Source: a virus (taxonomy: Duplodnaviria > Heunggongvirae > Uroviricota > Caudoviricetes). Taken from it: a stretch of 64,000 bases of DNA. Positions 1-64,000 of the stretch are shown here, piece after piece (positions within the stretch are counted from its first letter, which is position 1; every line of letters begins with the position of its first letter). The translations under genes were made by a program, and so were the position numbers. The notes beneath the pieces were generated by a model that was given only the letters and a program-made list of their open reading frames with translations, made no database searches and was not told the origin of the DNA. The stretch is from the IMG/VR virus record IMGVR_UViG_3300014963_000512; one strand, 5' to 3'.

Positions 1-552
1 GTAGGGCAAGACCCCACAGACCCCGCCGCACACAGGGTACACCCCTTGCGGTTAAGGGTGTAGGGCAAGACCCCACAAGGCAAGCCACGGAATACAAGCG
101 GAGATGTTCGCCACTTCCGGGAATGGCAAGTCAACGCACTATTGAGCGAATGTCAATAGAGTACCTTTGCTATCAAAGGCGTCGCCGGTGCATGAGAGTT
201 AGGCTCATGGTACGAGATAGTGAAAATCCCCGGAGGTTTGCGCCTATGAACCTAAGTGCGGCTTGCATAACTGATGGCTATACAAGAACGACTTTTGAAA
301 GTAAGTAGTATCGTCCGAGTTTTCTACCCAAGGGTATTGCGCTCCGAGGAGCCGAAAGCAAGGGCATATAGGTATGAAAGCCGAATTTGGTCAAGTATTG
401 CGAATTGAACAGAACAGTCCCCGATAGAAATGAGTATCGGAAATGGTGCGTGTTCCGTTCGATACTGCAACGGCAACTTGGGGCAATATGTACCCCATAG
501 GCTGAAATGCAGAGCCGGAACCATTTCAAATATCGGGTTTATCATTGATAGA

Positions 553-584
553 GCCGCCGAGGGTTTTCTTCGGCGGCTTCATTG
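553..584 (+). terminator. GC-rich hairpin (gccgccga...tcggcggc) upstream of the first gene. Terminator-like, or part of a longer structured RNA.
   Basis: 9-bp perfect stem with loop ggttttc, read directly from the sequence. Confidence 0.35.
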
Positions 585-636
585 AGTGATAAACCTGTTA
601 TCACCCAAGAAAAAACTGTGAAAGGGGCATTTCAAA

Positions 637-1386
637 ATGACCAGAGAAGAAAACATCGCCAAATTGGCACAGTTGCGCTCTGACGCCGAAGCCCTTGTCA
701 AGGATTACAATGATGCAATCCAGAACGGCAAGTATGAGGACGCAACTAAAGCGGAAAAGGCTATGACCGAAAAGGTCAATGAGTACACCGCTACCGTCCG
801 GGATATGTGCTTTGAGGACTGCAAAAACACTGATAATCCCATGCTCACCGCAGTCACGACCTTGTCCTATGTTACCATCGGGGTCAAGGACGAGCAGAAG
901 GGCGATGACAAGGTTCCCGTCCGCACTATCGTGGATAAAGAGCGTCAGATTGACCTGCTCAAGCTCCACAAGTATTGCGGCAAAATCGGTGTCAACGAGA
1001 ATTGGGCGCATATCGCCCAGAAGATGAACTTTCTGCTGACCGCACAGAAAGCCGTGGATTTGGGTATCGACCCCAAAGCGGTCAACGACAGTTACGCCAT
1101 GAGCGAGATTGCCCGCGAGTTCGACATGGGCAAGAACCCCGTGAGCAAGACCAATCTGCTCAAGACTTTGCAGACGGTTATCACCGCCATGCTGGGCGAA
1201 CAGTATAAGGCGACATCCCACGATGTCAACTTCCTGATGTCCGTCTATTCCAAGAAGAACCGCAAGGCTCTGACCGTCACCTGCGCCAATCATCGGTATT
1301 TCCGCAACTATCTGGCAGAGGTTTGCCACCGCATCGTCACCGGCAAGTCCTACGAGTTGGACTATCGCACTAAGAAAGACAACTAA
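637..1386 (+). CDS. hypothetical phage protein (249 aa)
   Basis: Long ORF with an upstream purine-rich RBS (aaagggg). No recognisable motif. Confidence 0.6.
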   Translation: MTREENIAKLAQLRSDAEALVKDYNDAIQNGKYEDATKAEKAMTEKVNEYTATVRDMCFEDCKNTDNPMLTAVTTLSYVTIGVKDEQKGDDKVPVRTIVDKERQIDLLKLHKYCGKIGVNENWAHIAQKMNFLLTAQKAVDLGIDPKAVNDSYAMSEIAREFDMGKNPVSKTNLLKTLQTVITAMLGEQYKATSHDVNFLMSVYSKKNRKALTVTCANHRYFRNYLAEVCHRIVTGKSYELDYRTKKDN

Positions 1387-1506
1387 CTGCGGGTTTTGAA
1401 GAACCGCCGCCGAACCCATGCCAATGCTGGCAGTTTTGTAGAATGGGTCATCGTCCGGCGGTTTTTCTTATGCCCAAAGCCGCCAATCCACAAAAGGAGT
1501 TTTCAT

Positions 1507-1698
1507 ATGTCCTATGATGTTTTCAAAGAACGGGTAAAAGGGCTTGTGAACCGTTCCGGTTCTGCGGTGAGATTTTCTCACGAGGATGGGCGGCATATCG
1601 CCCGCTGTTCCGATGGCGTGACCATCATCGGAAATGTGGCTTGCCCGCGAGTTTTGGTCAAATGGGGAAGCGGTCATTCCGCTTACGCTACGATATAA
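1507..1698 (+). CDS. small hypothetical protein (63 aa)
   Basis: ATG preceded by aaaaggagt RBS. Longer upstream extension of the ORF lacks an RBS. Confidence 0.35.
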   Translation: MSYDVFKERVKGLVNRSGSAVRFSHEDGRHIARCSDGVTIIGNVACPRVLVKWGSGHSAYATI

Positions 1699-1862
1699 GT
1701 TTTTCCGCATTGGTACGCCGTAGGCAAAAGGGAAATTGGCGGCGTTAAATGAGGTGGGGAGCCAGTGCGGTTGCCGTAATGCGGCTTATCGAGTTTTCGA
1801 TAAACGGTCACAAGCCCGTGTAAACGCAGAGTGTGGTAATTACATAGTGGGAGGGTTCCGAT

Positions 1863-2081
1863 ATGGCAGGTTATGCAAGAAAATCGCTCACAAGAAACCA
1901 ACGCCGCCGGAAAGTCGTCGAGCAGAAGCTGATGGGTATTGCGCTCATCGCAATTTGCGCCCTGATGTTCTGGCTTGCGTCCACCGGAGTTACGCCGGAG
2001 GAAAAAGACTGCACGGCGGTTCTTCTCATTGCCCCTATCGGGTTCTACATGCTTTTCTCAAAGCAAATTGTAATCCTCTGA
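1863..2081 (+). CDS. small membrane protein (72 aa, two predicted TM helices)
   Basis: gggaggg RBS 6 nt upstream of ATG. Hydrophobic segments IALIAICALMFWLA and LLIAPIGFYMLF. Confidence 0.45.
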   Translation: MAGYARKSLTRNQRRRKVVEQKLMGIALIAICALMFWLASTGVTPEEKDCTAVLLIAPIGFYMLFSKQIVIL

Positions 2082-2585
2082 TTTCCCAGTTTGCTGCCTT
2101 TCACCATAGCACCGTCGAACTCAGCGCAATAAATTGCAGGGTTTCCGAATTGAAAACGACAGGGGTTTCAGAACGGTCATGGTGAAGGGTTTGCAGGCAC
2201 ATAGGAGGCAACATGGTATGGCGATTCGGTATCCCCGGAGTCTTTGAAATCCGCCGATATGGTTTTGGTGGAGTGTATCTGGTCATCGGGGAAACATGGT
2301 TCACCCTAAAGCGAGGTTCGATGCCGTAAGGCTGGCACGGTACGATTCCGTGGAGTGGTTTTCCGCTTAACGCTTAGTCCTTGTATTAGTGAAGGTAAGT
2401 GAGGGGGCACCCAAAATTCTGAAAGCTTTACAAGGCGTTGGGGACTACGAAAGTGTCCAAGCGTTATGGAAATGCTGCCATGACCACGGGATAAGATTAA
2501 GAAAGTGCATCCTTGGAAGTTGGAGTATTATGGCTATAGCCGTCGGGTGAAACTTCCTCCCGTTATCAATAATGGAAAGGAGCTT

Positions 2586-3194
2586 ATGATGGAAAAGTTC
2601 TTGTCTTTCCTTTTGATTTTACTCTTGGTTTCCTGTTGTAGTTGTTCTAAATCTCCGCAAAAGCTGACAGTAAGCGTCTACGGCGGCAAAACGGAAATCA
2701 ACCACTACGAGGAAATCGAGAAAGGTTTTCTGTCAGCGGTGGAAGCAAATGGTCTGCATGACTATCAGCTTGTCGATTCTTCCGAGTTGACCGCGGAACT
2801 GTTGGAAAGCCGTAACGGTGTCACAATCATCGAACGCTGTATCGGTATGGCAATAAATGCCGATAGTGGTGACGGCGTGATTTTGAACTCTCCGTCAAAC
2901 TGCGGCTGGTATATCGCTTGTCCAACAGATGGCTGCTATACCCAGTATAAGGTCGGGGATTATCAGATGCGGGATGGAACGGTTTTTCTGTCCTATATGG
3001 TTTATAACCCTGACAACAATTACATCGACGACATTATGGAACGATATGATTTCATTCTTGATAGAGGATTGGAGGTCGGCGGTATGTATGAGTTTCGTCA
3101 TATCAATGGGCACATCGAGGTTTTCCTCGATGGCGAGTTTCAGTTTTCTGCCGATACCATGCAGGAAGCGTATTGCGAACTGAAAGCGGGTTGA
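2586..3194 (+). CDS. lipoprotein (signal peptide plus Cys-rich lipobox-like LVSCCSC)
   Basis: ggaaaggagct RBS. N-terminal MMEKFLSFLLILLLVSCCSCS. Confidence 0.6.
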   Translation: MMEKFLSFLLILLLVSCCSCSKSPQKLTVSVYGGKTEINHYEEIEKGFLSAVEANGLHDYQLVDSSELTAELLESRNGVTIIERCIGMAINADSGDGVILNSPSNCGWYIACPTDGCYTQYKVGDYQMRDGTVFLSYMVYNPDNNYIDDIMERYDFILDRGLEVGGMYEFRHINGHIEVFLDGEFQFSADTMQEAYCELKAG

Positions 3195-3228
3195 CCGCTT
3201 TGTTTGATAAAGGAAAGGAGCTGGTTTA

Positions 3229-3510
3229 TTGAACAAGGAAGAAATGATTTCCGCTCTCGCACAGCGTACCGGGATGACAAAAGTGAATGCCCGTGTTGCT
3301 TTGGATGCTGTTTTCCAAATCATCACCGACACTTTGTCCGCCGGTGAGAAAATCAAGCTGACGGAGCTGGGCGTTTTCGAGGCAAGAGAGCGAGCGCCGA
3401 GGGTCGGCAGAAATCCGAAGGCCAATGTACCTGTTCCGATTCCTGCAAAGCGAGTGCCTTTCTTCAAACCCAGCGAGGGTCTGAAAGCAGCCGTTGAACA
3501 CGGCAAGTAA
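3229..3510 (+). CDS. hup: HU/IHF-family histone-like DNA-binding protein
   Basis: MNKEEMISALAQ...RNPKANVPVPIPAKRVPFFKPSEGLK matches the HU fold including the beta-arm (R-N-P-x-T...P). TTG start with AGGAG RBS. Confidence 0.85.
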   Translation: MNKEEMISALAQRTGMTKVNARVALDAVFQIITDTLSAGEKIKLTELGVFEARERAPRVGRNPKANVPVPIPAKRVPFFKPSEGLKAAVEHGK

Positions 3511-3544
3511 TTTATCAAAAATCAAAGATTAGGAGAACAAGTTT

Positions 3545-4186
3545 ATGACTACTGAAAAGATGACTGTCCATAAGGCGCTGTGTGAACTCAAGACGCTGGA
3601 TTCCCGTATCCAGAAGTGTATGCAGCAGAACCCCTTCGTTTTCGCCAACAAGCACGCCAACAGCAAGGTTGCCGGTGTGAGTGTCGGCGATTACTGTAAG
3701 GAGGTTCAGGCTTCTTACCAGTCCGCAAACGACCTCATATCCCGCCGTGATGCTATCAAGCGTGCGGTTACGCTGTCCAACGCCACTGTCAAGGTGACTA
3801 TCGGTGGCAAAGAGTACACGGTTGCCGAGGCAATCGAGTTGAAGAACCACGGCGTTCCCCTGAAGCAGATGCTGCTCAAGAAGCTGGACAACGACAATCG
3901 CCGTGCCCGCATGGAGGCCGACAAAAACAACGGCGATGTTCTGGAGCTGCGTGCCGATGAGTATGTCAAGTCCCTCTACGGCAATGTCGATATGAAGGGC
4001 GCCAGTGACGAAATCAAGAAAGTCCGTGCCGACTTCATCGCCGCACAGACAATGGAAATCGTTGACCCCATTCACATCGCCGATGAGATGGCTCGTCTGG
4101 AAAAGGAAATCAACGACTTCATGGTCGAGATTGACTCTGCCCTGTCGGTTTCCAATGCGCTGACCGAGCTGGAAATCTCCTACTGA
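3545..4186 (+). CDS. hypothetical phage protein (213 aa)
   Basis: ORF with aggagaacaagtttATG RBS. Confidence 0.6.
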   Translation: MTTEKMTVHKALCELKTLDSRIQKCMQQNPFVFANKHANSKVAGVSVGDYCKEVQASYQSANDLISRRDAIKRAVTLSNATVKVTIGGKEYTVAEAIELKNHGVPLKQMLLKKLDNDNRRARMEADKNNGDVLELRADEYVKSLYGNVDMKGASDEIKKVRADFIAAQTMEIVDPIHIADEMARLEKEINDFMVEIDSALSVSNALTELEISY

Positions 4187-4187
4187 T

Positions 4188-4460
4188 ATGAGCGATGTGC
4201 GTAAGCCGCAAAGCGGCGCCATCTACACTCGTGATGAGGCAATGCTTATTGTCGAGATGTTTGAGAATGTTCTTGACACCTACAACATCAAGGTTCCCTC
4301 TCCCGAAGATGACGAACGGGAGCCTGACAATGAAGCAAAGCTCTACGGAAGCGTCTACTCCGATTTGCTGGACAATGTTGAGGAATCTCTCATTGACCTG
4401 CTTGATAGGCATAAGAAGCACACAGTAATCGTGACAGACGAGTTTTCCGGAACCGTTTAA
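4188..4460 (+). CDS. hypothetical acidic protein (90 aa)
   Basis: ATG overlapping the upstream stop (TGATATG). Confidence 0.5.
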   Translation: MSDVRKPQSGAIYTRDEAMLIVEMFENVLDTYNIKVPSPEDDEREPDNEAKLYGSVYSDLLDNVEESLIDLLDRHKKHTVIVTDEFSGTV

Positions 4461-4935
4461 GCGATCAACTTCGTTGCCGTCCGAAAACCCCGAATCATAT
4501 GCCTTCTCTGTTTTGCCAAGTACAGATAAGTAAAGTGAAAAAGAATTGGCTCCAGCCTGCTAAGCTGATATTTAATTTTGTTAAAAGGTTCTAACAAAAT
4601 CAAATCTACATTTTTGGATGAACATAGCCGCCGTGCTTCTGATTGGTTAGACATAGAGAGCTAACCGGGAACGGCGGCATTTGAACTGTAAAGTTCAAAG
4701 CTCAAAATTAAATATTCAATGCTCAACCCTTAAAGCTTTTTATTGAAGAAAGCTCAAATACCAAAGCATAAACACCAACCTTTTGCAAAATCCAAGGGCA
4801 ATGGTTTGTCGGGTGTATATGTGACCGTGGGGAGTACCACTTGGCTGGGCGGTAACGAGTTGTTTATATATATGACCTCTGAGTAAGTGTGGCAAAGCGG
4901 AAAGACGCTTGGCGGTTCGGACAGACGAGCAATCA

Positions 4936-5025
4936 GGGAAAGTGGCGAAACGGTTAGACGCGGGGCGAGCTGAGCCCTGGGAAGTTGCGCAACCCTTGTT
5001 GGTTCAAATCCAACCTTTCCCACCA
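4936..5025 (+). tRNA. type-II (long variable arm) tRNA with an atypical anticodon loop gaGCTga. Most plausibly tRNA-Ser(GCU), possibly a pseudo-tRNA.
   Basis: Acceptor GGGAAAG/CTTTCCC plus A plus encoded CCA. Leu/Ser-like D-arm TGGCGAAACGGTTAGACGC. T-arm GTTGG-TTCAAAT-CCAAC. Position 33 is A instead of the conserved U. Confidence 0.5.
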
Positions 5026-5154
5026 AATAGGGAACGATGTTCACGCTTTGTTTCTGGAGCAAAGAATGTCCTGCATTTCCAGAGTGCAGGAAGCAGTAAA
5101 TTGGGGAACATCATGCGGCTGAGTAGCAAAAGGGTTTTAAGCCGTTTCCGAGAT

Positions 5155-5230
5155 GGGGATATAGCTCAGTTGGGAGAGCATCTGCTTTGCACGCAGAGGG
5201 TCGCCGGTTCAAGTCCGACTATCTCCACCA
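5155..5230 (+). tRNA. tRNA-Ala(TGC)
   Basis: Cloverleaf GGGGATA..TATCTCC-A-CCA. Anticodon loop TTTGCAC. CCA encoded. Confidence 0.9.
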
Positions 5231-5656
5231 AAAGCCCACTTGAAATGATATATAGTGGCTGGGTCAGCGACTACGCTGGGCGGAAGATAACGGGATATGA
5301 GCGTTGTGATGCTCTGGCACCGCCTTAACAAAAGCAAATCAAGCCGGTGAGAGATAGTTAATCGCCTAAAAGCTCAAGGGCATGAGCGCCAAACCATGTC
5401 GTAAACCAGAACCGGCGGGACTAAGCAGAGGTTTGGGTGGTATGTGCCTACCACGCTCCATCTATGGCTTGCCTTTTATATTGCAAGTGAGGTGTAGCTA
5501 AGACCGGGAATAAGGGATGTCGGCACATCGTCCTTGTCAGAGGCGAGGACGGCATACATAAGAGCGCAAGGCGAGGTTCCGGCAAACTTAGGTTTAGGCC
5601 GGAGTGTATGGCAAGGACGAGGACACCAAACATGACTTTGGTAAGGAGGCAAAAGT

Positions 5657-5857
5657 ATGGAGCGTAATGATTTTATATCCGGTGATGCGTATTACCGATA
5701 CAAATTTGAGCGTGAAAGCAAGAACGAAGAAATCCAGCGCCTCCGTACAAAGATGGAGCGAATGAGAACTGATAACTATGTTCGAGTAGCTTATGACAGT
5801 GTCGTAATAACGGTTCTTGTCGCATTTATAGCCTTCCTCTTGGTGGGCAGAGGCTGA
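5657..5857 (+). CDS. small membrane protein (66 aa, C-terminal TM)
   Basis: Strong RBS taaggaggcaaaagtATG. Hydrophobic tail ITVLVAFIAFLLVG. Confidence 0.5.
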   Translation: MERNDFISGDAYYRYKFERESKNEEIQRLRTKMERMRTDNYVRVAYDSVVITVLVAFIAFLLVGRG

Positions 5858-5883
5858 GAAACAATTCATAAGGAGGGGTGCCG

Positions 5884-6696
5884 ATGAGCAGCAAGATGAA
5901 CTACATACCACACATATCTTCCTACGAGGAAATCCGGGCCGAAATGAGCAACGACTTGCAGTATAGGCTGGCGAACAGGACAGCCAAAACTTCTCTCGGA
6001 CGCCCTCTCTATTACCGCATCAATGTCCAGATGATTACGACACAGGAGTGTCCGTTCCACTGCCCCTTCTGCTTGGAACGGCAGAACCCTATGTCGGGAG
6101 ACAATGATTTCGATGCACAAATCGAGGCGTTGAAGCGGGTTTTGCAGGAGCATCCCAACGCACGGCTGTCTATCACGGGCGGCGAACCCGGCCTTTATCC
6201 CAAGCACATCGCCAATATCGTTGAGACTTATCGTAAGAACGGTAATGATGTGTTTTGCTCCATCAACACCACGGGTTTCAGCACGGAGTTAAATGGACTG
6301 GCACACATCAACCTTTCACGCAACGATTATGTCTGGACAGACCCGGCTGGTTTTCCGGGGTGTACAGTTCAAACGATAGTTGAGAATCCTACGCTTGCTT
6401 CTATCAAGGACTACATGGAGATGGATGCCAGCAGCTTTTCTTTCCGGTTCCTGAGTGGCCTTGAAAAGAAGGATTACCCCGTAGACATCTGGAACGATTT
6501 GCAGCAGGATGCGGATGTTGATGTACACACATTCAGAATCGGTGATTTCTTTGTGTACGCAACCTTTGACTATGCAGGAAAACACGCCCGTGTAACACTC
6601 GGTGATATGTGGCAGCAGCGTCACAATGATTATGGTGACGGCTATTCCAATATCATTATCCATCCGGATGGCCGCGTGTCCACCAACTGGAGATAA
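5884..6696 (+). CDS. radical SAM enzyme (CxxxCxxC plus GGEP motifs)
   Basis: CPFHCPFC cluster at the N-terminus and ITGGEPG glycine motif. aaggagg RBS 8 nt before ATG. Confidence 0.75.
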   Translation: MSSKMNYIPHISSYEEIRAEMSNDLQYRLANRTAKTSLGRPLYYRINVQMITTQECPFHCPFCLERQNPMSGDNDFDAQIEALKRVLQEHPNARLSITGGEPGLYPKHIANIVETYRKNGNDVFCSINTTGFSTELNGLAHINLSRNDYVWTDPAGFPGCTVQTIVENPTLASIKDYMEMDASSFSFRFLSGLEKKDYPVDIWNDLQQDADVDVHTFRIGDFFVYATFDYAGKHARVTLGDMWQQRHNDYGDGYSNIIIHPDGRVSTNWR

Positions 6697-6709
6697 ATGG
6701 AGGGTTAGA

Positions 6710-6880
6710 ATGCGACGGATAAGAGTGTATATCGACATTCCCAACAAGACAGTTGTTGTTAAACGGGGTTTCTTCGGTTCCGCTGTCCAGTATTCTGGCG
6801 GATGGTGGGATGATTACTCCATTGCAGAAATCATCAAGCATTTTGAGGAGGAAGAAGATGGGCGAGGACATGATTGCTGA
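6710..6880 (+). CDS. small hypothetical protein (56 aa)
   Basis: ggaggg RBS plus ATG. Confidence 0.35.
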   Translation: MRRIRVYIDIPNKTVVVKRGFFGSAVQYSGGWWDDYSIAEIIKHFEEEEDGRGHDC

Positions 6881-7181
6881 TACCCTTAATGTCGGCGATA
6901 GAGTCGAATGTATCCGAGATTCGCCTGATGATAACGATAGTATCTCTGTTGGGATGCAGGGCGTTGTCTGCATTATCGTTGACACCTTCCCGCATATCGG
7001 GGTTAGATGGGACGAGGAGGTTGTCGGAGGTCATGACTGTTGGGAATCGTGTTCTCACGGGTACGGATGGTTCGTTGCGCCCAGCGATATTAAGCGCATT
7101 GACGACAGTGACGAGCTTGAAGTTGATGCAACAGAACTGGACAAGCTCTTTGAAACTTTCGCAAAGGAGGTCACTTCATGA
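6858..7181 (+). CDS. hypothetical protein (107 aa)
   Basis: gaggaggaagaagATG. Confidence 0.5.
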   Translation: MGEDMIADTLNVGDRVECIRDSPDDNDSISVGMQGVVCIIVDTFPHIGVRWDEEVVGGHDCWESCSHGYGWFVAPSDIKRIDDSDELEVDATELDKLFETFAKEVTS

Positions 7182-7390
7182 CGGTTCTGGATTTCATAAG
7201 AGCACACTTTTCTCTGGATTCTCGGGTTGATAGTCTGTTGGTTCGGCGTAACACAAACGGCCTTTGTGAAACGCTGTATAGCGGAGCCATCGACGATGAG
7301 CGTTACATGAAACCTGAAGTGAAGTGTGCCACAATTAGAAAGTGGTGTCTTCCCCGGCGTGGGAGTTCTATTATCCTGATTGTTGAGTAA
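7178..7390 (+). CDS. hypothetical protein (70 aa)
   Basis: ATGA overlap with the upstream gene. Confidence 0.4.
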   Translation: MTVLDFIRAHFSLDSRVDSLLVRRNTNGLCETLYSGAIDDERYMKPEVKCATIRKWCLPRRGSSIILIVE

Positions 7391-7396
7391 AAGATT

Positions 7397-7493
7397 CTGG
7401 TCTTATGCGGGTATGCTGGAATCGGCAGACAGGCAAGCTTGAGGTGCTTGTGCCCGTCGGGGCGTGTGAGTTCAAGTCTCACTACCCGCACCA
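7397..7493 (+). tRNA. tRNA-Leu(GAG)
   Basis: Acceptor GCGGGTA/TACCCGC-A-CCA. Anticodon stem CAAGC/GCTTG with loop TTGAGGT. Long variable arm. Confidence 0.85.
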
Positions 7494-7621
7494 CGGAGCC
7501 CTTCCAACAAACATGACTGGGGCAAGATTACAGGCTAACGGCTTTCCAATAGAGAGTACGCCTGTAATGACAAAATAGTTAGTCAGATGGTGGTTGGCTG
7601 ACCTTAAAGCCACTCTCATAT

Positions 7622-7705
7622 GCAGGATTGGTGGAATTGGCAGACACAGCGGATTCAAGTCCCGCTGCCTTTGGCGTAAGAGTTCGAGTCTCTTATCCTG
7701 CACCA
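7622..7705 (+). tRNA. tRNA-Leu(CAA)
   Basis: Acceptor GCAGGAT/ATCCTGC-A-CCA. Loop TTCAAGT. Long variable arm. One A-C mismatch at position 31-39. Confidence 0.8.
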
Positions 7706-7845
7706 TTAGCTTTGCCACGGTGTTGTGTCCTTTCAGCAGCTCTCTCCTTTTCGTCCGTCGTTCATCGCCTTCCTTTCAAACGGCAAAGCTGCTGTGGAAT
7801 CCAAGCGTGTCCACCTTTCTGGGCGCCCCGTAACAGCCGGTTTAT

Positions 7846-7921
7846 GCTTCCGTAGCTCAGCTGGTAGAGCACCGCCCTTTTAAGGCGGGTGTCATGGGTT
7901 CGAGCCCCATCGGGGGCACCA
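7846..7921 (+). tRNA. tRNA-Lys(TTT)
   Basis: Acceptor GCTTCCG/CGGGGGC (two G-U pairs). Stem CCGCC/GGCGG. Loop CTTTTAA. T-loop TTCGAGC. CCA encoded. Confidence 0.85.
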
Positions 7922-7949
7922 ATTTTAACTCGCAAGGAGGTTATTTACC

Positions 7950-8615
7950 GTGGGGGTTCATATTTATGTAGCCGCAAATACAGCGTGGACTTTCTTCCAA
8001 AGTCATAAAGACCGTTTGTCAAAGGAAATGGTCGTCATCGCAGAGAACACAGACACACAGTATGCGGTTTATCTTACCGAGGATAATGCGCTTCCTTTGT
8101 TTTCTGTGTGCAAGGGTGATGCAAAGCCAGAGTACGAAGAGTGTGTTCTGACCGAAACAGGGTGTAGCGAAGCGGCAAAGCGCCTGTATGCACAATATCT
8201 TTTTCCTATTATGATTGTTGACGGGAAGAAGTGCCCGCCGGAACCGCCGGAAGAAGAGCCGGAGGATTTGACTCGGCAGGATATGGAGGATGCGCAGTAT
8301 GAGCGTGAGGACGAGCTTTCTCTTGCTTTGTGTGATTTCCTGTCCGTGGTCTTGCAGGAGTCAATAGATAACAGCCCTGAAATCATGGATACATATGGAG
8401 AAATGTTCGTAAACGAGGTATTAGACCACTTCTTGGAGTACCTCGCACAGGAGCAGTGCTTATCCATTTACCGCCCCATGATTATCACGGATGAAGAAAC
8501 TGGCTGCGAGGTCTATACGGAGTTCCCGTATGAGGATGATGCCGGTTATCCGGTGGACGATGACGAGTTTAGCGGTGGTTTTTGGAATGATATTAAGGGC
8601 GGCGGTCTGAAATGA
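7950..8615 (+). CDS. hypothetical acidic protein (221 aa)
   Basis: GTG start with aaggagg RBS. Pro/Glu-rich linker. Confidence 0.55.
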   Translation: MGVHIYVAANTAWTFFQSHKDRLSKEMVVIAENTDTQYAVYLTEDNALPLFSVCKGDAKPEYEECVLTETGCSEAAKRLYAQYLFPIMIVDGKKCPPEPPEEEPEDLTRQDMEDAQYEREDELSLALCDFLSVVLQESIDNSPEIMDTYGEMFVNEVLDHFLEYLAQEQCLSIYRPMIITDEETGCEVYTEFPYEDDAGYPVDDDEFSGGFWNDIKGGGLK

Positions 8616-8629
8616 CCCGCCCTTCTTTT
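8598..8629 (+). terminator. rho-independent terminator
   Basis: gggcgg...ccgccc stem followed by ttctttt. Confidence 0.7.
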
Positions 8630-8631
8630 AT

Positions 8632-8722
8632 GGGGAGTTGGCCGAGTGGCTTATGGCGGCGGTCTTGAAAACCGTTGACGGTGATGAGCCGTCCGTGGGT
8701 TCAAATCCTACACTCCCCGCCA
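8632..8722 (+). tRNA. tRNA-Ser(TGA)
   Basis: Acceptor GGGGAGT/ACTCCCC-G-CCA. Anticodon loop CTTGAAA. Long variable arm. Confidence 0.85.
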
Positions 8723-8746
8723 CATTTTTGATTGGAGGTCTGTGAG

Positions 8747-9406
8747 ATGCCAAACTGCTTGGATAATATGCCCTGGCGTTCTTTGAAAGGGCTTGGAAAA
8801 TATGCGGCTGATTTCTTGCAGCTCGGAGATTACCGCAATGTTGTGCTGAAGAACGGTGCGCAGGTTCAGTTTCGCATCATCGGCTTCAATCATGACAAAA
8901 CAAGCGACGGTTCTTTGGCTCCCATTTCGTGGGAGATGGTAGACTGTCTGCCTAACACTTACCCGTGGAATAGACGGGACACCAACGAGGGGTCGTGGGA
9001 GGCAACCCAAATTCGCCACCGACTCAACGATGCGGACGGCGACATCCATCGTCTGATTCCCGATGAGATTTTGGATGTTGTCACGCCAGTCATTAAGCAG
9101 ACAGCCGATGTGTACACAGGAGAAAATCGTATCATTGAGACACTGGATTCTTTCTGGATAAAGTCCGAGAAGGAATTGTATGGGCGCAATATCTACTCTG
9201 CGCCCGGCGAGGGACATTGGTACGAATGGTATCGTCAGGAGGATGTCGCATGGTTCAAGCTTCGCAACGGTAATCCCGAGTACACCATGTTGCGTTCTCC
9301 TGGTTCTGGCAACAGCGGTTGTTTCTGTTATGTCTACAGCGACGGCTGCGCCTACTATGGCTACGCCGGCTACAGTTCTGGCGTCGCTTTCGGCTTCTGC
9401 ACTTAA
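8747..9406 (+). CDS. hypothetical protein with Gly/Tyr/Cys-rich C-terminus (219 aa)
   Basis: ggagg RBS 7 nt before ATG. Confidence 0.55.
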   Translation: MPNCLDNMPWRSLKGLGKYAADFLQLGDYRNVVLKNGAQVQFRIIGFNHDKTSDGSLAPISWEMVDCLPNTYPWNRRDTNEGSWEATQIRHRLNDADGDIHRLIPDEILDVVTPVIKQTADVYTGENRIIETLDSFWIKSEKELYGRNIYSAPGEGHWYEWYRQEDVAWFKLRNGNPEYTMLRSPGSGNSGCFCYVYSDGCAYYGYAGYSSGVAFGFCT

Positions 9407-9469
9407 AGCTGCATGGCGCAGCCATCAGCTTTTGCCCGAACCTGTAAAATCAAATAGCTTTTTACAAGT

Positions 9470-9506
9470 GCCCGGCGCTCCGTGAAGGAGACCGGGCGCG
9501 TTTTAT
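9470..9506 (+). terminator. rho-independent terminator
   Basis: gcccggcgctcc...ggagaccgggc hairpin followed by gcgtttta. Confidence 0.65.
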
Positions 9507-9598
9507 ACCCACAACGGCTCCAACCTCCCCGTGGTGTGGGCGGATAACCGCAAGGTGAACCAATAGGAGTACATCAGTATTGAAGGAGTACATACATC

Positions 9599-9997
9599 AT
9601 GGCAAAAATCACTATCGCAGGCGACGCAGCTGTCGTAACTTCCGCAATGAAGCTGGAGGACATCAAGACCATTGAGAAGTACCGCCCCAAGGAGCTGGTT
9701 CTCAAGGGCGGCGAGGACGGTAAGGAGCCTATCTTCGCTGTGGGTACCACCAGTGGTGCCGGTAACATCAACGCTTTCGGCGCTTCTTTCGGCGCTGAGA
9801 CCCGCGATGATGAGAAGCTGGCGTGCATCACCCTGTTCCTTGACGGCGTGACCGGCGATGTCAAGGATTGGGTTGCCGACCGTCTGGGCGCCGCCATCAT
9901 CAACCTCAACAAGCTTGAGGAGAAGCTGCCCGCCGTTCTCGATGAGATTGCGGGTGAGAAGGCAACTGTGATGAGCAACATCACGGTCGCTCAGTAA
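9599..9997 (+). CDS. hypothetical protein (132 aa), terminator-flanked and probably highly expressed
   Basis: ggagtacatacatcATG start. Strong terminators on both sides. Confidence 0.6.
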   Translation: MAKITIAGDAAVVTSAMKLEDIKTIEKYRPKELVLKGGEDGKEPIFAVGTTSGAGNINAFGASFGAETRDDEKLACITLFLDGVTGDVKDWVADRLGAAIINLNKLEEKLPAVLDEIAGEKATVMSNITVAQ

Positions 9998-10010
9998 TCA
10001 CGGGTCGCAA

Positions 10011-10045
10011 AACGGGGCGGTTTACACCGCCCCGTTCCGTTTCAC
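10011..10045 (+). terminator. rho-independent terminator
   Basis: aacggggcgg-tttaca-ccgccccgtt followed by ccgtttc. Confidence 0.75.
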
Positions 10046-10079
10046 AACAAAACAAATTTTGAATTAAAGGAGAAACATT

Positions 10080-10307
10080 ATGATTAAGGTTACTGTTGGC
10101 AACAATGTCAAGCGCGAGTCCGTTATCATCGACGAGTCCACTACCCTGCGTGCCTGCCTGGAGGCAAACGGCGTTGACTACACCCGTGGCGTCATGCACC
10201 TCGACGGTTCCTCTTTGAACCCCGGCGACCTCGACAAGACCTTCGCTCAGTTCGGTATCACCGAGAAGTGCTTCCTGCTGAATGTGGTCAAGGCCGATAA
10301 CGCCTGA
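10080..10307 (+). CDS. small protein (75 aa) with a ubiquitin/ThiS-like beta-grasp secondary-structure pattern but no C-terminal Gly-Gly
   Basis: taaaggagaaacattATG start. Layout MIKVTV..ESVIID..TTLRACLEANGVD..VMHLDG..LLNVVKADNA resembles the Ub/ThiS beta-beta-alpha-beta-beta arrangement. Followed by a terminator. Confidence 0.5.
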   Translation: MIKVTVGNNVKRESVIIDESTTLRACLEANGVDYTRGVMHLDGSSLNPGDLDKTFAQFGITEKCFLLNVVKADNA

Positions 10308-10329
10308 TTCACAAGCAATTAAACCAGCC

Positions 10330-10357
10330 GAGCCGCCCGAATGGGCGGCTCTTTCTA
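10330..10357 (+). terminator. rho-independent terminator
   Basis: gagccgccc-gaat-gggcggctc followed by tttct. Confidence 0.75.
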
Positions 10358-10358
10358 T

Positions 10359-10443
10359 GGGGAATTGGCGGAACAGGCAGACGCTGCGGACTTAAAATCC
10401 GCTGGTGCATACCATATCGGTTCGACTCCGATATTCCCCACCA
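10359..10443 (+). tRNA. tRNA-Leu(TAA)
   Basis: Acceptor GGGGAAT/ATTCCCC-A-CCA. Stem GCGGA/TCCGC. Loop CTTAAAA. Long variable arm. Confidence 0.85.
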
Positions 10444-10470
10444 TATAACAAAATGAATAGAGGTGTTCCT

Positions 10471-11934
10471 ATGTTCAAAACAAGCATTTCGTCAACGCCG
10501 TTTACCACGGAAGCTGCCAATAGCTACTTCACCAACATTACCGGCGGTGCTTTCGGCAACGACTGCTCTTTCCTTGCGACGCTTCGTGCCTTAGTTGCAC
10601 CTCGAATCAAAGAGGGAGAGTCCGTCAATCTGGTGTTCGGCTCTTCCGATTATACGGCAGACACTATTCGGAGTGTTCCAGCGGACAGAGCCGTTTTGGC
10701 TGTCTGCAACAACTATGATATGAACGCGACGGGACAGGTTGTTGTTCATAGTTTGCGGGCAGATTCGGACAGCAATTTTGCCAACATGAAAATCATCGCT
10801 GACAAGTTTGCCTCTGTGTATGCGGGGTATCATCGCCTCGAAAAGTTCGCAGAGTTCTACCGCAAGTCTTTCGCCGTAGATTGCTATATCAATCCCGAAC
10901 TTAAAAGCGTTATTATCTTTGCGGACAGCCTCGACATCCGCAAAATGCACTACCTGCAGGTTTCTATCCTTGCATTCCTGCCGTGGTATCTGAACCAGCA
11001 GGAGGGCATCACTGAGGATGAACTTGCGTTGGTCAAGTCCCTTCGTGAGAAGAACTCAGAAGAGTATGAACGCTGTCTTGCCAAACTTGCAGAACGGTAT
11101 GATTTCCGAACCGCAAGAATCCGCCAGCTGTTGAAGGGGTTTGAAACCCGCTATGAGCAGATTGAGTGCGACCGGGTCAGGCAGATGATTCAGAACATTG
11201 ATAGAGAAATCACCCGCCTGAATGACAATATCGGTGAACAGTTCACGAAGCGTAATGAGCAGTGCATTCGTTTGCTGGGGCTTGAGCAGAAAGTTGCCGA
11301 TGGCGGTGAGGACTCCGAAATCATGGAGTACTTCCTGTGTAATACCAAGCTGGTTCTGGAGCGTGTGACCAACACCGATATGTATTTCACGGTCAAGGAC
11401 TGCCTGGAATATTTTGACCGGGATATGGCGGAGCGAATCATCAATCGTGCTACCAGCTTCGTTTATCGTCCTGATGGTGGTTCCGGCCATACAGGTGCAG
11501 CTGCTGAGAAGATGAAAAGGCTGATGACTGAAATCTTTGTCAGCGAAGAGCCACGTTTGAAAATTCGTGTCTGCGCATCGTATCGCTTTGATCTCAACGG
11601 CAGCGTTTCTCCGCAGGGGCATCGGAGCTTTGGCGCAGAGTACGCTGATTATCTTCCCAATCCCCACATCAACGACTACAACTGCATGGGCAACTATACC
11701 ACCACTATCAACAGGCTCCTCAAGAATCACGATTACATCGGTGCGTTGGAGCAGTGCATTGCTTCCTGCAAGAGTCTTAACTGGGGTGACTCTGCGGTTA
11801 TGACTTCGTTTATGCGGTCTATGTGGGGCAACGGCAGCAACAATCGCTGCATCGAACTGCCTGATGGTCGTGTTGTAAAGCCCAACGAAGCCATCACTTG
11901 GTTGGAGCAGCAAGAAGCACAGACAAATGAGTAA
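10471..11934 (+). CDS. hypothetical protein (about 488 aa), first gene of the tRNA-bounded island
   Basis: agagg RBS before ATG 10471. An alternative in-frame ATG lies at 10453. No recognisable catalytic motif. Confidence 0.55.
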   Translation: MFKTSISSTPFTTEAANSYFTNITGGAFGNDCSFLATLRALVAPRIKEGESVNLVFGSSDYTADTIRSVPADRAVLAVCNNYDMNATGQVVVHSLRADSDSNFANMKIIADKFASVYAGYHRLEKFAEFYRKSFAVDCYINPELKSVIIFADSLDIRKMHYLQVSILAFLPWYLNQQEGITEDELALVKSLREKNSEEYERCLAKLAERYDFRTARIRQLLKGFETRYEQIECDRVRQMIQNIDREITRLNDNIGEQFTKRNEQCIRLLGLEQKVADGGEDSEIMEYFLCNTKLVLERVTNTDMYFTVKDCLEYFDRDMAERIINRATSFVYRPDGGSGHTGAAAEKMKRLMTEIFVSEEPRLKIRVCASYRFDLNGSVSPQGHRSFGAEYADYLPNPHINDYNCMGNYTTTINRLLKNHDYIGALEQCIASCKSLNWGDSAVMTSFMRSMWGNGSNNRCIELPDGRVVKPNEAITWLEQQEAQTNE

Positions 11935-11950
11935 GCGGAGGAGGCGCAAA

Positions 11951-12913
11951 ATGAGTAAACCCATTAAGATGACCGAGCAGTACATGGCTGAGTGCCGTGC
12001 GGACTTTGAAAAGGCTCTGCAACTCACAAAGCTTGCAGATGGAAAACTGTCATTCACGAAGGTGTTCACCTGTGGTGACAGAAAAGCAACTGTCGTCTTT
12101 ACCGCTGGAGCATGGGCAAAGATGGCACTCCTTATCAAGGAGTTCGATAAAGAGGTCGCTTGGCATGGTGTTGCACATCGTGCAGCCGACGAAGCCGTAG
12201 ATGAGTACATCATCGAAGACATCGTGGTTTATCCGCAGGAGGTTTCTGGCACCACGGTTGAGATGGATACCGAGAAGTACGCTGAGTGGTTGATGCAGAA
12301 TGCAGACGATGAGCGTTTCAACAACATTCATATGCAGGGGCATTCCCATGTCAATATGCCGACCAGTCCTTCCTCTGTAGACCTCAATCATCAGGAGGAA
12401 ATCCTCAATATGCTGGGGGACGATGATTTCTACATCTTCATGATTTGGAACAAGTCGTTTGTCAGTACAAATAAAATCTATGACCTCAAGAAGAATGTCC
12501 TGTTTGAAGATAAGGACATCACCGTCAAGCTTGAGGGTGAGCATGAGGGGCTGGCCGAGTTCCTCAAGACCGCCAAGGATATGGTCAAGCAGAAAAGCTA
12601 TACCTATGGCAACTATGGCGGATATGGCGGCTACAGTGGCAATCGCCCGCCTTATTCCGGCGCCCCTTACAATCCTCTTCCGGGAAGCAAAAAGGATGAG
12701 AAAGAGGACAAGGGCGGTAAGAAGTCCGATAAGAAGTCTGACGATAAGAAATCGGACAAGAAGTCTGAAAAGTCCGGCGAGAAACCGCGCACAAGAATCG
12801 GTGCGGGTTGGCAAGGAAAGAACGCCAGTCAGCAGTCCATGTGGGACGAAGATGACGATGACTCTGTGTATCCCTATGGAGGCTACAGCGACCAGTATCT
12901 TGGAGGTGAGTAA
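11951..12913 (+). CDS. JAB/MPN(+) metalloprotease-domain protein with a long Gly/Tyr/Lys-rich disordered C-terminal tail
   Basis: ggaggagg RBS. JAMM motif E...HMQGHSHVNMPTSPSSVD (HxHx7Sx2D). Low-complexity tail GGYGGYSGNRPPYSGAPY...KKSDKKSDDKKSDKK. Protein ends ...YLGGE. Confidence 0.7.
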   Translation: MSKPIKMTEQYMAECRADFEKALQLTKLADGKLSFTKVFTCGDRKATVVFTAGAWAKMALLIKEFDKEVAWHGVAHRAADEAVDEYIIEDIVVYPQEVSGTTVEMDTEKYAEWLMQNADDERFNNIHMQGHSHVNMPTSPSSVDLNHQEEILNMLGDDDFYIFMIWNKSFVSTNKIYDLKKNVLFEDKDITVKLEGEHEGLAEFLKTAKDMVKQKSYTYGNYGGYGGYSGNRPPYSGAPYNPLPGSKKDEKEDKGGKKSDKKSDDKKSDKKSEKSGEKPRTRIGAGWQGKNASQQSMWDEDDDDSVYPYGGYSDQYLGGE

Positions 12914-12915
12914 TA

Positions 12916-13593
12916 ATGGCGATGGATTTGTCTAAAAGCTACGAGTATTTTCAGCCTGAAAAGATTGAGGCTCGCATTAACATTGTTGGATGTGGTTCTG
13001 TCGGCGCAACACTGGCAGAGAACCTCGTCCGTCTTGGCATCACCAATCTCGCCCTGTGGGATATGGATGTCGTGAATCCGCACAATCTGGCAAACCAGAT
13101 TTTCCGCCAGCAGGATATCGGTCGCCCCAAAGTGGAGGCTCTGGCAGATATTCTGTTTGAAATCAATCCCGAAATCAAAGATGACCTCAAGCTTTACGGC
13201 AAGGGGTGGAGTGGTCAGCAGCTTTCCGGCTATGTCTTCCTCTGCGTGGACAATATCGAACTGCGCCGCCAGATTGTTGAAAAGCATTTTGACAATCCTT
13301 ATGTCAAAGCGATGCTGGATTTCCGAACTCTGCTGGAATCCGCACAGCATTATGCTGCTGACTGGTCTGACTACAAGATGAAGAAAGACCTGTTGAACTC
13401 CATGAATTTCAGTCATGAAGAAGCGGCTGAGGAAACGCCTGTCTCCGCCTGCGGCATTACGCTGGGTGTTGCACCGACTGTCAGAGCTATCTGCGCACTT
13501 GGCGTTGCCAACTTTGTCAACTTCATTCGTGGCAAGGGGTTGAAAAAGCTTATCATCTTGGATGCGTTCAACTTTATGTTGGACGCTTTTTAA
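12916..13593 (+). CDS. ThiF/MoeB/E1-like adenylyltransferase (ubiquitin-activating-enzyme family, minimal 225 aa form)
   Basis: Rossmann IVGCGSVGATLAENLVRLGI, DMDVVNPHNLANQ and VFLCVDN motifs. Start overlaps the JAB stop (TAATAATG). Confidence 0.8.
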   Translation: MAMDLSKSYEYFQPEKIEARINIVGCGSVGATLAENLVRLGITNLALWDMDVVNPHNLANQIFRQQDIGRPKVEALADILFEINPEIKDDLKLYGKGWSGQQLSGYVFLCVDNIELRRQIVEKHFDNPYVKAMLDFRTLLESAQHYAADWSDYKMKKDLLNSMNFSHEEAAEETPVSACGITLGVAPTVRAICALGVANFVNFIRGKGLKKLIILDAFNFMLDAF

Positions 13594-13627
13594 TCAGCAA
13601 TGAGAAACGAAAGGAGGGCGGTGCATT

Positions 13628-14437
13628 ATGGATACTACCGTTGAACGCCTTAAGGTCGGCACACCGGTCATCATTGGCTCTTACGGTGTCAACAATGATG
13701 AGCCGCACCCTGTTGTTTGGCTGAAAGGCAGTCCAAACTGCGATTTTATCACTGAATGTGCTGTGGATTATCTTTGCTTTGATGCACCAGAAAGAACTGG
13801 AGACGGCAGGCGCAATCTTGGTAATCCCGACTACCGGCTTTCCAATATCCATACATTCCTGAACAGTGACAGAGACGATTGGTTTTGCAAGACACACGAA
13901 GCGGATGCTCCTCCCAATAATGTCTTTTCCAATCGGGCTCAAAGCTATCGTAACCACTACGGGTTTCTGTACTTCTTCGAGGATTACGAGCTTGATAGCT
14001 TGCAGATGCAGCAGTATGTGGTTGACGGTGAGACGATTAGTTCCCTCATTCGGCTTCCTACCATCACCGATATCCTTGATGACCAGTTGAAGCTAAAGCT
14101 GTTTCACAAGAAGGGTATCCGTCCTAAAGCAACGCAAGACTGTGCCGATAAGAAAGGCCGGTTTGGCAATTTCGGCTGGGAGTCTTACATGAACTTCTGG
14201 TTAGCGGGTAAACAGGATGGATTCAGAGATTATGCTTTGACTCTTGGTCGGGCAGGGTATTATGAGAGGAAGTACCCCCGTGACTGCGCAGGGCTTAGAC
14301 CGATGTGCCGGTTGAAACCGGAAACGGCAGTAGTGGTTGATGAAAACGGCGTAGTCCACATCAAACCTTATGCGTTGAAAAACGAAACCTGCACAGATGC
14401 AGAACTGTTCGAGCTTTTAGGTGTGGCGCAGCCTTAA
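13628..14437 (+). CDS. hypothetical protein (269 aa) immediately upstream of the retron-like ncRNA
   Basis: aaggagggcggtgcattATG. Confidence 0.55.
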   Translation: MDTTVERLKVGTPVIIGSYGVNNDEPHPVVWLKGSPNCDFITECAVDYLCFDAPERTGDGRRNLGNPDYRLSNIHTFLNSDRDDWFCKTHEADAPPNNVFSNRAQSYRNHYGFLYFFEDYELDSLQMQQYVVDGETISSLIRLPTITDILDDQLKLKLFHKKGIRPKATQDCADKKGRFGNFGWESYMNFWLAGKQDGFRDYALTLGRAGYYERKYPRDCAGLRPMCRLKPETAVVVDENGVVHIKPYALKNETCTDAELFELLGVAQP

Positions 14438-14449
14438 AATGCGCTATTG

Positions 14450-14771
14450 AACTGTAACGAATTACCCTTTTCGGGGGCTTCACGCCAAAGGCTGAAGTAA
14501 CAAATTGTCGGGGTGGAAAACACCGCCTGCCCAGAGAGGTGACCAGAGACTCCTCCGGAGTCAGCAGGTCACGGACATCCGCCAGGAACTCGAAGGCAGG
14601 GATAACATAACAATCCTGACTTGTCAAGTAATATTCCCCACAAAAACCCACCCAATTACGACAATTACCCTAACTCTCACCAGAAAAGTGCTCCCCAAGG
14701 CAGCTCACTCAGCTCGCTGCAGATGAGCTTCTTTTGATTCAAACGCAGCAGTACTCATGTAGGTTACAGTT
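14450..14771 (+). ncRNA. retron msr/msd-like structured RNA, unit A (upstream of the RT)
   Basis: Flanked by 9-bp inverted repeats a1 aactgtaac (14450-58) and a2 gttacagtt (14763-71). Conserved 5' module CGCCAAAGGCtgAAGTAACAA at 14483. Conserved 3' module catgtaggtt precedes a2. RT start codon lies 28 nt after a2, as in canonical retrons. Confidence 0.6.
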
Positions 14772-14798
14772 ACGACTATAAAAAGGAGGCATAGGGCT

Positions 14799-15935
14799 AT
14801 GGTATATATCACGGTCATGCAATCCCCGATTTATCACCAAATGACGCTGGAAGAGTTCCTCTTTCAAAACTTCCAAGCGCCAACCATATTAAACACAAAT
14901 GTTTCCAACACACGAACCTATGCATATGAAACGGTAAGTGAGCATTTCACAAGCCGCATTGATACGGATGCTCTTATCCGTAAACTGGTGCGCTTTAATG
15001 AGCAAACGGAGGCGCTTCGCACGCAGGAGCGCAGTACTTTGTATGAAACATTCCACATCCCCAAAAAGTCTGGTGGTTTGCGTCGTATTGATGCCCCTAA
15101 GCCGGAGCTGATGAACGCATTGCGGAATCTCAAGACTATTTTTGAGGAGGATTTCCATGCGCTGTATCATACTTCTGCATTCGCCTATGTAAAAAACAGA
15201 TGCACGGTTGATGCGGTCAAGCGTCATCAGAAAAACAACAGCAAATGGTTCGGCAAGTTGGATTTGCACGATTTCTTTGGAAGCACTACGCTGGATTATG
15301 TTATCAAAATGTTTTCTATGGTGTTTCCCTTCAGCGAAATCGTAAAAACTCCCAACGGCGAGGCAGAGTTGAGAAAGGCTTTGGACTTGGCTTTCCTAAA
15401 TGGCGGCCTTCCGCAGGGAACTCCGCTTTCCCCGCTGATTACCAATGTGATGATGATTCCCGTTGACCATAAGCTTGCCAATGCATTCCGGGATTTTGAT
15501 AAACAGCGGTTTATTTATACCAGATATGCGGATGACTTCATTATTTCATCTAAGGTCGATTTCGATGTGCATCGTGTAGAAAAACTTGTGGTGGATACGC
15601 TGCATGAATTTGGAGCGCCATTTACCATCAACGAAAGCAAGACGAGGTATGGTTCTTCCGCAGGCCGGAACTGGAATCTCGGCGTCATGCTCAATAAGGA
15701 CAACGAAATTACCGTCGGCCATAAGAAGAAGCGTCAGTTCCAGTCTATGCTTTACAACTATATTACCGATAAACGCAAGGGTATCTCGTGGCCGAGAGAG
15801 GATATTCAAACTATGCAGGGCTTACATAGCTACTATCGCATGGTAGAGCCGGAGACTATCGATGCCATCGTGAAGCATACCAACGAAAAAATGGAGACAG
15901 ATGTCCTGCGGCTTATCAAAGACGATTTAAGATAA
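14799..15935 (+). CDS. retron-family reverse transcriptase
   Basis: RT motifs FHIPKKSGGLRRI, VDAVKRH (NAxxH-like), KLDLHDFFGS, GLPQGTPLSPLITN, YTRYADDFIIS, ESKTRYG and an NLGVML (VTG-like) region. Collinear with the Ec86 retron RT motifs. aaaaaggaggcatagggctATG start. Confidence 0.85.
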   Translation: MVYITVMQSPIYHQMTLEEFLFQNFQAPTILNTNVSNTRTYAYETVSEHFTSRIDTDALIRKLVRFNEQTEALRTQERSTLYETFHIPKKSGGLRRIDAPKPELMNALRNLKTIFEEDFHALYHTSAFAYVKNRCTVDAVKRHQKNNSKWFGKLDLHDFFGSTTLDYVIKMFSMVFPFSEIVKTPNGEAELRKALDLAFLNGGLPQGTPLSPLITNVMMIPVDHKLANAFRDFDKQRFIYTRYADDFIISSKVDFDVHRVEKLVVDTLHEFGAPFTINESKTRYGSSAGRNWNLGVMLNKDNEITVGHKKKRQFQSMLYNYITDKRKGISWPREDIQTMQGLHSYYRMVEPETIDAIVKHTNEKMETDVLRLIKDDLR

Positions 15936-15942
15936 TCCCTTT

Positions 15943-15970
15943 GGCGGTTTGAGGTTAAACCGCCCTTTCC
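15943..15970 (+). terminator. hairpin after the RT stop (ggcggttt-gaggtt-aaaccgcc) with a weak U-tract. Terminator or RNA structural element.
   Basis: 8-bp perfect stem followed by ctttcc. Confidence 0.4.
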
Positions 15971-16241
15971 TGTAATGGATAATTGCGAAAGCAATGCTTA
16001 TCGCCAAAGGCATAAGTAACAACTTGCTGGGGAGGAACACCCCGCCTCTTCCTGAAGACCGGCTGACGACGCGGCTGCGACCCAGTCGGGCTCGTCATCA
16101 AGCACGAGAAATATAGTCAGTGGTCATTGCGGCACAATGGATTCCACACCAGCAGAGAATTAAAAATAGGAACTAACCGCACCTGCGAGGTGCTCCAGGC
16201 GCCTCGCATCCGGCACGCTTATCCTATGTAGATTACAGGAA
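15967..16241 (+). ncRNA. retron msr/msd-like structured RNA, unit B (downstream of the RT)
   Basis: a1 ttcctgtaat (15967-76) pairs with a2 attacaggaa (16232-41), 10 bp. GNRA hairpin attgc-gaaa-gcaat at 15982-95. 5' module CGCCAAAGGCatAAGTAACAA at 16002. 3' module ctatgtagatt. Confidence 0.55.
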
Positions 16242-16250
16242 CACCAAAAT

Positions 16251-16555
16251 CATTTGCAATGAATAACATCCCGAAAGGAATGTGCTTTGCGCCAAAGGCC
16301 AAAGTAACAATTTGCTGGGAAACGAAGGCCGCCTGCCACCGAAGGCAAACGCGGGTCTTGAGATGCGCATCCGGAAGCACGCACCTCCATCGCCGAATGA
16401 AAACAAGAAGATAAGCAGGCAACGGGACAAGACGCACTGCGGCACAATAGCTTCCCACCAAAAAAAAACCAAATCACGGAACATCGTCGAGCGAATCGCA
16501 GGGCCCTTGGACGGTACCCTGGATACAGGGCTATGCTCCATGTAGATTGCAAGTG
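16251..16555 (+). ncRNA. retron msr/msd-like structured RNA, unit C
   Basis: a1 catttgcaat (16251-60) pairs with a2 attgcaagtg (16546-55), 10 bp including one G-U. Hairpin cc-gaaa-gg. 5' module CGCCAAAGGCcaAAGTAACAA at 16290. Internal block tgcggcacaat shared with unit B. 3' module ccatgtagatt. Confidence 0.55.
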
Positions 16556-16574
16556 AAGAAAGGAATTAGATTCC

Positions 16575-17264
16575 ATGATATATGTGACAGGCGATACTCA
16601 CGCCAATATTGATATTGAAAAGCTTAACACGACAAAATTCCCGCAGCAGAAAAATCTGACAAAGGATGATTACCTGATAATATGTGGCGATTTTGGTTTG
16701 TGCTGGGATGGCTCACGCAGGGAGATGTGGTGGCAAGACTGGCTCACAGCCAAAAATTTCACCACGCTCTGGATTGACGGAAACCACGAAAACTTTGATA
16801 TGCTGTACCAGTTCCCGTTAGAGGATAAGTTCGGCGGCAAAGTAAGACAAATTGCACCGGACATTTATCATCTGGACAGAGGCCAGGTTCTTACCATTGA
16901 TGGCAGGAAAATCTTTTGTATGGGTGGCGCCCGTTCAGTGGACAAGGCGTATCGCACGGAGCATATTTCATGGTGGCAGCAGGAGATGCCGTCAAACGAG
17001 GAGATGGAGCGTGCAGTTTGTGCTCTGGAGCAGAACAACTGGACAGTTGATTATGTTGTGACACACTGTGCTCCCCGCAGTATCCAGACACTGCTGGCAA
17101 GTTGGTACGAAAACGACCCGATGGTCAGTTTTCTGGAGCGTATTCGTCAAGACCTTTGTTTTAAGCGGTGGTACTTCGGTCACTACCATGTAGACAAACA
17201 ACTTAATGACCAGTTTGTCGCCTTGTATAATCGGGTAATCCCAATTTCAGATATGCAGATGTAG
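16575..17264 (+). CDS. calcineurin-like metallophosphoesterase (lambda-PPase/Pnkp-phosphatase-like)
   Basis: Motifs VTGDTHAN, ICGDFG, GNHEN, GHYH. aaggaattagattccATG start. Follows unit C directly. Confidence 0.8.
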   Translation: MIYVTGDTHANIDIEKLNTTKFPQQKNLTKDDYLIICGDFGLCWDGSRREMWWQDWLTAKNFTTLWIDGNHENFDMLYQFPLEDKFGGKVRQIAPDIYHLDRGQVLTIDGRKIFCMGGARSVDKAYRTEHISWWQQEMPSNEEMERAVCALEQNNWTVDYVVTHCAPRSIQTLLASWYENDPMVSFLERIRQDLCFKRWYFGHYHVDKQLNDQFVALYNRVIPISDMQM

Positions 17265-17431
17265 CGGAATAGGTAGACGCCGCAGGGGTCATGCGGTTCG
17301 GCAAAGACACAGCATCATTCAAACCTATTGGGGTTTAAGAAGCTACCTCGGACGGGAACAAAGCCGGTTGTGGACAAGTCGAACAATGCGGGGTGCGAAT
17401 CCCCACCATCTGCACCATCGGCATGGCATTG
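17255..17431 (+). tRNA. tRNA-like element: Leu-type acceptor plus D-arm at the 5' end and T-arm plus acceptor plus CCA at the 3' end, separated by about 100 nt. Probable pseudo-tRNA or disrupted tRNA.
   Basis: GCAGATG-TA-GCGGAATAGGTAGACGC ... GGGGTGCGAATCCCC-AC-CATCTGC-A-CCA. The 5' end overlaps the phosphoesterase stop codon. T-loop reads TGCGAAT instead of TTCGAAT. Confidence 0.3.
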
Positions 17432-17602
17432 CCGTGGAAAGGACTAATGTTTCTCCAGAATTATGCCGGTGTGCCGACACATAGAAAGCGGCTGGGCTGT
17501 GCGGAGCCTGTAGAGACGGAATCCGCAACGCAGATACAGACCTGCGTTACCAAAGGTGCCGCGCTGGCAGGCCGCAAGTTCGCAATAGTCTGCCATCTAT
17601 AT

Positions 17603-17680
17603 ACGGGCGAATGTTCCAAGGCTGGCGAGGCGGTCTCCAAAACCGCTTGTGGTGGGTTCGATTCCCAACCGTCCGTGCCA
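17603..17680 (+). tRNA. tRNA-Trp(CCA)-like gene with a weak D-stem and one extra nucleotide at the T-arm/acceptor junction
   Basis: Acceptor ACGGGCG/CGTCCGT-G-CCA. Perfect anticodon stem GCGGT/ACCGC with loop CTCCAAA. T-loop TTCGATT. Same architecture as bacterial tRNA-Trp including the G discriminator. Confidence 0.45.
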
Positions 17681-17867
17681 GAGGCTGGGTAGCGCCCAGA
17701 TGATGTGAGAGATTATCGGCTTACCTCACAGAGAATGACAATGCCTGCTGAAAACTGCGCTTTTTCTGATGCGTCGGAACCAGTGTGACCGGGTGAATCG
17801 GGGCTATGCGTTTGCGGATGTGTAGTTGCTGGTAGCGTGTGACAATCTAAGCGGGAAGCCGACCAAT

Positions 17868-17943
17868 GCTGGAATAGCTCAACTGGTAGAGCAACGCTCT
17901 CGTACAGCGTAGGTTCTCGGTTCGACTCCGAGTTCCAGCTCCA
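17868..17943 (+). tRNA. tRNA-Thr(CGT)
   Basis: Acceptor GCTGGAA/TTCCAGC-T-CCA. D-arm GCTC/GAGC. Loop CTCGTAC. T-loop TTCGACT. Confidence 0.85.
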
Positions 17944-18106
17944 GTTTCCAAAGCTGACAGCGTACAGGGGTGATGAGCGGATATGCCATCCCGTCAGCAG
18001 GACGCATACCGGGTGCGTGAAAACCGGAGGGGTTAGCTTCGACCCGTCAAGGAAATGGCTTCAAACAAACCCAATGTCCACATTGGGGTGCCAGTGAGCA
18101 CTCTTT

Positions 18107-18182
18107 GCTGGTGTAGCTCAGTTGGTAGAGCATCGGTTTTGTACTCCGAGGGTCGCGGGTTCGAGCCCTGTCACCAGCTCCA
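18107..18182 (+). tRNA. tRNA-Thr(TGT)
   Basis: Acceptor GCTGGTG/CACCAGC-T-CCA. Loop TTTGTAC. T-loop TTCGAGC. Confidence 0.85.
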
Positions 18183-18205
18183 CAAAATATACAGGAGGGT
18201 TGGTA

Positions 18206-18697
18206 ATGTATCTGTATCATGGCACCTCAGCTTCATTCGCCGTACCATCCTTATCTTTTTGCAAGCCGCACCGTGATTTCGGGTGCGGCTTTTATCTTGC
18301 TTCGAACTATTTTGACGCATTACCAATGGCAATCAAGCACTCACCAATAGGTTTTATCCATACATATACGATAAAGAATTTGGATGGCCTATCGGTGTTA
18401 GAGCTTACGGGCTACTCTGAAGCATGGCTACGGTTTGTCGTAGCATCTCGGCTGGGCTATAGTTTCACCGAGTATGATTTGGTTGTCGGCAATATGGCTG
18501 GCGGCGGAGCGAACCTCAAAAGCAAGTTCTCAAAATTCAGGCGGGCAAATATGTCCGTGGAAGGGGTCGTGTCATTGATGAAGCACGACCTCACCAGCAC
18601 TAATCTTGGATTGCAGTATGCGTTTTTGACAGAAAAGGCGCTGTCCAAATTAACATTGATTGATACCGAAATGGTAGAAAGGGAGGATGCAGTATGA
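18206..18697 (+). CDS. hypothetical protein (163 aa)
   Basis: aggagggttggtaATG immediately after the tRNA. Confidence 0.5.
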   Translation: MYLYHGTSASFAVPSLSFCKPHRDFGCGFYLASNYFDALPMAIKHSPIGFIHTYTIKNLDGLSVLELTGYSEAWLRFVVASRLGYSFTEYDLVVGNMAGGGANLKSKFSKFRRANMSVEGVVSLMKHDLTSTNLGLQYAFLTEKALSKLTLIDTEMVEREDAV

Positions 18698-19233
18698 CAA
18701 GAAATGATTTTCTTAATGATGTGACCGAATGGTGGGAGCTGCTTGATTTCTGCTCCGACGAGGACTGCAATATCTGCGAAGACATTATCGACTCTGACCA
18801 ACTTGACGAGTATGTCGAGGAAGATATCCGCGACACCAATTACTCATGGAGAGACATCAGAGATTCGCTTTCCGAAATCCCCACCGGGTATGGCTACTAC
18901 CGTATGAACGGCAGCTTCGACTATGACGGCATGGACGAAAATGACTTTGATAGTTATAAGGATGATGTTCTGGAATGGGGCGATAACAACGGTGTTTGGG
19001 AAGATGAGCCTGATGAAGAGGACGATTTTGATACCGATGCCATGTTCAATGAAGAAGATTCCGAGCCGGATGAGCCTCCTGTGGAGGAAGAGGATTTCTC
19101 CATCGGTGAACTGATGGGCTTCTGCGGCGTCGTTCTTTTGGACATCCGCAGAGAGGAAGCCGCCGAACGAGCAAGAGAAGATGAGGCGTTGAATCAGCTC
19201 ATCAACAACAATCGACCGAGGATTCTTCATTAA
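18694..19233 (+). CDS. hypothetical highly acidic protein (179 aa)
   Basis: ATGA overlap. Asp/Glu-rich. Confidence 0.5.
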   Translation: MTRNDFLNDVTEWWELLDFCSDEDCNICEDIIDSDQLDEYVEEDIRDTNYSWRDIRDSLSEIPTGYGYYRMNGSFDYDGMDENDFDSYKDDVLEWGDNNGVWEDEPDEEDDFDTDAMFNEEDSEPDEPPVEEEDFSIGELMGFCGVVLLDIRREEAAERAREDEALNQLINNNRPRILH

Positions 19234-19508
19234 CTTTGTTCTTAAGTGAAAGATTCTTTCGCTTTTGATATGACCGCTTTGTAGATTTTCCGCACATACA
19301 TACCCCCTTCTCTGTGCGGTATCTTCTCGCTTAGAGCAGAAGAGACACTTTGCGTTCTTCATTTTTAACTTCGGATTTAGTCAGTATTAAAAAGATTATC
19401 CGGCGGATAATCATTTTAATCCAGTCTAAATCTCTCGTTAAAAATGTCACTTTATGCACAGGGTCGCGCCACAGTAAAACGCGCTCCCCTGCGGAAAGCG
19501 GTCGGGTA

Positions 19509-19539
19509 CAGATAAAGAGGCGCAAGCCTCTTTTATCTG
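19509..19539 (+). terminator. 13-bp perfect hairpin (cagataaagaggc-gcaa-gcctcttttatctg). Terminator or attenuator just upstream of the rtcB promoter.
   Basis: Read directly from the sequence. The U-tract lies inside the 3' stem arm. Confidence 0.5.
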
Positions 19540-19548
19540 TGCTATAAT
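19540..19548 (+). promoter_or_regulatory. extended -10 promoter element TGcTATAAT upstream of rtcB
   Basis: TGn plus TATAAT consensus 35 nt upstream of the RBS ccaaaggaggg. Confidence 0.5.
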
Positions 19549-19582
19549 AGGACTATATGCCAAGCCAAAGGAGGGCAATAAA

Positions 19583-20788
19583 ATGCTTGAGCTTCAAGGG
19601 AAATACGCTTCGGCAAAAGTATTTACCGATGTGGTCGATAGCGAATCCATTTCTCAGGTCATCAATCTCTTGAACCAGCCCTATGTCGAGGGCAGCAAGG
19701 TTCGTATGATGCCAGACATTCATGCCGGTGCGGGTTGCACGATTGGCACTACCATGACTATCAAGGATAAAATTTGCCCCAACCTTGTTGGCGTTGATAT
19801 TGGATGCGGTATGGAAACCATCCGCCTGAAAGAGACCCACATCGAACCGCAGAAGCTGGATAAGGTTATCCGCGAGGGTATCCCGTCCGGCTTTGCAATC
19901 CGTTCCGTCCCGCATCGTTACGCAAAAGAAATCGATTTGTCGCAGTTGTGCTGCGCAAAGAAGGTCAATACTGACCGTGCCTATCATAGTATTGGTACTT
20001 TGGGCGGAGGCAATCATTTTATTGAGGCGAACAAGGACGATGATGGGAACATCTATATCGTTGTCCACTCCGGCAGCCGCCATCTGGGTCTGGAAATCGC
20101 CAACTTCTATCAGGAAGCTGCTTTCAAGGCACTGACCTCTTATAGCCATGAAGAGATTGAGGCGGCTATTGAACAGCTGAAAGCGGATGGCCGTCAAAAA
20201 GAAATTCAGGCAGTACTGAAGTCCATGAAGTCCAAACATTCACCCGTCCCCAAACCGCTTGCTTATGTGGAGGGTGAGCTCTTTGAGCAGTATCTTCATG
20301 ACATGAAAATTGCCCAGCGTTTTGCTGAGCTGAACCGGCAGACAATGATGGATACCATCGTCAAAGGAATGGAATTCCATGTAACTGAACAGTTTACAAC
20401 GATTCACAACTATATCGATGTGGAGAACATGATTTTGCGTAAGGGTTCTGTGTCTGCACAGGCCGGTGAACGCTTGTTGATTCCCATCAATATGCGTGAC
20501 GGCAGCTTACTTTGCACCGGCAAGGGCAATCCGGATTGGAACTTTTCCGCTCCGCATGGTGCCGGTCGGCTGATGAGCCGCAGCGCAGCAAAAGAGGCAT
20601 TTACTGTGTCTGAGTTCAAAAAGCAGATGGTAGGCATCTACACGACTTCCGTCGGACGCAGCACGCTGGATGAATGCCCGATGGCCTATAAGGGTATGGA
20701 CGATATTGTTGGCAATATCGAGCCGACCGTAACCATTGATGCCGTTATCAAGCCTATTTATAACTTCAAGGCGGGTGATGAAGATTGA
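19583..20788 (+). CDS. rtcB: RtcB-family RNA 3'-phosphate/2',3'-cyclic-phosphate ligase
   Basis: Motifs MPDIHAGAGC, GGGNHFIE, HSGSRHLG. 401 aa. Confidence 0.85.
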   Translation: MLELQGKYASAKVFTDVVDSESISQVINLLNQPYVEGSKVRMMPDIHAGAGCTIGTTMTIKDKICPNLVGVDIGCGMETIRLKETHIEPQKLDKVIREGIPSGFAIRSVPHRYAKEIDLSQLCCAKKVNTDRAYHSIGTLGGGNHFIEANKDDDGNIYIVVHSGSRHLGLEIANFYQEAAFKALTSYSHEEIEAAIEQLKADGRQKEIQAVLKSMKSKHSPVPKPLAYVEGELFEQYLHDMKIAQRFAELNRQTMMDTIVKGMEFHVTEQFTTIHNYIDVENMILRKGSVSAQAGERLLIPINMRDGSLLCTGKGNPDWNFSAPHGAGRLMSRSAAKEAFTVSEFKKQMVGIYTTSVGRSTLDECPMAYKGMDDIVGNIEPTVTIDAVIKPIYNFKAGDED

Positions 20789-22077
20789 TTGCCACGACGC
20801 CACTGTCAGATTCTATCACAAAATTACGCCGTTTGCAGGAAGCAAACGGCTCCATAAGAAAGACCCAGCTGTTACGGGAGTTCAAAGACGATGCGAACTT
20901 CCGTAATTTTTTATATTACGCGCTCAACCCGATGCTCACCTATAAAATTTCGGAACAGACGCTTCGCTCCCCTGTCCGGTATGACTCAGCCATCACACTG
21001 ACAATGACAGACATCTTTTCTGTCTGTGAGCTGCTGTCTAAGAGAAAGGCGTTGGACGCCGGTACGGTGTATCAGGTCTGCGCGTTCGTTCAGAGCGCCC
21101 CGCCGGATGAAGCTGGTGTTTATATCAAGCTTCTTTCCAAGACGCTCCGGCTGGGTGTCACGGCAAAGACCGTGAACAAGGTTATCCCCAACCTGATTCC
21201 GGAGTGGGAGGTTCAGCAGGCGTATCCCATTGACAAGTATCCGCTGAAAGAGAACACAGAGTTTTGGCTGACGCAAAAGCTAAACGGTGTCCGAGCGACT
21301 TATTACAAAGGCAAACTGTACGCAAGAAGCGGCGTTCCCTACGAAGGGCTTGACCACATTCTGGACGCTCTCTGCTTCGATGAAGAGGATAGCTATGTGT
21401 TCGATGGTGAGCTGACGCTTCGTGAGAAGGGTAGCCTCTCAGATAATGAGGCGTTCCGAAAAGCGACCGGTATTATCAACTCAGACGATGGTGATAAAAC
21501 GGTGATTTGTTACACGATTTTTGATGTCCTGACGGTCGAAGAGTTCCACCGTGGGCAGAGCGACGGCAGTTATGGCTACCGCCGTGCTTTCTTAGACCAG
21601 CTTCACCGCTTCATTCCGCAGGATGGCCGGGTCAGTATTCTGCCGGTTCTGTATCATGGAAAAGACCGGAGCAAAATCAGCGAACTGCTGGAGCAGATGG
21701 TTCGTGAGGACAAAGAAGGGTTGATGGTCAACCTTGATGTTCCCTACCAGTGCAAACGGCACAACGGAATCCTGAAAGTCAAACGCTTTTACACGATGGA
21801 CTTGTGTATCCTCCGCTGTGAAGAAGGTAGCGGAAGATTGGCAGGGACTTTGGGTGCGCTTGTGCTCGACTATAAGGGGAATGAAGTCAAGGTCGGCTCC
21901 GGGTTTACCGACGAGCAGCGAGCAACATTCTGGCAAGGGAAAAATGACCTACCGGGTTTGCTTTGCGAAGTAAAGTACAAAGAAATATCCAGTGATAAAA
22001 ACACCGGTGCTGAGAGCCTTCAGTTCCCGGTGTTTATTTCTATCCGAACCGATAAAACCGAAGTCAGCTTCGGATAA
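20785..22077 (+). CDS. ATP-dependent polynucleotide ligase (DNA-ligase-like nucleotidyltransferase, KxNGxR motif I)
   Basis: Motif I KLNGVR, motif III FDGEL, motif IV EGLMVN, motif V LKVK, and an OB-fold region. The TTG start overlapping the rtcB stop is uncertain. Confidence 0.65.
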   Translation: MIATTPLSDSITKLRRLQEANGSIRKTQLLREFKDDANFRNFLYYALNPMLTYKISEQTLRSPVRYDSAITLTMTDIFSVCELLSKRKALDAGTVYQVCAFVQSAPPDEAGVYIKLLSKTLRLGVTAKTVNKVIPNLIPEWEVQQAYPIDKYPLKENTEFWLTQKLNGVRATYYKGKLYARSGVPYEGLDHILDALCFDEEDSYVFDGELTLREKGSLSDNEAFRKATGIINSDDGDKTVICYTIFDVLTVEEFHRGQSDGSYGYRRAFLDQLHRFIPQDGRVSILPVLYHGKDRSKISELLEQMVREDKEGLMVNLDVPYQCKRHNGILKVKRFYTMDLCILRCEEGSGRLAGTLGALVLDYKGNEVKVGSGFTDEQRATFWQGKNDLPGLLCEVKYKEISSDKNTGAESLQFPVFISIRTDKTEVSFG

Positions 22078-22096
22078 ATCAGAGAGGAGGTCTTGC

Positions 22097-22495
22097 ATGA
22101 AAAAACAATCAAAGCCACCGCAGTTCTCCGAATCCATCGGGGCGTTCTGCCGGATGATGGAGGATGCGCAGAAAGATTATGCGTGGAATTATAGCGAGGT
22201 CAACCGCATGGACAGGCTTACGCAGGACTACCTCCACAAACTGGAGCTTGACGGCCTCGACTATAAGGAACGGGCAAAGGTCGCCACAAGTCTTGCTAAG
22301 TGCAGACAGGCACGCCGTGAATATAAGGACACGGTAGAAATCCTTGAACCGCTCGTTCAATTTTTGGAAAGCGACAAAGGCAAAAACCTTTTGAACTTGA
22401 TGCGCGAGGCACTGGGTAAGACCAGAAAGGTCGAGAAGTGCATGGAAACCCGCACATACATACCACGAGTTTTAGAACAGGAGGTAAGCAAGTGA
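22097..22495 (+). CDS. hypothetical protein (132 aa)
   Basis: agaggaggtcttgcATG. Confidence 0.5.
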   Translation: MKKQSKPPQFSESIGAFCRMMEDAQKDYAWNYSEVNRMDRLTQDYLHKLELDGLDYKERAKVATSLAKCRQARREYKDTVEILEPLVQFLESDKGKNLLNLMREALGKTRKVEKCMETRTYIPRVLEQEVSK

Positions 22496-22677
22496 ACATC
22501 GTGTTCTGGCTCATCGTCATCGTTGCACTTGTGCTGTTATGGTTCTGTCTGAGCTTTGCCTTTAAGGGCATTGGCGCATTCGGCCTGCGAATTTACAACG
22601 ATGCGAAAAAGGAAATCTCCGAGGAATCGGAGGAGAAATCTGAAAAAACAACAGAGGAGTTAAAGGATGAAGGGTAA
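22492..22677 (+). CDS. small membrane protein (61 aa)
   Basis: GTG with ggagg RBS. Single TM (IVFWLIVIVALVLLWF) and an acidic tail. Confidence 0.4.
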   Translation: MNIVFWLIVIVALVLLWFCLSFAFKGIGAFGLRIYNDAKKEISEESEEKSEKTTEELKDEG

Positions 22678-23554
22678 AATCGGCGCAATTATTTTGGGTA
22701 TCGTGATGGTCTTCTGCCTGATTGCCTGCATTGTGTGTCTTGAGAAAATTCCCGCCGGTTATGTCGGCGTCGTGTACAACATGAACGGCGGCGTTGATGG
22801 TGAGGTTCTGACACAGGGCTGGCATCTGGTTGCCCCAACCAAGAAGGTGACCCAGTATTCTATCGGTATTGAGCAGTCTTATTTGACAGCTGAGGATAAG
22901 GGTGATTCGCCCAAGGATGAGAGTTTTAACATTCCTACCTCCGATGGTAAGACAGTCCGTGTGAATATTGAGTTCTCATATCGTTTTGATGAGGCGCGAG
23001 TCTCCGAAACCTTTGCTATGTTCAAAGGAAAGTCAGGCGAGGCAATCAAGGATTCGTTCATCAAGCCCAAGGTTATTGCATGGACACAGGAGGTGTCTGC
23101 CAACTATCCCGTCACTGACATCTTCGGCGACAAGCGCACCGAAATCAATGCCGAGTTGGATACCTATCTGCGTGAGAAGTTCAACCAGTACGGCATTATC
23201 ATCGACACGGTGAACTTTACCGACATTTCCGTTGATGAGGAGACCGCCGCCGCCATCCAAAAGAAGGTCACCGCCCAGCAGGAGCTGGAGCTGGCGAATA
23301 TTGAGAAGCAGACCGCAAAGATTCAGGCAGAAAAGGACAGAGAGGTTGCCCAGATTAACGCAGAAAAAGCGGTTATCGAAGCGGAAGCAAAGGCAGAAGC
23401 TCTGCGTATTGCAGCCGAAGCCGAGGCTGAGGCAAACCGTATGATTGCCGGTTCTCTGACCGGTGAGTTGATTGAGAAAATCAAGTATGAGCAATGGAAC
23501 GGCGAACTGCCTACTGTAACCGGTTCCAGTTCCATTATCAGCATCGACCCCTAA
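22667..23554 (+). CDS. SPFH/band-7 (prohibitin/HflKC-like) membrane protein
   Basis: N-terminal TM, PHB domain and a C-terminal Ala/Glu-rich coiled coil (AEAEAKAEALRIAAEAEAEA). Confidence 0.8.
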   Translation: MKGKIGAIILGIVMVFCLIACIVCLEKIPAGYVGVVYNMNGGVDGEVLTQGWHLVAPTKKVTQYSIGIEQSYLTAEDKGDSPKDESFNIPTSDGKTVRVNIEFSYRFDEARVSETFAMFKGKSGEAIKDSFIKPKVIAWTQEVSANYPVTDIFGDKRTEINAELDTYLREKFNQYGIIIDTVNFTDISVDEETAAAIQKKVTAQQELELANIEKQTAKIQAEKDREVAQINAEKAVIEAEAKAEALRIAAEAEAEANRMIAGSLTGELIEKIKYEQWNGELPTVTGSSSIISIDP

Positions 23555-23576
23555 TTAACACTAAGGAGGAATGAGT

Positions 23577-24071
23577 TTGACGACCGCTTTTTATATGTTC
23601 GTTTTGTTTCTGGCAAAGGTTCTGGACAATACGCTCAACACAGCAAAGACAATTCTTGTTCAGCGCAACCGCTGCCTGCTTGCCGGTGTCGCTCTCGGCC
23701 TGTCAAACTTCATTTACCTGAGTATCACAAAAGACATCGTTACCAGCGACAGCACACTCGCCCTTGTGATAGTTTCCATAGCAAGCGGCGTTGGGTGCTG
23801 TCTTGCCGTTGCCCTCAGTAACCGATTCTCAAAAGACAGAACCTATGTGAATGTCATCTTGTCGGATGACAAGGAAGCGATGAAAGAGTTCCGCGATTTT
23901 CTGGCTGAAAATCATATTACCAATGTTGCCACCGATAGCTACACATTGGACTGGAGCCGGAAATCCATTTCCATCACCGCTTATGCTCAAACAAAAGCAC
24001 AGAGCCGTCTGATAGACGAGTACATCGAACGGAGTTTATTGAAATGCAAGAGAGTCATCCGAAAGAATTGA
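23577..24071 (+). CDS. membrane protein (three TM helices plus a soluble C-terminal domain)
   Basis: aaggagg RBS. TTG at 23577 (an ATG at 23571 is too close to the RBS). Confidence 0.5.
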   Translation: MTTAFYMFVLFLAKVLDNTLNTAKTILVQRNRCLLAGVALGLSNFIYLSITKDIVTSDSTLALVIVSIASGVGCCLAVALSNRFSKDRTYVNVILSDDKEAMKEFRDFLAENHITNVATDSYTLDWSRKSISITAYAQTKAQSRLIDEYIERSLLKCKRVIRKN

Positions 24072-24364
24072 GAACGATGGTTTCAACCATTGAGCATTTC
24101 CTTGCCCGTTTTCATCTGGCCGATGATGTCGATACGGTATTTACCAGCGGCTGTTGCTACTGGTTTGCAGTTATTCTGCACTGCCGCTTCCCTGATAGCA
24201 CACTGATGTATGACCAGGTGGAAAATCATTTTGTTACCCAGATACAAGGTCGGCTTTATGACATCACTGGTGATGTGACTGAAAAGTACCAAGTAAAACC
24301 GTGGGATGCGTTGGATGATGAACTCTTAAAAAAGAGAATTATCCGAGACTGCATCCTGTTTTAA
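24044..24364 (+). CDS. hypothetical protein (106 aa)
   Basis: ORF overlapping the upstream gene end. Confidence 0.45.
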   Translation: MQESHPKELRTMVSTIEHFLARFHLADDVDTVFTSGCCYWFAVILHCRFPDSTLMYDQVENHFVTQIQGRLYDITGDVTEKYQVKPWDALDDELLKKRIIRDCILF

Positions 24365-24380
24365 TTAGGAGGAAAGTTTC

Positions 24381-25466
24381 ATGCGACATTTAGCTACTAT
24401 TCGTGAGATTACAACCCTCCGTCCGATTGCAGGAGCAGACCGCATCGAGGTTGCTCAGGTTGACGGATGGGAGTGCGTTGTCCAGAAGGGCGAGTTCCAC
24501 ACTGGGGAACACATCGTATATATCGAAGTTGATTCCATTGTCCCAGAGAGACCTGAGTTTGAGTTTTTGCGTGACCGTAAGTTCCGTGTCCGCACCATTA
24601 AGCTTCGTGGTCAGGTCAGTCAGGGCTTGGTTCTCCCGCTGTCCATCTTGCCAAACGGCGCTCCCGCCGATTTGGGTGCCGATGTGACCGATGTTTTGGG
24701 CATCAAGAAATATGACCCTGAAGCACAGCAGGAGGCGCAGCTGCTGACCAAGCAACCCGCCAAACCTAAGAGCGCACTGGTGCGATTCCTTATGCGCTTC
24801 AAGTGGTATCGTAAGCTGTTCATGAAGTCCAAGCGCAAGGGTGGTTTCCCTGATTGGATTGTTAAGACCGATGAGACTCGCATCCAGAACCTTACTGCGC
24901 TCTTTGAGGCAGAGCGTAACAAGGGGACAGAGTTTTCCGTTACGGAGAAGATGGACGGTCAGTCAGCGACTTACTATCTGCGTAAGGTTTCCAGACGCAA
25001 GTATGAGTTCGGCGTGTGCAGCCGCAATATCTATCTCGGTACACCGGACAACAGTTCCTACTGGACAGTTGCCAAGAAGTACAACATCGAAAATGTGCTG
25101 CGGCAGCTCATCGGTGATTATGAAACCATCGTTTTACAGGGTGAGATTTGCGGCAACCAGATTCAGGGCAACAAGTATCACATCAGCGGTTATGAACTGT
25201 TTGCGTTCAACCTGATTTTCCCTGACCATAAATGCACGACTGCGGAAATCAAGGAGTTGCTGGCGCCTTATGGCATTCGTTCCGTTCCCATCGTTGAAGA
25301 GGGCAAAACGCTGCCGGATACCATCGCAGAGCTGGTGGAGTATTCCAAAGGATATTCTGTGGTTCGTAACGGTCAGAAGCGTGAGGGCGTTGTCATGAGA
25401 AATGTCAAAAGCAACATCAGCTTCAAGGTCATCAACCCGGACTTCCTGCTGGCAGAAAAGGATTGA
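24381..25466 (+). CDS. ATP-dependent RNA ligase (Rnl-family nucleotidyltransferase with an N-terminal OB-like domain)
   Basis: KxDG motif TEKMDGQS. Motifs VLQGEICG and EGVVMRN. ggaggaaagtttcATG start. Confidence 0.75.
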   Translation: MRHLATIREITTLRPIAGADRIEVAQVDGWECVVQKGEFHTGEHIVYIEVDSIVPERPEFEFLRDRKFRVRTIKLRGQVSQGLVLPLSILPNGAPADLGADVTDVLGIKKYDPEAQQEAQLLTKQPAKPKSALVRFLMRFKWYRKLFMKSKRKGGFPDWIVKTDETRIQNLTALFEAERNKGTEFSVTEKMDGQSATYYLRKVSRRKYEFGVCSRNIYLGTPDNSSYWTVAKKYNIENVLRQLIGDYETIVLQGEICGNQIQGNKYHISGYELFAFNLIFPDHKCTTAEIKELLAPYGIRSVPIVEEGKTLPDTIAELVEYSKGYSVVRNGQKREGVVMRNVKSNISFKVINPDFLLAEKD

Positions 25467-25496
25467 CCCATACATCTGCGAAAGGAGATGTAAATC

Positions 25497-25979
25497 ATGA
25501 GCGGAGTATCCATTGACTTGACCGGCGAGACTTTTGGAAATCTGAAAGTCATTCGCCGCGTCGAAAATAACCATAATCGTCAGCCACGGTGGCTTTGTGA
25601 ATGCAAGTGTGGCAATACATATATCGCCGAGGGGCGTTACCTCAAGTCTGGCAGAACAAAATCCTGCGGCTGTATCCCCCGTGGCGCAAAGAGCGCAACA
25701 GCCATGACCAGCCGTGAAGAATGGGACTCGTCTGAAAGCAGGATGCGCTTGCAGCACGATGAAACAGACCCTTATCAGAGCTTGGCAAATGCCATCGTCT
25801 GTGTTGCCGCCGATGATTATCGCACTGCACTGAAGGATGATAACGAGCCGCTACAGAAAGAGTTGGAGAAGTTTTTCCACTCGGCGTGGTACAAGCTTCT
25901 GACGAATGCAGACCCAGACAGATTGTTGACGCTTCTGCGCCGAGAGCATCGTGGAACTTTGAGCGCAGCCTATATCTGA
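25497..25979 (+). CDS. hypothetical Zn-ribbon protein (WLCECKCGN...SCGC motif)
   Basis: aaaggagatgtaaatcATG start. Cys cluster. Confidence 0.5.
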   Translation: MSGVSIDLTGETFGNLKVIRRVENNHNRQPRWLCECKCGNTYIAEGRYLKSGRTKSCGCIPRGAKSATAMTSREEWDSSESRMRLQHDETDPYQSLANAIVCVAADDYRTALKDDNEPLQKELEKFFHSAWYKLLTNADPDRLLTLLRREHRGTLSAAYI

Positions 25980-26077
25980 TTCCCAAGAGCCGACTTGTTC
26001 GGCTCTTTTCCTTTGGCATAATTTGAGGATTCTGCCCGAAGAAAAGATTCGATGACATAAGGGGGGGCGGTTCACTG

Positions 26078-26677
26078 TTGAAAGTTAGTATCAGCCGAGG
26101 GAACGAAAAGCTCGGCAGTATTCAGAGCGTGTCACTTCCGTCCGGCTTGACCTGCCGGGAGTGTGATTGCAGCAGGAAGTGTTACGCAAGGCGCATAGAG
26201 CGTCGTCGTCCCAGTGTGGCGGCAGCTTATCGGAACAATCTACAAATTTTAGAAACAGAACCAGAAGTGTATTGGCGGGAGGTCGAGGCGACAATCATGT
26301 TGTCTCGATTCTTCCGCTTTCATGTTTCTGGCGATATTCCAAATACCACCTACTTCCACATCATGATGGAGATTGCTAAGCGCAATTCTCATTGTGAGAT
26401 TCTATGCTTCACAAAGAAGTATGAAATCGTCAACGGAGTTCTGGCCTCTGGTATCCCGTTACCGGCAAACTTACATATGATTTTCAGCGCATGGAGAGGA
26501 CTCCAAATGGACAATCCCTTCCAACTGCCGGAAGCCCATGTTCGATATAAGGACGGAACGACTACGGCAAGACCAGACGCAAAAGAATGTGGCGGCAACT
26601 GCACGGAATGTGCCTGCACATCCGGTGGCTGCTGGTCTTTGCACACAGGAGAACAGGTGGTATTTAACGAGCACTGA
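26078..26677 (+). CDS. hypothetical Cys-rich protein (CRECDCS...GGNCTECAC)
   Basis: TTG start. Multiple CxxC clusters. Confidence 0.5.
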   Translation: MKVSISRGNEKLGSIQSVSLPSGLTCRECDCSRKCYARRIERRRPSVAAAYRNNLQILETEPEVYWREVEATIMLSRFFRFHVSGDIPNTTYFHIMMEIAKRNSHCEILCFTKKYEIVNGVLASGIPLPANLHMIFSAWRGLQMDNPFQLPEAHVRYKDGTTTARPDAKECGGNCTECACTSGGCWSLHTGEQVVFNEH

Positions 26678-26690
26678 CAGGAGGGATTGA

Positions 26691-27266
26691 ATGAAGCGGA
26701 TAATTCCGCCGATTTTTATGTTGCTGTTGGTTGTAGTAATTACACTTGCTACACCGATTGATGCACAGGTAAAGGTAGAGGAACGGCAGCCGGTTGAACC
26801 GATGACTACAACAACCGTGCTGTCCACGGAGAGTCTTCCAGAGATGAGCCTTAAGACCGAGCCGGAAATCGTCGAGGCTGATGATGGTTTACTGACCTCT
26901 CCATCAGGATTAACAGCAGAAGACTTACATCTTCGCCATAACCTGATTGGATTGGAACAAGCCTTCATCGATGCCGAGGCCAAGCATGGAGTCCGTGCGG
27001 ATTTCCTTGCTGCTGTTGCGGCACTGGAAAGTGGATGGGGACGCTATCAATTCCGGCCCAATAACATCATGGGTTTTGGACAGATGGAGTTCTCCAGTAT
27101 GGAAGAGTGCATCGACACAGTCGCAGCATATCTCGCCAAGCATTATCTCAGTCCGGACGGCAAGTATTATAACGGCGAAACTGTCGAAGGCGTTTGTGTC
27201 CGGTACAACGGAAGCCCTGAATGGGCTGAATCAGTTCAGCAAATTATGGAGGAGGTGCGGTCGTGA
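26691..27266 (+). CDS. secreted peptidoglycan hydrolase, N-acetylglucosaminidase (FlgJ/glucosaminidase domain)
   Basis: Signal peptide MKRIIPPIFMLLLVVVITLA. Motif FLAAVAALESGWG. Confidence 0.7.
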   Translation: MKRIIPPIFMLLLVVVITLATPIDAQVKVEERQPVEPMTTTTVLSTESLPEMSLKTEPEIVEADDGLLTSPSGLTAEDLHLRHNLIGLEQAFIDAEAKHGVRADFLAAVAALESGWGRYQFRPNNIMGFGQMEFSSMEECIDTVAAYLAKHYLSPDGKYYNGETVEGVCVRYNGSPEWAESVQQIMEEVRS

Positions 27267-27718
27267 CAAAATTCGGTTTGAATGGCTTCCTTGAACGGAC
27301 AAAGGGCGCTTCTCTGCGCTACAAGCTGAGAGAACTCTGGTGGCAGTTGCGGTATGCGTGGCAGCGTGCATGGCGCGGCTATGATTTTACCGATGTCTTT
27401 GAGCTTGGGTACAACTTTACGGCTAAGATGCCTGTTCTTCTTACAGAATTTCTGAAAAACAATGTCGGCCTGTTCTATGACGCCGAAGCAGATAAGCAGC
27501 TCGACGAGGAAGAAACAAATGCGGTCATCAAGGAGATGATTTTCTACTTTGAGAACTGTGATGAAGACCATGTGTATCAACGGTTGCATCAGAAACGCTA
27601 CTATGAAGATGGTGAGTACGACCCGGAGAAATGGGAGTCAGTTCGTATAGAGCTGGAGCGGTGCCGAACAGAGGCGCTGCGCCTGTTTTCCAAGTGGTGC
27701 TTCCATCTCTGGTATTAA
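27263..27718 (+). CDS. hypothetical protein (151 aa)
   Basis: GTG with ggaggaggtgcggtc RBS. Confidence 0.5.
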   Translation: MTKFGLNGFLERTKGASLRYKLRELWWQLRYAWQRAWRGYDFTDVFELGYNFTAKMPVLLTEFLKNNVGLFYDAEADKQLDEEETNAVIKEMIFYFENCDEDHVYQRLHQKRYYEDGEYDPEKWESVRIELERCRTEALRLFSKWCFHLWY

Positions 27719-28065
27719 CCACAATGCCCGATTGAGATAACATATCACGGCTGTAAGTGGCGGTCGGAATCCAAAGTGGCACACATATTGTGACCGGGCG
27801 TAAAAGAAATAGCGGTTAGGTGGCGTTGCACCACCGAAGGCGTTGCGGAAGCTGCGCACAAGCCATAGCCGCACATAATACTTTGGTAAACTGAGACGGG
27901 AAACACTAATCCCCCTGCTCCCCGATAGAAAGGCTGAAAGGACTACCGCATGGCACAAGAGGTCATGCTGTGGTGGGAATATGGCACAGCGTAAAGGCGT
28001 GTGGTGAGGCCGGGAGTGGAGTCACTTTTGCAACAATAAAGAAATTGAAGTGGAGGTATCCCTAA

Positions 28066-28482
28066 ATGAGTATGAGCTACTGGATTTGCGAAGGCATCGG
28101 GATTCGCACCAATCAGCTGCGCCCTTTCCTGAACACGCAGAAATGCATTCAGCTTTTGAAGGAGCAGCTACCCGGTGAAGAAATCTCAGAGGATGGGTTT
28201 GACATTGATGACTACCTTTACGGCGAACCCTTTGAGAATCTTGCGGATGTCTTCACTTTTTGTGACGATACGGATTCCCTGACATATGGCGATAACGGCG
28301 ACGGTGAATATTACTTCTATTACCCGCCCTCTTACCCGTGGGAACGGACAGAAAACGAGCCCTCAAGCATTGCGGAAGTCCATGAGCGCGTTATCAAAGC
28401 CGTCCTCCGTCTCTGTGATATGACACGAGAGCAGGTCGAGGACTTGATTGACAATGACATCTATGACTACGGGTGTGGTTAA
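28066..28482 (+). CDS. hypothetical acidic protein (138 aa)
   Basis: gtggaggtatccctaaATG. Confidence 0.5.
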   Translation: MSMSYWICEGIGIRTNQLRPFLNTQKCIQLLKEQLPGEEISEDGFDIDDYLYGEPFENLADVFTFCDDTDSLTYGDNGDGEYYFYYPPSYPWERTENEPSSIAEVHERVIKAVLRLCDMTREQVEDLIDNDIYDYGCG

Positions 28483-28709
28483 TGAGGCATTCCAGAATGC
28501 GTAAATGTACCATGTGTCAAAACCACGGTTCCTGCTCTGAACAAAGAATGCGAGAGTGCCGTGTTCGTGATTATCTCTTTTTTCACCCCGCTTTTGTTGG
28601 TAGGTGTGATAACTGCGGCGCCCCATTGTATGCAGATAGCGCTCGCTACGAAGCAATGATTGGCAGGCAGACGCTGGAGTTATGTGAAAATTGCTGTAAG
28701 AAAGTGTAG
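28482..28709 (+). CDS. small Cys-rich protein
   Basis: TAATG overlap. CxxC pairs. Confidence 0.4.
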   Translation: MRHSRMRKCTMCQNHGSCSEQRMRECRVRDYLFFHPAFVGRCDNCGAPLYADSARYEAMIGRQTLELCENCCKKV

Positions 28710-28879
28710 GTCGCTATGAACACAATGCTTTTCCCCGAAGATGTCGCCAATGTAATTCAGTCTTTTTATCTATGCAACAAGGGCGATGAGGCGACAACCG
28801 ACTTACTCTTGGCCGTTGGCGCCGAGCTTCTCGATATCTCTCCTGATAAAATGTTGGAGATGATTACGGAGGGCTTCTG

Positions 28880-29068
28880 ATGAGCAGACCCAAACGCAGA
28901 AAACCTCCAGAGATGCCATACTGGTGGTGGCTTGCTCAAGATGGCTGCTGGTTCTGTAAGACACGCAGTGCCTGTTCCAACTGCAGTGTTATCAAGAAAG
29001 ACCGAAAAGCGTCTTTTGGCAAGAAAGTGAAGGGCAGACATTCGGCGAATCATAAGAAAGAGAGTTGA
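28880..29068 (+). CDS. small basic Cys-rich protein (62 aa)
   Basis: ATGA overlap. Confidence 0.35.
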   Translation: MSRPKRRKPPEMPYWWWLAQDGCWFCKTRSACSNCSVIKKDRKASFGKKVKGRHSANHKKES

Positions 29069-29074
29069 TTTCAT

Positions 29075-29350
29075 ATGGCAATGGGAAATTTTTGCTACAT
29101 TCAAAACATTGAATGCCCTTATGCTACTACACTGGGAAACTGCCGGGATGATATCTATCCGGATTTCAACAAATGTGAAATGAACGGTGATGATATGCCG
29201 CCGATTGAATGGCCGTCTCATGAGCGCCGTTCGTGGTGTTCCAATCAACACGCACACTGGGAAGTCCGTTATACCTGTTCTAAATGCGGAGAAACAGTGC
29301 GGAGAATAAAAGCGTTCTGTCCGTCCTGCAAAGCAAAAATGTCTGAGTGA
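29075..29350 (+). CDS. Zn-ribbon protein (91 aa)
   Basis: Motifs CSKCG...CPSC. Confidence 0.45.
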   Translation: MAMGNFCYIQNIECPYATTLGNCRDDIYPDFNKCEMNGDDMPPIEWPSHERRSWCSNQHAHWEVRYTCSKCGETVRRIKAFCPSCKAKMSE

Positions 29351-29365
29351 AGGCGGGCAACTAAT

Positions 29366-29737
29366 ATGAAATTGAATAAAAAGCTTTTCATTATTTTAGT
29401 TTTGCTGTTATTCACCCTTTTATGCGGATGCACACAGAATACGCAATATGAACCAAAGGAACAGCCTCACCTTTATTGGAAAGACATCGATGTGGTAGTT
29501 GAAAGTGTGGATAGCAGGCACTGGTTCGCATCCACACATCACTACATAGTGTATGTAACGGTAAGAAGCGATGAGTATCAGCTGACTTATACGGATGAGT
29601 TCGCCGGTTCTGGTGTATTTGGTTACCCCGAACAGGGGAACTATCACAAGGGTGATATCGTAAAAGCAGAAATGTACTCATGGGTGATGGATTCTACAGG
29701 TGAGGTAGTCAGGCGAGAAATCCATAAGGTGTATTGA
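29366..29737 (+). CDS. lipoprotein (LLCGC lipobox)
   Basis: N-terminal MKLNKKLFIILVLLLFTLLCGC. Confidence 0.55.
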   Translation: MKLNKKLFIILVLLLFTLLCGCTQNTQYEPKEQPHLYWKDIDVVVESVDSRHWFASTHHYIVYVTVRSDEYQLTYTDEFAGSGVFGYPEQGNYHKGDIVKAEMYSWVMDSTGEVVRREIHKVY

Positions 29738-29755
29738 TGAGTAGAGGGTTACGAA

Positions 29756-30034
29756 ATGAAGAAAAATGATATACAGATAGCACTCGACAGCATCAGTGTT
29801 CTCCAGTCTATGCTGTCAACAAAGCAGTGTGAGCCCGTTAGAAAAGAATTGGAGTTTGCAATTAACGAAATGAAGAAGTGCATACCAACAAAACCAATTC
29901 GTGAGGCGTGGTCGCCGAATACTTGCCCGAATTGTGGTGCCGACCTCGGCGGCGAATGTAATGATGGGTACTACCAAAATCCGTTCTTCGAGACTTGTCC
30001 AGAATGCAGACAGGTACTGGACTATGATTTCTAA
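29756..30034 (+). CDS. Zn-ribbon protein (92 aa)
   Basis: Motifs CPNCG...CPEC. Confidence 0.45.
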   Translation: MKKNDIQIALDSISVLQSMLSTKQCEPVRKELEFAINEMKKCIPTKPIREAWSPNTCPNCGADLGGECNDGYYQNPFFETCPECRQVLDYDF

Positions 30035-30254
30035 GAAGATGAGCAAAACATATTATGAAACCGGCATTGAAACGCCGGAAATCCTCGGCTCTGGCTCCTC
30101 ATTCTCCAGCGTTATAACAACCTCTGATGAGAGTGAGGCATTTCAAGCGTATCTTAGCGGCAACCGCAATTACCTGCTGAGGATAACTTACAGCATTGAC
30201 AGTCCAAGAAAGGTTGAGTGGTGGGACGAAGAACAGGAATGTTGGAAAACATGA
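30024..30254 (+). CDS. hypothetical protein (76 aa)
   Basis: Overlapping ATG. Confidence 0.4.
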   Translation: MISKKMSKTYYETGIETPEILGSGSSFSSVITTSDESEAFQAYLSGNRNYLLRITYSIDSPRKVEWWDEEQECWKT

Positions 30255-30266
30255 AAAGGTCGCTTT

Positions 30267-30530
30267 ATGATAAGACATTATTTTTACTGTCCTAAATGTG
30301 GCTTTGAAGAAGTCATCGGGGCGATATTGCCAAAGGGGTCTGTCCCGAATATCAGAGACGGTTATGGAACGCCCATTCACCATTACGAATGTTCCCAATG
30401 CCACAACATGGATGCGGGTTATATGCGATTTGGATTGGGTAAGATGAGCGAACTACCAGACGAAGAACAAAAGAAATATTTCAGGGGCGTAATCGGTATG
30501 TATCAAAACATCCGGGGCGTGAAAGGTTGA
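30267..30530 (+). CDS. Zn-ribbon protein (87 aa)
   Basis: Motifs CPKCG...CSQCH. Confidence 0.45.
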   Translation: MIRHYFYCPKCGFEEVIGAILPKGSVPNIRDGYGTPIHHYECSQCHNMDAGYMRFGLGKMSELPDEEQKKYFRGVIGMYQNIRGVKG

Positions 30531-30531
30531 T

Positions 30532-30804
30532 TTGATGGGGTTAATCAGGACACTTAGAGTCGCACATAAAATGTCTGAGATGTTTCCAGAAGGATGCAAG
30601 ACAGGAAATGAACTTAACTGGATGCTAAAGGGGAATTGCCCGGCTTGTGTAGCAAGCCCAATCGAACGAATGTCTATACTGGAGTATCGTAACAAGTATC
30701 CTGCTGAGAACACCCTTACTATTGGACATATAAAAATAAATCTGTGTAATCATCATCTCAAACAATTGTGTGATATGGTTGGACAGATGAAAACGAAAGG
30801 ATAA
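30532..30804 (+). CDS. hypothetical protein (90 aa)
   Basis: ORF with adjacent start. Confidence 0.4.
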   Translation: MMGLIRTLRVAHKMSEMFPEGCKTGNELNWMLKGNCPACVASPIERMSILEYRNKYPAENTLTIGHIKINLCNHHLKQLCDMVGQMKTKG

Positions 30805-30807
30805 TCT

Positions 30808-31020
30808 ATGAAATGCCCATACTGCGAGTCTGGAACGAATGATTTTGTTCCAATGAACCAAGCTGTTGAATACAGCGGCATTGAGATAGCTGTAAACAGG
30901 CAGGGAATGTTGAGGGTGAGAGTGCTTGATGACGACGGTAGCTTCACGACTCAAGATATCATTGAGATACGCAACTGTCCACTGTGCGGGAAAAGATTTA
31001 TGAAAGGCCGGTGTATATGA
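30808..31020 (+). CDS. Zn-ribbon protein (70 aa)
   Basis: Motifs CPYC...CPLCG. Confidence 0.45.
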   Translation: MKCPYCESGTNDFVPMNQAVEYSGIEIAVNRQGMLRVRVLDDDGSFTTQDIIEIRNCPLCGKRFMKGRCI

Positions 31021-31295
31021 GCTGCATCGTCCATTGCCCAAGATGTGGGCACCATATAAACATCCCTTCCAATGGAACTGCCGGATACTGCCCGATATGC
31101 GATAAGGAGGTTCCTGACATGGAGAAAAGAACGATTTTGGTAAAGCCATCCTGCTTCGCCCCAGAGTTTGAGATGATTATTCCCATCCCGACAGACCGGG
31201 ATGACGAGGAGTACATCGACGAACTGTTGGACGGAGTTCTGAGTACCGAGTTCCGATACAATGTCGAGTGGGATTTTGTTGATGGGTTAAGCTAA
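31017..31295 (+). CDS. Zn-ribbon protein (92 aa)
   Basis: ATGA overlap. Motifs CPRCG...CPIC. Confidence 0.45.
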   Translation: MSCIVHCPRCGHHINIPSNGTAGYCPICDKEVPDMEKRTILVKPSCFAPEFEMIIPIPTDRDDEEYIDELLDGVLSTEFRYNVEWDFVDGLS

Positions 31296-31316
31296 CGAGA
31301 GAAAGGAGCGGGTTTC

Positions 31317-31757
31317 ATGAAGCACAGAGCAACAATCGATTTGGAATTTACAAACGGAGACCTCTTTGAACAAGAGGTTATCAAAGCCATGCGTGCTTAC
31401 GCAAAGACAATCGCACGGGAAGCATTCCAGAACGAAGTCGAGGAATGCGTTGCTGACACCGCCAAAGTGTGGGCAAGACGCCTTTATGAGAGCAGATACA
31501 CTGAGCCGATGAGCGACAAGCTGGTGAAGGCGGAAGTCCAGTCTTACATCAAAGAACAGATGTCGCACAAGGATATGCTGGATTTGATTCAGGGAACTGT
31601 GCAGGAGGCGGTAGCTGAGTGTAAAGATAAAACGAAGCAGTTCGCCCAGGCCGAAGTCGAGAAATACCTAAAGGGTGCAGTCGTGATGAATGCAATTCAC
31701 GAAGAAATTAAACGGGTTGTTCCGCAGGCAGTTCTTGATGCGCTAAGAGGAGTGTGA
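31317..31757 (+). CDS. hypothetical protein (146 aa)
   Basis: gaaaggagcgggtttcATG. Confidence 0.5.
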   Translation: MKHRATIDLEFTNGDLFEQEVIKAMRAYAKTIAREAFQNEVEECVADTAKVWARRLYESRYTEPMSDKLVKAEVQSYIKEQMSHKDMLDLIQGTVQEAVAECKDKTKQFAQAEVEKYLKGAVVMNAIHEEIKRVVPQAVLDALRGV

Positions 31758-31767
31758 GGTTTTCAAT

Positions 31768-32160
31768 ATGACCGATTACCAGAAGTACCAACTTCAATGG
31801 ATGATTGACCACGGCTATTCCCTGCAGGACTTGATGTGTGAGCTGACAGAGTTTCAGTATGATGACCCCGAAGATAGTGACCGCATCTCCACTCCCATCT
31901 CAGAGCTATTTGACGAATGGGAATTTGACCGTGGCTTCGGTTCGGAAATCTGGGTGTGCGAGGGAGAGTGGCGCGAAGTGGAAAGTCCGCAGAGAAAGGC
32001 GGTCAACATTCAGTGGGATATTGACCCGGAGGATGACGACGGTGTTGAGCTGCCAAATGAAATCACTATTCCCAATGACATCGAAGATGAGGAAGCCATC
32101 TCTGACTATCTCTCCGATGTAACCGGGTTTTGCCACAAGGGTTTTGAGTTGGAGGAATAA
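31768..32160 (+). CDS. hypothetical acidic protein (130 aa)
   Basis: ORF. Confidence 0.5.
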   Translation: MTDYQKYQLQWMIDHGYSLQDLMCELTEFQYDDPEDSDRISTPISELFDEWEFDRGFGSEIWVCEGEWREVESPQRKAVNIQWDIDPEDDDGVELPNEITIPNDIEDEEAISDYLSDVTGFCHKGFELEE

Positions 32161-32162
32161 CC

Positions 32163-32378
32163 GTGAGGACTTGGACAGATGAAACAACTGGCTGCAAGAT
32201 GTGCGAGCCTGACTGTGCCGACGAATGGCTTTTTGATATCTGGGCTATCGGCTGCGATTACGATGGTGAAAGTACAGTAGACGGATTGAAGAGGCTGGTG
32301 GATAGTCTCGTTGAAATGAGTCAGAAAGCCAGAGATTGTCTCCACGATGGCAAATTGTTCCCCACAGATAAAGAATAA
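32163..32378 (+). CDS. hypothetical protein (71 aa)
   Basis: GTG start. Confidence 0.4.
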   Translation: MRTWTDETTGCKMCEPDCADEWLFDIWAIGCDYDGESTVDGLKRLVDSLVEMSQKARDCLHDGKLFPTDKE

Positions 32379-32387
32379 CGACCAACC

Positions 32388-32470
32388 GCTTTGTAGATTT
32401 GCTGTTATACATATTCACTTTCAGCAGCTTTTCGCCAAAGGCAAAAGTAAGAGTTCGCCACTTATGTTCG
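32388..32470 (+). repeat. Degenerate fourth copy of the retron-unit modules: ccgctttgtagattt followed 34 nt later by CGCCAAAGGCaaAAGTAAgAg
   Basis: Sequence identity to the 5' and 3' modules of units A-C. Followed by a long imperfect hairpin (gttcgcaatccgaca...tgtcggattggcgaac, 32450-32552) that contains a terminator-like stem gcccgc-ttc-gcgggc plus a T-run. Confidence 0.5.
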
Positions 32471-32632
32471 CAATCCGACAGCCCGCTTCGCGGGCAGTCA
32501 ACTTTTTTCTTGCTCGCATTGCAAGCAACGCTCGCAAGTGTCGGATTGGCGAACAATGTTGATGCATATCGGTTTGGGGCTTTAGAAAAACGACCGATAC
32601 GGAAAGCGGTATAGAAACGGAGGTAATTTCAA

Positions 32633-32968
32633 ATGCCTGATTACAAAAAATTCTTTGAGTATTGGCACGACCTGTACGGAACGGGACTGAAAATCGCAGG
32701 ATGGCATCTCAACGGGGAGCTGGAAGACTTCGATAACTTCTTTGACTCCGCCGTTGCGAGTATGGACGGCGTTGCCATCACGAGAACCTTTCAGGGTAAA
32801 ACATACACGGAACTGTGGGAAGAGTTCGGCGATGTGCCGATGAACCCAGAAACCGAATGTATCGAAGTTGCCTGGTGCGGGTTCCCAAAAGGCACACACC
32901 GTGAGGATATCTGGCATTGGTTCGAGGAAACCTTTGGTGTGGCCGTTCATGACCTTATGTATTCATGA
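32633..32968 (+). CDS. hypothetical protein (111 aa)
   Basis: aacggaggtaatttcaaATG. Confidence 0.5.
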   Translation: MPDYKKFFEYWHDLYGTGLKIAGWHLNGELEDFDNFFDSAVASMDGVAITRTFQGKTYTELWEEFGDVPMNPETECIEVAWCGFPKGTHREDIWHWFEETFGVAVHDLMYS

Positions 32969-33495
32969 CAGTCGAACTTCTCAATACATACGGAATTCTA
33001 CATATAGGTGTTGCCGAGTTCCTCTTTGACCTGGATGACCTCCCAATTATCAAAGGCCGAGACAGTTGGTACTGCGACAAAGACGGTTATCTTGTCAGCA
33101 GCTACTTTTACTGCGGTGTACGGCGGTTTGTCCGCTTTCACCGGCTGGTTATGCACGCAAAGCCAGGCCAGTTTGTTGACCACATCAACAAAAACAAGGC
33201 CGATAATCGAAAAGGGAATCTGCGCTGTTGCCAGCGGTCAGAGAACGACAGGAACCGCAGCCTCTATATCACCAACACATCTGGCGTTTCCGGCGTTTTC
33301 TTTGATAGGCAAAGAGAAAAGTGGGTAGCCAGTATTACCTATAACAGTAAGAAGATTTATCTCGGCAGGTACGATGCTAAAGAAGATGCCGTTATGGCGC
33401 GGCTCACAAAAGAGATTGAGCTTTATCGGGAGTTCGCCCCTCAGAAAGCACTCTTGGAGACACTTAGTCTTTGCTCCAACGGAACTCTGGCATAA
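32965..33495 (+). CDS. HNH endonuclease with a C-terminal AP2 DNA-binding domain (homing-endonuclease-like)
   Basis: Motif HHINKNKADNRKGNLR plus AP2-like SGVSGVFFDRQREKWVASITYNSKKIYLGRYDAKEDA. Confidence 0.8.
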   Translation: MTVELLNTYGILHIGVAEFLFDLDDLPIIKGRDSWYCDKDGYLVSSYFYCGVRRFVRFHRLVMHAKPGQFVDHINKNKADNRKGNLRCCQRSENDRNRSLYITNTSGVSGVFFDRQREKWVASITYNSKKIYLGRYDAKEDAVMARLTKEIELYREFAPQKALLETLSLCSNGTLA

Positions 33496-33774
33496 AGCGA
33501 TAAGGGTCAAGCTTCAGGACGGCACATACAGATAATCCAATCCTCATACTGGCGCCGCTTATGTTGCGCTCTCCATTTTCCAATCTCTGATATTGGCGAG
33601 CCTGAATGTGTGCTGCATCTGCCACCTGCTGCTGGGTCATTCCGAGTTCCTCCCGCCGATTTTTCAAAATATCCTTTTCGGTTTCAAGGAAGAACCACTG
33701 CTCACCATTGTTCAACAGGTCTTCACTGGGAGTTTTATAGGTGTCTTGAAAGTTCATATCAAAATCCATCATAA
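33464..33774 (-). CDS. XRE-family helix-turn-helix transcriptional regulator
   Basis: HTH LGMTQQQVADAAHIQARQYQRLENGER. Minus-strand AGGAG RBS 8 nt before ATG 33774. Confidence 0.75.
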
Positions 33775-33790
33775 TCATATCTCCTTTCAG

Positions 33791-33808
33791 CACGACCAAT
33801 CGGTCGTG
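33791..33808. promoter_or_regulatory. 18-bp palindromic operator O1 (cacgacc-aatc-ggtcgtg)
   Basis: Near-perfect palindrome between the divergent XRE gene and the Thg1-like gene. Confidence 0.55.
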
Positions 33809-33822
33809 CTTTTCTTATATCT

Positions 33823-33840
33823 TACGACCAAATGGTCGTG
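33823..33840. promoter_or_regulatory. 18-bp palindromic operator O2 (tacgacc-aaat-ggtcgtg)
   Basis: Second copy of the ACGACC-N4-GGTCGT palindrome, 14 nt from O1. TATATT -10-like hexamer at 33861. Confidence 0.55.
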
Positions 33841-33883
33841 ATGTCAAGCAATTTTCAAACTATATTTACAGGAGGGTACGCTT

Positions 33884-34678
33884 ATGGGAAATCAACGCGA
33901 TTCGCTGGGCGACAGAATGAAACGGTATGAGTATGTTTCACGCAATTACCTAACCCGTCGTGTTCCTGTCATCATTCGTATTGACGGCAAGGCTTTTCAC
34001 ACCTTTACAAAGGGAATGAGAAAGCCTTTCGACCGTGTTCTTATGTCCGCTATGCAGGAAACCATGCGCTTCCTGTGTGCCAACATTCAGGGCTGCGTCT
34101 TCGGATACACGCAGTCTGATGAAATCACATTGGTTTTGACCGATTACGCCTCTATTCGTACAGATGCATGGTTCGGCTATAATGTCCAGAAGATGTGCAG
34201 CATCGCCGCATCAATGGCGACGCTGGCGTTCAATAAGGCGTTTGCCGAGCAGACAGAAAAAGAAGACAGCGGCCTCGACCTTTCCGTTTATCGCCGCAAG
34301 TTCCAAACTGCCTTGTTCGATGCTAGAGTATTCACCATTCCTCTGGATGAGGTTTGCAACTGTCTGATTTGGCGTCAGCAAGATGCCACACGGAACAGTA
34401 TTGAAGCTGTTGGGCAAGCAAACTTCAGCCACCGAGAACTGCAAGGGAAAAGCTGCAATAAAATCCAGGATATGCTGTGGAAGGAACGGGGTATCAACTG
34501 GAATGACTTCCCTACAGATTGCAAGCGTGGCTCCTGTTGCATCAAAACAAGGGTGACAGAGGCCATCTCAGTATTAAACGGAGATGCGACTGTGGAGGTT
34601 TCCAGAAGTCGCTGGGTTATCGACCGTGAGCCGCCCGTCTTTACACAAGACAGAGAGTATGTGGAGCGATGGCTATGA
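33884..34678 (+). CDS. Thg1-like protein (tRNA 3'-5' nucleotidyltransferase, 5'-end repair)
   Basis: Motif VPVIIRIDGKAFHTFTKG (Thg1 RxDGxxFHxF). 264 aa. gaggg RBS. Confidence 0.8.
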   Translation: MGNQRDSLGDRMKRYEYVSRNYLTRRVPVIIRIDGKAFHTFTKGMRKPFDRVLMSAMQETMRFLCANIQGCVFGYTQSDEITLVLTDYASIRTDAWFGYNVQKMCSIAASMATLAFNKAFAEQTEKEDSGLDLSVYRRKFQTALFDARVFTIPLDEVCNCLIWRQQDATRNSIEAVGQANFSHRELQGKSCNKIQDMLWKERGINWNDFPTDCKRGSCCIKTRVTEAISVLNGDATVEVSRSRWVIDREPPVFTQDREYVERWL

Positions 34679-34977
34679 CAATAGAAGAGAAAGTCCAGCA
34701 GCAGGAAATCATGCTCCATGAACTGCTGGAGAAAAACAGAGAATCCAAACGAGAGCTTGCAGCATACCACAATATCATGCAGGGAATGGTGGGGAGCGCC
34801 AATGAACGCATTGACCGGTTGGAAATCATTGTAGAGACAGCCATTACAAAAGCGGTTCATGAGCTGATTGAACGCCTGCGCTACGATGATATTCAGGCAA
34901 TCGATGAGGAGGAGTTTACCGCCGCCGTCAGGAAACTGATTTTTGATGCAGACCCCGGCGTTCAGCTCCCATTCTGA
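34669..34977 (+). CDS. hypothetical coiled-coil protein (102 aa)
   Basis: Overlapping start. Confidence 0.45.
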   Translation: MAMTIEEKVQQQEIMLHELLEKNRESKRELAAYHNIMQGMVGSANERIDRLEIIVETAITKAVHELIERLRYDDIQAIDEEEFTAAVRKLIFDADPGVQLPF

Positions 34978-34987
34978 GGAGGACTTT

Positions 34988-35239
34988 ATGAAGTGCTATA
35001 AAAACGGTGGCTGTGGTGTGTATGAAAACCGTTCATGTTATGAATGCCCAGCCAGCAAACCGGAGTATCTGAAACGCTATGAGTTTCCTGACAAGGGTCT
35101 CGTAGAAAAGCTTCGGCTGTACGGCAGCACCCAACCTAATGGGAGGATGGGTGATGACTGCCGTATTCCTAAAAATGTGCTGCTCCAAGCAGCAGATAGA
35201 ATCGAGGTGTTAAGCGGTGTCCGAGCAGCAAGCAGCTAA
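34988..35239 (+). CDS. small Cys-rich protein (83 aa)
   Basis: gaggaggactttATG. Confidence 0.45.
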   Translation: MKCYKNGGCGVYENRSCYECPASKPEYLKRYEFPDKGLVEKLRLYGSTQPNGRMGDDCRIPKNVLLQAADRIEVLSGVRAASS

Positions 35240-35828
35240 CAGAAAACTATATATCTCCGATTGGCATTACGGCCATAATAACATTTTGGCATTCGATAAC
35301 CGCCCTTTCAAAACGGTTGAGGAAATGAACGCTGCGCTTGTCGAGCGATGGAATGCCGCCGTTCATCCTGGCGACACCGTCTATGTTCTTGGCGATATGT
35401 TCTGGTGTAATATGCAGGAAGCGATTTCTGTTCTCAATCAGCTAAACGGACAGGTGTTTCTGATTAAGGGCAACCATGACCGCTGCAGCGATGGGCGGTT
35501 TCTCAAGAAATTTGTTAAGGTTACAGAATATCTTGAAGTTGAGGACTCTGGTCGTAAGGTTGTCCTCTGCCATTACCCAATCCCGTGTTTCAAGAACCAC
35601 TATTACGGCTGGTATCACCTGTACGGCCATGTTCACAATTCCTTTGAGTGGAACATGATGGAGCATGACCGCTTCTTGATGCAGGAATTATACGGACATC
35701 CATGCCTTATGTATAATGTCGGCTCGATGATGCCGTGGATGGACTATACCCCAAGAACAATGGATGAAATCCTGCGGCTTGAAGCTGTTTACAAAAATGA
35801 AGAGGTGGAACCGCCTGCCGCACAGTAG
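35217..35828 (+). CDS. calcineurin-like metallophosphoesterase (second copy, different sequence)
   Basis: Motifs DWHYGH, GDMF, GNHD, GHVH. GTG start. Confidence 0.75.
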   Translation: MSEQQAANRKLYISDWHYGHNNILAFDNRPFKTVEEMNAALVERWNAAVHPGDTVYVLGDMFWCNMQEAISVLNQLNGQVFLIKGNHDRCSDGRFLKKFVKVTEYLEVEDSGRKVVLCHYPIPCFKNHYYGWYHLYGHVHNSFEWNMMEHDRFLMQELYGHPCLMYNVGSMMPWMDYTPRTMDEILRLEAVYKNEEVEPPAAQ

Positions 35829-35889
35829 TTTTGCAGCTGCTTGATGGGCTGTATCAATGCAACACAGAAAAGAAAGGAGCGTGGCGCAC

Positions 35890-43588: not shown

Positions 43589-44539
43589 ATGTATAATGAA
43601 GGGTTAAAGATAAACTTCATCCGCAACTATACACAAAGCATCAACACCGCCAATGTGGCAACAACGGTATTCACCGCATTTGAGCCGCATGAAGAAGCGT
43701 GGGGTGCTGATTTGTGTACGAAAAGCACAGAGGAACTCCAGCCTGTGATTGATGAAATCGTAGGGCTACGCTCCAGAAGTCAATGGATGTCGCTCACAAT
43801 ACTGAAAGAGTATGTCAAGTGGTGTATCACCATGAAAGTGCCGGGCGCCTGTGATGGAATGCTTCGCATTACAGCGGTCGGTCTTGATAAAGTCAGGAAG
43901 CAGATGGTTACAAGTCCGCTGCACCTTCAGCGGTATCTCAATGAGGTCTTTGACCCAGAGGGCGATGAGACCATCGACAATCTCTACCGCTGCTACTACT
44001 GGATGGCGTTTTCAGGTATCCGTGAAGAAGATACGCTGAGCATCACAGCTTCGGATGTAGACTTCATGGATATGTCTATTCGGTACGGGGAGAATTGTGT
44101 GCCACTTTATCGTGAGTCTCTCCCTGCGTTTCGTAATGCAGTGGAGCTTTCCGGCTTTCTGTATAAGCACCCGAATTACGCAAAGGAAATTCGGCGTGAC
44201 AGAGTTCCTGGTGATACCATTATGCGTGGGGTTCGGGCTACTACAAAAACCATGTCTATTCGCTCCATGCTCTCACATCGTTCTGCTGCTGCACTTCAAG
44301 AGGGCAGGACAGAACAGCAATTAAGTTTCTACAGAGTGTGGATGTCCGGGCTTTTCTATCGGATGTACGAAAGAGAACGGGCTGGTATCCCAGTTGATTT
44401 CTCTGATGCAGCAGTTGATTTCATGTCCGGACGGACATATGTTGTCAAGGGAAGAGTTAAGCTGGAACACAAACAAAACAAAATTGAAAAAGACTATATG
44501 GAAGACTACCAGCGCTGGAAGCTGGCTTTCCTGATGTAA
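43589..44539 (+). CDS. tyrosine-recombinase-like protein (divergent phage-integrase family)
   Basis: Box I-like YWMAFSGIREEDTLSITASDVDF. C-terminal SIRSMLSHRS...LSFYRVW. Low-confidence assignment. Confidence 0.4.
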   Translation: MYNEGLKINFIRNYTQSINTANVATTVFTAFEPHEEAWGADLCTKSTEELQPVIDEIVGLRSRSQWMSLTILKEYVKWCITMKVPGACDGMLRITAVGLDKVRKQMVTSPLHLQRYLNEVFDPEGDETIDNLYRCYYWMAFSGIREEDTLSITASDVDFMDMSIRYGENCVPLYRESLPAFRNAVELSGFLYKHPNYAKEIRRDRVPGDTIMRGVRATTKTMSIRSMLSHRSAAALQEGRTEQQLSFYRVWMSGLFYRMYERERAGIPVDFSDAAVDFMSGRTYVVKGRVKLEHKQNKIEKDYMEDYQRWKLAFLM

Positions 44540-44551
44540 GGCGGTGAAAAA

Positions 44552-45073
44552 ATGGGTATCGGAGATTTGTTTTCTATCTTTGCAGGCGGTGCTTGGCTTG
44601 CTACAGAAACAGCCAAAGAGATTGGTGAACGAGCTGTTGGCGAAGAGCGCAGCCGTTTAATCAAGGCATACATCGCAGAGCACACCGACCCCGAACTGGA
44701 GCAGCGTATGATGGAGGATGTAAAGAATCCCGATATGTACGATGCGGTTTGGGAGCGCATCGAGTCTTTTAAGCGAGACAATCCTGTTTTCTGCGACGAG
44801 GAAGCCAAGAAGTCTCTCATCAAGAAATACGATGGTACTTATGGCTACACCAGCCGTTTTGGCTGGCAGAATGTCGGCGAAGAGAGACTCCCATTCCGCA
44901 CTGCAAACGGAAGCCTGTACGGGAAAAGCCAGTATCAGGATTTGGAATTGGATGGGAACCGTAATATTGCAGTCATGCTTTTGATGCAGACATACGGTAA
45001 AATGAAATTGTCCCATGCAAAGACAACGGCAGAAAAACTTTATCCCATTCCCAAATCCAACCGAAATTGGTAA
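44552..45073 (+). CDS. hypothetical protein (173 aa)
   Basis: ORF. Confidence 0.5.
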   Translation: MGIGDLFSIFAGGAWLATETAKEIGERAVGEERSRLIKAYIAEHTDPELEQRMMEDVKNPDMYDAVWERIESFKRDNPVFCDEEAKKSLIKKYDGTYGYTSRFGWQNVGEERLPFRTANGSLYGKSQYQDLELDGNRNIAVMLLMQTYGKMKLSHAKTTAEKLYPIPKSNRNW

Positions 45074-45075
45074 TT

Positions 45076-45108
45076 AGAGAACCTGCATCAAGCAGGTTTC
45101 TCTTTACA
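45076..45108 (+). terminator. rho-independent terminator
   Basis: gagaacctgc-atcaa-gcaggtttctc followed by tttacat. Confidence 0.65.
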
Positions 45109-45156
45109 TATATCAACACAATTAAATAAAATACAAGTTTGAAAGGAGTGGTTCCT

Positions 45157-45735
45157 ATGGGCGAATTAAAGGAGAGATTCCTTTCTGTGTACAATAACAC
45201 AGTACACAGAGATGGCTCCGATATGCTTCTGCGATGGCTGGAGGATTCTGATTTTTTCGTTGCCCCAGCATCCACAAAGTTCCACGGCTGTCATGAAGGT
45301 GGGCTTCTTCAGCATTCCCTGAATGTGTATGACTGCTTAAAGAAGGGATTAGAAAACACCGGATTGCAGGACAGCTACCCTGCAGAGACGGTTGCTGTTG
45401 TCTCGCTACTTCACGACATCTGCAAGGTCAACTTCTATAAGAAAGGTTTTCGCAATGTCAAGGATGAGGAAACCGGCCAGTGGTACAAGAAAGAGGTCTA
45501 TGAAATTGATGAGAAGTTCCCCTGCGGAGAGCACGCAGACAAGTCTGTCATTCTTATTCAGAACTTCATGCATCTTGAGCCGGAGGAAATCCTCGCTATC
45601 CGTGCCCATATGGGCGGCTGGGACACAGCAGTAAAGGGCGGGAATGCGTTTGTCGGCAAGATTTTCGAGCGAAGTAAGCTCGCTGTTCAGCTGCATCTTG
45701 CCGATATGGAAGCTACTTATCTTTGCGGCGAATAA
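45157..45735 (+). CDS. HD-domain phosphohydrolase
   Basis: Motifs KFHGCHEGGLLQHS and VSLLHDICK. aaaggagtggttcctATG. Confidence 0.7.
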   Translation: MGELKERFLSVYNNTVHRDGSDMLLRWLEDSDFFVAPASTKFHGCHEGGLLQHSLNVYDCLKKGLENTGLQDSYPAETVAVVSLLHDICKVNFYKKGFRNVKDEETGQWYKKEVYEIDEKFPCGEHADKSVILIQNFMHLEPEEILAIRAHMGGWDTAVKGGNAFVGKIFERSKLAVQLHLADMEATYLCGE

Positions 45736-45753
45736 AAGGAAAGAAGGTTATTT

Positions 45754-46455
45754 ATGTCAGAGCAGACAGGCAACATCTATCAGAAGCTTGCTAAGGTCAG
45801 AAAGCAGGTAGAGGTCATCCGAAAAAACAAAAGTGGCTACGGCTATAAGTATGTCACCGAAGATGAAATCCTTGCCAAAATCTCGGTTTTTATGGACAAG
45901 TATCATCTGTCCCTGGTTCCCAGCATTCAGTCTGGAACTACGAGGGTAGAACCCTATACATATAAGAAGACCAAGACGACCGGAAAGGGCGAGTTTTACG
46001 AGGAAAACAACAACGAGATTCTGGTAAGCGCTGATATGACATGGTCTTGGGTCAACAACGATAATCCCGAAGAGCGTATCGATGTCAGCTGGGCACTTGT
46101 TGGACAGCAGGGTGATGCTTCACAGGCGTTTGGTTCCGGTTTGACTTACTCCAGCCGATACTTCCTTCTCAAGTATTTCAATATCGCAACGCCGGATGAT
46201 GACCCCGATAACTTCCGCAGCAAGCAGCGTGCAGCCGAGGCGGCTGAAGATAAGATGATTGCGGAAGGCATTATCCAGAGTTTCGACGAGACAGTCAAGC
46301 GCTTCCTTGAGTCCAATAAGGATAAAGCAGAGGATGTGAAAAAGTTCGTTTCCAAATACGCAAAGGGCGGTAACTATTTCGCCATCACAGAGTCAGCTCT
46401 TGCCGGTAAATTGCTGGCAGATTTCAAAGACACATTCAACATCAAGGAGGAGTAA
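45754..46455 (+). CDS. erf: ERF-family single-strand annealing protein
   Basis: N-terminal IYQKLAKVRKQVEVIRKNKSGYGYKYVTEDEIL. Placed in the recombination module before SSB. Confidence 0.7.
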   Translation: MSEQTGNIYQKLAKVRKQVEVIRKNKSGYGYKYVTEDEILAKISVFMDKYHLSLVPSIQSGTTRVEPYTYKKTKTTGKGEFYEENNNEILVSADMTWSWVNNDNPEERIDVSWALVGQQGDASQAFGSGLTYSSRYFLLKYFNIATPDDDPDNFRSKQRAAEAAEDKMIAEGIIQSFDETVKRFLESNKDKAEDVKKFVSKYAKGGNYFAITESALAGKLLADFKDTFNIKEE

Positions 46456-46458
46456 CAC

Positions 46459-46830
46459 ATGGGTTTTCGCACAGGTGCTTATGCAAAGGTCTGGGAAGTA
46501 ACGCCGATGAGCGACACCAGCACGAAGGTTCGTATGTCCATCAGTCGAAAGAACAAACAGTCCGGCGAGTATGAACAGGATTTTTCCGGTTTTGTTCTTG
46601 CCATTGGAACGGCAGCAGCAAAGAAGGCTGCCGGTTTGAAAGAAGGCAACCGCATCAAGCTCGGCGATGTGGATGTGACGACCAAGTACGACAAGGAGAA
46701 AAAGATTACATATACCAACTTCAAAATGTTCTCCTTCGAGCTTGACGGAGAGGAGCCTCGTGACAGCAGTACCGAGCCGCAGCCCACAGTTGATGAGGGC
46801 GAAATCGACGACAACCGCCTGCCTTTCTAA
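46459..46830 (+). CDS. ssb: single-stranded DNA-binding protein (OB fold, acidic DDNRLPF tail)
   Basis: C-terminal D-x-x-x-PF tail typical of SSB. Confidence 0.65.
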   Translation: MGFRTGAYAKVWEVTPMSDTSTKVRMSISRKNKQSGEYEQDFSGFVLAIGTAAAKKAAGLKEGNRIKLGDVDVTTKYDKEKKITYTNFKMFSFELDGEEPRDSSTEPQPTVDEGEIDDNRLPF

Positions 46831-46842
46831 AGGTGGCGGCTT

Positions 46843-47628
46843 ATGGGAGAAATCAATTACACACCGCTCATTGACGATATGGTCTGGAGCTACTCCCGTA
46901 TCAAAGCTTTTGTAGATTGTCCGTATCGATTTTATCTGAAGTACATCCGGCATATCCACGGCAAAGAAATGTTTTTCGCAAGCTATGGCACATTCATGCA
47001 CAAGCTGATTGAAACCTATTTCAAGGAAGGAAAATCTCCGCGTCAGTTGACAGACATTTACCTGCGTGATTTCAAGAAAGAGGTTGTCGGACGGGCGCCC
47101 AACAAAACGGTTTTCGGGAACTACTTCACCGGTGGTCTTCAGTATTTGCGAAGCATCCATCCGTTTCCGTATCGCCCTGTAGCCATTGAAAAGAAGGTGG
47201 ATTTCAAAGTGAATGGAATCCCCTTCATTGGCTATATCGATTTTCTTGGAGAACTGGATGGTTCTCTCTATGTGGTGGATAACAAGTCCAGAGTTTTGAA
47301 GCCTCGAAGTAAGCGGGAGAAACCGACCAAGACGGACGAGGAACTGGACGCTTATCTTAAGCAGTTATACCTCTATTCGGCTGCGGTCGAGGATGAATAC
47401 GGTGTTCGCCCCCGTAAGCTTTGCTTTAACTGTTTCCGTACCGACACCTTCATCGAAGAACCGTTTCTGGATAAAGATTACGACGGTGCAAAACAGTGGC
47501 TTGCAGAAATGATTTCTGAGATACGGCAGGAGTCAGACTTCAAACCGTCATGTGAGTTTTTTAAGTGTACCCACCTTTGCGAAATGCAGGATGAGTGCGA
47601 GTACTATCAGTTGATGAAGAAGAGGTGA
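46843..47628 (+). CDS. PD-(D/E)xK exonuclease, Cas4/RecB-like with a C-terminal Fe-S Cys cluster
   Basis: Motif IGYIDFLGELDGSLYVVDNKS. Four Cys at CEFFKCTHLCEMQDECEY. Confidence 0.7.
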   Translation: MGEINYTPLIDDMVWSYSRIKAFVDCPYRFYLKYIRHIHGKEMFFASYGTFMHKLIETYFKEGKSPRQLTDIYLRDFKKEVVGRAPNKTVFGNYFTGGLQYLRSIHPFPYRPVAIEKKVDFKVNGIPFIGYIDFLGELDGSLYVVDNKSRVLKPRSKREKPTKTDEELDAYLKQLYLYSAAVEDEYGVRPRKLCFNCFRTDTFIEEPFLDKDYDGAKQWLAEMISEIRQESDFKPSCEFFKCTHLCEMQDECEYYQLMKKR

Positions 47629-47634
47629 TGAGAG

Positions 47635-48966
47635 ATGCTGGCAAATGAAGATATGGCGCGGGTCGAAAGCGAAGCGGGTATTATCGCCACGCTGATTCAC
47701 CATCCTGATTTTTCATACTACTCCGAGCAGCTGTTGCCAAACCATTTCACGAACGAGGAGAACCGCTACATCTATCAGGCAATTTGTTCCCTCGCAAGAG
47801 ATGGTATTGAACGCATTGACCCGTACAATATTATCCAGGCGTTGACCGCTAAGGAAGCTACCCGGCGTTTTGCGGATGAGCTGAGTATCGACCAACTCTA
47901 CACGCTCATGGAAAACAGCGAAAACATCAGCCGAAATACAGTAGAGGAGTATAAGCTCCTCGTAAATAATGTGATGGACGCAGCGTTTCGCAGAGATACC
48001 TACCAGCAGTTGAAGGAGTGCCAGAAGTTGTGTACGCAGCCCTCCGCCGAGAACATCGAACAGAAAATCTATAAGATGCTTGACGATGTGATGATGGAGT
48101 TTTCTACAACCAATGATGTCCCGGCCTATAAAGATGTGGTCGATAAATGCTGGGAAGAAATCAAAGGCCGTCAGGGCGCAGGTTACGCAGGAATTCCCTT
48201 TAAGTTTCCCGCTTTGAATGATTACGCCACCATTGAGCGTGGCGAACTGTTTATCTTCGGTGCTGAACAGAAGCAGGGCAAGAGTATGATGCTGCTGAAC
48301 TGCGCAGTCGATTTGCTTAAGCAGGATTATGCCGTGCTGTATCTGGACAGCGAGTTAAACACACGGCTTTTTACTTCTCGTATTCTCGCCCACCTGTCAG
48401 GTATCGAGTATAAGCGGCTCACCTCCGGTAACTACAGCGAGGAAGAAGAGCAACGGATTCTGGCGGCAAAAGAGTGGCTCAAAACTCGTAAGTTCACACA
48501 CATTTATATTCCCATGTTCGACCAGCAGAGTATTTATACCGCTGTCAACAAAGTCAAGCACACTCAGGGTCTGGATGTTCTTATCGTGGACTACTTCAAA
48601 GGCAAAGGCGAGGGCGACGCCTTTGATAGCTATCAGGAGCTTGGCCGTTTCGTGGATATGGTAAAGAATCAAATCTGCGGAGAGATGAATATTGCCGGTA
48701 TCGGTGCGGCACAAGCAACTATTACAGGCAAACTTGCCGACAGCGCCAAGATTGCACGAAACGCTTCGACTATTGCCATGATTTCCGATAAAACTCCAGA
48801 GGAAATCGAGGCGGACGGTGCGGAATGCGGTAACAAAAAGCTGCGTGTCACAGTCAACCGTAACGGTATGCAGATGACGCAGGATGAATACATAGACTTG
48901 CTGTTTGATGGTAATCACATTCTCTATGAACAGGCCAAGCAGCATATTCCCCAGACCCCATTTTAA
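47635..48966 (+). CDS. dnaB: DnaB-family replicative helicase
   Basis: N-terminal DnaB domain. P-loop GAEQKQGKS. LIVDYF motif. Confidence 0.8.
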   Translation: MLANEDMARVESEAGIIATLIHHPDFSYYSEQLLPNHFTNEENRYIYQAICSLARDGIERIDPYNIIQALTAKEATRRFADELSIDQLYTLMENSENISRNTVEEYKLLVNNVMDAAFRRDTYQQLKECQKLCTQPSAENIEQKIYKMLDDVMMEFSTTNDVPAYKDVVDKCWEEIKGRQGAGYAGIPFKFPALNDYATIERGELFIFGAEQKQGKSMMLLNCAVDLLKQDYAVLYLDSELNTRLFTSRILAHLSGIEYKRLTSGNYSEEEEQRILAAKEWLKTRKFTHIYIPMFDQQSIYTAVNKVKHTQGLDVLIVDYFKGKGEGDAFDSYQELGRFVDMVKNQICGEMNIAGIGAAQATITGKLADSAKIARNASTIAMISDKTPEEIEADGAECGNKKLRVTVNRNGMQMTQDEYIDLLFDGNHILYEQAKQHIPQTPF

Positions 48967-49008
48967 CCAGTCATAACAATTAAATAAAATGCGAAAGGAG
49001 GAGACGGT

Positions 49009-49989
49009 TTGGAGCTGTCTGAGCTGATAGAGTCAGTCGATATTCTGGATTACATTTCCCAATACACGGAGTTCACAGAGAAAAACGGCGAATACTGGGC
49101 ATTGTCACCTCTCAAAGATGAGAACACACCGTCTTTCTCCGTTCGCAAAGAAACAAATTCGTTTTTTGATTTCTCATCTGGTATCGGCGGCAATGTACTG
49201 ACATTTATTCGGTACTATGACAAGTGCAGTATGGCGGAAGCCGTAGAAAAGCTGAAAAAATACAGCGGATTTAACGGCAAAGTAAGTTCAAGGAAGCGTC
49301 TTGCAGCTGCAGAGGTGGCAAAACGGTTTGCGCCGCCCCATAATACGGCGAAAAAAGCTAAAGGGACAGTGTTGCCGGATGATTACATGGAACGGTATGA
49401 AAAACGAGACGATAAGTTGGCTGTTTGGGAGCGTGAAGGCATTTCCCGTGCATCCATAGATAAGTTTTCGGTGTATTATGACAGTTTTTCCGACCGGCTT
49501 GTCTATCCAATACGAAATCCAGATGGAAAAATCGTCAATATCGGTGGGCGCACCCTCGACCCGCACTGGAAAGAGAAGGGTTTGCGTAAATACACCTATT
49601 TCATGTCGTGGGGTGAGTTGAAAACCATCTATGGTCTTGCAGAAAACAGGGACGCTATCCTCAAGAAGGGGGAAATCATCCTGTTTGAGGGCTGCAAGTC
49701 CGTTCTGCTTGCCGATACTTACGGAATTCACAATACCGGAGCGATTTTGACCTCGCATCTGAACCCAAATCAGATGAAATTGCTGGCGGCACTTGGCTGC
49801 CGTGTGGTTTTTGCCCTTGATAAGGATGTCTGCATTCGAGACGACCACAATATCAAGCGATTAAAGCAATTTGTCAATGTGCAATACCTTTGGGATAAGG
49901 ATAATTTACTTGGTGAAAAGGACAGCCCTGTCGATAGAGGCCAAGAAACCTGGGAAAAACTCTACGAAGGGAGGCTGTCGTGGCGATGA
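49009..49989 (+). CDS. dnaG: DnaG-like primase (degenerate zinc-binding region plus TOPRIM)
   Basis: ENTPSFSV...FFDFSSGIGGNVLTF and a TOPRIM acidic motif ALDKD. TTG start. Confidence 0.7.
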   Translation: MELSELIESVDILDYISQYTEFTEKNGEYWALSPLKDENTPSFSVRKETNSFFDFSSGIGGNVLTFIRYYDKCSMAEAVEKLKKYSGFNGKVSSRKRLAAAEVAKRFAPPHNTAKKAKGTVLPDDYMERYEKRDDKLAVWEREGISRASIDKFSVYYDSFSDRLVYPIRNPDGKIVNIGGRTLDPHWKEKGLRKYTYFMSWGELKTIYGLAENRDAILKKGEIILFEGCKSVLLADTYGIHNTGAILTSHLNPNQMKLLAALGCRVVFALDKDVCIRDDHNIKRLKQFVNVQYLWDKDNLLGEKDSPVDRGQETWEKLYEGRLSWR

Positions 49990-52900
49990 GCGGACAATAC
50001 ACCGTCTATCATCTACATAGTGACCTGTCAAATGGCGTTACCAACATTGATTCGGTCACAAAATACGGAGAGTACATTGTAAAGGCTAAAGAATGTGGCA
50101 TGAATGCGATGGGCTTTTCGGAGCACGGTTCTGTTTTTGAGTGGTGGCACAAGAAAAGTGCAATTGAAGCAGCTGGGATGAAGTACATCCATGCTGTCGA
50201 GTGTTATCTCACCACAACTCTTTCGGAAAAAATCAGAGATAACTACCATTGTGTTCTTCTCGCCAAGAACTACAACGGTTTTTTGGAACTGAACCGCCTT
50301 GTGTCAAACAGTTTTTGCAGAACGGATAACCATTTTTACTATGTCCCCCGTATTACCTTTGACGAATTGTTCCACACATCGGATAACATTCTCGTCACCA
50401 CCGCTTGTGTTGGCGGGGTACTTGGGAAAGGGGACGAGCAAGTACAGCGAGTGTACCTTGACTTTCTGACTCGTAATCGGCACCGCTGTTTTTTGGAAGT
50501 CGGACATCACATGGATGAAAAACAGGTTTCCTATAACAAAAAGCTGCTTGCGTTAAGTCAGGAGCTCACCATCCCGTTGATAGCTGGAACAGATACTCAT
50601 GTTTTGAATGAAGAGCATGAGAAAGGTCGCAGCATCCTACAGGCGTCCAAGAATATTTTCTTCGATGGTGAAGAGCGCTGGGACTTGAAGTTCAAAACTT
50701 ACGATGAGTTGGTCGCTGCCTATCGAGCACAAGGCTCGTTGCCGGAAGCCGAGTATATGCAGGCTATTGAGAACACCAACCGGCTGGCAGATATGGTTGA
50801 GCCTTTTGAGCTGGATAGAGGAACCAAGTATCCTCATATTTACGCAGAGCCGGAAAAGACTTTCCGGGAAAAAGTACAGTCTGCTATGGAGACACATCCC
50901 TATGCGCTGAAAAACCATACCAAAGAAGAGTTGGAGCGGGTCGTTGAAGAAGAGTTCGATGTCTACAAGGCGACAAAGTCTATTGACTTTATGCTTCTGC
51001 AAACATACCTGCGGGAATGGGAAAAAGAAAACGGTATCCAATGTGGTTACGGGAGAGGTTCCGTATCCGGCAGTATGATTGCCTATCTTCTTGGTATTAC
51101 ACAGATGGACAGCCTGCGGTTTGGGTTAAACTTCTTCCGCTTTATGAACCCCTCTCGTGTGACCAATGCCGATATTGATACGGACTACTCTGGTAAGGAC
51201 AGAGACACGGTCAAACGGTTCCTGCTTCGTGACAAGATGAATCTGCCCAGCATCCGCTCCGCCGAAATCATTACCTTCAACACCATTGCGTTGAAGGGGG
51301 CTGTTCGGGATGTGTGCCGTGCCCTCTATAAAGACCGTCAGGACATCAATTATATCCAGGTTGCCAACCACATCTGCAAAGAAGTCGAGACGCACGAAGA
51401 GGCGGTTCGCAAAAAGTACCCGGAGGTTTTCCGGTATGTGGATATTGTCAACGGCACCATTGTTTCCATCGGAACCCATCCCAGCGGCGTGCTTATCAGC
51501 GACTTGCCCATTGAGCAAACCGTAGGTCTTTGCAGCGTGTCTACATCTGAGTATCCGGTTTCCATGATTAACATGAAAGAACTGGACGACTTGATGTATG
51601 TCAAGCTGGATATCCTGGGGCTTGATAATATCGGCGTCATCAATGAGACCTGTAAAACTCTCGGCATTGAGCGGCTCACTCCCGATAACACAGATATGGA
51701 GGATATGAGCGTATGGAAAAGCATCCGTGATGATACAACACTTATCTTCCAATGGGAATCAGACAGCGCACAGCATTATCTCCGGCAGTTTATGTCGGAC
51801 AGCACACTGGAAACGGCTCGCTCTAAAATCCCGAACTTCTCCATGTTGAAATGGATGTCGTTTGGCAACGGACTTCTCCGCCCAGCCTGCGCCAGTTTCC
51901 GTGACAGTGTTGCAAAGGGTGAGTTCTACGATAACGGTTTTGATGCGTTGAATGAATTCCTTTCCCCCGAGGCCGGACGCATTGCCATGCAGGAGACTAT
52001 CATGCAGTTCCTTGTCAAGTTCTGCGGTTATTCTGCGGCAGAGTCCGATAATGTGCGCCGTGCTATTGCAAAGAAGAAGGGTACAGAAACACTGCTTCCC
52101 GAGATTGAGGAACGGTTCGTTGCCTATTGTTCGGAACAATACAACATGACTTCGGAACAGTGCGAGAAAATCATCAAGCCGTTCCTGCAAATCATTCTGG
52201 ATGCTTCCGCTTACGGCTTTTCATGGAATCACTCTGACGCCTACTCCTCCATCGGGTACATCTGCGGGTATCTGCGCTACTACTATCCGCTGGAATTCCT
52301 TACGGCTGCACTCAATATCTTTGGCGACAACATGGATAAGACCGCCGCTATTACCAACTATGCAACCAGTGTCGGTATCCGTGTCACACTGCCAAAGTGG
52401 GGATTGTCCAGAGGCGAGTATTTCTTTGATAGAGAAAAGAGAATCATTGCAAAGGGGCTTACCTCCATCAAGTATATGAGCGCCAATCTTGCCGATGAGC
52501 TTTATGACCTCGCCAGAAACAAGTACTCCTACTTCATGGATTTGCTCAAGGACTTGGATGAAAAGACCAGCATCAATTCCAGACAGCTCGACATTCTTAT
52601 CAAGCTGGATTTCTTCTCTGACTTTGGTAATCAGCGTGAGCTTCTTCGCATGACGAGCTTGTTTTCTGAGATGTTCAAGAAAGGACAAGCTAAGCAGATA
52701 CGGAAAAGCGATGTAGACGGAACGCCGCTGGAGGAAATCGTCAAGCGGTATGCAGTGGGTGTAACAAAATCAGGCGGTATCGCAAAGAGTTATACGCTTC
52801 TGGATGTCGCATCTATCCTGCGAGAGGCGGAAACCGTTATCAAAGCCGCAGGGATGGAAGATTTAAGCGACCTTATCAAGGTGCGCAACTTCTATGATGT

Positions 52901-53174
52901 TATGGGCTATATCGGTTATGTGTCCGGCAACGAGGCCGACCGGCGCAAACTCTACATCACAGACATCAAGCCGCTGTACCGTAAGCGTGATAACAAGCAG
53001 TTCGGGTATAGCCTGTTCACAAAATCTATCGGCAGCGGCAAGGAGAGCCGGTTCACTGTCTTCAACAGAGTATTTGATAAGGAGCCTGTCAAAGAGGGCG
53101 ACATCATCTACTGCAAGGGTTATGAAAGGGACGGCGAGTATTTCACGCTGACAGCGTATCAGCAGGTTATTTGA
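49980..53174 (+). CDS. dnaE: DNA polymerase III alpha subunit (PHP plus polymerase core)
   Basis: N-terminal PHP domain YTVYHLHSDLSNG. 1064 aa. Confidence 0.85.
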   Translation: MAMSGQYTVYHLHSDLSNGVTNIDSVTKYGEYIVKAKECGMNAMGFSEHGSVFEWWHKKSAIEAAGMKYIHAVECYLTTTLSEKIRDNYHCVLLAKNYNGFLELNRLVSNSFCRTDNHFYYVPRITFDELFHTSDNILVTTACVGGVLGKGDEQVQRVYLDFLTRNRHRCFLEVGHHMDEKQVSYNKKLLALSQELTIPLIAGTDTHVLNEEHEKGRSILQASKNIFFDGEERWDLKFKTYDELVAAYRAQGSLPEAEYMQAIENTNRLADMVEPFELDRGTKYPHIYAEPEKTFREKVQSAMETHPYALKNHTKEELERVVEEEFDVYKATKSIDFMLLQTYLREWEKENGIQCGYGRGSVSGSMIAYLLGITQMDSLRFGLNFFRFMNPSRVTNADIDTDYSGKDRDTVKRFLLRDKMNLPSIRSAEIITFNTIALKGAVRDVCRALYKDRQDINYIQVANHICKEVETHEEAVRKKYPEVFRYVDIVNGTIVSIGTHPSGVLISDLPIEQTVGLCSVSTSEYPVSMINMKELDDLMYVKLDILGLDNIGVINETCKTLGIERLTPDNTDMEDMSVWKSIRDDTTLIFQWESDSAQHYLRQFMSDSTLETARSKIPNFSMLKWMSFGNGLLRPACASFRDSVAKGEFYDNGFDALNEFLSPEAGRIAMQETIMQFLVKFCGYSAAESDNVRRAIAKKKGTETLLPEIEERFVAYCSEQYNMTSEQCEKIIKPFLQIILDASAYGFSWNHSDAYSSIGYICGYLRYYYPLEFLTAALNIFGDNMDKTAAITNYATSVGIRVTLPKWGLSRGEYFFDREKRIIAKGLTSIKYMSANLADELYDLARNKYSYFMDLLKDLDEKTSINSRQLDILIKLDFFSDFGNQRELLRMTSLFSEMFKKGQAKQIRKSDVDGTPLEEIVKRYAVGVTKSGGIAKSYTLLDVASILREAETVIKAAGMEDLSDLIKVRNFYDVMGYIGYVSGNEADRRKLYITDIKPLYRKRDNKQFGYSLFTKSIGSGKESRFTVFNRVFDKEPVKEGDIIYCKGYERDGEYFTLTAYQQVI

Positions 53175-53187
53175 TTACATATAAAAC

Positions 53188-53415
53188 ATGGATTTTATAA
53201 GCATGGAGGTGCAAATTTTGCAGGACAAACAGGTCTGCAATCTCTGCGGCAAAGAACTTGATTTCTTTGACCGGCAGGAGAACTTCACAATACATACAAG
53301 AATCGGTTATGGCAGTATCCATGACGGCGACAAAGTTCATCTCCAGTTCTGCTGTGACTGCTTCGACAAGGTCGTTGCCATGTGTACCGTGTCGCCCATT
53401 GAGGAGGTAAGCTGA
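53188..53415 (+). CDS. small Cys-rich protein (75 aa)
   Basis: Motifs CNLCG...CCDC. Confidence 0.4.
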   Translation: MDFISMEVQILQDKQVCNLCGKELDFFDRQENFTIHTRIGYGSIHDGDKVHLQFCCDCFDKVVAMCTVSPIEEVS

Positions 53416-53417
53416 GA

Positions 53418-54197
53418 ATGGATAGAGCAGAATTTCAGAGATACATTGATAACGCCCTGCAAGAAGCAGAGCGTGTGAGGACTTATTGTGCGCAAGACGA
53501 AATCGTCCTCATTATGACAGCGGATTTTTATCGAGAGCTTCTTGCCACCACAGACATTCACGCCAACAGAGACGGCGACCACTACGGCTTCCTTTATGGC
53601 TATCGTATTGCGCTTATCAACGAGCCGACTGAACGCACGATGGTCTCGCCTGCGGTTCTTGGGATGACCTATCATCCGGGCATGGCGTTGGACGACATCA
53701 TTGTTGTCGATGAAGAGAACCGGGTATTCCGGCTTGCCAGTCGTGACCCTGTCCAGTTCACAGACACCGGTATGACTGTTCGCTTTGATGCGCATACCCG
53801 CACTACCAGACTGGATGCAGCAGCTATCGACGCTGGAAATATTGCGGCTGAGACCATGCGTGTCGCCACCGCACAAGCCGCTGCTACAACTGCTGCTGTA
53901 GACCCCTATACGGTCTACTATAATCCGTTTGAAACAACTACTACCACAACTACCACGACCGGTAACTATTGGCAGCAGTACTGGACACGCCCAGTTACAT
54001 GGGATTACAACCCGACGGTTACTTTCCGTGTAGATGCAGCAGAAGTCAACCACAGCGTATTCGATAGACTCACAGGTGGCGGCAGAAGAAAAAAGAATCG
54101 TGCCAAAGAAGATGCGGAACTGTCTGCCGGAGACACCAAGGCAATGGATGAATTCCTTGATGGATTCGCCATCAAGCAGAACCTGCAGCAGGCGTAA
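53418..54197 (+). CDS. hypothetical protein (259 aa)
   Basis: ggaggtaagctgagaATG. Confidence 0.5.
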   Translation: MDRAEFQRYIDNALQEAERVRTYCAQDEIVLIMTADFYRELLATTDIHANRDGDHYGFLYGYRIALINEPTERTMVSPAVLGMTYHPGMALDDIIVVDEENRVFRLASRDPVQFTDTGMTVRFDAHTRTTRLDAAAIDAGNIAAETMRVATAQAAATTAAVDPYTVYYNPFETTTTTTTTTGNYWQQYWTRPVTWDYNPTVTFRVDAAEVNHSVFDRLTGGGRRKKNRAKEDAELSAGDTKAMDEFLDGFAIKQNLQQA

Positions 54198-54210
54198 AAG
54201 GAGGGTACCA

Positions 54211-54885
54211 ATGGGTAAGGTAATTGTGCAGGACTTTACCTGCAAAGAGCCAATCACCATGATTGGAACAGAGGCCGGTGTCTGCTGGGGCGCCGATATT
54301 TCCGACCAGAAGAAGAACTACCGCCGAGGCATTGACTGCCTTGAAAGTGAGCACGGAAGAACTTTTGAGTTCCCCGATGCCTATATGATTCTCGATGGGT
54401 ACTCTGCACGGGTCATTCGTGAGTGGTACACCCACATTGGCGGTTCGCCTACGAGATTGCAGGCAAGCACAAGATATATCGACTATGAGCACGGCTTTGA
54501 TTATGTCGTACCTCCCAGCATCGAAAAGGACAAGGCGGCGTCAGCCGGATACAAGAAGGTCATGACAATTCTCCAAAATGCGCTTACGGCACTGGATGCG
54601 TTTGGCGTCCCCCGTGAGGACACGGCACTGCTGCTGCCGCTGGGAATGACCACTCGTATCGTGTGCAAGCACAACGCCAGAAACCTTATGGATATGTCCC
54701 ACCAGCGGATGTGTTCTCGTGCTTATCATGAGTATCGAAAGCTGTTTGACGATGTGTGCAATGCTCTCCGTGCGTATTCGGAAGAGTGGGCGTACCTGGT
54801 TGACCACTACTTCATACCAAAGTGCGAGTACATGGGCTTCTGCAAGGAGAAAAAGTCCTGCGGTAAGATGCCGCACAAAGAGTGA
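54211..54885 (+). CDS. thyX: ThyX-family (flavin-dependent thymidylate synthase-like) protein with a substituted RHR motif
   Basis: EHGRTFEF...YSARVIREWYTHIGGSPTRLQASTRYI and NARNLMDMSHQRMCSRAYHEYR match the ThyX core. The canonical RHR triad reads THI. Confidence 0.6.
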   Translation: MGKVIVQDFTCKEPITMIGTEAGVCWGADISDQKKNYRRGIDCLESEHGRTFEFPDAYMILDGYSARVIREWYTHIGGSPTRLQASTRYIDYEHGFDYVVPPSIEKDKAASAGYKKVMTILQNALTALDAFGVPREDTALLLPLGMTTRIVCKHNARNLMDMSHQRMCSRAYHEYRKLFDDVCNALRAYSEEWAYLVDHYFIPKCEYMGFCKEKKSCGKMPHKE

Positions 54886-54889
54886 GGCT

Positions 54890-55300
54890 ATGAAAAGCAA
54901 AATACGAAACCCCAAAAAGATGCGTCAGCTTATCGACTTCAAAGGCCTGGAGCTTGAGGGCGGTATCTACCCGACCGACATCGACGGGTTGATTGAGCTG
55001 CGTAATCGTGAATACATAATCCTTGAAGTTAAACACCGTGGCGCCGCTGTCCCTTATGGGCAAAGGCTTGCCATTGAAAGAATGGTGGATGACTTCACAA
55101 CTGTTGGGAAGAGTGCGGTCGCTATCATATGTGAGCACCAAGTCGATGACCCGGACAAACCAGTTGTCGCAGCATACTGTAAAGTAAGGGAAATCTATTA
55201 TGGCAATGAGCATAAGTGGAGGCCACCGGACGATTCCATCAATGTGCGGCAGGCTATCGATTGCTTCTGCCAGTACACAACAAAGAAAAAAGGAGGCTGA
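54890..55300 (+). CDS. hypothetical protein (136 aa)
   Basis: ORF with gagtgagg RBS. Confidence 0.45.
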   Translation: MKSKIRNPKKMRQLIDFKGLELEGGIYPTDIDGLIELRNREYIILEVKHRGAAVPYGQRLAIERMVDDFTTVGKSAVAIICEHQVDDPDKPVVAAYCKVREIYYGNEHKWRPPDDSINVRQAIDCFCQYTTKKKGG

Positions 55301-55304
55301 TGCC

Positions 55305-55862
55305 GTGAAAATTATCGCTATCTCAGGCAAGGCGCAGCATGGGAAGGATACAACAGCCGGGTTTCTGAAATCCGCATTGGAAGCAGACGGCTATAAAGTA
55401 CAGGTCGCCCATTATGCAGACCTACTCAAATACATATGCAAACAGTTTTTTGGATGGAACGGGCAGAAAGACGATGCTGGACGCCATATTCTGCAGTATG
55501 TCGGAACAGATGTCATCCGCACACAGAAACCTGATTTCTGGGTCGATTTCATTATCTCTATGGCAGAACTCTTCCCTGATACATGGGATTATCTGCTCAT
55601 CCCTGACTGCCGATTCCCTAATGAGATTGACCGCATTAAGAGTGCCGGGCTTGATATGGTTCATTTGCGTGTCCTAAGAAAGGATTTCGCCAGTCCGTTG
55701 TCCAAAGAACAGCAGGCACATCCGTCAGAGACTGCGCTTGACAATACAACGCCGGACTACTGGATTATCAATGACGGCACGCTGAAAGACCTGAAAGAGT
55801 ATGTTATTGCGTGGCTCACAGATTACACGGGGTTCCATCAGACGACATTCGATGAGTTATAA
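55305..55862 (+). CDS. P-loop nucleotide kinase (dNMP-kinase-like)
   Basis: Walker A ISGKAQHGKDT. GTG with aaggagg RBS. Confidence 0.6.
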   Translation: MKIIAISGKAQHGKDTTAGFLKSALEADGYKVQVAHYADLLKYICKQFFGWNGQKDDAGRHILQYVGTDVIRTQKPDFWVDFIISMAELFPDTWDYLLIPDCRFPNEIDRIKSAGLDMVHLRVLRKDFASPLSKEQQAHPSETALDNTTPDYWIINDGTLKDLKEYVIAWLTDYTGFHQTTFDEL

Positions 55863-55874
55863 GGGAGGTACGAT

Positions 55875-56585
55875 ATGCGTCATCTGACAATTCTTGTCGA
55901 TATGGACGATACTATTGAAAACCTCGCTGAAGCATGGGTCGCTTGCCTGAATGCACGGCATCAAACCAGTACCGACCTTTCAGATATTACGGATTGGGAT
56001 ATTTCAAAGGCGTTTCCTACCCTCACAAAAGAACAGGTATATGCTCCCTTGCTTGAGGACGCCTTTTGGAACTGGGTCAAACCGATGAAAGGCGCATCGG
56101 AGGCACTGCAAAAGCTAATCGCAGACGGACATACTGTGCTGATTGTAACTACATCGAACTATCAGACGCTGGCGGCTAAAATGGAGCAGGTCTTATTCCG
56201 CTACTTCCCATTCTTGACATGGAATGATGTTATCATCACAGCCCATAAGCAGCTTATCAAGGGAGATGTGCTGATAGATGACGGTATTCACAATCTGGAG
56301 GGTGGTGATTACTTCAAAATCCTCATGACAGCTCCACACAACCGCTATTACGACGCAGATAAAAACGGAATGTACCGTGTCAGCTCGTGGAGTGACGCTT
56401 ATTCCGTCATTCAAGCACTTGCCTGTACTGATTCCATATCACGATGGCGAGATGACCCGGTTGCTTTTGCCGAAGAAGTCCTGCATATCCAGCTAAAGCC
56501 GTATCAGCGGCTTGCCTTAAGACTCAAAGGAGGTTTGAACCGCATTGAAAATCATTCTGTATTCAACCGGCTGTCCCAAGTGTAA
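55875..56585 (+). CDS. HAD-family 5'(3')-deoxyribonucleotidase
   Basis: DxDxT motif LVDMDDT. Lys/Asp motifs KGDVLIDD. Confidence 0.7.
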   Translation: MRHLTILVDMDDTIENLAEAWVACLNARHQTSTDLSDITDWDISKAFPTLTKEQVYAPLLEDAFWNWVKPMKGASEALQKLIADGHTVLIVTTSNYQTLAAKMEQVLFRYFPFLTWNDVIITAHKQLIKGDVLIDDGIHNLEGGDYFKILMTAPHNRYYDADKNGMYRVSSWSDAYSVIQALACTDSISRWRDDPVAFAEEVLHIQLKPYQRLALRLKGGLNRIENHSVFNRLSQV

Positions 56586-56745
56586 GGTGCTCAAGCATAA
56601 GTTAGAAGAAAAGGGTATTGCGTACACAGAAAACAACACTGTGGACGAAATGCTGTCGCTCGGAATCGTACAAGTTCCTGTTCTCAGTGTGGATGGAGAA
56701 CTTCTTGACTTCCAAACAGCAAACCAATGGGTTAATCAACATTAA
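56545..56745 (+). CDS. nrdH: NrdH-like glutaredoxin
   Basis: CPKC redox motif. TTG start overlapping the nucleotidase gene by 41 nt. Confidence 0.65.
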   Translation: MKIILYSTGCPKCKVLKHKLEEKGIAYTENNTVDEMLSLGIVQVPVLSVDGELLDFQTANQWVNQH

Positions 56746-56765
56746 AAGAAGGGGGACAGGAGCAA

Positions 56766-58682
56766 ATGAACATTCCACTCAAAATGAACCGAGACTTTGA
56801 AAAGGCAATGGCAGCTCTCAATGAGCGATATGGTGAGGATTTCGAGTTTCTCAACGGATTCCATGAAACCCAGTTGAACTTCTCTGATTTCATCGATGGT
56901 TTTATCGATAAAAATGTGGCCGATGTGACCATTGATGCCAATGCAAATGCCTCTAATAAGGATATTCGCAGTCTCTTGAATGAAAAAGGAAAATCCCACG
57001 ACAAGCTATTCGCTTTCAACAAGATTTTCTATGAGATGAAGAAGAGGTATAACCTCCGTACAGCAAAAGAATGGCTGGAAACAGAGTATAACGGCGGCTT
57101 TTATCTGCATGATGCCTCGACTTCCACCTATTTGCCGTATTGCTATGCCTATGACCTGTCCAGATTGGCGACTGAGGGGCTTTTCTTCCTGAAAAACTAC
57201 AACAATCAGGCACCCAAGCACCTCACTACCTTCATGGATGATGTAATTGAGTATATCAGCTACATGAGCAACCGCAGCTCAGGTGCTGTGGGCATCCCCA
57301 ATGTCCTGATTTGGACATATTACTTCTGGAAAAAAGACTGCGAAAGCGGTCACATTATCAAAGACCCGGAGTATTACATCAAACAGTGCTTCCAGAAGTT
57401 CATTTACCGCCTTAATCAGCCGTTCATGCGCATCGACCAGACCGCATTTGTCAATGTGTCTATCTTTGACCGCAATTATATCGAGGCTCTGTTCGGCGGC
57501 GTACAGTATCCGGACGGCAGCTATGTCATTGATTGTGTGGAAGAGCTGATTGAACACCAGAAACTCTTCATGGAGGTCGTTTCACAAATCCGAAGCGAGA
57601 ATATGTTCACCTTCCCTGTGCTGACTTACAGCCTTTTGTACCGTGATGGGAAGTTTGTGGATGAGGACTTCGCCAGATGGTGCAGCGACCACAATACCAC
57701 ATGGAATGACAGCAACTTCTTCATCAGCGGTGATGTAAATACGCTTTCCAACTGTTGCCGCTTGCTGTCTGATACCTCAAAGCTTAATGCTTTTATCAAC
57801 TCCATCGGTGGCACGGCGCTTTCCATCGGCTCAGTCAAGGTCAATACCATCAACCTGATGCGGATTGCATTGGAAACAGAATGCGATGAGAAAAAGTATT
57901 TGACCCTTCTTAAAAAGCGTGCGCTTCTCTGCTGTAAAACCCTTGATACCGTGCGGCATATTATCCGCCGGAACATCGAAAAGGGTCTGTTGCCCAATTA
58001 TCAGGAGGGCGCAGTGGAGATGGACAAGCAGTATTGTACGATGGGTATCCTCGGTTTGTATGAGGTAATCGAAGCTTTCGGCTATACCAAGACAGATGAG
58101 TTTGGTTATATCAGCTATACCGATGAGGGCGTTGCTTTCGCAAGCAAAATCTTTGAGGTGCTCAACGAAGTCAAGGATAACTTCACCAATGAATACTCCT
58201 TCAACATCGAAAGCGTTCCTGCAGAGCGTGCCGCTGTTATCCTGTGTCAGAAAGACAATGTCCTGTATGACCACAACGATAAATTCATCTACTCCAATCA
58301 GTGGATTCCTCTGTCGGCCAAATGCACCATTCAGGAAAAACTGCGGCTGTGCTCTATTCTGGATGAGAAGTGTTCCGGCGGTAGTATCGCCCACATCAAT
58401 CTGGAGTCGAATTTCCCCAATACGGATATGGCATGGGAGATGCTCAACAAGATTGCACGGTCAGGCGTTATCTACTTTGCATTTAACACCCGCATCAACG
58501 AATGCAAGCATCATCACGGTTTCGTAGGCACAGACCATTGTCCGGTGTGCGGTGAACCTGTATTCGATACATATCAGCGCATCGTTGGCTATCTTGTCCC
58601 GTCACGCGCTTATTCCAAAGACCGTTTCCGCGAGTTCAACACAAGACAGTGGTACACCTATGCGGAGGCAATGAGCGAATGA
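56766..58682 (+). CDS. nrdD: anaerobic ribonucleoside-triphosphate reductase NrdD (class III)
   Basis: Glycyl-radical motif RIVGYLVP and C-terminal Zn ribbon CKHHHGFVGTDHCPVCG. 638 aa. Confidence 0.9.
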   Translation: MNIPLKMNRDFEKAMAALNERYGEDFEFLNGFHETQLNFSDFIDGFIDKNVADVTIDANANASNKDIRSLLNEKGKSHDKLFAFNKIFYEMKKRYNLRTAKEWLETEYNGGFYLHDASTSTYLPYCYAYDLSRLATEGLFFLKNYNNQAPKHLTTFMDDVIEYISYMSNRSSGAVGIPNVLIWTYYFWKKDCESGHIIKDPEYYIKQCFQKFIYRLNQPFMRIDQTAFVNVSIFDRNYIEALFGGVQYPDGSYVIDCVEELIEHQKLFMEVVSQIRSENMFTFPVLTYSLLYRDGKFVDEDFARWCSDHNTTWNDSNFFISGDVNTLSNCCRLLSDTSKLNAFINSIGGTALSIGSVKVNTINLMRIALETECDEKKYLTLLKKRALLCCKTLDTVRHIIRRNIEKGLLPNYQEGAVEMDKQYCTMGILGLYEVIEAFGYTKTDEFGYISYTDEGVAFASKIFEVLNEVKDNFTNEYSFNIESVPAERAAVILCQKDNVLYDHNDKFIYSNQWIPLSAKCTIQEKLRLCSILDEKCSGGSIAHINLESNFPNTDMAWEMLNKIARSGVIYFAFNTRINECKHHHGFVGTDHCPVCGEPVFDTYQRIVGYLVPSRAYSKDRFREFNTRQWYTYAEAMSE

Positions 58683-59209
58683 GGGTAAAGACGGTAGTTG
58701 ATGAGGACTTCACCAATTATAAGAAACCGGCCATGTTCATTGGCACGATTTCCTGTGGGGGCAAGTGCTGTATCGAAGCTGGTATTCCTCTCTCTGTTTG
58801 TCAAAATGATGGGTGGCGCTCTTGCGCCCCCATTACGATTGACGATAATGAGCTCTGCCATCGGTATTTGACAAATCCCCTCACCAAAGCGGTTGTCTTC
58901 GGTGGGCTTGAACCGATGGAACAGTTTGAGGAACTTCTCACATTTCTGGATTTGTTTCGTGACACCTATGACTGCGAAGATGATGTCGTCATCTATACCG
59001 GTTATTATCCCGAAGAAATCCCAGACCAGCTTCATACCCTTTCTCTTTACGAAAATGTCTTCGTAAAGTTCGGACGCTATATCCCGAACAAGCCACACCG
59101 TTTTGACCCTGTGCTTGGCGTAGAGCTTGCCTCGGACAATCAGTATGCGGCCAATGTTTTCTGGCCGTTCTGGAGGAACAACGAATATGCAAATCAACAT
59201 CAACCCTGA
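58679..59209 (+). CDS. nrdG: anaerobic RNR activating protein NrdG-like (radical SAM)
   Basis: Cys cluster SCGGKCC and FGGLEP motif. ATGA overlap with nrdD. Confidence 0.7.
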   Translation: MRVKTVVDEDFTNYKKPAMFIGTISCGGKCCIEAGIPLSVCQNDGWRSCAPITIDDNELCHRYLTNPLTKAVVFGGLEPMEQFEELLTFLDLFRDTYDCEDDVVIYTGYYPEEIPDQLHTLSLYENVFVKFGRYIPNKPHRFDPVLGVELASDNQYAANVFWPFWRNNEYANQHQP

Positions 59210-59459
59210 TAAAGACTTTGTTGCACATATGCGCAAGGCGCTTAAAGACAACAATGGGTTTTGCCCGTGCGCTATTGTGAGAAGCGAAGATACCAAGTGT
59301 ATGTGTAAAGAGTTCCGTGAGATGGAGGAAGGAACCTGCCATTGCGGACTGTACATCAAGATTAAGGATAAGCCCGCCGCTGAAAATGCAGACCACTGTA
59401 TTTGCTGTGGTGCAGTAATTCCAGAGGGCAGAATGGTCTGTCCAAACTGTGGTGAATAA
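59187..59459 (+). CDS. small Cys-rich protein (90 aa)
   Basis: Motifs CPC..C.C..CHC..CICCG..CPNCG. Confidence 0.45.
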   Translation: MQININPDKDFVAHMRKALKDNNGFCPCAIVRSEDTKCMCKEFREMEEGTCHCGLYIKIKDKPAAENADHCICCGAVIPEGRMVCPNCGE

Positions 59460-59473
59460 CTGGGAGGTACTAA

Positions 59474-60676
59474 TTGGAGTCAAAAGTTTTTGACCTTATT
59501 GCAAAAGAACAGCACCGACAGGATGCGACTATCGAACTGATAGCCAGCGAGAACTTCGTAAGTGAAAACATCATGCGAGCAGTCGGTTCCTGCCTGACCA
59601 ACAAGTATTCAGAGGGATACCCCGCTACGCATCGCTCAGGAAACCGTGGCAGATACTATGGTGGATGCCAGTATGTAGACGAGCTGGAGGAATACTGCTG
59701 CGAAATGTGGCAGAAGGTGTTCCAGACTGACTATCATGTCAATGTGCAGCCGCACAGCGGCACGAATGCAAATATTGCGGCATATTTGTCCGTACTGAAA
59801 CCAGGAGATACTGTTCTTTCTATGAGCCTTGATAACGGCGGGCATTTGTCCCACGGCTCTCCGGTGAATATCAGTGGTAAGATTTTCAATTTCATCCACT
59901 ATGGAGCAAACAAATCCGGGTGGATTGATACAAACGATTTCATCGACAAGCTTTATAAGTTCAATCCAAAGCTTGTAGTCATTGGGGCTTCTGCATATAG
60001 CCGTACCCTGTACTTTGACACCTTCAGAAATGTTATCGACTGCTATAGAGGGCAGACAGGAAACGAGTGCTATATGCTGGTGGATATGGCACATATCGCA
60101 GGACTTGTAGCGGCTGGCGACCATCCGTCCCCATTCGGGCTTGCTGACATCATTACTACCACGACACACAAAACTCTGCGAGGCACAAGGGGCGGTTTGA
60201 TTTTCTGCAAACCGGAGCTTGCCAAGCGCATCGACAGCGCAGTCTTCCCCTGCTGTCAGGGCGGGGCGTTGCAGCATATCATCGCTGGTAAAGCGGTAAC
60301 AGCCGAGGAGGCTTGCACAGACAAGTTCAAGAACTACATCCACGCCGTTGTGCGTAACTGTAAGGCGATGTGCGATGCATTTATTTCGATGGGCTACAAT
60401 GTCGTTACAGGTGGTACAGACAATCATCTGTTCCTGCTTGACCTGACGGAAACAGGGTTGACCGGCAAAGCGGTACAGGACGAATTGGACAAGCATGGCA
60501 TTACCCTTAACAAGAACTGTGTTCCCAATGAAACTCGTTCTCCGCAGCAGACTTCCGGCGTTCGTATCGGAACGGCAGCTATGACGACTAAGGGCTATAC
60601 CGCCGAAGACTTTGTCAGCGTCGCTCACATCATTGACAACATTATCAAATCCATGCAGGAGGAACTACATGACTAA
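59474..60676 (+). CDS. glyA: serine hydroxymethyltransferase
   Basis: Motifs ELIASENF, YYGGCQ and PLP motif TTTTHKTLRGTRGG. Confidence 0.9.
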   Translation: MESKVFDLIAKEQHRQDATIELIASENFVSENIMRAVGSCLTNKYSEGYPATHRSGNRGRYYGGCQYVDELEEYCCEMWQKVFQTDYHVNVQPHSGTNANIAAYLSVLKPGDTVLSMSLDNGGHLSHGSPVNISGKIFNFIHYGANKSGWIDTNDFIDKLYKFNPKLVVIGASAYSRTLYFDTFRNVIDCYRGQTGNECYMLVDMAHIAGLVAAGDHPSPFGLADIITTTTHKTLRGTRGGLIFCKPELAKRIDSAVFPCCQGGALQHIIAGKAVTAEEACTDKFKNYIHAVVRNCKAMCDAFISMGYNVVTGGTDNHLFLLDLTETGLTGKAVQDELDKHGITLNKNCVPNETRSPQQTSGVRIGTAAMTTKGYTAEDFVSVAHIIDNIIKSMQEELHD

Positions 60677-60977
60677 GAAAATCATTACTACATATACCGA
60701 GTACGATGAAGACGGCAAAATCAAAAGCCAGAGCGTCACAGAAACCCCTTACCCCGAAGACGACTGCGACCTTGATTGCGAATGCTGCGACGGTGCAGAG
60801 GCGGATGAAGACGATGATGATGCCGTATATCAGCTGACACCCAAAGGCATTGCGTGTCTGGCACTGCTTCGCACCGGTCTTGTTGAGTCTATTGAAGACC
60901 CTCGAATTGATGGGTTCTGGGAGCTTTTCCAGGCAGACATGGACGCACTTGGTTACACGCAGGAGGTTGAAGAATGA
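60669..60977 (+). CDS. hypothetical acidic Cys-containing protein (102 aa)
   Basis: caggaggaactacATG. Confidence 0.45.
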   Translation: MTKKIITTYTEYDEDGKIKSQSVTETPYPEDDCDLDCECCDGAEADEDDDDAVYQLTPKGIACLALLRTGLVESIEDPRIDGFWELFQADMDALGYTQEVEE

Positions 60978-61510
60978 ACAGAGTCGGTGAGTTTGAAAAA
61001 GTCAGCTTCGAGCAGTACTACGAAGCTATCAAAGATGAATTTTATAAAGAGCAGGAAATGACTCCTGCCCTGAAAGAGAACATCAAGAAGTCGTGGGAGG
61101 CTCTCCAGCTTCCGTCCAGAGCCACATCCGGTTCCGCCGGTTATGACTTCAAAGCACCGTTCTCCTTCTCACTGGATGCCGGTGATACCATCAAAATCCC
61201 CACCGGCATTCGGGTTAAGGTCGATGAGGGCTGGTGGCTTGGCTGTCTGCCTCGCAGCGGCCTTGGCTTCAAGTACCGCCTGCAACTGGATAACACGATG
61301 GGCGTGATTGACAGCGACTATTACTACTCAGATAACGAGGGGCACATCTTCGCTAAAATCACGAACGACAATCATACAGGCAAAACACTTACCGTAGAGG
61401 CCGGTAGCGGCTTCCTACAGGCGATTTTCATCCCTTATGGGGTAACATACTCCGACGATGCAACAGGCGTCAGAAACGGCGGTATGGGCTCTACAGACAG
61501 CAAATCATAA
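60974..61510 (+). CDS. dut: dUTP diphosphatase
   Basis: dUTPase motifs SGSAGYD, PRSGLG, GVIDSDY and RNGGMGSTD. Confidence 0.85.
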   Translation: MNRVGEFEKVSFEQYYEAIKDEFYKEQEMTPALKENIKKSWEALQLPSRATSGSAGYDFKAPFSFSLDAGDTIKIPTGIRVKVDEGWWLGCLPRSGLGFKYRLQLDNTMGVIDSDYYYSDNEGHIFAKITNDNHTGKTLTVEAGSGFLQAIFIPYGVTYSDDATGVRNGGMGSTDSKS

Positions 61511-61607
61511 CGAAACCCTGCATTGCAGTGTAATGATTTCGTTCAATAGTTTTCGGTAGAGACAGCGTCTCACGACCGAAGAAATATACATAGAAAGGGA
61601 AAAGACT

Positions 61608-62381
61608 ATGAAACGAATTTTCTCACTGCTTCTGGTTGTTGTACTTGTATTTGGTACAACATCCGTTTATGCCCTCTCTTGGACTTCCACCTCAGAACCA
61701 TGCAAGACATACACAATCAACATCGTAAAATACGAGTTGATTCCCGGCGATGTCGGCAATAGCTTCCGGGTAAATCCGAATACTACTGCACGCAAAGGTG
61801 AATACGCCTACTACAGTATTGAGGTGTACAATGCCGACAATCAAAAGGTAGACCCCGGCAAACTTATTGTGACCGATATGGCCGCACCAACAAACCTGGA
61901 CAACGGCTTGTATGCAGCTCTTGTTACCGGAAGCCGTCCGATGCTTACATATAGCATCGAAGAAAAAACATCACTTCAGGAGCTACATTACAACAATATG
62001 CCAATTACCATCAGTGGTGATACCGTTACAATCGGTAAATTGGTGTTTACGCGGTCAGCGTCCGGAGTAGTAACAGATGTGCATTTTGATGGCAACATTC
62101 TGGAACTGACAAAAGAGTTGACTGCGCTCAATATGACACCGGAAGATGTCTACAATGGTAAGGTCTGCATGAGCAACGATGTGTTAATTCAGAACTTCGG
62201 GATGATATGCAAGCAAACCGCAACATCCAAATGGTATAACGACGCAGATGCTATAAAAAACATTACCATCCCGAAAACAGGAGATGCACCGTTAAATGCT
62301 TTGTTTGTTGCATTGGTAACATTGGTGACAACGGGCGCGGCGATATGCTTCAGCTGTCGCTTCAAACAGAAAAAGGATTAA
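61608..62381 (+). CDS. LPxTG-type (IPKTG) sortase-anchored surface protein
   Basis: Signal peptide MKRIFSLLLVVVLVFGTTSVYA. C-terminal IPKTGD plus hydrophobic segment plus RFKQKKD. Confidence 0.7.
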   Translation: MKRIFSLLLVVVLVFGTTSVYALSWTSTSEPCKTYTINIVKYELIPGDVGNSFRVNPNTTARKGEYAYYSIEVYNADNQKVDPGKLIVTDMAAPTNLDNGLYAALVTGSRPMLTYSIEEKTSLQELHYNNMPITISGDTVTIGKLVFTRSASGVVTDVHFDGNILELTKELTALNMTPEDVYNGKVCMSNDVLIQNFGMICKQTATSKWYNDADAIKNITIPKTGDAPLNALFVALVTLVTTGAAICFSCRFKQKKD

Positions 62382-62406
62382 GACCCTGAGTACTTCATGT
62401 AGAGAT

Positions 62407-62442
62407 GGGGCTGGTGATAATAAGCCAGCCCCATTATTTTTT
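62407..62442 (+). terminator. rho-independent terminator
   Basis: ggggctgg-tgataataag-ccagcccc followed by attatttttt. Confidence 0.7.
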
Positions 62443-62457
62443 ACGCCAACAAGGAGG

Positions 62458-62640
62458 TTGGTCATCATAGCCACAAAGAAATATACCGAAGAAAAAGTCA
62501 ACGCCGTATATGACGGCGATATTTATACCATCATTAACCTCACGCCAGTTATACATAAAGACGACAGACAGGAACAGAAAAATGAAATTGAAAAAACCCT
62601 GTACACCGTCTTTAGCAAGTACACACCGAAAAAGAAATAA
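62458..62640 (+). CDS. small hypothetical protein (60 aa)
   Basis: ORF between the terminator and the integrase gene. Confidence 0.3.
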   Translation: MVIIATKKYTEEKVNAVYDGDIYTIINLTPVIHKDDRQEQKNEIEKTLYTVFSKYTPKKK

Positions 62641-62654
62641 GACGGAGGATACCG

Positions 62655-64000
62655 ATGGAAGATTTTATTTACGCAAGACAGTCTGTTGATAAAGAAGACA
62701 GTATCTCTATTGAAAGCCAAATCGAGTTGTGCCTGCGTGAGGTAGGAAATAATCCGCACAGAGTATTTCGAGATAAAGGGTACAGCGGTAAAAATACAGA
62801 GCGTCCTGACTTTCAAGATATGATGGCCGCCGTTCGTGCTGGCGGCGCAAGACGAATTATTGTGTACCGCCTTGACCGAATCAGCCGTTCGGTTCTTGAC
62901 TTTGCAAATGTTATCAGTGAGCTGCAGAAGTACGGTGTTGAGTTCGTGTCTATTACAGAACGATTTGATACCTCAACACCTATTGGCAAAGCAATGCTGA
63001 TGATAGTCATGGTGTTCGCCCAGCTTGAACGCGAGACGATTCAACAGCGTGTCATGGATGCATACCGCTCACGCAGCAGAAAAGGCTTCTACATGGGCGG
63101 CAGAGTCCCTTACGGGTTTGAACTGGAAAACACTGTTATGGAGGGTATCAAAACCTGTATGTATAAACCCATTCCAGAACAGATACAGGTCGTGCAGCTT
63201 ATCTTTTCTCTGTATGCTATGCCGCAGGTTTCCTTTGCCGATGTGGTGCGCTACCTCAGCCAGAATGGAATTAAAAATCCTAACGGTAAAAACTTCAGCC
63301 GTATGCGCATCCGAGATATTATTACAAATCCTGTGTACGCTAAAGCAGACGCTTCTATTTTTGAATTCTTCCACGGGCAAGGAACCGAAATCATCAACGA
63401 CATCTCTCAGTTCATTGGAACAAATGGAGCTTATCTGTACACAGGGAACAAAGCGGCCAAACGCAAGAGCATTTCTCTTGACGGTCATGTCCTCGTTCTT
63501 GCTCCGCACGCAGGATGCATCGATGCTGATACATGGATTCGGTGCAGGCGCAAGTGCCTGAATGTGCGCCAGATAGCTAAGCCTGTGAAAGCAAAGAACA
63601 CATGGCTTGCCGGTAAAATCAAGTGCATTGATTGTGGGCACGCCCTCTCCCTGAAATCCTATCCCCGTAAACGCAGTGCAGACGCAAGGTACTACATCTG
63701 CAACAGCAAGTATGTTTCCGCATCCTGCGACGGCGTAGGCGCAATACAGGCCAGCGGAATTGAGGACATTGTCTTTGATGAAATGTCCCGCAAACTTAAA
63801 GAGTTCAACAAGCTTTCTTACAAGGAAAAGCACGGAGACCCCATCGAGCTTACCAAACTGAAAATCCGTGCAGAAGAAATCGAAAAAGAAATCGCCACGC
63901 TTATAGACAAAATCGTGTCTGCAAGCACAGCGACAATGGAATATATCAATGAGCGCATTGATGCACTCGATGAAGAGAAGAAAACGGTAAAAGAAAAAAT
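62655..64000 (+). CDS. large serine recombinase/integrase (3'-truncated by the window edge)
   Basis: Resolvase catalytic region IYARQSVDKEDSISIESQ, recombinase domain and Zn ribbon CIDCGHAL...YYICNS. gacggaggataccgATG. Confidence 0.85.
   Translation, partial: MEDFIYARQSVDKEDSISIESQIELCLREVGNNPHRVFRDKGYSGKNTERPDFQDMMAAVRAGGARRIIVYRLDRISRSVLDFANVISELQKYGVEFVSITERFDTSTPIGKAMLMIVMVFAQLERETIQQRVMDAYRSRSRKGFYMGGRVPYGFELENTVMEGIKTCMYKPIPEQIQVVQLIFSLYAMPQVSFADVVRYLSQNGIKNPNGKNFSRMRIRDIITNPVYAKADASIFEFFHGQGTEIINDISQFIGTNGAYLYTGNKAAKRKSISLDGHVLVLAPHAGCIDADTWIRCRRKCLNVRQIAKPVKAKNTWLAGKIKCIDCGHALSLKSYPRKRSADARYYICNSKYVSASCDGVGAIQASGIEDIVFDEMSRKLKEFNKLSYKEKHGDPIELTKLKIRAEEIEKEIATLIDKIVSASTATMEYINERIDALDEEKKTVKEK

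Follow-up and report, generated by a model that had tools for sequence, protein, structure and literature searches.

A putative Bil-like conjugation cassette and its association with a multi-ncRNA retron in gut phages

In the phage DNA analysed here, a stretch of 64,000 nucleotides (hereafter the window), genes for a ubiquitin-like protein (Ubl), a candidate E2, a JAB protease and an E1 enzyme lie beside a retron-type reverse transcriptase (RT) and its ncRNAs (Table 1), and this association is conserved in related loci. We tentatively interpret the module as a phage-borne Bil-like conjugation cassette functionally coupled to a multi-ncRNA retron, a reading of the sequences that we favour while holding it somewhat short of probable. 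The module family is carried by gut phages and likely has a role in conflict, either in counter-defence against the host or in the exclusion of competing phages. The original prediction, made from the sequence alone, held that no described retron uses E1 or JAB partners and that no described Ubl locus contains a retron; in the literature searched, we likewise found no description of a retron paired with E1, JAB or ubiquitin-like partners.

Table 1. Features of the module and their positions in the window.
Feature	Position	Strand	Remarks
up132, conserved 132-aa protein	9599..9997	+	Almost always accompanies the Ubl gene
Ubl, 75 aa	10080..10307	+	Single beta-grasp; C-terminus ...K-A-D-N-A
Terminator-like hairpin after the Ubl gene	10330..10351	+	9-bp stem (8 GC pairs), then T-run; consensus match only
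tRNA-Leu(taa)	10359..10443	+	ARAGORN, Rfam; passenger within the module, no boundary
p488, candidate E2-like conjugating enzyme, 488 aa	10468..11934	+	N-terminal a/b domain, long helix, C-terminal UBC/RWD-like domain
JAB/JAMM metalloprotease	11951..12913	+	About 200 aa plus C-terminal tail of low complexity, about 110 aa
ThiF/E1 adenylating enzyme, 225 aa	12916..13593	+	Single domain; Pfam ThiF 2e-23
p269, accessory protein, 269 aa	13628..14437	+	Outside the conserved core
Retron-type ncRNA 1	14446..14775	+	a1 14446-14458, a2 14763-14771; two msr hairpins, variable msd
Retron-type RT, 378 aa	14799..15935	+	YADD motif; N-terminal extension of about 70 aa
Retron-type ncRNA 2	15964..16241	+	a1 15964-15976, G 15977, a2 16232-16241
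Retron-type ncRNA 3	16248..16556	+	a1 16248-16260, G 16261, a2 16546-16556
Metallophosphoesterase, accessory	16575..17264	+	Pfam Metallophos 2.4e-11; phrog_1649 2e-40

The comparison of more than 200 related loci revealed a conserved core with the order up132 and Ubl, p488, JAB, E1, ncRNA, RT and one to three further ncRNAs, which starts upstream of the tRNA-Leu. The module had been predicted as a tRNA-bounded island covering 10444-17254, and this delimitation overlooked the Ubl and its 132-aa partner; moreover, only closer relatives have the tRNA-Leu here, a tRNA-Met takes its place in one locus (L035) and distant loci have none. Nor is the composition that of a distinct island, as its GC content (0.46-0.50) is similar to that of the surroundings; the module lies in a region of a large Clostridia phage that is rich in tRNAs and concerned with RNA repair and replication. 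The tRNA-like element proposed at 17255 is partly recovered: the sequence pairs into an acceptor stem of 7 bp and a hairpin resembling a T-arm and has a CCA end, with some 80 nt inserted between these parts, but neither ARAGORN nor Rfam calls a tRNA there. Within 10444-17254, all six ORFs are on the plus strand at the predicted coordinates, with the same small gaps and overlaps between genes, and profile matches and motifs confirm the identities of the JAB, the E1, the retron RT with three ncRNAs and the phosphoesterase. The single transcription unit initially proposed is not supported: terminator-like hairpins are present after both the Ubl gene and the RT gene, and another is located at the 3' end of the E1 gene.

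The 75-aa protein has a ubiquitin-like fold, and its best structural matches are conjugated Ubls, BilA among them. A terminal Gly is obligatory in the Ubls studied so far, whereas here Asn-Ala is conserved, Gly being found in the deepest branch. Some homologues carry C-terminal extensions after DNA/DGG, which would fit pre-processing by the JAB protease. As these extended homologues keep D-N-A intact, the terminal Ala takes the aligned position of the terminal Gly in ordinary Ubls, which suggests ordinary activation of the carboxylate. Homologues of up132 adjoin the Ubl gene in 54 of 59 RT-seeded loci and in the majority of the E1-seeded ones, and the pair is duplicated in L082-L084. This protein has no match in Pfam, PHROG or PDB, its sole lead being a weak RRM match (E=0.06).

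The candidate E2 is p488. Fold searches retrieved weak UBC/RWD matches, including BilB, and His400 and Cys406 are invariant in the homologue alignment, located in a loop past the fourth strand and ahead of the helices, as in UBC folds. Two proteins had been proposed as E2-like or effector candidates, to be checked for an E2/UBC fold: p488 is retained as a core gene and candidate E2, whereas p269 has no Pfam match and is missing in distant relatives. The JAB protein is weakly detected by HMMs (Pfam 0.095, PADLOC 5e-4); nevertheless, its JAMM motif (E...HSHx7Sx2D) is intact, with E68, H131, H133, S141 and D144 invariant across homologues, and its profile aligns to Rpn11 over the motif (E=0.05). 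The C-terminal tail is variable among homologues, and the gene has an alternative ATG at 11927. In the E1 alignment, GxGxxG, D49/D51, D112, R117 and C179 are invariant, and the PDB profile matches comprise the active adenylation domain of Uba1 (7e-17), UBA5, MoeB, MccB, ThiF and Cap2, as well as PaaA.

Bil operons have the gene order Ubl-E2-JAB-E1 (PMC10557695; PMC11601596), and the module presents the same order, provided that p488 is the E2, with a JAMM protease as the third gene. As in type I and II BilABCD, which are bacterial anti-phage systems, a conserved Cys lies in the E1 adenylation domain, no E3 gene is present and some Ubls carry a short stretch beyond the conjugation residue, a trait also reported in homologues of BilA. 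The differences are also considerable. Bil systems belong to bacterial defence islands, have a Ubl with a conserved Gly and an E1 composed of IAD-AAD-CYS; in contrast, this module is found in phages, its single beta-grasp Ubl ends in Asn-Ala, its E1 is one ThiF domain, and its candidate E2 has extra domains and no sequence similarity to BilB. In addition, the module includes the conserved 132-aa partner, and a retron RT with its ncRNAs is linked to the cassette in nearly every case.

The RT groups with retron RTs, closest to the Ec83, Ec78 and St85 family (classification of Mestre et al. 2020). Its best PDB matches are all retron RTs (Ec83 RT 3e-23, Ec78 5e-18, against 5e-10 for a group II intron RT), PADLOC retron models match down to 5.6e-48 (RT_II-A) and the NCBIfam retron St85 model matches at 2.2e-52, with 178 bits under a cut-off of 235; a match to a group II intron RT model was obtained as well (7.5e-23). 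The retron marks are degenerate, NAXXH being AVKRH and VTG being NLG, so that they are reduced to H and G, and the N-terminal extension is conserved. As predicted, the window contains exactly three full ncRNA units (covariance-model E 1e-14 to 1e-16), each with an a1/a2 helix and a G directly after a1. The first (CM R1 72.5 bits, E 1e-14; candidate branching G at 14459) has an MFE fold closed by the a1/a2 stem (z=-3.2), and RNAalifold on 12 orthologous units recovered the a1/a2 stem together with the two hairpins, 15 of the 23 pairs showing covariation. The same closing stem is found in the second (76.5 bits, z=-4.3, 10 contiguous bp in a1/a2) and the third (77.2 bits, 11 contiguous bp). All three units share the invariant G and two hairpins that covary. 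In a count of pairs, 88% of cells were paired compared with 73.5% in shuffles, none of 500 reaching the observed value.

The ncRNAs share the build of retron ncRNAs (a1/a2 repeats, G after a1, msr hairpins and a variable msd, directly 5' of the RT) and, as in retrons, conserved partner genes adjoin the RT. Unlike in described retrons, each RT of this family is accompanied by two to four ncRNAs, on both sides of its gene and sometimes kilobases away, the module is phage-borne, and the RT has the reduced H/G marks and the extension. Furthermore, its partners form a ubiquitin-like conjugation cascade, which the 13 described types all lack (Mestre et al. 2020).

Counting informative loci from three differently seeded searches, the E1 and the RT occur together in 58 of 59 RT-seeded loci, 78 of 79 E1-seeded viral loci and 58 of 59 E1-seeded genome loci. 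The association between the E1/JAB genes and the retron is real and conserved, and homologues do co-occur elsewhere, whereas their never doing so had been named as one refutation of the original prediction. Nevertheless, the cassette and a stand-alone multi-ncRNA retron could be independent neighbours, co-inherited in a conserved early-gene block, an explanation that we consider rather unlikely but serious. Indeed, the loci all trace to a single broad lineage of large Clostridia phages and, for this reason, linkage by descent is not fully separable from functional coupling. Unrelated genes often separate the E1 from the retron (p269 in the window, larger inserts in L148, L154 and L161), the hairpins at the E1 3' end and after the RT point in the same direction, one locus (L192) keeps the E1/cassette and an ncRNA with no RT within 10 kb, and stand-alone (msr-msd)-RT cassettes have been noted by Mestre et al. 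Against this independence, in the most distant loci only up132, Ubl, p488, JAB, E1 and RT are kept among the window genes within 10 kb on either side of the RT, and these six persist down to 19-47% identity amid a complete turnover of the flanking genes. The association also outlasts swaps of the Ubl/up132 order and the inserts mentioned above, and in L180 an ncRNA and the RT are nested between JAB and E1.

In the mechanism that we propose, the Ubl would be produced in excess, with a terminator-like hairpin after its gene, and JAB would trim it where extra C-terminal residues occur, being also able to reverse conjugation. The E1 would adenylate the C-terminal carboxylate (of Ala here, of Gly in the deepest branch) and load the Ubl onto Cys179, from which it would be handed to Cys406 of p488. 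Because there is no E3, the extra domains of p488 could select the target. The RT would copy the two to four ncRNAs into msDNAs and, as in bacterial retrons, the RT-msDNA could be the sensing or regulating half, physically or regulatorily linked to a conjugation cascade standing in place of the usual retron effector. The non-Gly terminus of the Ubl, the degenerate RT marks and the failure of the msd sequences to match anything within the window weigh against this model.

Rather than a sensor-effector pair, the Ubl could be covalently joined to msDNA or RT, or the msDNAs could be exchangeable specificity adaptors for Ubl tagging. The msd parts are hypervariable and multi-copy while msr, RT and Ubl are conserved, non-protein linkages can be formed by enzymes of the E1 family (the profile matches include MccB and PaaA), and the unusual Asn-Ala terminus and the conserved RT extension would also suit this idea. 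It is improbable, however, as the msd sequences have no match within the window and the intact D-N-A suggests ordinary activation.

Type II CBASS offers a precedent in which conjugation machinery controls a sensor enzyme that produces nucleic acid: the E1, E2 and JAB activities of Cap2 (an E1-E2 fusion, matched by the E1 profile) and Cap3 (JAB) accompany and regulate a nucleotide-polymerising enzyme. In contrast to CBASS, which conjugates the C-terminus of the CD-NTase itself, the module has a free-standing Ubl, unfused E1 and E2 and no CD-NTase. Bub systems (6E/DUF6527) also have a Ubl with E1, E2 and peptidase in conflict-associated contexts, but they use oxyester intermediates, whereas the module has conserved cysteines and lacks Ubl-E2 or JAB-E1 fusions and the DUF6527 serine protease.

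A sulfur-carrier pathway thiolating tRNA or another nucleic acid, with an unrelated RT, is more doubtful still. ThiS-ThiF, MoaD-MoeB, CysO-MoeZ-Mec+ and QbsCDE resemble the module in combining a small E1 of one domain with a beta-grasp protein and a JAB protease; the E1 of the module is minimal and ThiF/MoeB-like, and tRNA and RNA-repair genes surround the module. However, the Ubl lacks a Gly-Gly C-terminus and resembles conjugated Ubls, the conserved genes include no rhodanese, cysteine desulfurase, PP-loop thiolase or other sulfur-donor or acceptor enzyme, and the gene order and the conserved Cys/His E2-like protein suit a conjugation cassette. Finally, despite its sub-threshold St85 score, degenerate marks and group II intron RT match, it is very improbable that the RT belongs to another retroelement (DGR, group II intron or Abi/DRT-like) and the repeated RNAs are something else, given the far better retron matches, the covarying retron layout abutting the RT and no sign of intron domains, template/variable repeat pair or maturase features.

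Regarding the remaining genes, p269, the metallophosphoesterase and the tRNAs are dispensable passengers by the locus comparison. The two proteins are non-core because distant relatives lack them: p269 is present in 33 of 59 RT-seeded and 46 of 79 E1-seeded viral loci and missing from all distant relatives, and the phosphoesterase in 37 of 66 and 39 of 79, respectively, and almost never in distant relatives. The N-terminal 100 aa of p269 match phrog_10993, annotated as 'Hoc-like head decoration' (1e-10).

A conserved and widespread phage-borne union links a Bil-like ubiquitin-like (Ubl) cascade with a multi-ncRNA retron. The cascade comprises the Ubl, a 488-aa protein (p488), a JAB protease and an E1-like enzyme, hereafter the cassette. 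Using the reverse transcriptase (RT) as a seed, we recovered 71 IMG/VR loci (41-99% identity), and tblastn found the gene order up132 (a 132-aa protein), Ubl (up75), p488, JAB, E1, (p269, a 269-aa protein) and RT in nearly all of them. The conservation of this neighbourhood, which the original prediction had proposed as a check, was borne out in three seeded searches: E1, JAB and p488 were present in 58 of the 59 RT-seeded viral contigs with enough sequence, the RT was present in 78 of 79 E1-seeded viral contigs (the remaining locus is cut by the contig end), and among E1-seeded species-representative genomes the RT was found in 58/59 loci with room downstream and p488 with JAB in 57/58 with room upstream. 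These counts, limited to loci with enough sequence, remain valid at identities as low as 47% for E1 and 34% for RT. The association of cassette and retron also persists through swaps in the order of Ubl and up132, inserts between E1 and RT, and turnover of the flanks; in one related locus (L180), an ncRNA and the RT are nested between JAB and E1, and E1 is followed by a second ncRNA.

Three loci depart from this pattern. L192 keeps the cassette and an ncRNA downstream of E1 and has no RT within 10 kb; a 330-aa ORF downstream of its E1 is no RT and is unrelated to the RT of the window. In L230, p488 and JAB are deleted. In L069, a close relative, the RT is reduced to its last 82 codons (the 3' end) plus ncRNA 2, the upstream 10 kb are unrelated to the window, and the stretch from ncRNA 3 through a DUF3990 gene is absent; natural deletion, genome mosaicism or chimeric assembly could each account for this locus. 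All the loci apparently come from one broad lineage of large phages, the MAG labels being mostly Clostridia (Oscillospiraceae, Acutalibacteraceae, Ruminococcus, Christensenellaceae and Lachnospiraceae), and linkage by descent is therefore a possible explanation beside functional coupling. The union itself appears undescribed: full-text searches, which covered few subscription journals and are not proof, retrieved no paper on retrons joined with ThiF, JAB or ubiquitin-like partners and no description of multi-ncRNA or phage-encoded retrons of such kind.

Coordinates of the module, its surroundings and selected features of related loci (L numbers, IMG/VR contigs or MAG/genome sequences)
Feature	Sequence	Position	Strand	Remarks
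Variable protein	window	8732-9406		224 aa, weak DUF6273 match
up132	window	9599-9997	+	132 aa
Ubl (up75)	window	10080-10307	+	75 aa
tRNA-Leu(taa)	window	10359-10443	+	ARAGORN, Rfam
p488 (tentative E2-like)	window	10468-11934	+	488 aa
JAB	window	11951-12913	+	
JAB tail	window	12560-12913	+	low-complexity, ~110 aa
E1	window	12916-13593	+	225 aa
Variable protein p269	window	13628-14437	+	269 aa
ncRNA units 1, 2, 3	window	~14446-14775, 15964-16241, 16248-16556	+	shared 52-nt box and 3' ATGTAGrTTrCA box
RT	window	14799-15935	+	378 aa
Phosphoesterase	window	16575-17264	+	229 aa
tRNA-like element	window	17255-17413		overlaps phosphoesterase stop codon
RAGATH-16, RAGATH-4, RAGATH-36 RNAs	window	164-235, 412-548, 2333-2461		left window end; above Rfam gathering thresholds
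tRNA/RNA repair set	window	19583-25466 and 37307-39689		RtcB, DNA ligase, RNA ligase, nucleotidyltransferase, CCA-adding enzyme
Partial msr-like element	window	32400-32450		context 32392-32519
Integrase-like ORF	window	43589-44539		phrog_5830, 7e-14
Duplicated up132-Ubl pair	L082	9120-9831 and 17269-17980		~8.1 kb apart; also L083, L084; three independent assemblies
ncRNA and RT between JAB and E1	L180	7009-10675		
Cassette and ncRNA kept, no RT within 10 kb	L192	10688-11763		
Reduced RT and ncRNA 2	L069	9998-10572		
tmRNA gene	L044	14211-14629		inside tRNA cluster of related phage contig

The genes named in the original prediction are all present on the + strand at the coordinates it assigned to them, and profile matches support the ThiF/E1, retron-type RT and metallophosphoesterase (the 229-aa protein) identities. 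Its view of the region as an accessory island at 10444-17254 bounded by tRNAs must be abandoned. The conserved core occupies 9599-16556, with passengers inside. The tRNA-Leu between the Ubl gene and p488 occurs in closer relatives only, gives way to tRNA-Met in one locus and is missing in distant ones; since the core spans this tRNA and distant loci lack it, the island is not tRNA-bounded. A tRNA-delimited integrated island was rejected on the same grounds and because the GC content of 10444-17254 is the same as that of its surroundings; no integrase was found within this interval using Pfam, NCBIfam, PHROGs and PADLOC, and INPHARED phages gave no megablast match to the region. Among the window genes, only up132, Ubl, p488, JAB, E1 and RT have homologues within ±10 kb of the RT in the most distant loci; p269 and the phosphoesterase, both counted as components originally, are missing there and do not belong to the conserved core. 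The original prediction was largely right in its observation; its boundaries and these two components were wrong, and it overlooked the Ubl, which is a key component.

The element proposed as the right-hand tRNA is equivocal: tRNA-like pairing does form, with a 7-bp acceptor stem, a T-arm-like hairpin, a CCA end and an insert of ~80 nt in the variable-arm position, but neither ARAGORN nor Rfam calls it. Beside or within the module lie two variable proteins, the 224-aa protein and p269, whose N-terminus matches a 'Hoc-like head decoration' PHROG; BLASTP detected no relationship between the two.

The overlooked 75-aa protein has 1512 homologues in a large protein collection and is, as its AF2 model (pLDDT 90) adopts a beta-grasp, a predicted ubiquitin-like protein. 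In the window its C-terminus is K-A-D-N-A, the family consensus being K-x-D-N-A; some homologues carry one or two residues beyond D-N-A, and the deepest branch alone ends in ...K-S-D-G-G-R-Q. This pattern places the final Ala where ordinary Ubls have their terminal Gly, and the C-terminal extensions imply processing. The gene is nearly always adjoined by up132, for which family and profile searches detected no relatives or fold assignment, the sole PDB lead being a non-significant RRM match; its comparison with the Ubl profile (hhalign) was also negative, with a probability of 0.3%. L082-L084 carry the up132-Ubl pair twice, in identical copies on either side of the module.

The HMM matches of the JAB protein are weak (Pfam 0.095, PADLOC 5e-4). 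Its JAMM signature E...H-S-H-x7-S-x2-D is intact and invariant across homologues, and a profile alignment to Rpn11 covers the motif. The protein ends in a tail passing from G/Y-rich through K-rich to D/E/Y-rich, whose sequence varies while its low-complexity character is maintained family-wide. The E1 consists of a single ThiF domain (Pfam 2e-23), with GxGxxG, D49, D51, D112, R117 and Cys179 invariant, the last falling inside the adenylation domain; its profile matches include the active adenylation domain of Uba1, UBA5, TcdA, MoeB, MccB, ThiF and Cap2.

The original prediction had also pointed to the 488-aa and 269-aa proteins as candidates for the missing effector, E2-like or target components. 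This idea survives, tentatively, for p488, whereas p269 does not belong to the conserved core. No p488 family was found in Pfam, NCBIfam, PHROGs or PADLOC, including single scans of each of 21 diverse members; it forms its own very large family of 2193 clusters at 50% identity (946 of them below 1e-30), and nearly all of the 150 matches listed are about 480-500 aa long. PDB profile searches returned coiled-coil noise only, and the suggested Foldseek comparison of the AF2 model with the PDB gave nothing below E=0.28. The model (pLDDT 89) presents an N-terminal α/β domain, a long helix (225-277) and a C-terminal α/β domain. Among homologues down to 19% identity, only W173, H400, C406 and N438 are invariant, and H400 and C406 lie in a loop between the fourth strand and three helices of the C-terminal domain. 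In the UBC fold, E2s bear their HPN motif and catalytic Cys in the loop after the fourth strand, ahead of the helices, and H400/C406 would thus sit, in the predicted structure, at the E2 HPN/catalytic-Cys position. We consider p488 a fairly probable candidate for an E2-like enzyme.

The RT is, judged by sequence, a member of the retron RT clade. Its best family is the NCBIfam retron St85 (2.2e-52; 178 bits, under the 235-bit cut-off), it matches PADLOC retron RT models at up to 5.6e-48, and its closest PDB structures are the retron RTs Ec83 (3e-23), Ec78, Ec67 and Kva2, ranging from 3e-23 to 2e-12. Group II intron RTs appear at 5e-10, behind these retron RTs, and a DGR or group II intron RT was rejected since retron RTs are the best PDB matches. 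When aligned to the Ec83 RT, NAKIH of region X becomes AVKRH and VTG of region Y becomes NLG, so that only the H and the G are retained, each at least 95% conserved in the family; the H of NAXXH and the G of VTG are the most conserved residues of these motifs in retron RTs (Mestre et al., 2020).

The retron with three ncRNAs was correctly recognized at first reading. Scanned with a covariance model (CM) of the 5' part, the window yields exactly three complete copies (E 1e-14 to 1e-16) besides a single partial one. Each unit folds with a terminal a1/a2 stem, and a G directly follows a1 in all of them. In 25 family units, the two 5' hairpins covary (88% of cells paired versus 73.5% in shuffles, with 0/500 shuffles as high), hairpin 2 being 99% paired and containing four pairs in which both bases have changed. 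Of the 49 family units examined, ~45 have a complementary a2 (7-13 bp) at a distance of 250-370 nt downstream of a1, with the G after a1 invariant; a1/a2 covariation is abundant across the family, and a conserved ...AG immediately precedes a2. RNAalifold, applied to 12 orthologous upstream units, recovered a1/a2 and both hairpins unaided, with 15/23 pairs covarying. The three units are retron-like ncRNAs, with a1/a2 inverted repeats around msr-msd and a candidate branching G after a1. The msd part is not alignable and therefore hypervariable; msd sequences have no matches in the rest of the window, and no Rfam family covers the units. In relatives, one unit lies between E1 and RT and one to three lie past the RT, some loci having an extra unit 7-9 kb downstream, so that several ncRNAs (2-4 per RT) are a trait of the whole family. 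The partial copy in the window (CM E=0.0016) comprises two hairpins including GCUUUUCGCCAAAGGCAAAAGU, has neither a1 nor the branching G, is followed by a terminator hairpin and could be an orphan RT-binding RNA.

Among known systems, the closest is BilABCD, whose operon order is Ubl-E2-JAB-E1 (PMC10557695, PMC11601596). The window presents this order, with the E2 tentative, as do nearly all related loci, and the JAB/JAMM protease feature is present. In contrast, the Ubl ends in Asn-Ala instead of the fully conserved C-terminal Gly of Bil Ubls, the E1 is a single ThiF domain instead of the multidomain IAD-AAD-CYS architecture of Bil E1s (PMC11601596), and the setting is viral (IMG/VR contigs and phage-like MAG regions, with phage replication and RNA-repair genes as neighbours) rather than a bacterial defence island. 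By this comparison the module may be called Bil-like yet should not be classed as Bil, because the C-terminal Gly and the IAD-AAD-CYS E1 both fail and the context is viral. As for retrons, the RT clade and ncRNA architecture agree, whereas none of the described types (I-XIII) has this number of ncRNAs per RT or these partner genes; Ubl, E2-like, JAB and E1 partners are absent from Mestre et al. (2020), which makes no mention of ubiquitin, JAB or ThiF, and from the PADLOC retron effector models, as originally anticipated. Type II CBASS differs in its fused E1-E2 (Cap2), the window E1 being separate and matched by PADLOC E1-E2 models in its Rossmann part only, and no CD-NTase was found among the module proteins (Pfam, NCBIfam, PHROGs, PADLOC). 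Sulfur-carrier Ubl systems fit less, since these have a Gly-Gly C-terminus and the conserved neighbours here, only up132, p488, JAB, E1 and RT, include no sulfur-transfer or biosynthetic enzymes.

From the observed list of parts, their motifs, the Ubl fold, the RNA structure and the co-occurrence of the genes, we infer a relay, a coupling between cassette and retron, and a biological role, which together make up a composite of a Bil-like cascade and a retron that is plausible but tentative as an overall mechanism. JAB would trim the Ubl where needed and also deconjugate it; E1 would adenylate the Ubl, carry it on Cys179 and hand it to Cys406 of p488. With no E3 encoded, the choice of targets would fall to the additional domains of p488. 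The RT would convert the 2-4 ncRNAs into msDNAs, and, if the parallel with bacterial retrons holds, RT-msDNA would sense or regulate while the conjugation cascade would deliver the output; CBASS offers a second analogy, its nucleotide-polymerising enzyme being under the control of E1/E2/JAB activities. Given its setting among tRNA and RNA-repair genes, the module may serve in conflict with host defences or competing phages. A further reading, which we regard as rather doubtful, is that the msDNAs act as exchangeable nucleic-acid specificity or sensor elements for the Ubl conjugation machine, i.e., msDNA-dependent tagging by the phage. Several msDNAs per phage with a hypervariable msd would serve this purpose, and the tag would be placed on proteins of host defence or of rival phages, or on the msDNA itself. 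If true, this would be the first retron with a ubiquitin-like conjugation output and the first complete virus-encoded Ubl cascade among prokaryotic viruses.

To our knowledge, both retrons and the bacterial ubiquitin-like systems (Bil, Bub, CBASS Cap2/3) have so far been reported solely as anti-phage defences of bacteria, and separately from each other; here they are joined, on the virus side, in at least about 230 phage and MAG loci. Should the coupling be functional, conjugation rather than a toxin would define a new class of retron partner, phages would be shown to deploy full Ubl cascades, and the purpose of multi-ncRNA retrons with a hypervariable msd would be explained. It would also provide a natural one-RT, several-template system for retron-based genome editing, and a minimal E1 (225 aa) with a non-Gly Ubl for studying the evolution of ubiquitin-like activation.

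The window is that section of a phage genome which serves replication and RNA repair; its genes all share one strand and include ten tRNAs, RtcB, DNA ligase, RNA ligase, a CCA-adding enzyme, DnaB, primase, DNA polymerase and NrdD; the flanks of a distant module copy in an isolate genome are phage-like too. The repair set, together with the ten tRNAs, suggests countermeasures against host tRNA nucleases. The integrase-like ORF indicates that the phage may be temperate. In addition, RAGATH RNAs are found at one end of the window, and a related phage contig (L044) carries a tmRNA gene inside its tRNA cluster.

Follow-up and report, generated by a model that had tools for sequence, protein, structure and literature searches.

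A probable phage-borne retron with several template RNAs and no recognisable effector gene

In a stretch of viral DNA of 64,000 nucleotides (Caudoviricetes; IMG/VR record IMGVR_UViG_3300014963_000512), called the window below, a gene for a retron-type reverse transcriptase (RT) is accompanied by a family of structured non-coding RNA (ncRNA) units, and the element is most likely a phage-borne multi-template retron giving several RT-DNAs, the synthesis of cDNA being inferred. We hold with moderate confidence, somewhat above an even chance, that the locus is a phage-encoded, effector-less, multi-template retron. What appears to be new is a phage retron-type RT that has several matching ncRNAs and no recognisable effector, and no description of a phage-encoded multi-ncRNA retron was found in the searchable full-text literature. 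The anatomy of the units, their conservation and covariation, the co-variation of their handle with the RT clade and the hypervariability of their payloads have been observed directly. The RT gene and the class I units are as follows, with scores in bits from a covariance model (CM).

14799..15935, + strand: retron-type RT gene, 378 aa, YADD intact
about 14784-14790, + strand: ribosome-binding site AAGGAGG of the RT gene
14450..14771, + strand: unit A, class I ncRNA (sequence, fold, CM 66.9 bits, a1/a2 search); a1 14450-14458, candidate branch G 14459, P2 14465-14476, P3 14477-14498, payload about 14520-14750, AUGUAG 14757-14762, a2 14763-14771
15943..15964, + strand: small conserved hairpin GGCGGUUU-GAGG-UUAAACCGCC between the RT stop codon and unit B (terminator-like scan)
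15967..16241, + strand: unit B, class I (sequence, fold, a1/a2 search, CM 73.3 bits); a1 15967-15976, G 15977, P2 15982-15995, P3 15996-16017, AUGUAG 16226-16231, a2 16232-16241
16250..16556, + strand: unit C, class I, with the most hypervariable payload (sequence, fold, CM 77.8 bits); a1 16250-16260, G 16261, P2 16266-16283, P3 16284-16305, payload about 16335-16530, AUGUAG 16540-16545, a2 16546-16556, with one G-U pair between a1 and a2

The RT open reading frame matches Pfam RVT_1 (7.4e-20), and no other domain was found in it by the Pfam search. All 25 best matches in PADLOC are retron RT models, the top one being RT_II-A (5.6e-48), and the closest solved structures are the RTs of retrons Ec83, Ec78 and Ec67. 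Among NCBIfam profiles, retron_St85_RT gave 178 bits, the group II RT 81 bits and Drt2 41 bits, and the score is under the cut-off of every named retron family (178 vs 235). Membership of the retron type, which had been proposed in an earlier sequence-only reading of this DNA, is supported by these profiles and by the nearest solved structures, without a formal phylogeny. With the corrections given below, that reading is borne out in each of its parts that can be checked from sequence. The motif set on which that proposal was based stands in part. KLDLHDFF, LPQGTPLSP and YTRYADD are all found in the RT, whereas NAxxH and VTG are only partly kept; in an alignment with the Ec83 RT, the NAxxH position (NAKIH in Ec83) is AVKRH with the H kept, and the VTG position is NLG with the G kept. 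This H and this G are the most conserved residues of the two motifs (PMC7736814). Judged from the alignment, the degeneracy of these partly kept motifs would count against a retron reading. By comparison of close phages the RT is under purifying selection, because its nucleotide identity is 96% overall versus 90% at third codon positions. No second RT was found in the 64-kb window. In the index of the assembly collection, 210 blocks contain the exact RT protein, the RT family comprises 448 clusters at 50% identity (E < 1e-30), and the carrier is a widespread and abundant human-gut phage.

Units A, B and C, whose coordinates the sequence-only reading had given correctly to within 1 nt, share one design, in which a conserved handle surrounds a hypervariable payload of about 200 nt, poor in U and with only weak structure. 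Their 5' motif CGCCAAAGGCNNAAGTAACAA has three exact matches and one match with two mismatches in the window, versus 0.02 expected. A shared module does precede a2, as had been claimed, but its correct form is AUGUAG followed by a2, and the 'ATT' that had been counted with it is the start of a2. The RT gene starts 27 nt after a2 of unit A, which agrees with the a1-msr-msd-a2-RT layout (PMC7736814) proposed for this unit. Description of the units as msr/msd-like cassettes with divergent centres was right about the divergence and missed its hypervariability at the level of strains; a folding check, however, found no long msd-type hairpin in the central regions of A to C and their homologues, where the payloads fold no better than shuffled sequences (z about -0.4 and -0.3). 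Rfam gave nothing over any unit, either for the whole window at gathering thresholds or for 14300-16700 at E up to 10, and BLAST of A to C against the rest of the window detected nothing but the P3 hairpin of a further unit, D. A long-range pairing 'P4' between a conserved UUGnUGGG and the segment after an internal box AUUGNGNCACAA was seen in few units only and was dropped because it did not exceed shuffled controls over 74 units (12.95 vs 11.88). The small hairpin before unit B may be a processing site or a weak terminator; in two related loci (L019 and L022) its stem differs in sequence yet remains paired, and its loop is conserved.

The sequence-only reading had counted three units, and these are real paralogous RNAs, but the window holds at least five (A, B, C, D and E); the following two class II units had been missed.

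19272..19503, + strand: unit E, class II, canonical retron-like (CM 17 bits with filters off, sequence, fold, P3 geometry scan); a1 19272-19280, G 19281, P2 about 19290-19318, P3 19322-19343, long msd-like hairpin about 19360-19448, a2 19495-19503
19505-19545: strong hairpin 3' of unit E, followed by RtcB
32386..32610, + strand: unit D, class II (motif search, CM 27 bits, fold z = -3.45); a1 32386-32393, G 32394, P2 about 32400-32426, P3 32427-32448, long hairpin about 32465-32555, a2 32603-32610

In both, a1/a2 and the G are present together with two hairpins and a stem that is long and stable, and the two units look like canonical retron ncRNAs because they combine the P3 geometry of A to C with long msd-like hairpins. 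Unit D, which is 16.5 kb from the RT, has the same P3 apex as A to C (CGCCAAAGGC); it is present in the phage groups of both 99% and 79% RT identity, with compensatory changes in its long hairpin. Unit E is 3.3 kb from the RT, folds with z = -8.8 and is conserved in close relatives, but since its P3 apex is different (GCUUAGAGC), its use by the RT at 14799-15935 is less certain. A search of other phages for further class II units with the pattern GTAGATTT-N(15-45)-CGCCAAAGGC gave only the known D units and chance matches.

The anatomy of a unit, namely a terminal a1/a2 stem, an unpaired G right 3' of a1, hairpins P2 and P3, and a G before a2, recurs in about 90 units that adjoin relatives of the RT (41-99% identity) on more than 40 viral contigs. 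The search of relatives with a covariance model, one of the checks suggested by the sequence-only reading, gave 94 matches, all 94 on the strand of the RT, with one unit upstream and one to three downstream of it. These matches extend down to 45% RT identity, and a matching architecture was recognised by eye at 40%. In loci from 40% to 99% RT identity, one unit is always directly 5' of the RT. Two or three units within 3 kb of the RT are the usual number in the RT family, and the presence of multiple units per RT, which had been noted for this locus, is usual there. Over 76 distinct units, the layout has a G directly after a1 (7-18 bp), in 74 of the 76, and an AG directly before a2, in 64.

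Covariation had previously been inferred from only three paralogs, and it holds on 80 distinct homologous units. In these units pairing in P2 and P3 reaches 94%, changes on both sides are seen at 13 of 15 pairs, and covariation scores 0.752, versus 0.254 for shuffled sequences and at most 0.13 with the partner slid. The a1/a2 pairing, another point recommended for checking in homologous phages, is likewise retained; the helix is at least 9 bp in 65 of 87 units versus 4.8% of shuffled a1 sequences, and several Watson-Crick types are found among the junction pairs. The handles change slowly, at about 0.11 times the rate of third codon positions in flanking genes, and this rate together with the covariation bears out the earlier view that the units are maintained RNA structures rather than decayed duplicates. 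For the P3 apex, identity is 82% among units of one genome versus 43% between genomes, and the apex switches with the RT clade (CGCCAAAGGC, YRCUGUYAGY, UAUUGUAAAU and GGUAUUACC). This uniformity within a genome and difference between RT clades fits one RT serving all units. Global alignment of whole units with RNAalifold recovered only the handle and the terminal stem, because the centre of the units is too divergent. No relative was found in a cultured phage. Among genomes of 185,579 species, the handle pattern occurred only in four MAG contigs of inconsistent taxonomy, and there is thus no isolate prophage.

Payloads behave very differently from handles. In close phages, the mean pairwise identity of the payload is 0.61 for C, 0.79 for A and 0.90 for B, versus 0.97-0.99 for the handles and 0.96 for the RT. 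When the window is compared with the locus L074, the RT genes are 100% identical and the C payloads 57% identical. Whole payload alleles of A to C have been exchanged between otherwise near-identical phages, and the alleles form discrete groups common to several lineages, which point to recombination. The four bases take an equal share in the substitutions in payloads (A 128, C 129, G 125 and T 132), which are mostly transitions, and alleles differ by indels of 1, 2, 4, 5 and 12 nt. Payload targets were sought by BLAST of 76 payloads against 1.5 Mb of phage DNA, and only the units themselves were matched; exact 23-25-mers from the A and C payloads of the window had no match in IMG/VR. Payload divergence is 1.6 times the third-codon rate. 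A divergence near the neutral rate could represent unconstrained sequence, and not necessarily a specificity determinant, which is a point against our best explanation.

The following genes flank the RT and its class I units.

12916..13593, + strand: ThiF-family E1-like adenylyltransferase (Pfam ThiF), always upstream of unit A and the RT in relatives
16575..17264, + strand: metallophosphoesterase, starting 19 nt after unit C

The ThiF-family protein may be a partner or merely syntenic. The metallophosphoesterase is downstream in most, not all, relatives at RT identity of at least 67% and is absent from many relatives, and an Ig-like/Hoc-like protein is another neighbour of the RT. No known retron effector was recognised among these neighbours (the ThiF-like E1, the Ig-like/Hoc-like protein and the metallophosphoesterase), and without a recognisable effector gene the tripartite logic of retrons is not met. 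Nearby genes include tRNAs, RtcB, RNA and DNA ligases, a Thg1-like enzyme, RlaP and a CCA-adding enzyme, and the genome also has a gene for a single-strand annealing protein of the ERF family.

In the mechanism that we propose, at least five ncRNAs of one genome would be recognised by the one RT at 14799-15935 through a common RNA handle, the hairpins P2 and P3 held beside the a1/a2 terminal stem. The 2'-OH of the conserved unpaired G directly 3' of a1 would, on the analogy of retrons, prime cDNA, which would begin on the template immediately 5' of the G in front of a2 and proceed back through the payload; the expected outcome, on the same analogy, is one branched RNA-DNA species per unit. Synthesis of cDNA, 2'-5' priming and the biological role are all inferred only. 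No experiment has shown RT-DNA from any unit, and this also stands against the best explanation. For the role, our guess is phage-host or phage-phage conflict, with RT-DNA that, for example, counters host defences by mimicking an antitoxin or serving as a decoy; even within the best explanation this is an inference that we regard as possible and rather unlikely. The tRNA and RNA-repair genes nearby hint at a part in host conflict, this role again being inferred, and regulation of the gene 3' of each unit is an alternative role. More speculatively still, the retron-type RT could be a programmable maker of several ssDNAs, the exchangeable payloads of A to C being specificity determinants (decoys, antitoxin mimics, antisense or guide DNAs) against host defences or rival mobile elements. 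If that speculation is true, viruses would have an offensive counterpart to retron immunity, in which an arms race drives the swaps of cassettes.

Other explanations do not need a retron. The units might be RT-independent structured leader or small RNAs, whose shared hairpin binds a different protein, of phage or host, and which regulate the next gene, the adjacency of the RT being synteny. We regard this as improbable, though several observations suit it. A start codon lies 19-80 nt 3' of every unit, belonging to the RT gene for A, the phosphoesterase gene for C, RtcB for E and the ORF at 32633 for D. Units D and E are distant from the RT, and the payloads have only weak structure. As all relatives come from one phage lineage, synteny by itself says little for a functional link. 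However, a leader position is normal for retron ncRNAs too, and such RNAs would not account for a P3 apex that tracks the RT clade and is uniform within a genome, for a G next to both a1 and a2 as in the priming geometry of retrons, or for a unit directly before the RT in all loci from 40% to 99% RT identity. We give hardly any weight to a view of the units as non-autonomous mobile elements that have been duplicated, or as copies in decay that now lack a function. Several paralogous copies with terminal inverted repeats, some of them dispersed (D and E), are what it would expect, but purifying selection on the handles is strong (0.11 times the third-codon rate), their stems covary, and the copies are positional orthologues over phages of 40-99% RT identity, all on one strand. 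No polymorphic unit insertions with target-site duplications were seen in 12 close genomes.

Two further explanations give the RT another activity. Hypervariability of the payloads could result from DGR-like or self-directed mutagenic retrohoming, in which error-prone cDNA is copied back into the units or a target gene. This is very unlikely in view of an RT that matches retron models, with no DGR RT family among its NCBIfam matches (structures were not compared), of the absence of any template/variable repeat pair in the 64-kb window when adenine positions were ignored (the genome is roughly 118 kb), of variable sites without adenine bias, where substitutions are even over the four bases and mostly transitions, and of discrete allele groups between lineages that point to recombination. 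What speaks for it is that the RT adjoins hypervariable sequence flanked by invariant sequence, and that the ERF-family single-strand annealing protein is in the same genome. The RT could alternatively work like DRT2, producing rolling-circle concatemeric coding cDNA, or the units could encode small proteins, and to neither do we lend much credence at all. There is an ncRNA upstream of an RT, and long stop-free frames exist on both strands (e.g. 16250-16576 on the - strand, 108 aa), but these frames are due to payloads being U-poor, the payload indels of 1, 2, 4, 5 and 12 nt occur without protein-level conservation, the Drt2 profile gives 41 bits against a cut-off of 390, and a terminal a1/a2 stem with a branch G is unlike the DRT2 architecture.

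If the units are reverse transcribed, as the multi-template retron reading supposes, the phage makes several distinct RT-DNAs, some of them from templates that are replaced wholesale between strains, which would open the question of viral uses of msDNA. On the same reading, nature would offer cases in which a single retron RT takes many templates that are long, unrelated to each other and placed behind a compact conserved handle, and acceptance of many templates is a property wanted for retron-based DNA production and genome editing.

Retrons are regarded as bacterial anti-phage systems composed of one RT, one ncRNA and an effector. Their layout is a1, G, hairpins, template, G and a2, followed by the RT gene, and types I-XIII have been defined (Mestre et al., 2020, PMC7736814). 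Among bacterial retrons, the best profile matches of the phage RT are type II-A/St85-like and type I-A (Ec83, Ec78). Like retrons, the phage units have a1/a2, an unpaired G after a1 and 5' hairpins (one to three in retrons), the RT gene begins just after a2 of unit A, and a long msd-type stem is present, in D and E only. Unlike retrons, the element is carried by a large phage absent from isolate genomes, its RT has at least five ncRNAs and no effector gene, units A to C carry a hypervariable, weakly structured template of about 200 nt instead of an msd hairpin, and the N-terminus of the RT is about 60 aa longer, with NAxxH and VTG degenerate. A group II intron was considered and rejected, with no Rfam match even at E up to 10 and 81 bits for group_II_RT_mat against a cut-off of 300. 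DRT2, which acts in bacterial defence, and other ncRNA-templated defence RTs (UG/Abi class 2) resemble the present element in having an RT and an adjacent structured ncRNA with an internal segment as template, template use in the phage units being inferred, but DRT2 differs in RT clade (Drt2 profile, 41 bits vs 390). Phage DGRs similarly place a phage RT beside sequence that varies sharply between close strains, whereas the present element has no TR/VR pair in the 64-kb window, no adenine-specific changes and no DGR-type RT match. In RT clades 2 and 11, stand-alone (msr-msd)-RT cassettes without effector are known (Mestre et al., 2020, PMC7736814). These and the phage element have in common an RT and ncRNA without an associated effector gene, but the clade 2 and 11 cassettes are bacterial with a single ncRNA, while the element described here is phage-borne with several.

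The reverse transcriptase (RT) encoded at 14799-15935 (+ strand, 378 aa) contains one RVT_1 domain, and the best 25 of its 77 PADLOC matches are all retron RT models, in the order RT_II-A (5.6e-48), I-A, XIII and III-A. Among NCBIfam models, the retron St85 family scored 178 bits and TIR-retron and Ec67 100 bits each, against 81, 41 and 29 bits for the non-retron group II maturase, Drt2 and Drt3a, respectively; no family model scored against the RT reached its curated cut-off. The closest solved structures are the retron RTs of Ec83, a chain deposited merely as "Retron", Ec78, Ec67 and Kva2, with group II and Ec86 RTs ranked below Ec83, Ec78, Ec67 and Kva2. The retron motif set claimed in the sequence-only reading holds for YTRYADD, LPQGTPLSP and KLDLHDFF, which are intact, and only partly for NAxxH and VTG, which are degenerate; in an alignment with the Ec83 RT they become AVKRH and NLG, and only H and G, the most conserved residues of both motifs (Mestre et al., PMC7736814), are kept. 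The N-terminus is about 60 residues longer than in the 310-320-aa retron RTs of PDB. By an exhaustive HMMER search, the RT family comprises 448 clusters (50% identity) with E < 1e-30, and its members are mostly 375-400 aa. Some relatives are about 450-480 aa or carry roughly 230 nt inserted close to residue 90, giving two matched stretches (3001-4365 in loci L050 and L070; proteins P0122, P0124, P0129 and others); the extra sequence may represent an intein, an intron or an added domain. Close strains share 96% of RT gene nucleotides overall and 90% at third codon positions, which indicates purifying selection. No second RT was found within the window.

Three class I ncRNAs, units A, B and C, lie around this gene, and their placement in the sequence-only reading has been confirmed:
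14450-14771, + strand, unit A
14757-14765, GUAGGUU heptamer site in unit A
15943-15964, + strand, hairpin with loop GAGGUUAA
15967-16241, + strand, unit B
16128-16146, internal box AUUGNGNCACAA in unit B
16226-16234, GUAGAUU heptamer site in unit B
16250-16556, + strand, unit C
16434-16452, internal box AUUGNGNCACAA in unit C
16540-16548, GUAGAUU heptamer site in unit C

The order of parts in units A-C is the 5' arm (a1) of the terminal inverted repeat, an unpaired G, a short variable hairpin (P2), a hairpin of fixed geometry (P3; 6-bp stem, bulged C, 3-bp stem and 3-nt loop, GCUUnnCGCCAAAGGCnnAAGU), AACAAnUUG, a centre of about 200 nt (payload), AUGUAG and the 3' arm (a2). The conserved P2/P3 module is called the handle. 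The RT start codon is located 27 nt past the end of a2 of unit A. The internal box is conserved in B- and C-type units of loci with RT identity of at least 66%, 105-125 nt from the 3' end; the search for a segment pairing with it yielded none with support, and it could mark the template end. Directly 3' of the RT stop codon there is a small hairpin with a conserved loop, whose stem varies between phages yet stays paired (about 4150-4175 in locus L019 and 4148-4172 in L022).

A scan of IMG/VR with the RT gave 71 loci of 41-99% amino-acid identity. In 46 loci, an nhmmer profile built on the 5' module located a single unit upstream of the RT and one or two more downstream of it. This is the arrangement that had been called unusual in the window, and several units near the RT are thus the usual state of this family. 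When a handle covariance model (R1; 70 positions, 15 pairs) was run on related phages, as had been proposed, 94 matches were obtained from 43 sources, all in the orientation of the RT gene and extending to loci with 45% RT identity. Over 80 distinct homologous sequences, 94% of cells were standard pairs, 13 of the 15 pairs were changed on both sides, and the covariation score was 0.752, compared with 0.254 after shuffling (0/500 reached the observed score) and at most 0.13 for slid partners; the covariation first read from three units is therefore upheld. The model alignment is biased toward its own structure, but the slid-partner control was built on the same alignment.

For the terminal stems, a1 was anchored at the invariant G and a2 was sought 150-520 nt downstream. 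The helices have a median of 10 bp, and at least 9 bp were found in 65 of 87 units against 4.8% of shuffled a1 sequences. The chosen a2 is almost always preceded directly by AG and is located at the end of the intergenic gap, and junction-proximal pairs are of several Watson-Crick types (for example, U-A or C-G at pairs 1 and 4 and either G-C or A-U at pair 5). Locus L075, with 40% RT identity, received no score from the handle model; both of its intergenic gaps have a1 followed by G, P2, a P3-like hairpin (UUGGUGUUACCAA) and UAG followed by a2.

Mean identity of the P3 apex is 0.82 within a genome versus 0.43 between genomes, and the apex switches with RT clade, being CGCCAAAGGC at RT identity of at least 74%, YRCUGUYAGY at about 62%, UAUUGUAAAU at about 55% and GGUAUUACC at about 46%. 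Since the positions of units A, B and C are conserved across RT clades, the common apex is better explained by co-evolution with a shared protein partner than by recent duplication, while gene conversion as its source is not excluded.

The claim of three units was right for A-C and incomplete for the window, which contains two further, class II units. A motif search and model R1 flagged 32399-32465, and the model with speed filters off also flagged 19301-19352, both regions being intergenic:
19272-19503, + strand, unit E (fold z = -8.8)
19281-19288, GUAGAUU heptamer site in unit E
19505-19545, + strand, strong 17-bp hairpin
32386-32610, + strand, unit D (fold z = -3.45)
32394-32401, GUAGAUU heptamer site in unit D

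Both units consist of a1 (ACCGCUUU), G, UAGAUUU, P2, P3 with the geometry of A-C and a long near-perfect hairpin, and end in CGG and a2 (AAAGCGGU). A classical retron ncRNA combines terminal repeats and a branch G with hairpins in the msr and a long stem in the msd (PMC7736814), and the predicted structures of units D and E, with short msr hairpins, satisfy this description on each point. On the + strand of the window, the exact P3 geometry is matched at seven sites, five of which are A, B, C, E and D. Unit D was found in phage groups of both 99% and 79% RT identity, and substitutions in both arms of its long hairpin preserve pairing; unit E is kept among close strains. The P3 apex of unit D is exactly that of A-C, whereas that of unit E is different (GCUUAGAGC), which makes its tie to this RT less secure. 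The 17-bp hairpin immediately 3' of unit E, ahead of RtcB, could be a terminator or processing signal. The GUAGAUU heptamer (GUAGGUU in unit A) straddles the payload/a2 junction in class I and directly follows a1 in class II, on opposite sides of the terminal stem.

Payloads of A-C are unalignable between phages with 70-80% identical RTs, and 12 genomes with 93-100% identical RT genes were used for close-strain comparison. Per-site diversity was 0-0.02 in handles, 0.02-0.10 in flanking genes and highest in payloads, up to 0.43 (unit C), and mean pairwise identity was 0.61, 0.79 and 0.90 for the C, A and B payloads, 0.96 for the RT and 0.97-0.99 for handles. Measured against third codon positions in four flanking genes, the divergence rate is 1.6x for the payloads taken together and 0.11x for handles, the latter bearing out the view that these are maintained structures rather than decayed duplicates. 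Payloads occur as discrete alleles that pass from one lineage to another: L074 and the window share an identical RT gene, with payloads A and B 99% and 98% identical, but payload C only 57%, and the L074 C payload is 98% identical to that of L052, though the L052 RT differs by 5%. Exact 23-25-mers from the A and C payloads of the window gave zero matches in IMG/VR, despite 98-99% identical RT relatives there. Payload indels are of 1, 2, 4, 5 and 12 nt, and the payload is thus non-coding.

It remains possible that payload sequence is unconstrained except for length and composition, which is moderately U-poor and C-rich (U 18.5% vs 24.8% and C 28% vs 21% in whole loci); payloads fold no better than mononucleotide shuffles (mean z -0.44 and -0.32). 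There is no adenine bias at variable payload sites, and recent substitutions within allele groups are mainly transitions involving all four bases equally. Diversifying selection is favoured, not proven, because unit C is about threefold above the third-codon rate and whole payload alleles are replaced.

The window reads as a portion of a large tailed-phage genome, with nearly all long ORFs on the + strand, eight tRNA genes and three RAGATH RNAs:
164-235, + strand, RAGATH-16 RNA
412-548, + strand, RAGATH-4 RNA
2333-2461, + strand, RAGATH-36 RNA
12916-13593, + strand, ThiF-like E1 adenylyltransferase
17868-17940 and 18107-18179, + strand, tRNA genes
19583-25466 and 33884-39689, + strand, dense tRNA/RNA-repair genes
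45754-46455, + strand, ERF-family single-strand annealing protein

All RAGATH matches are above Rfam gathering thresholds, indicating that this phage lineage bears several further orphan structured RNAs. Three of the eight tRNA genes (spread over 5155-18179, +) are 81-88 nt in length, and the two listed sit between the phosphoesterase gene and unit E. DnaB helicase, DnaG primase, Pol III alpha subunit, ERF recombinase, NrdD and a glucosaminidase-domain protein are encoded, and the tRNA/RNA-repair set is unusually complete, with RtcB, ATP-dependent DNA ligase, Rnl-type RNA ligase (with a PHA02142 OB domain), a Thg1-like enzyme (3'-5' polymerase), RlaP and CCA-adding enzyme; a class V aminotransferase (cysteine desulfurase-like) is found among them. 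The ERF-family protein shares the genome with an RT possibly making ssDNA, and engineered retron recombineering combines RT-DNA with an annealing protein.

In the public assembly collection, 210 indexed blocks contain this exact RT protein, and the longest contigs retrieved are 118-120 kb, from human stool metagenomes. Cultured phages include no relative at the DNA level, and by protein the top match among GenBank phage records has 41% identity. In genomes of 185,579 species, the handle motif was confined to four MAG contigs, whose taxonomy is inconsistent; with no cultured DNA relative, there is thus no evidence for a prophage state in any sequenced isolate. Retron-type RTs with 24-29% identity to the RT of the window are present in Staphylococcus jumbo phages PALS_2, S6 and Madawaska and some Klebsiella and Pseudomonas phages (MN091626.1, LC680885.1, MW349129.1 and others).

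No known retron effector was found among the RT neighbours. Unit C is followed, 19 nt on, by the start of a metallophosphoesterase gene. Most relatives whose RT is at least 67% identical keep this gene, but many others lack it. The ThiF-like E1 gene (loci L001-L071, L075 and L187-L234) is upstream of unit A in all loci with enough flank, including the 40% RT-identity relative, and conversely the RT was 0.3-2 kb downstream in 47/47 ThiF-seeded loci with enough downstream sequence, while genes between the two come and go. Since all these phages are related, this co-occurrence may be inherited synteny rather than a functional link, and ThiF could equally act in tRNA thiolation together with the cysteine desulfurase of the phage, as inferred from TtuC/MoeB-type systems.

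Anatomy, conservation, covariation and the co-variation of RT and handle are demonstrated by these comparisons, and we consider a real, selected RT-ncRNA module highly probable. A retron-type system is the best-supported reading, in which priming, cDNA extent and function are inferred, and we lean only somewhat toward actual retron-type cDNA synthesis. The handle would be bound by the RT, the a1/a2 stem would set the conserved G beside the template 3' end, and this G would prime cDNA, with the payload being copied. As to function, the surroundings of the element suggest that it takes part in conflict with host defences attacking tRNA, the units being located among tRNA genes and tRNA-repair enzymes with unit E immediately ahead of RtcB. 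Since tRNA-cleaving retron systems are documented, as are phage counter-measures that include phage tRNAs and a protein directed against retrons, RT-DNA made by the phage could plausibly mimic or sequester a host component, though this is untested. Alternatively, cDNA synthesis on a leader may regulate the downstream gene; control of translation by RT-DNA is reported for type VI retrons (10.1101/2025.10.22.683967). We place little confidence in any particular biological role.

A description of such a multi-ncRNA phage retron was not found in full-text literature searches, which did not cover subscription journals. Judged by RT sequence and ncRNA geometry, the element would work like a retron, with which it shares the RT clade, a1/a2, the branch G and msr hairpins. 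An msd stem is present in units D and E only, only the core residues of NAxxH and VTG are retained, and the effector criterion is failed. Unlike every retron described in the literature consulted, the element is carried by a large phage, not a bacterium, and has several ncRNAs per RT, in two ncRNA classes, with long, exchangeable templates.
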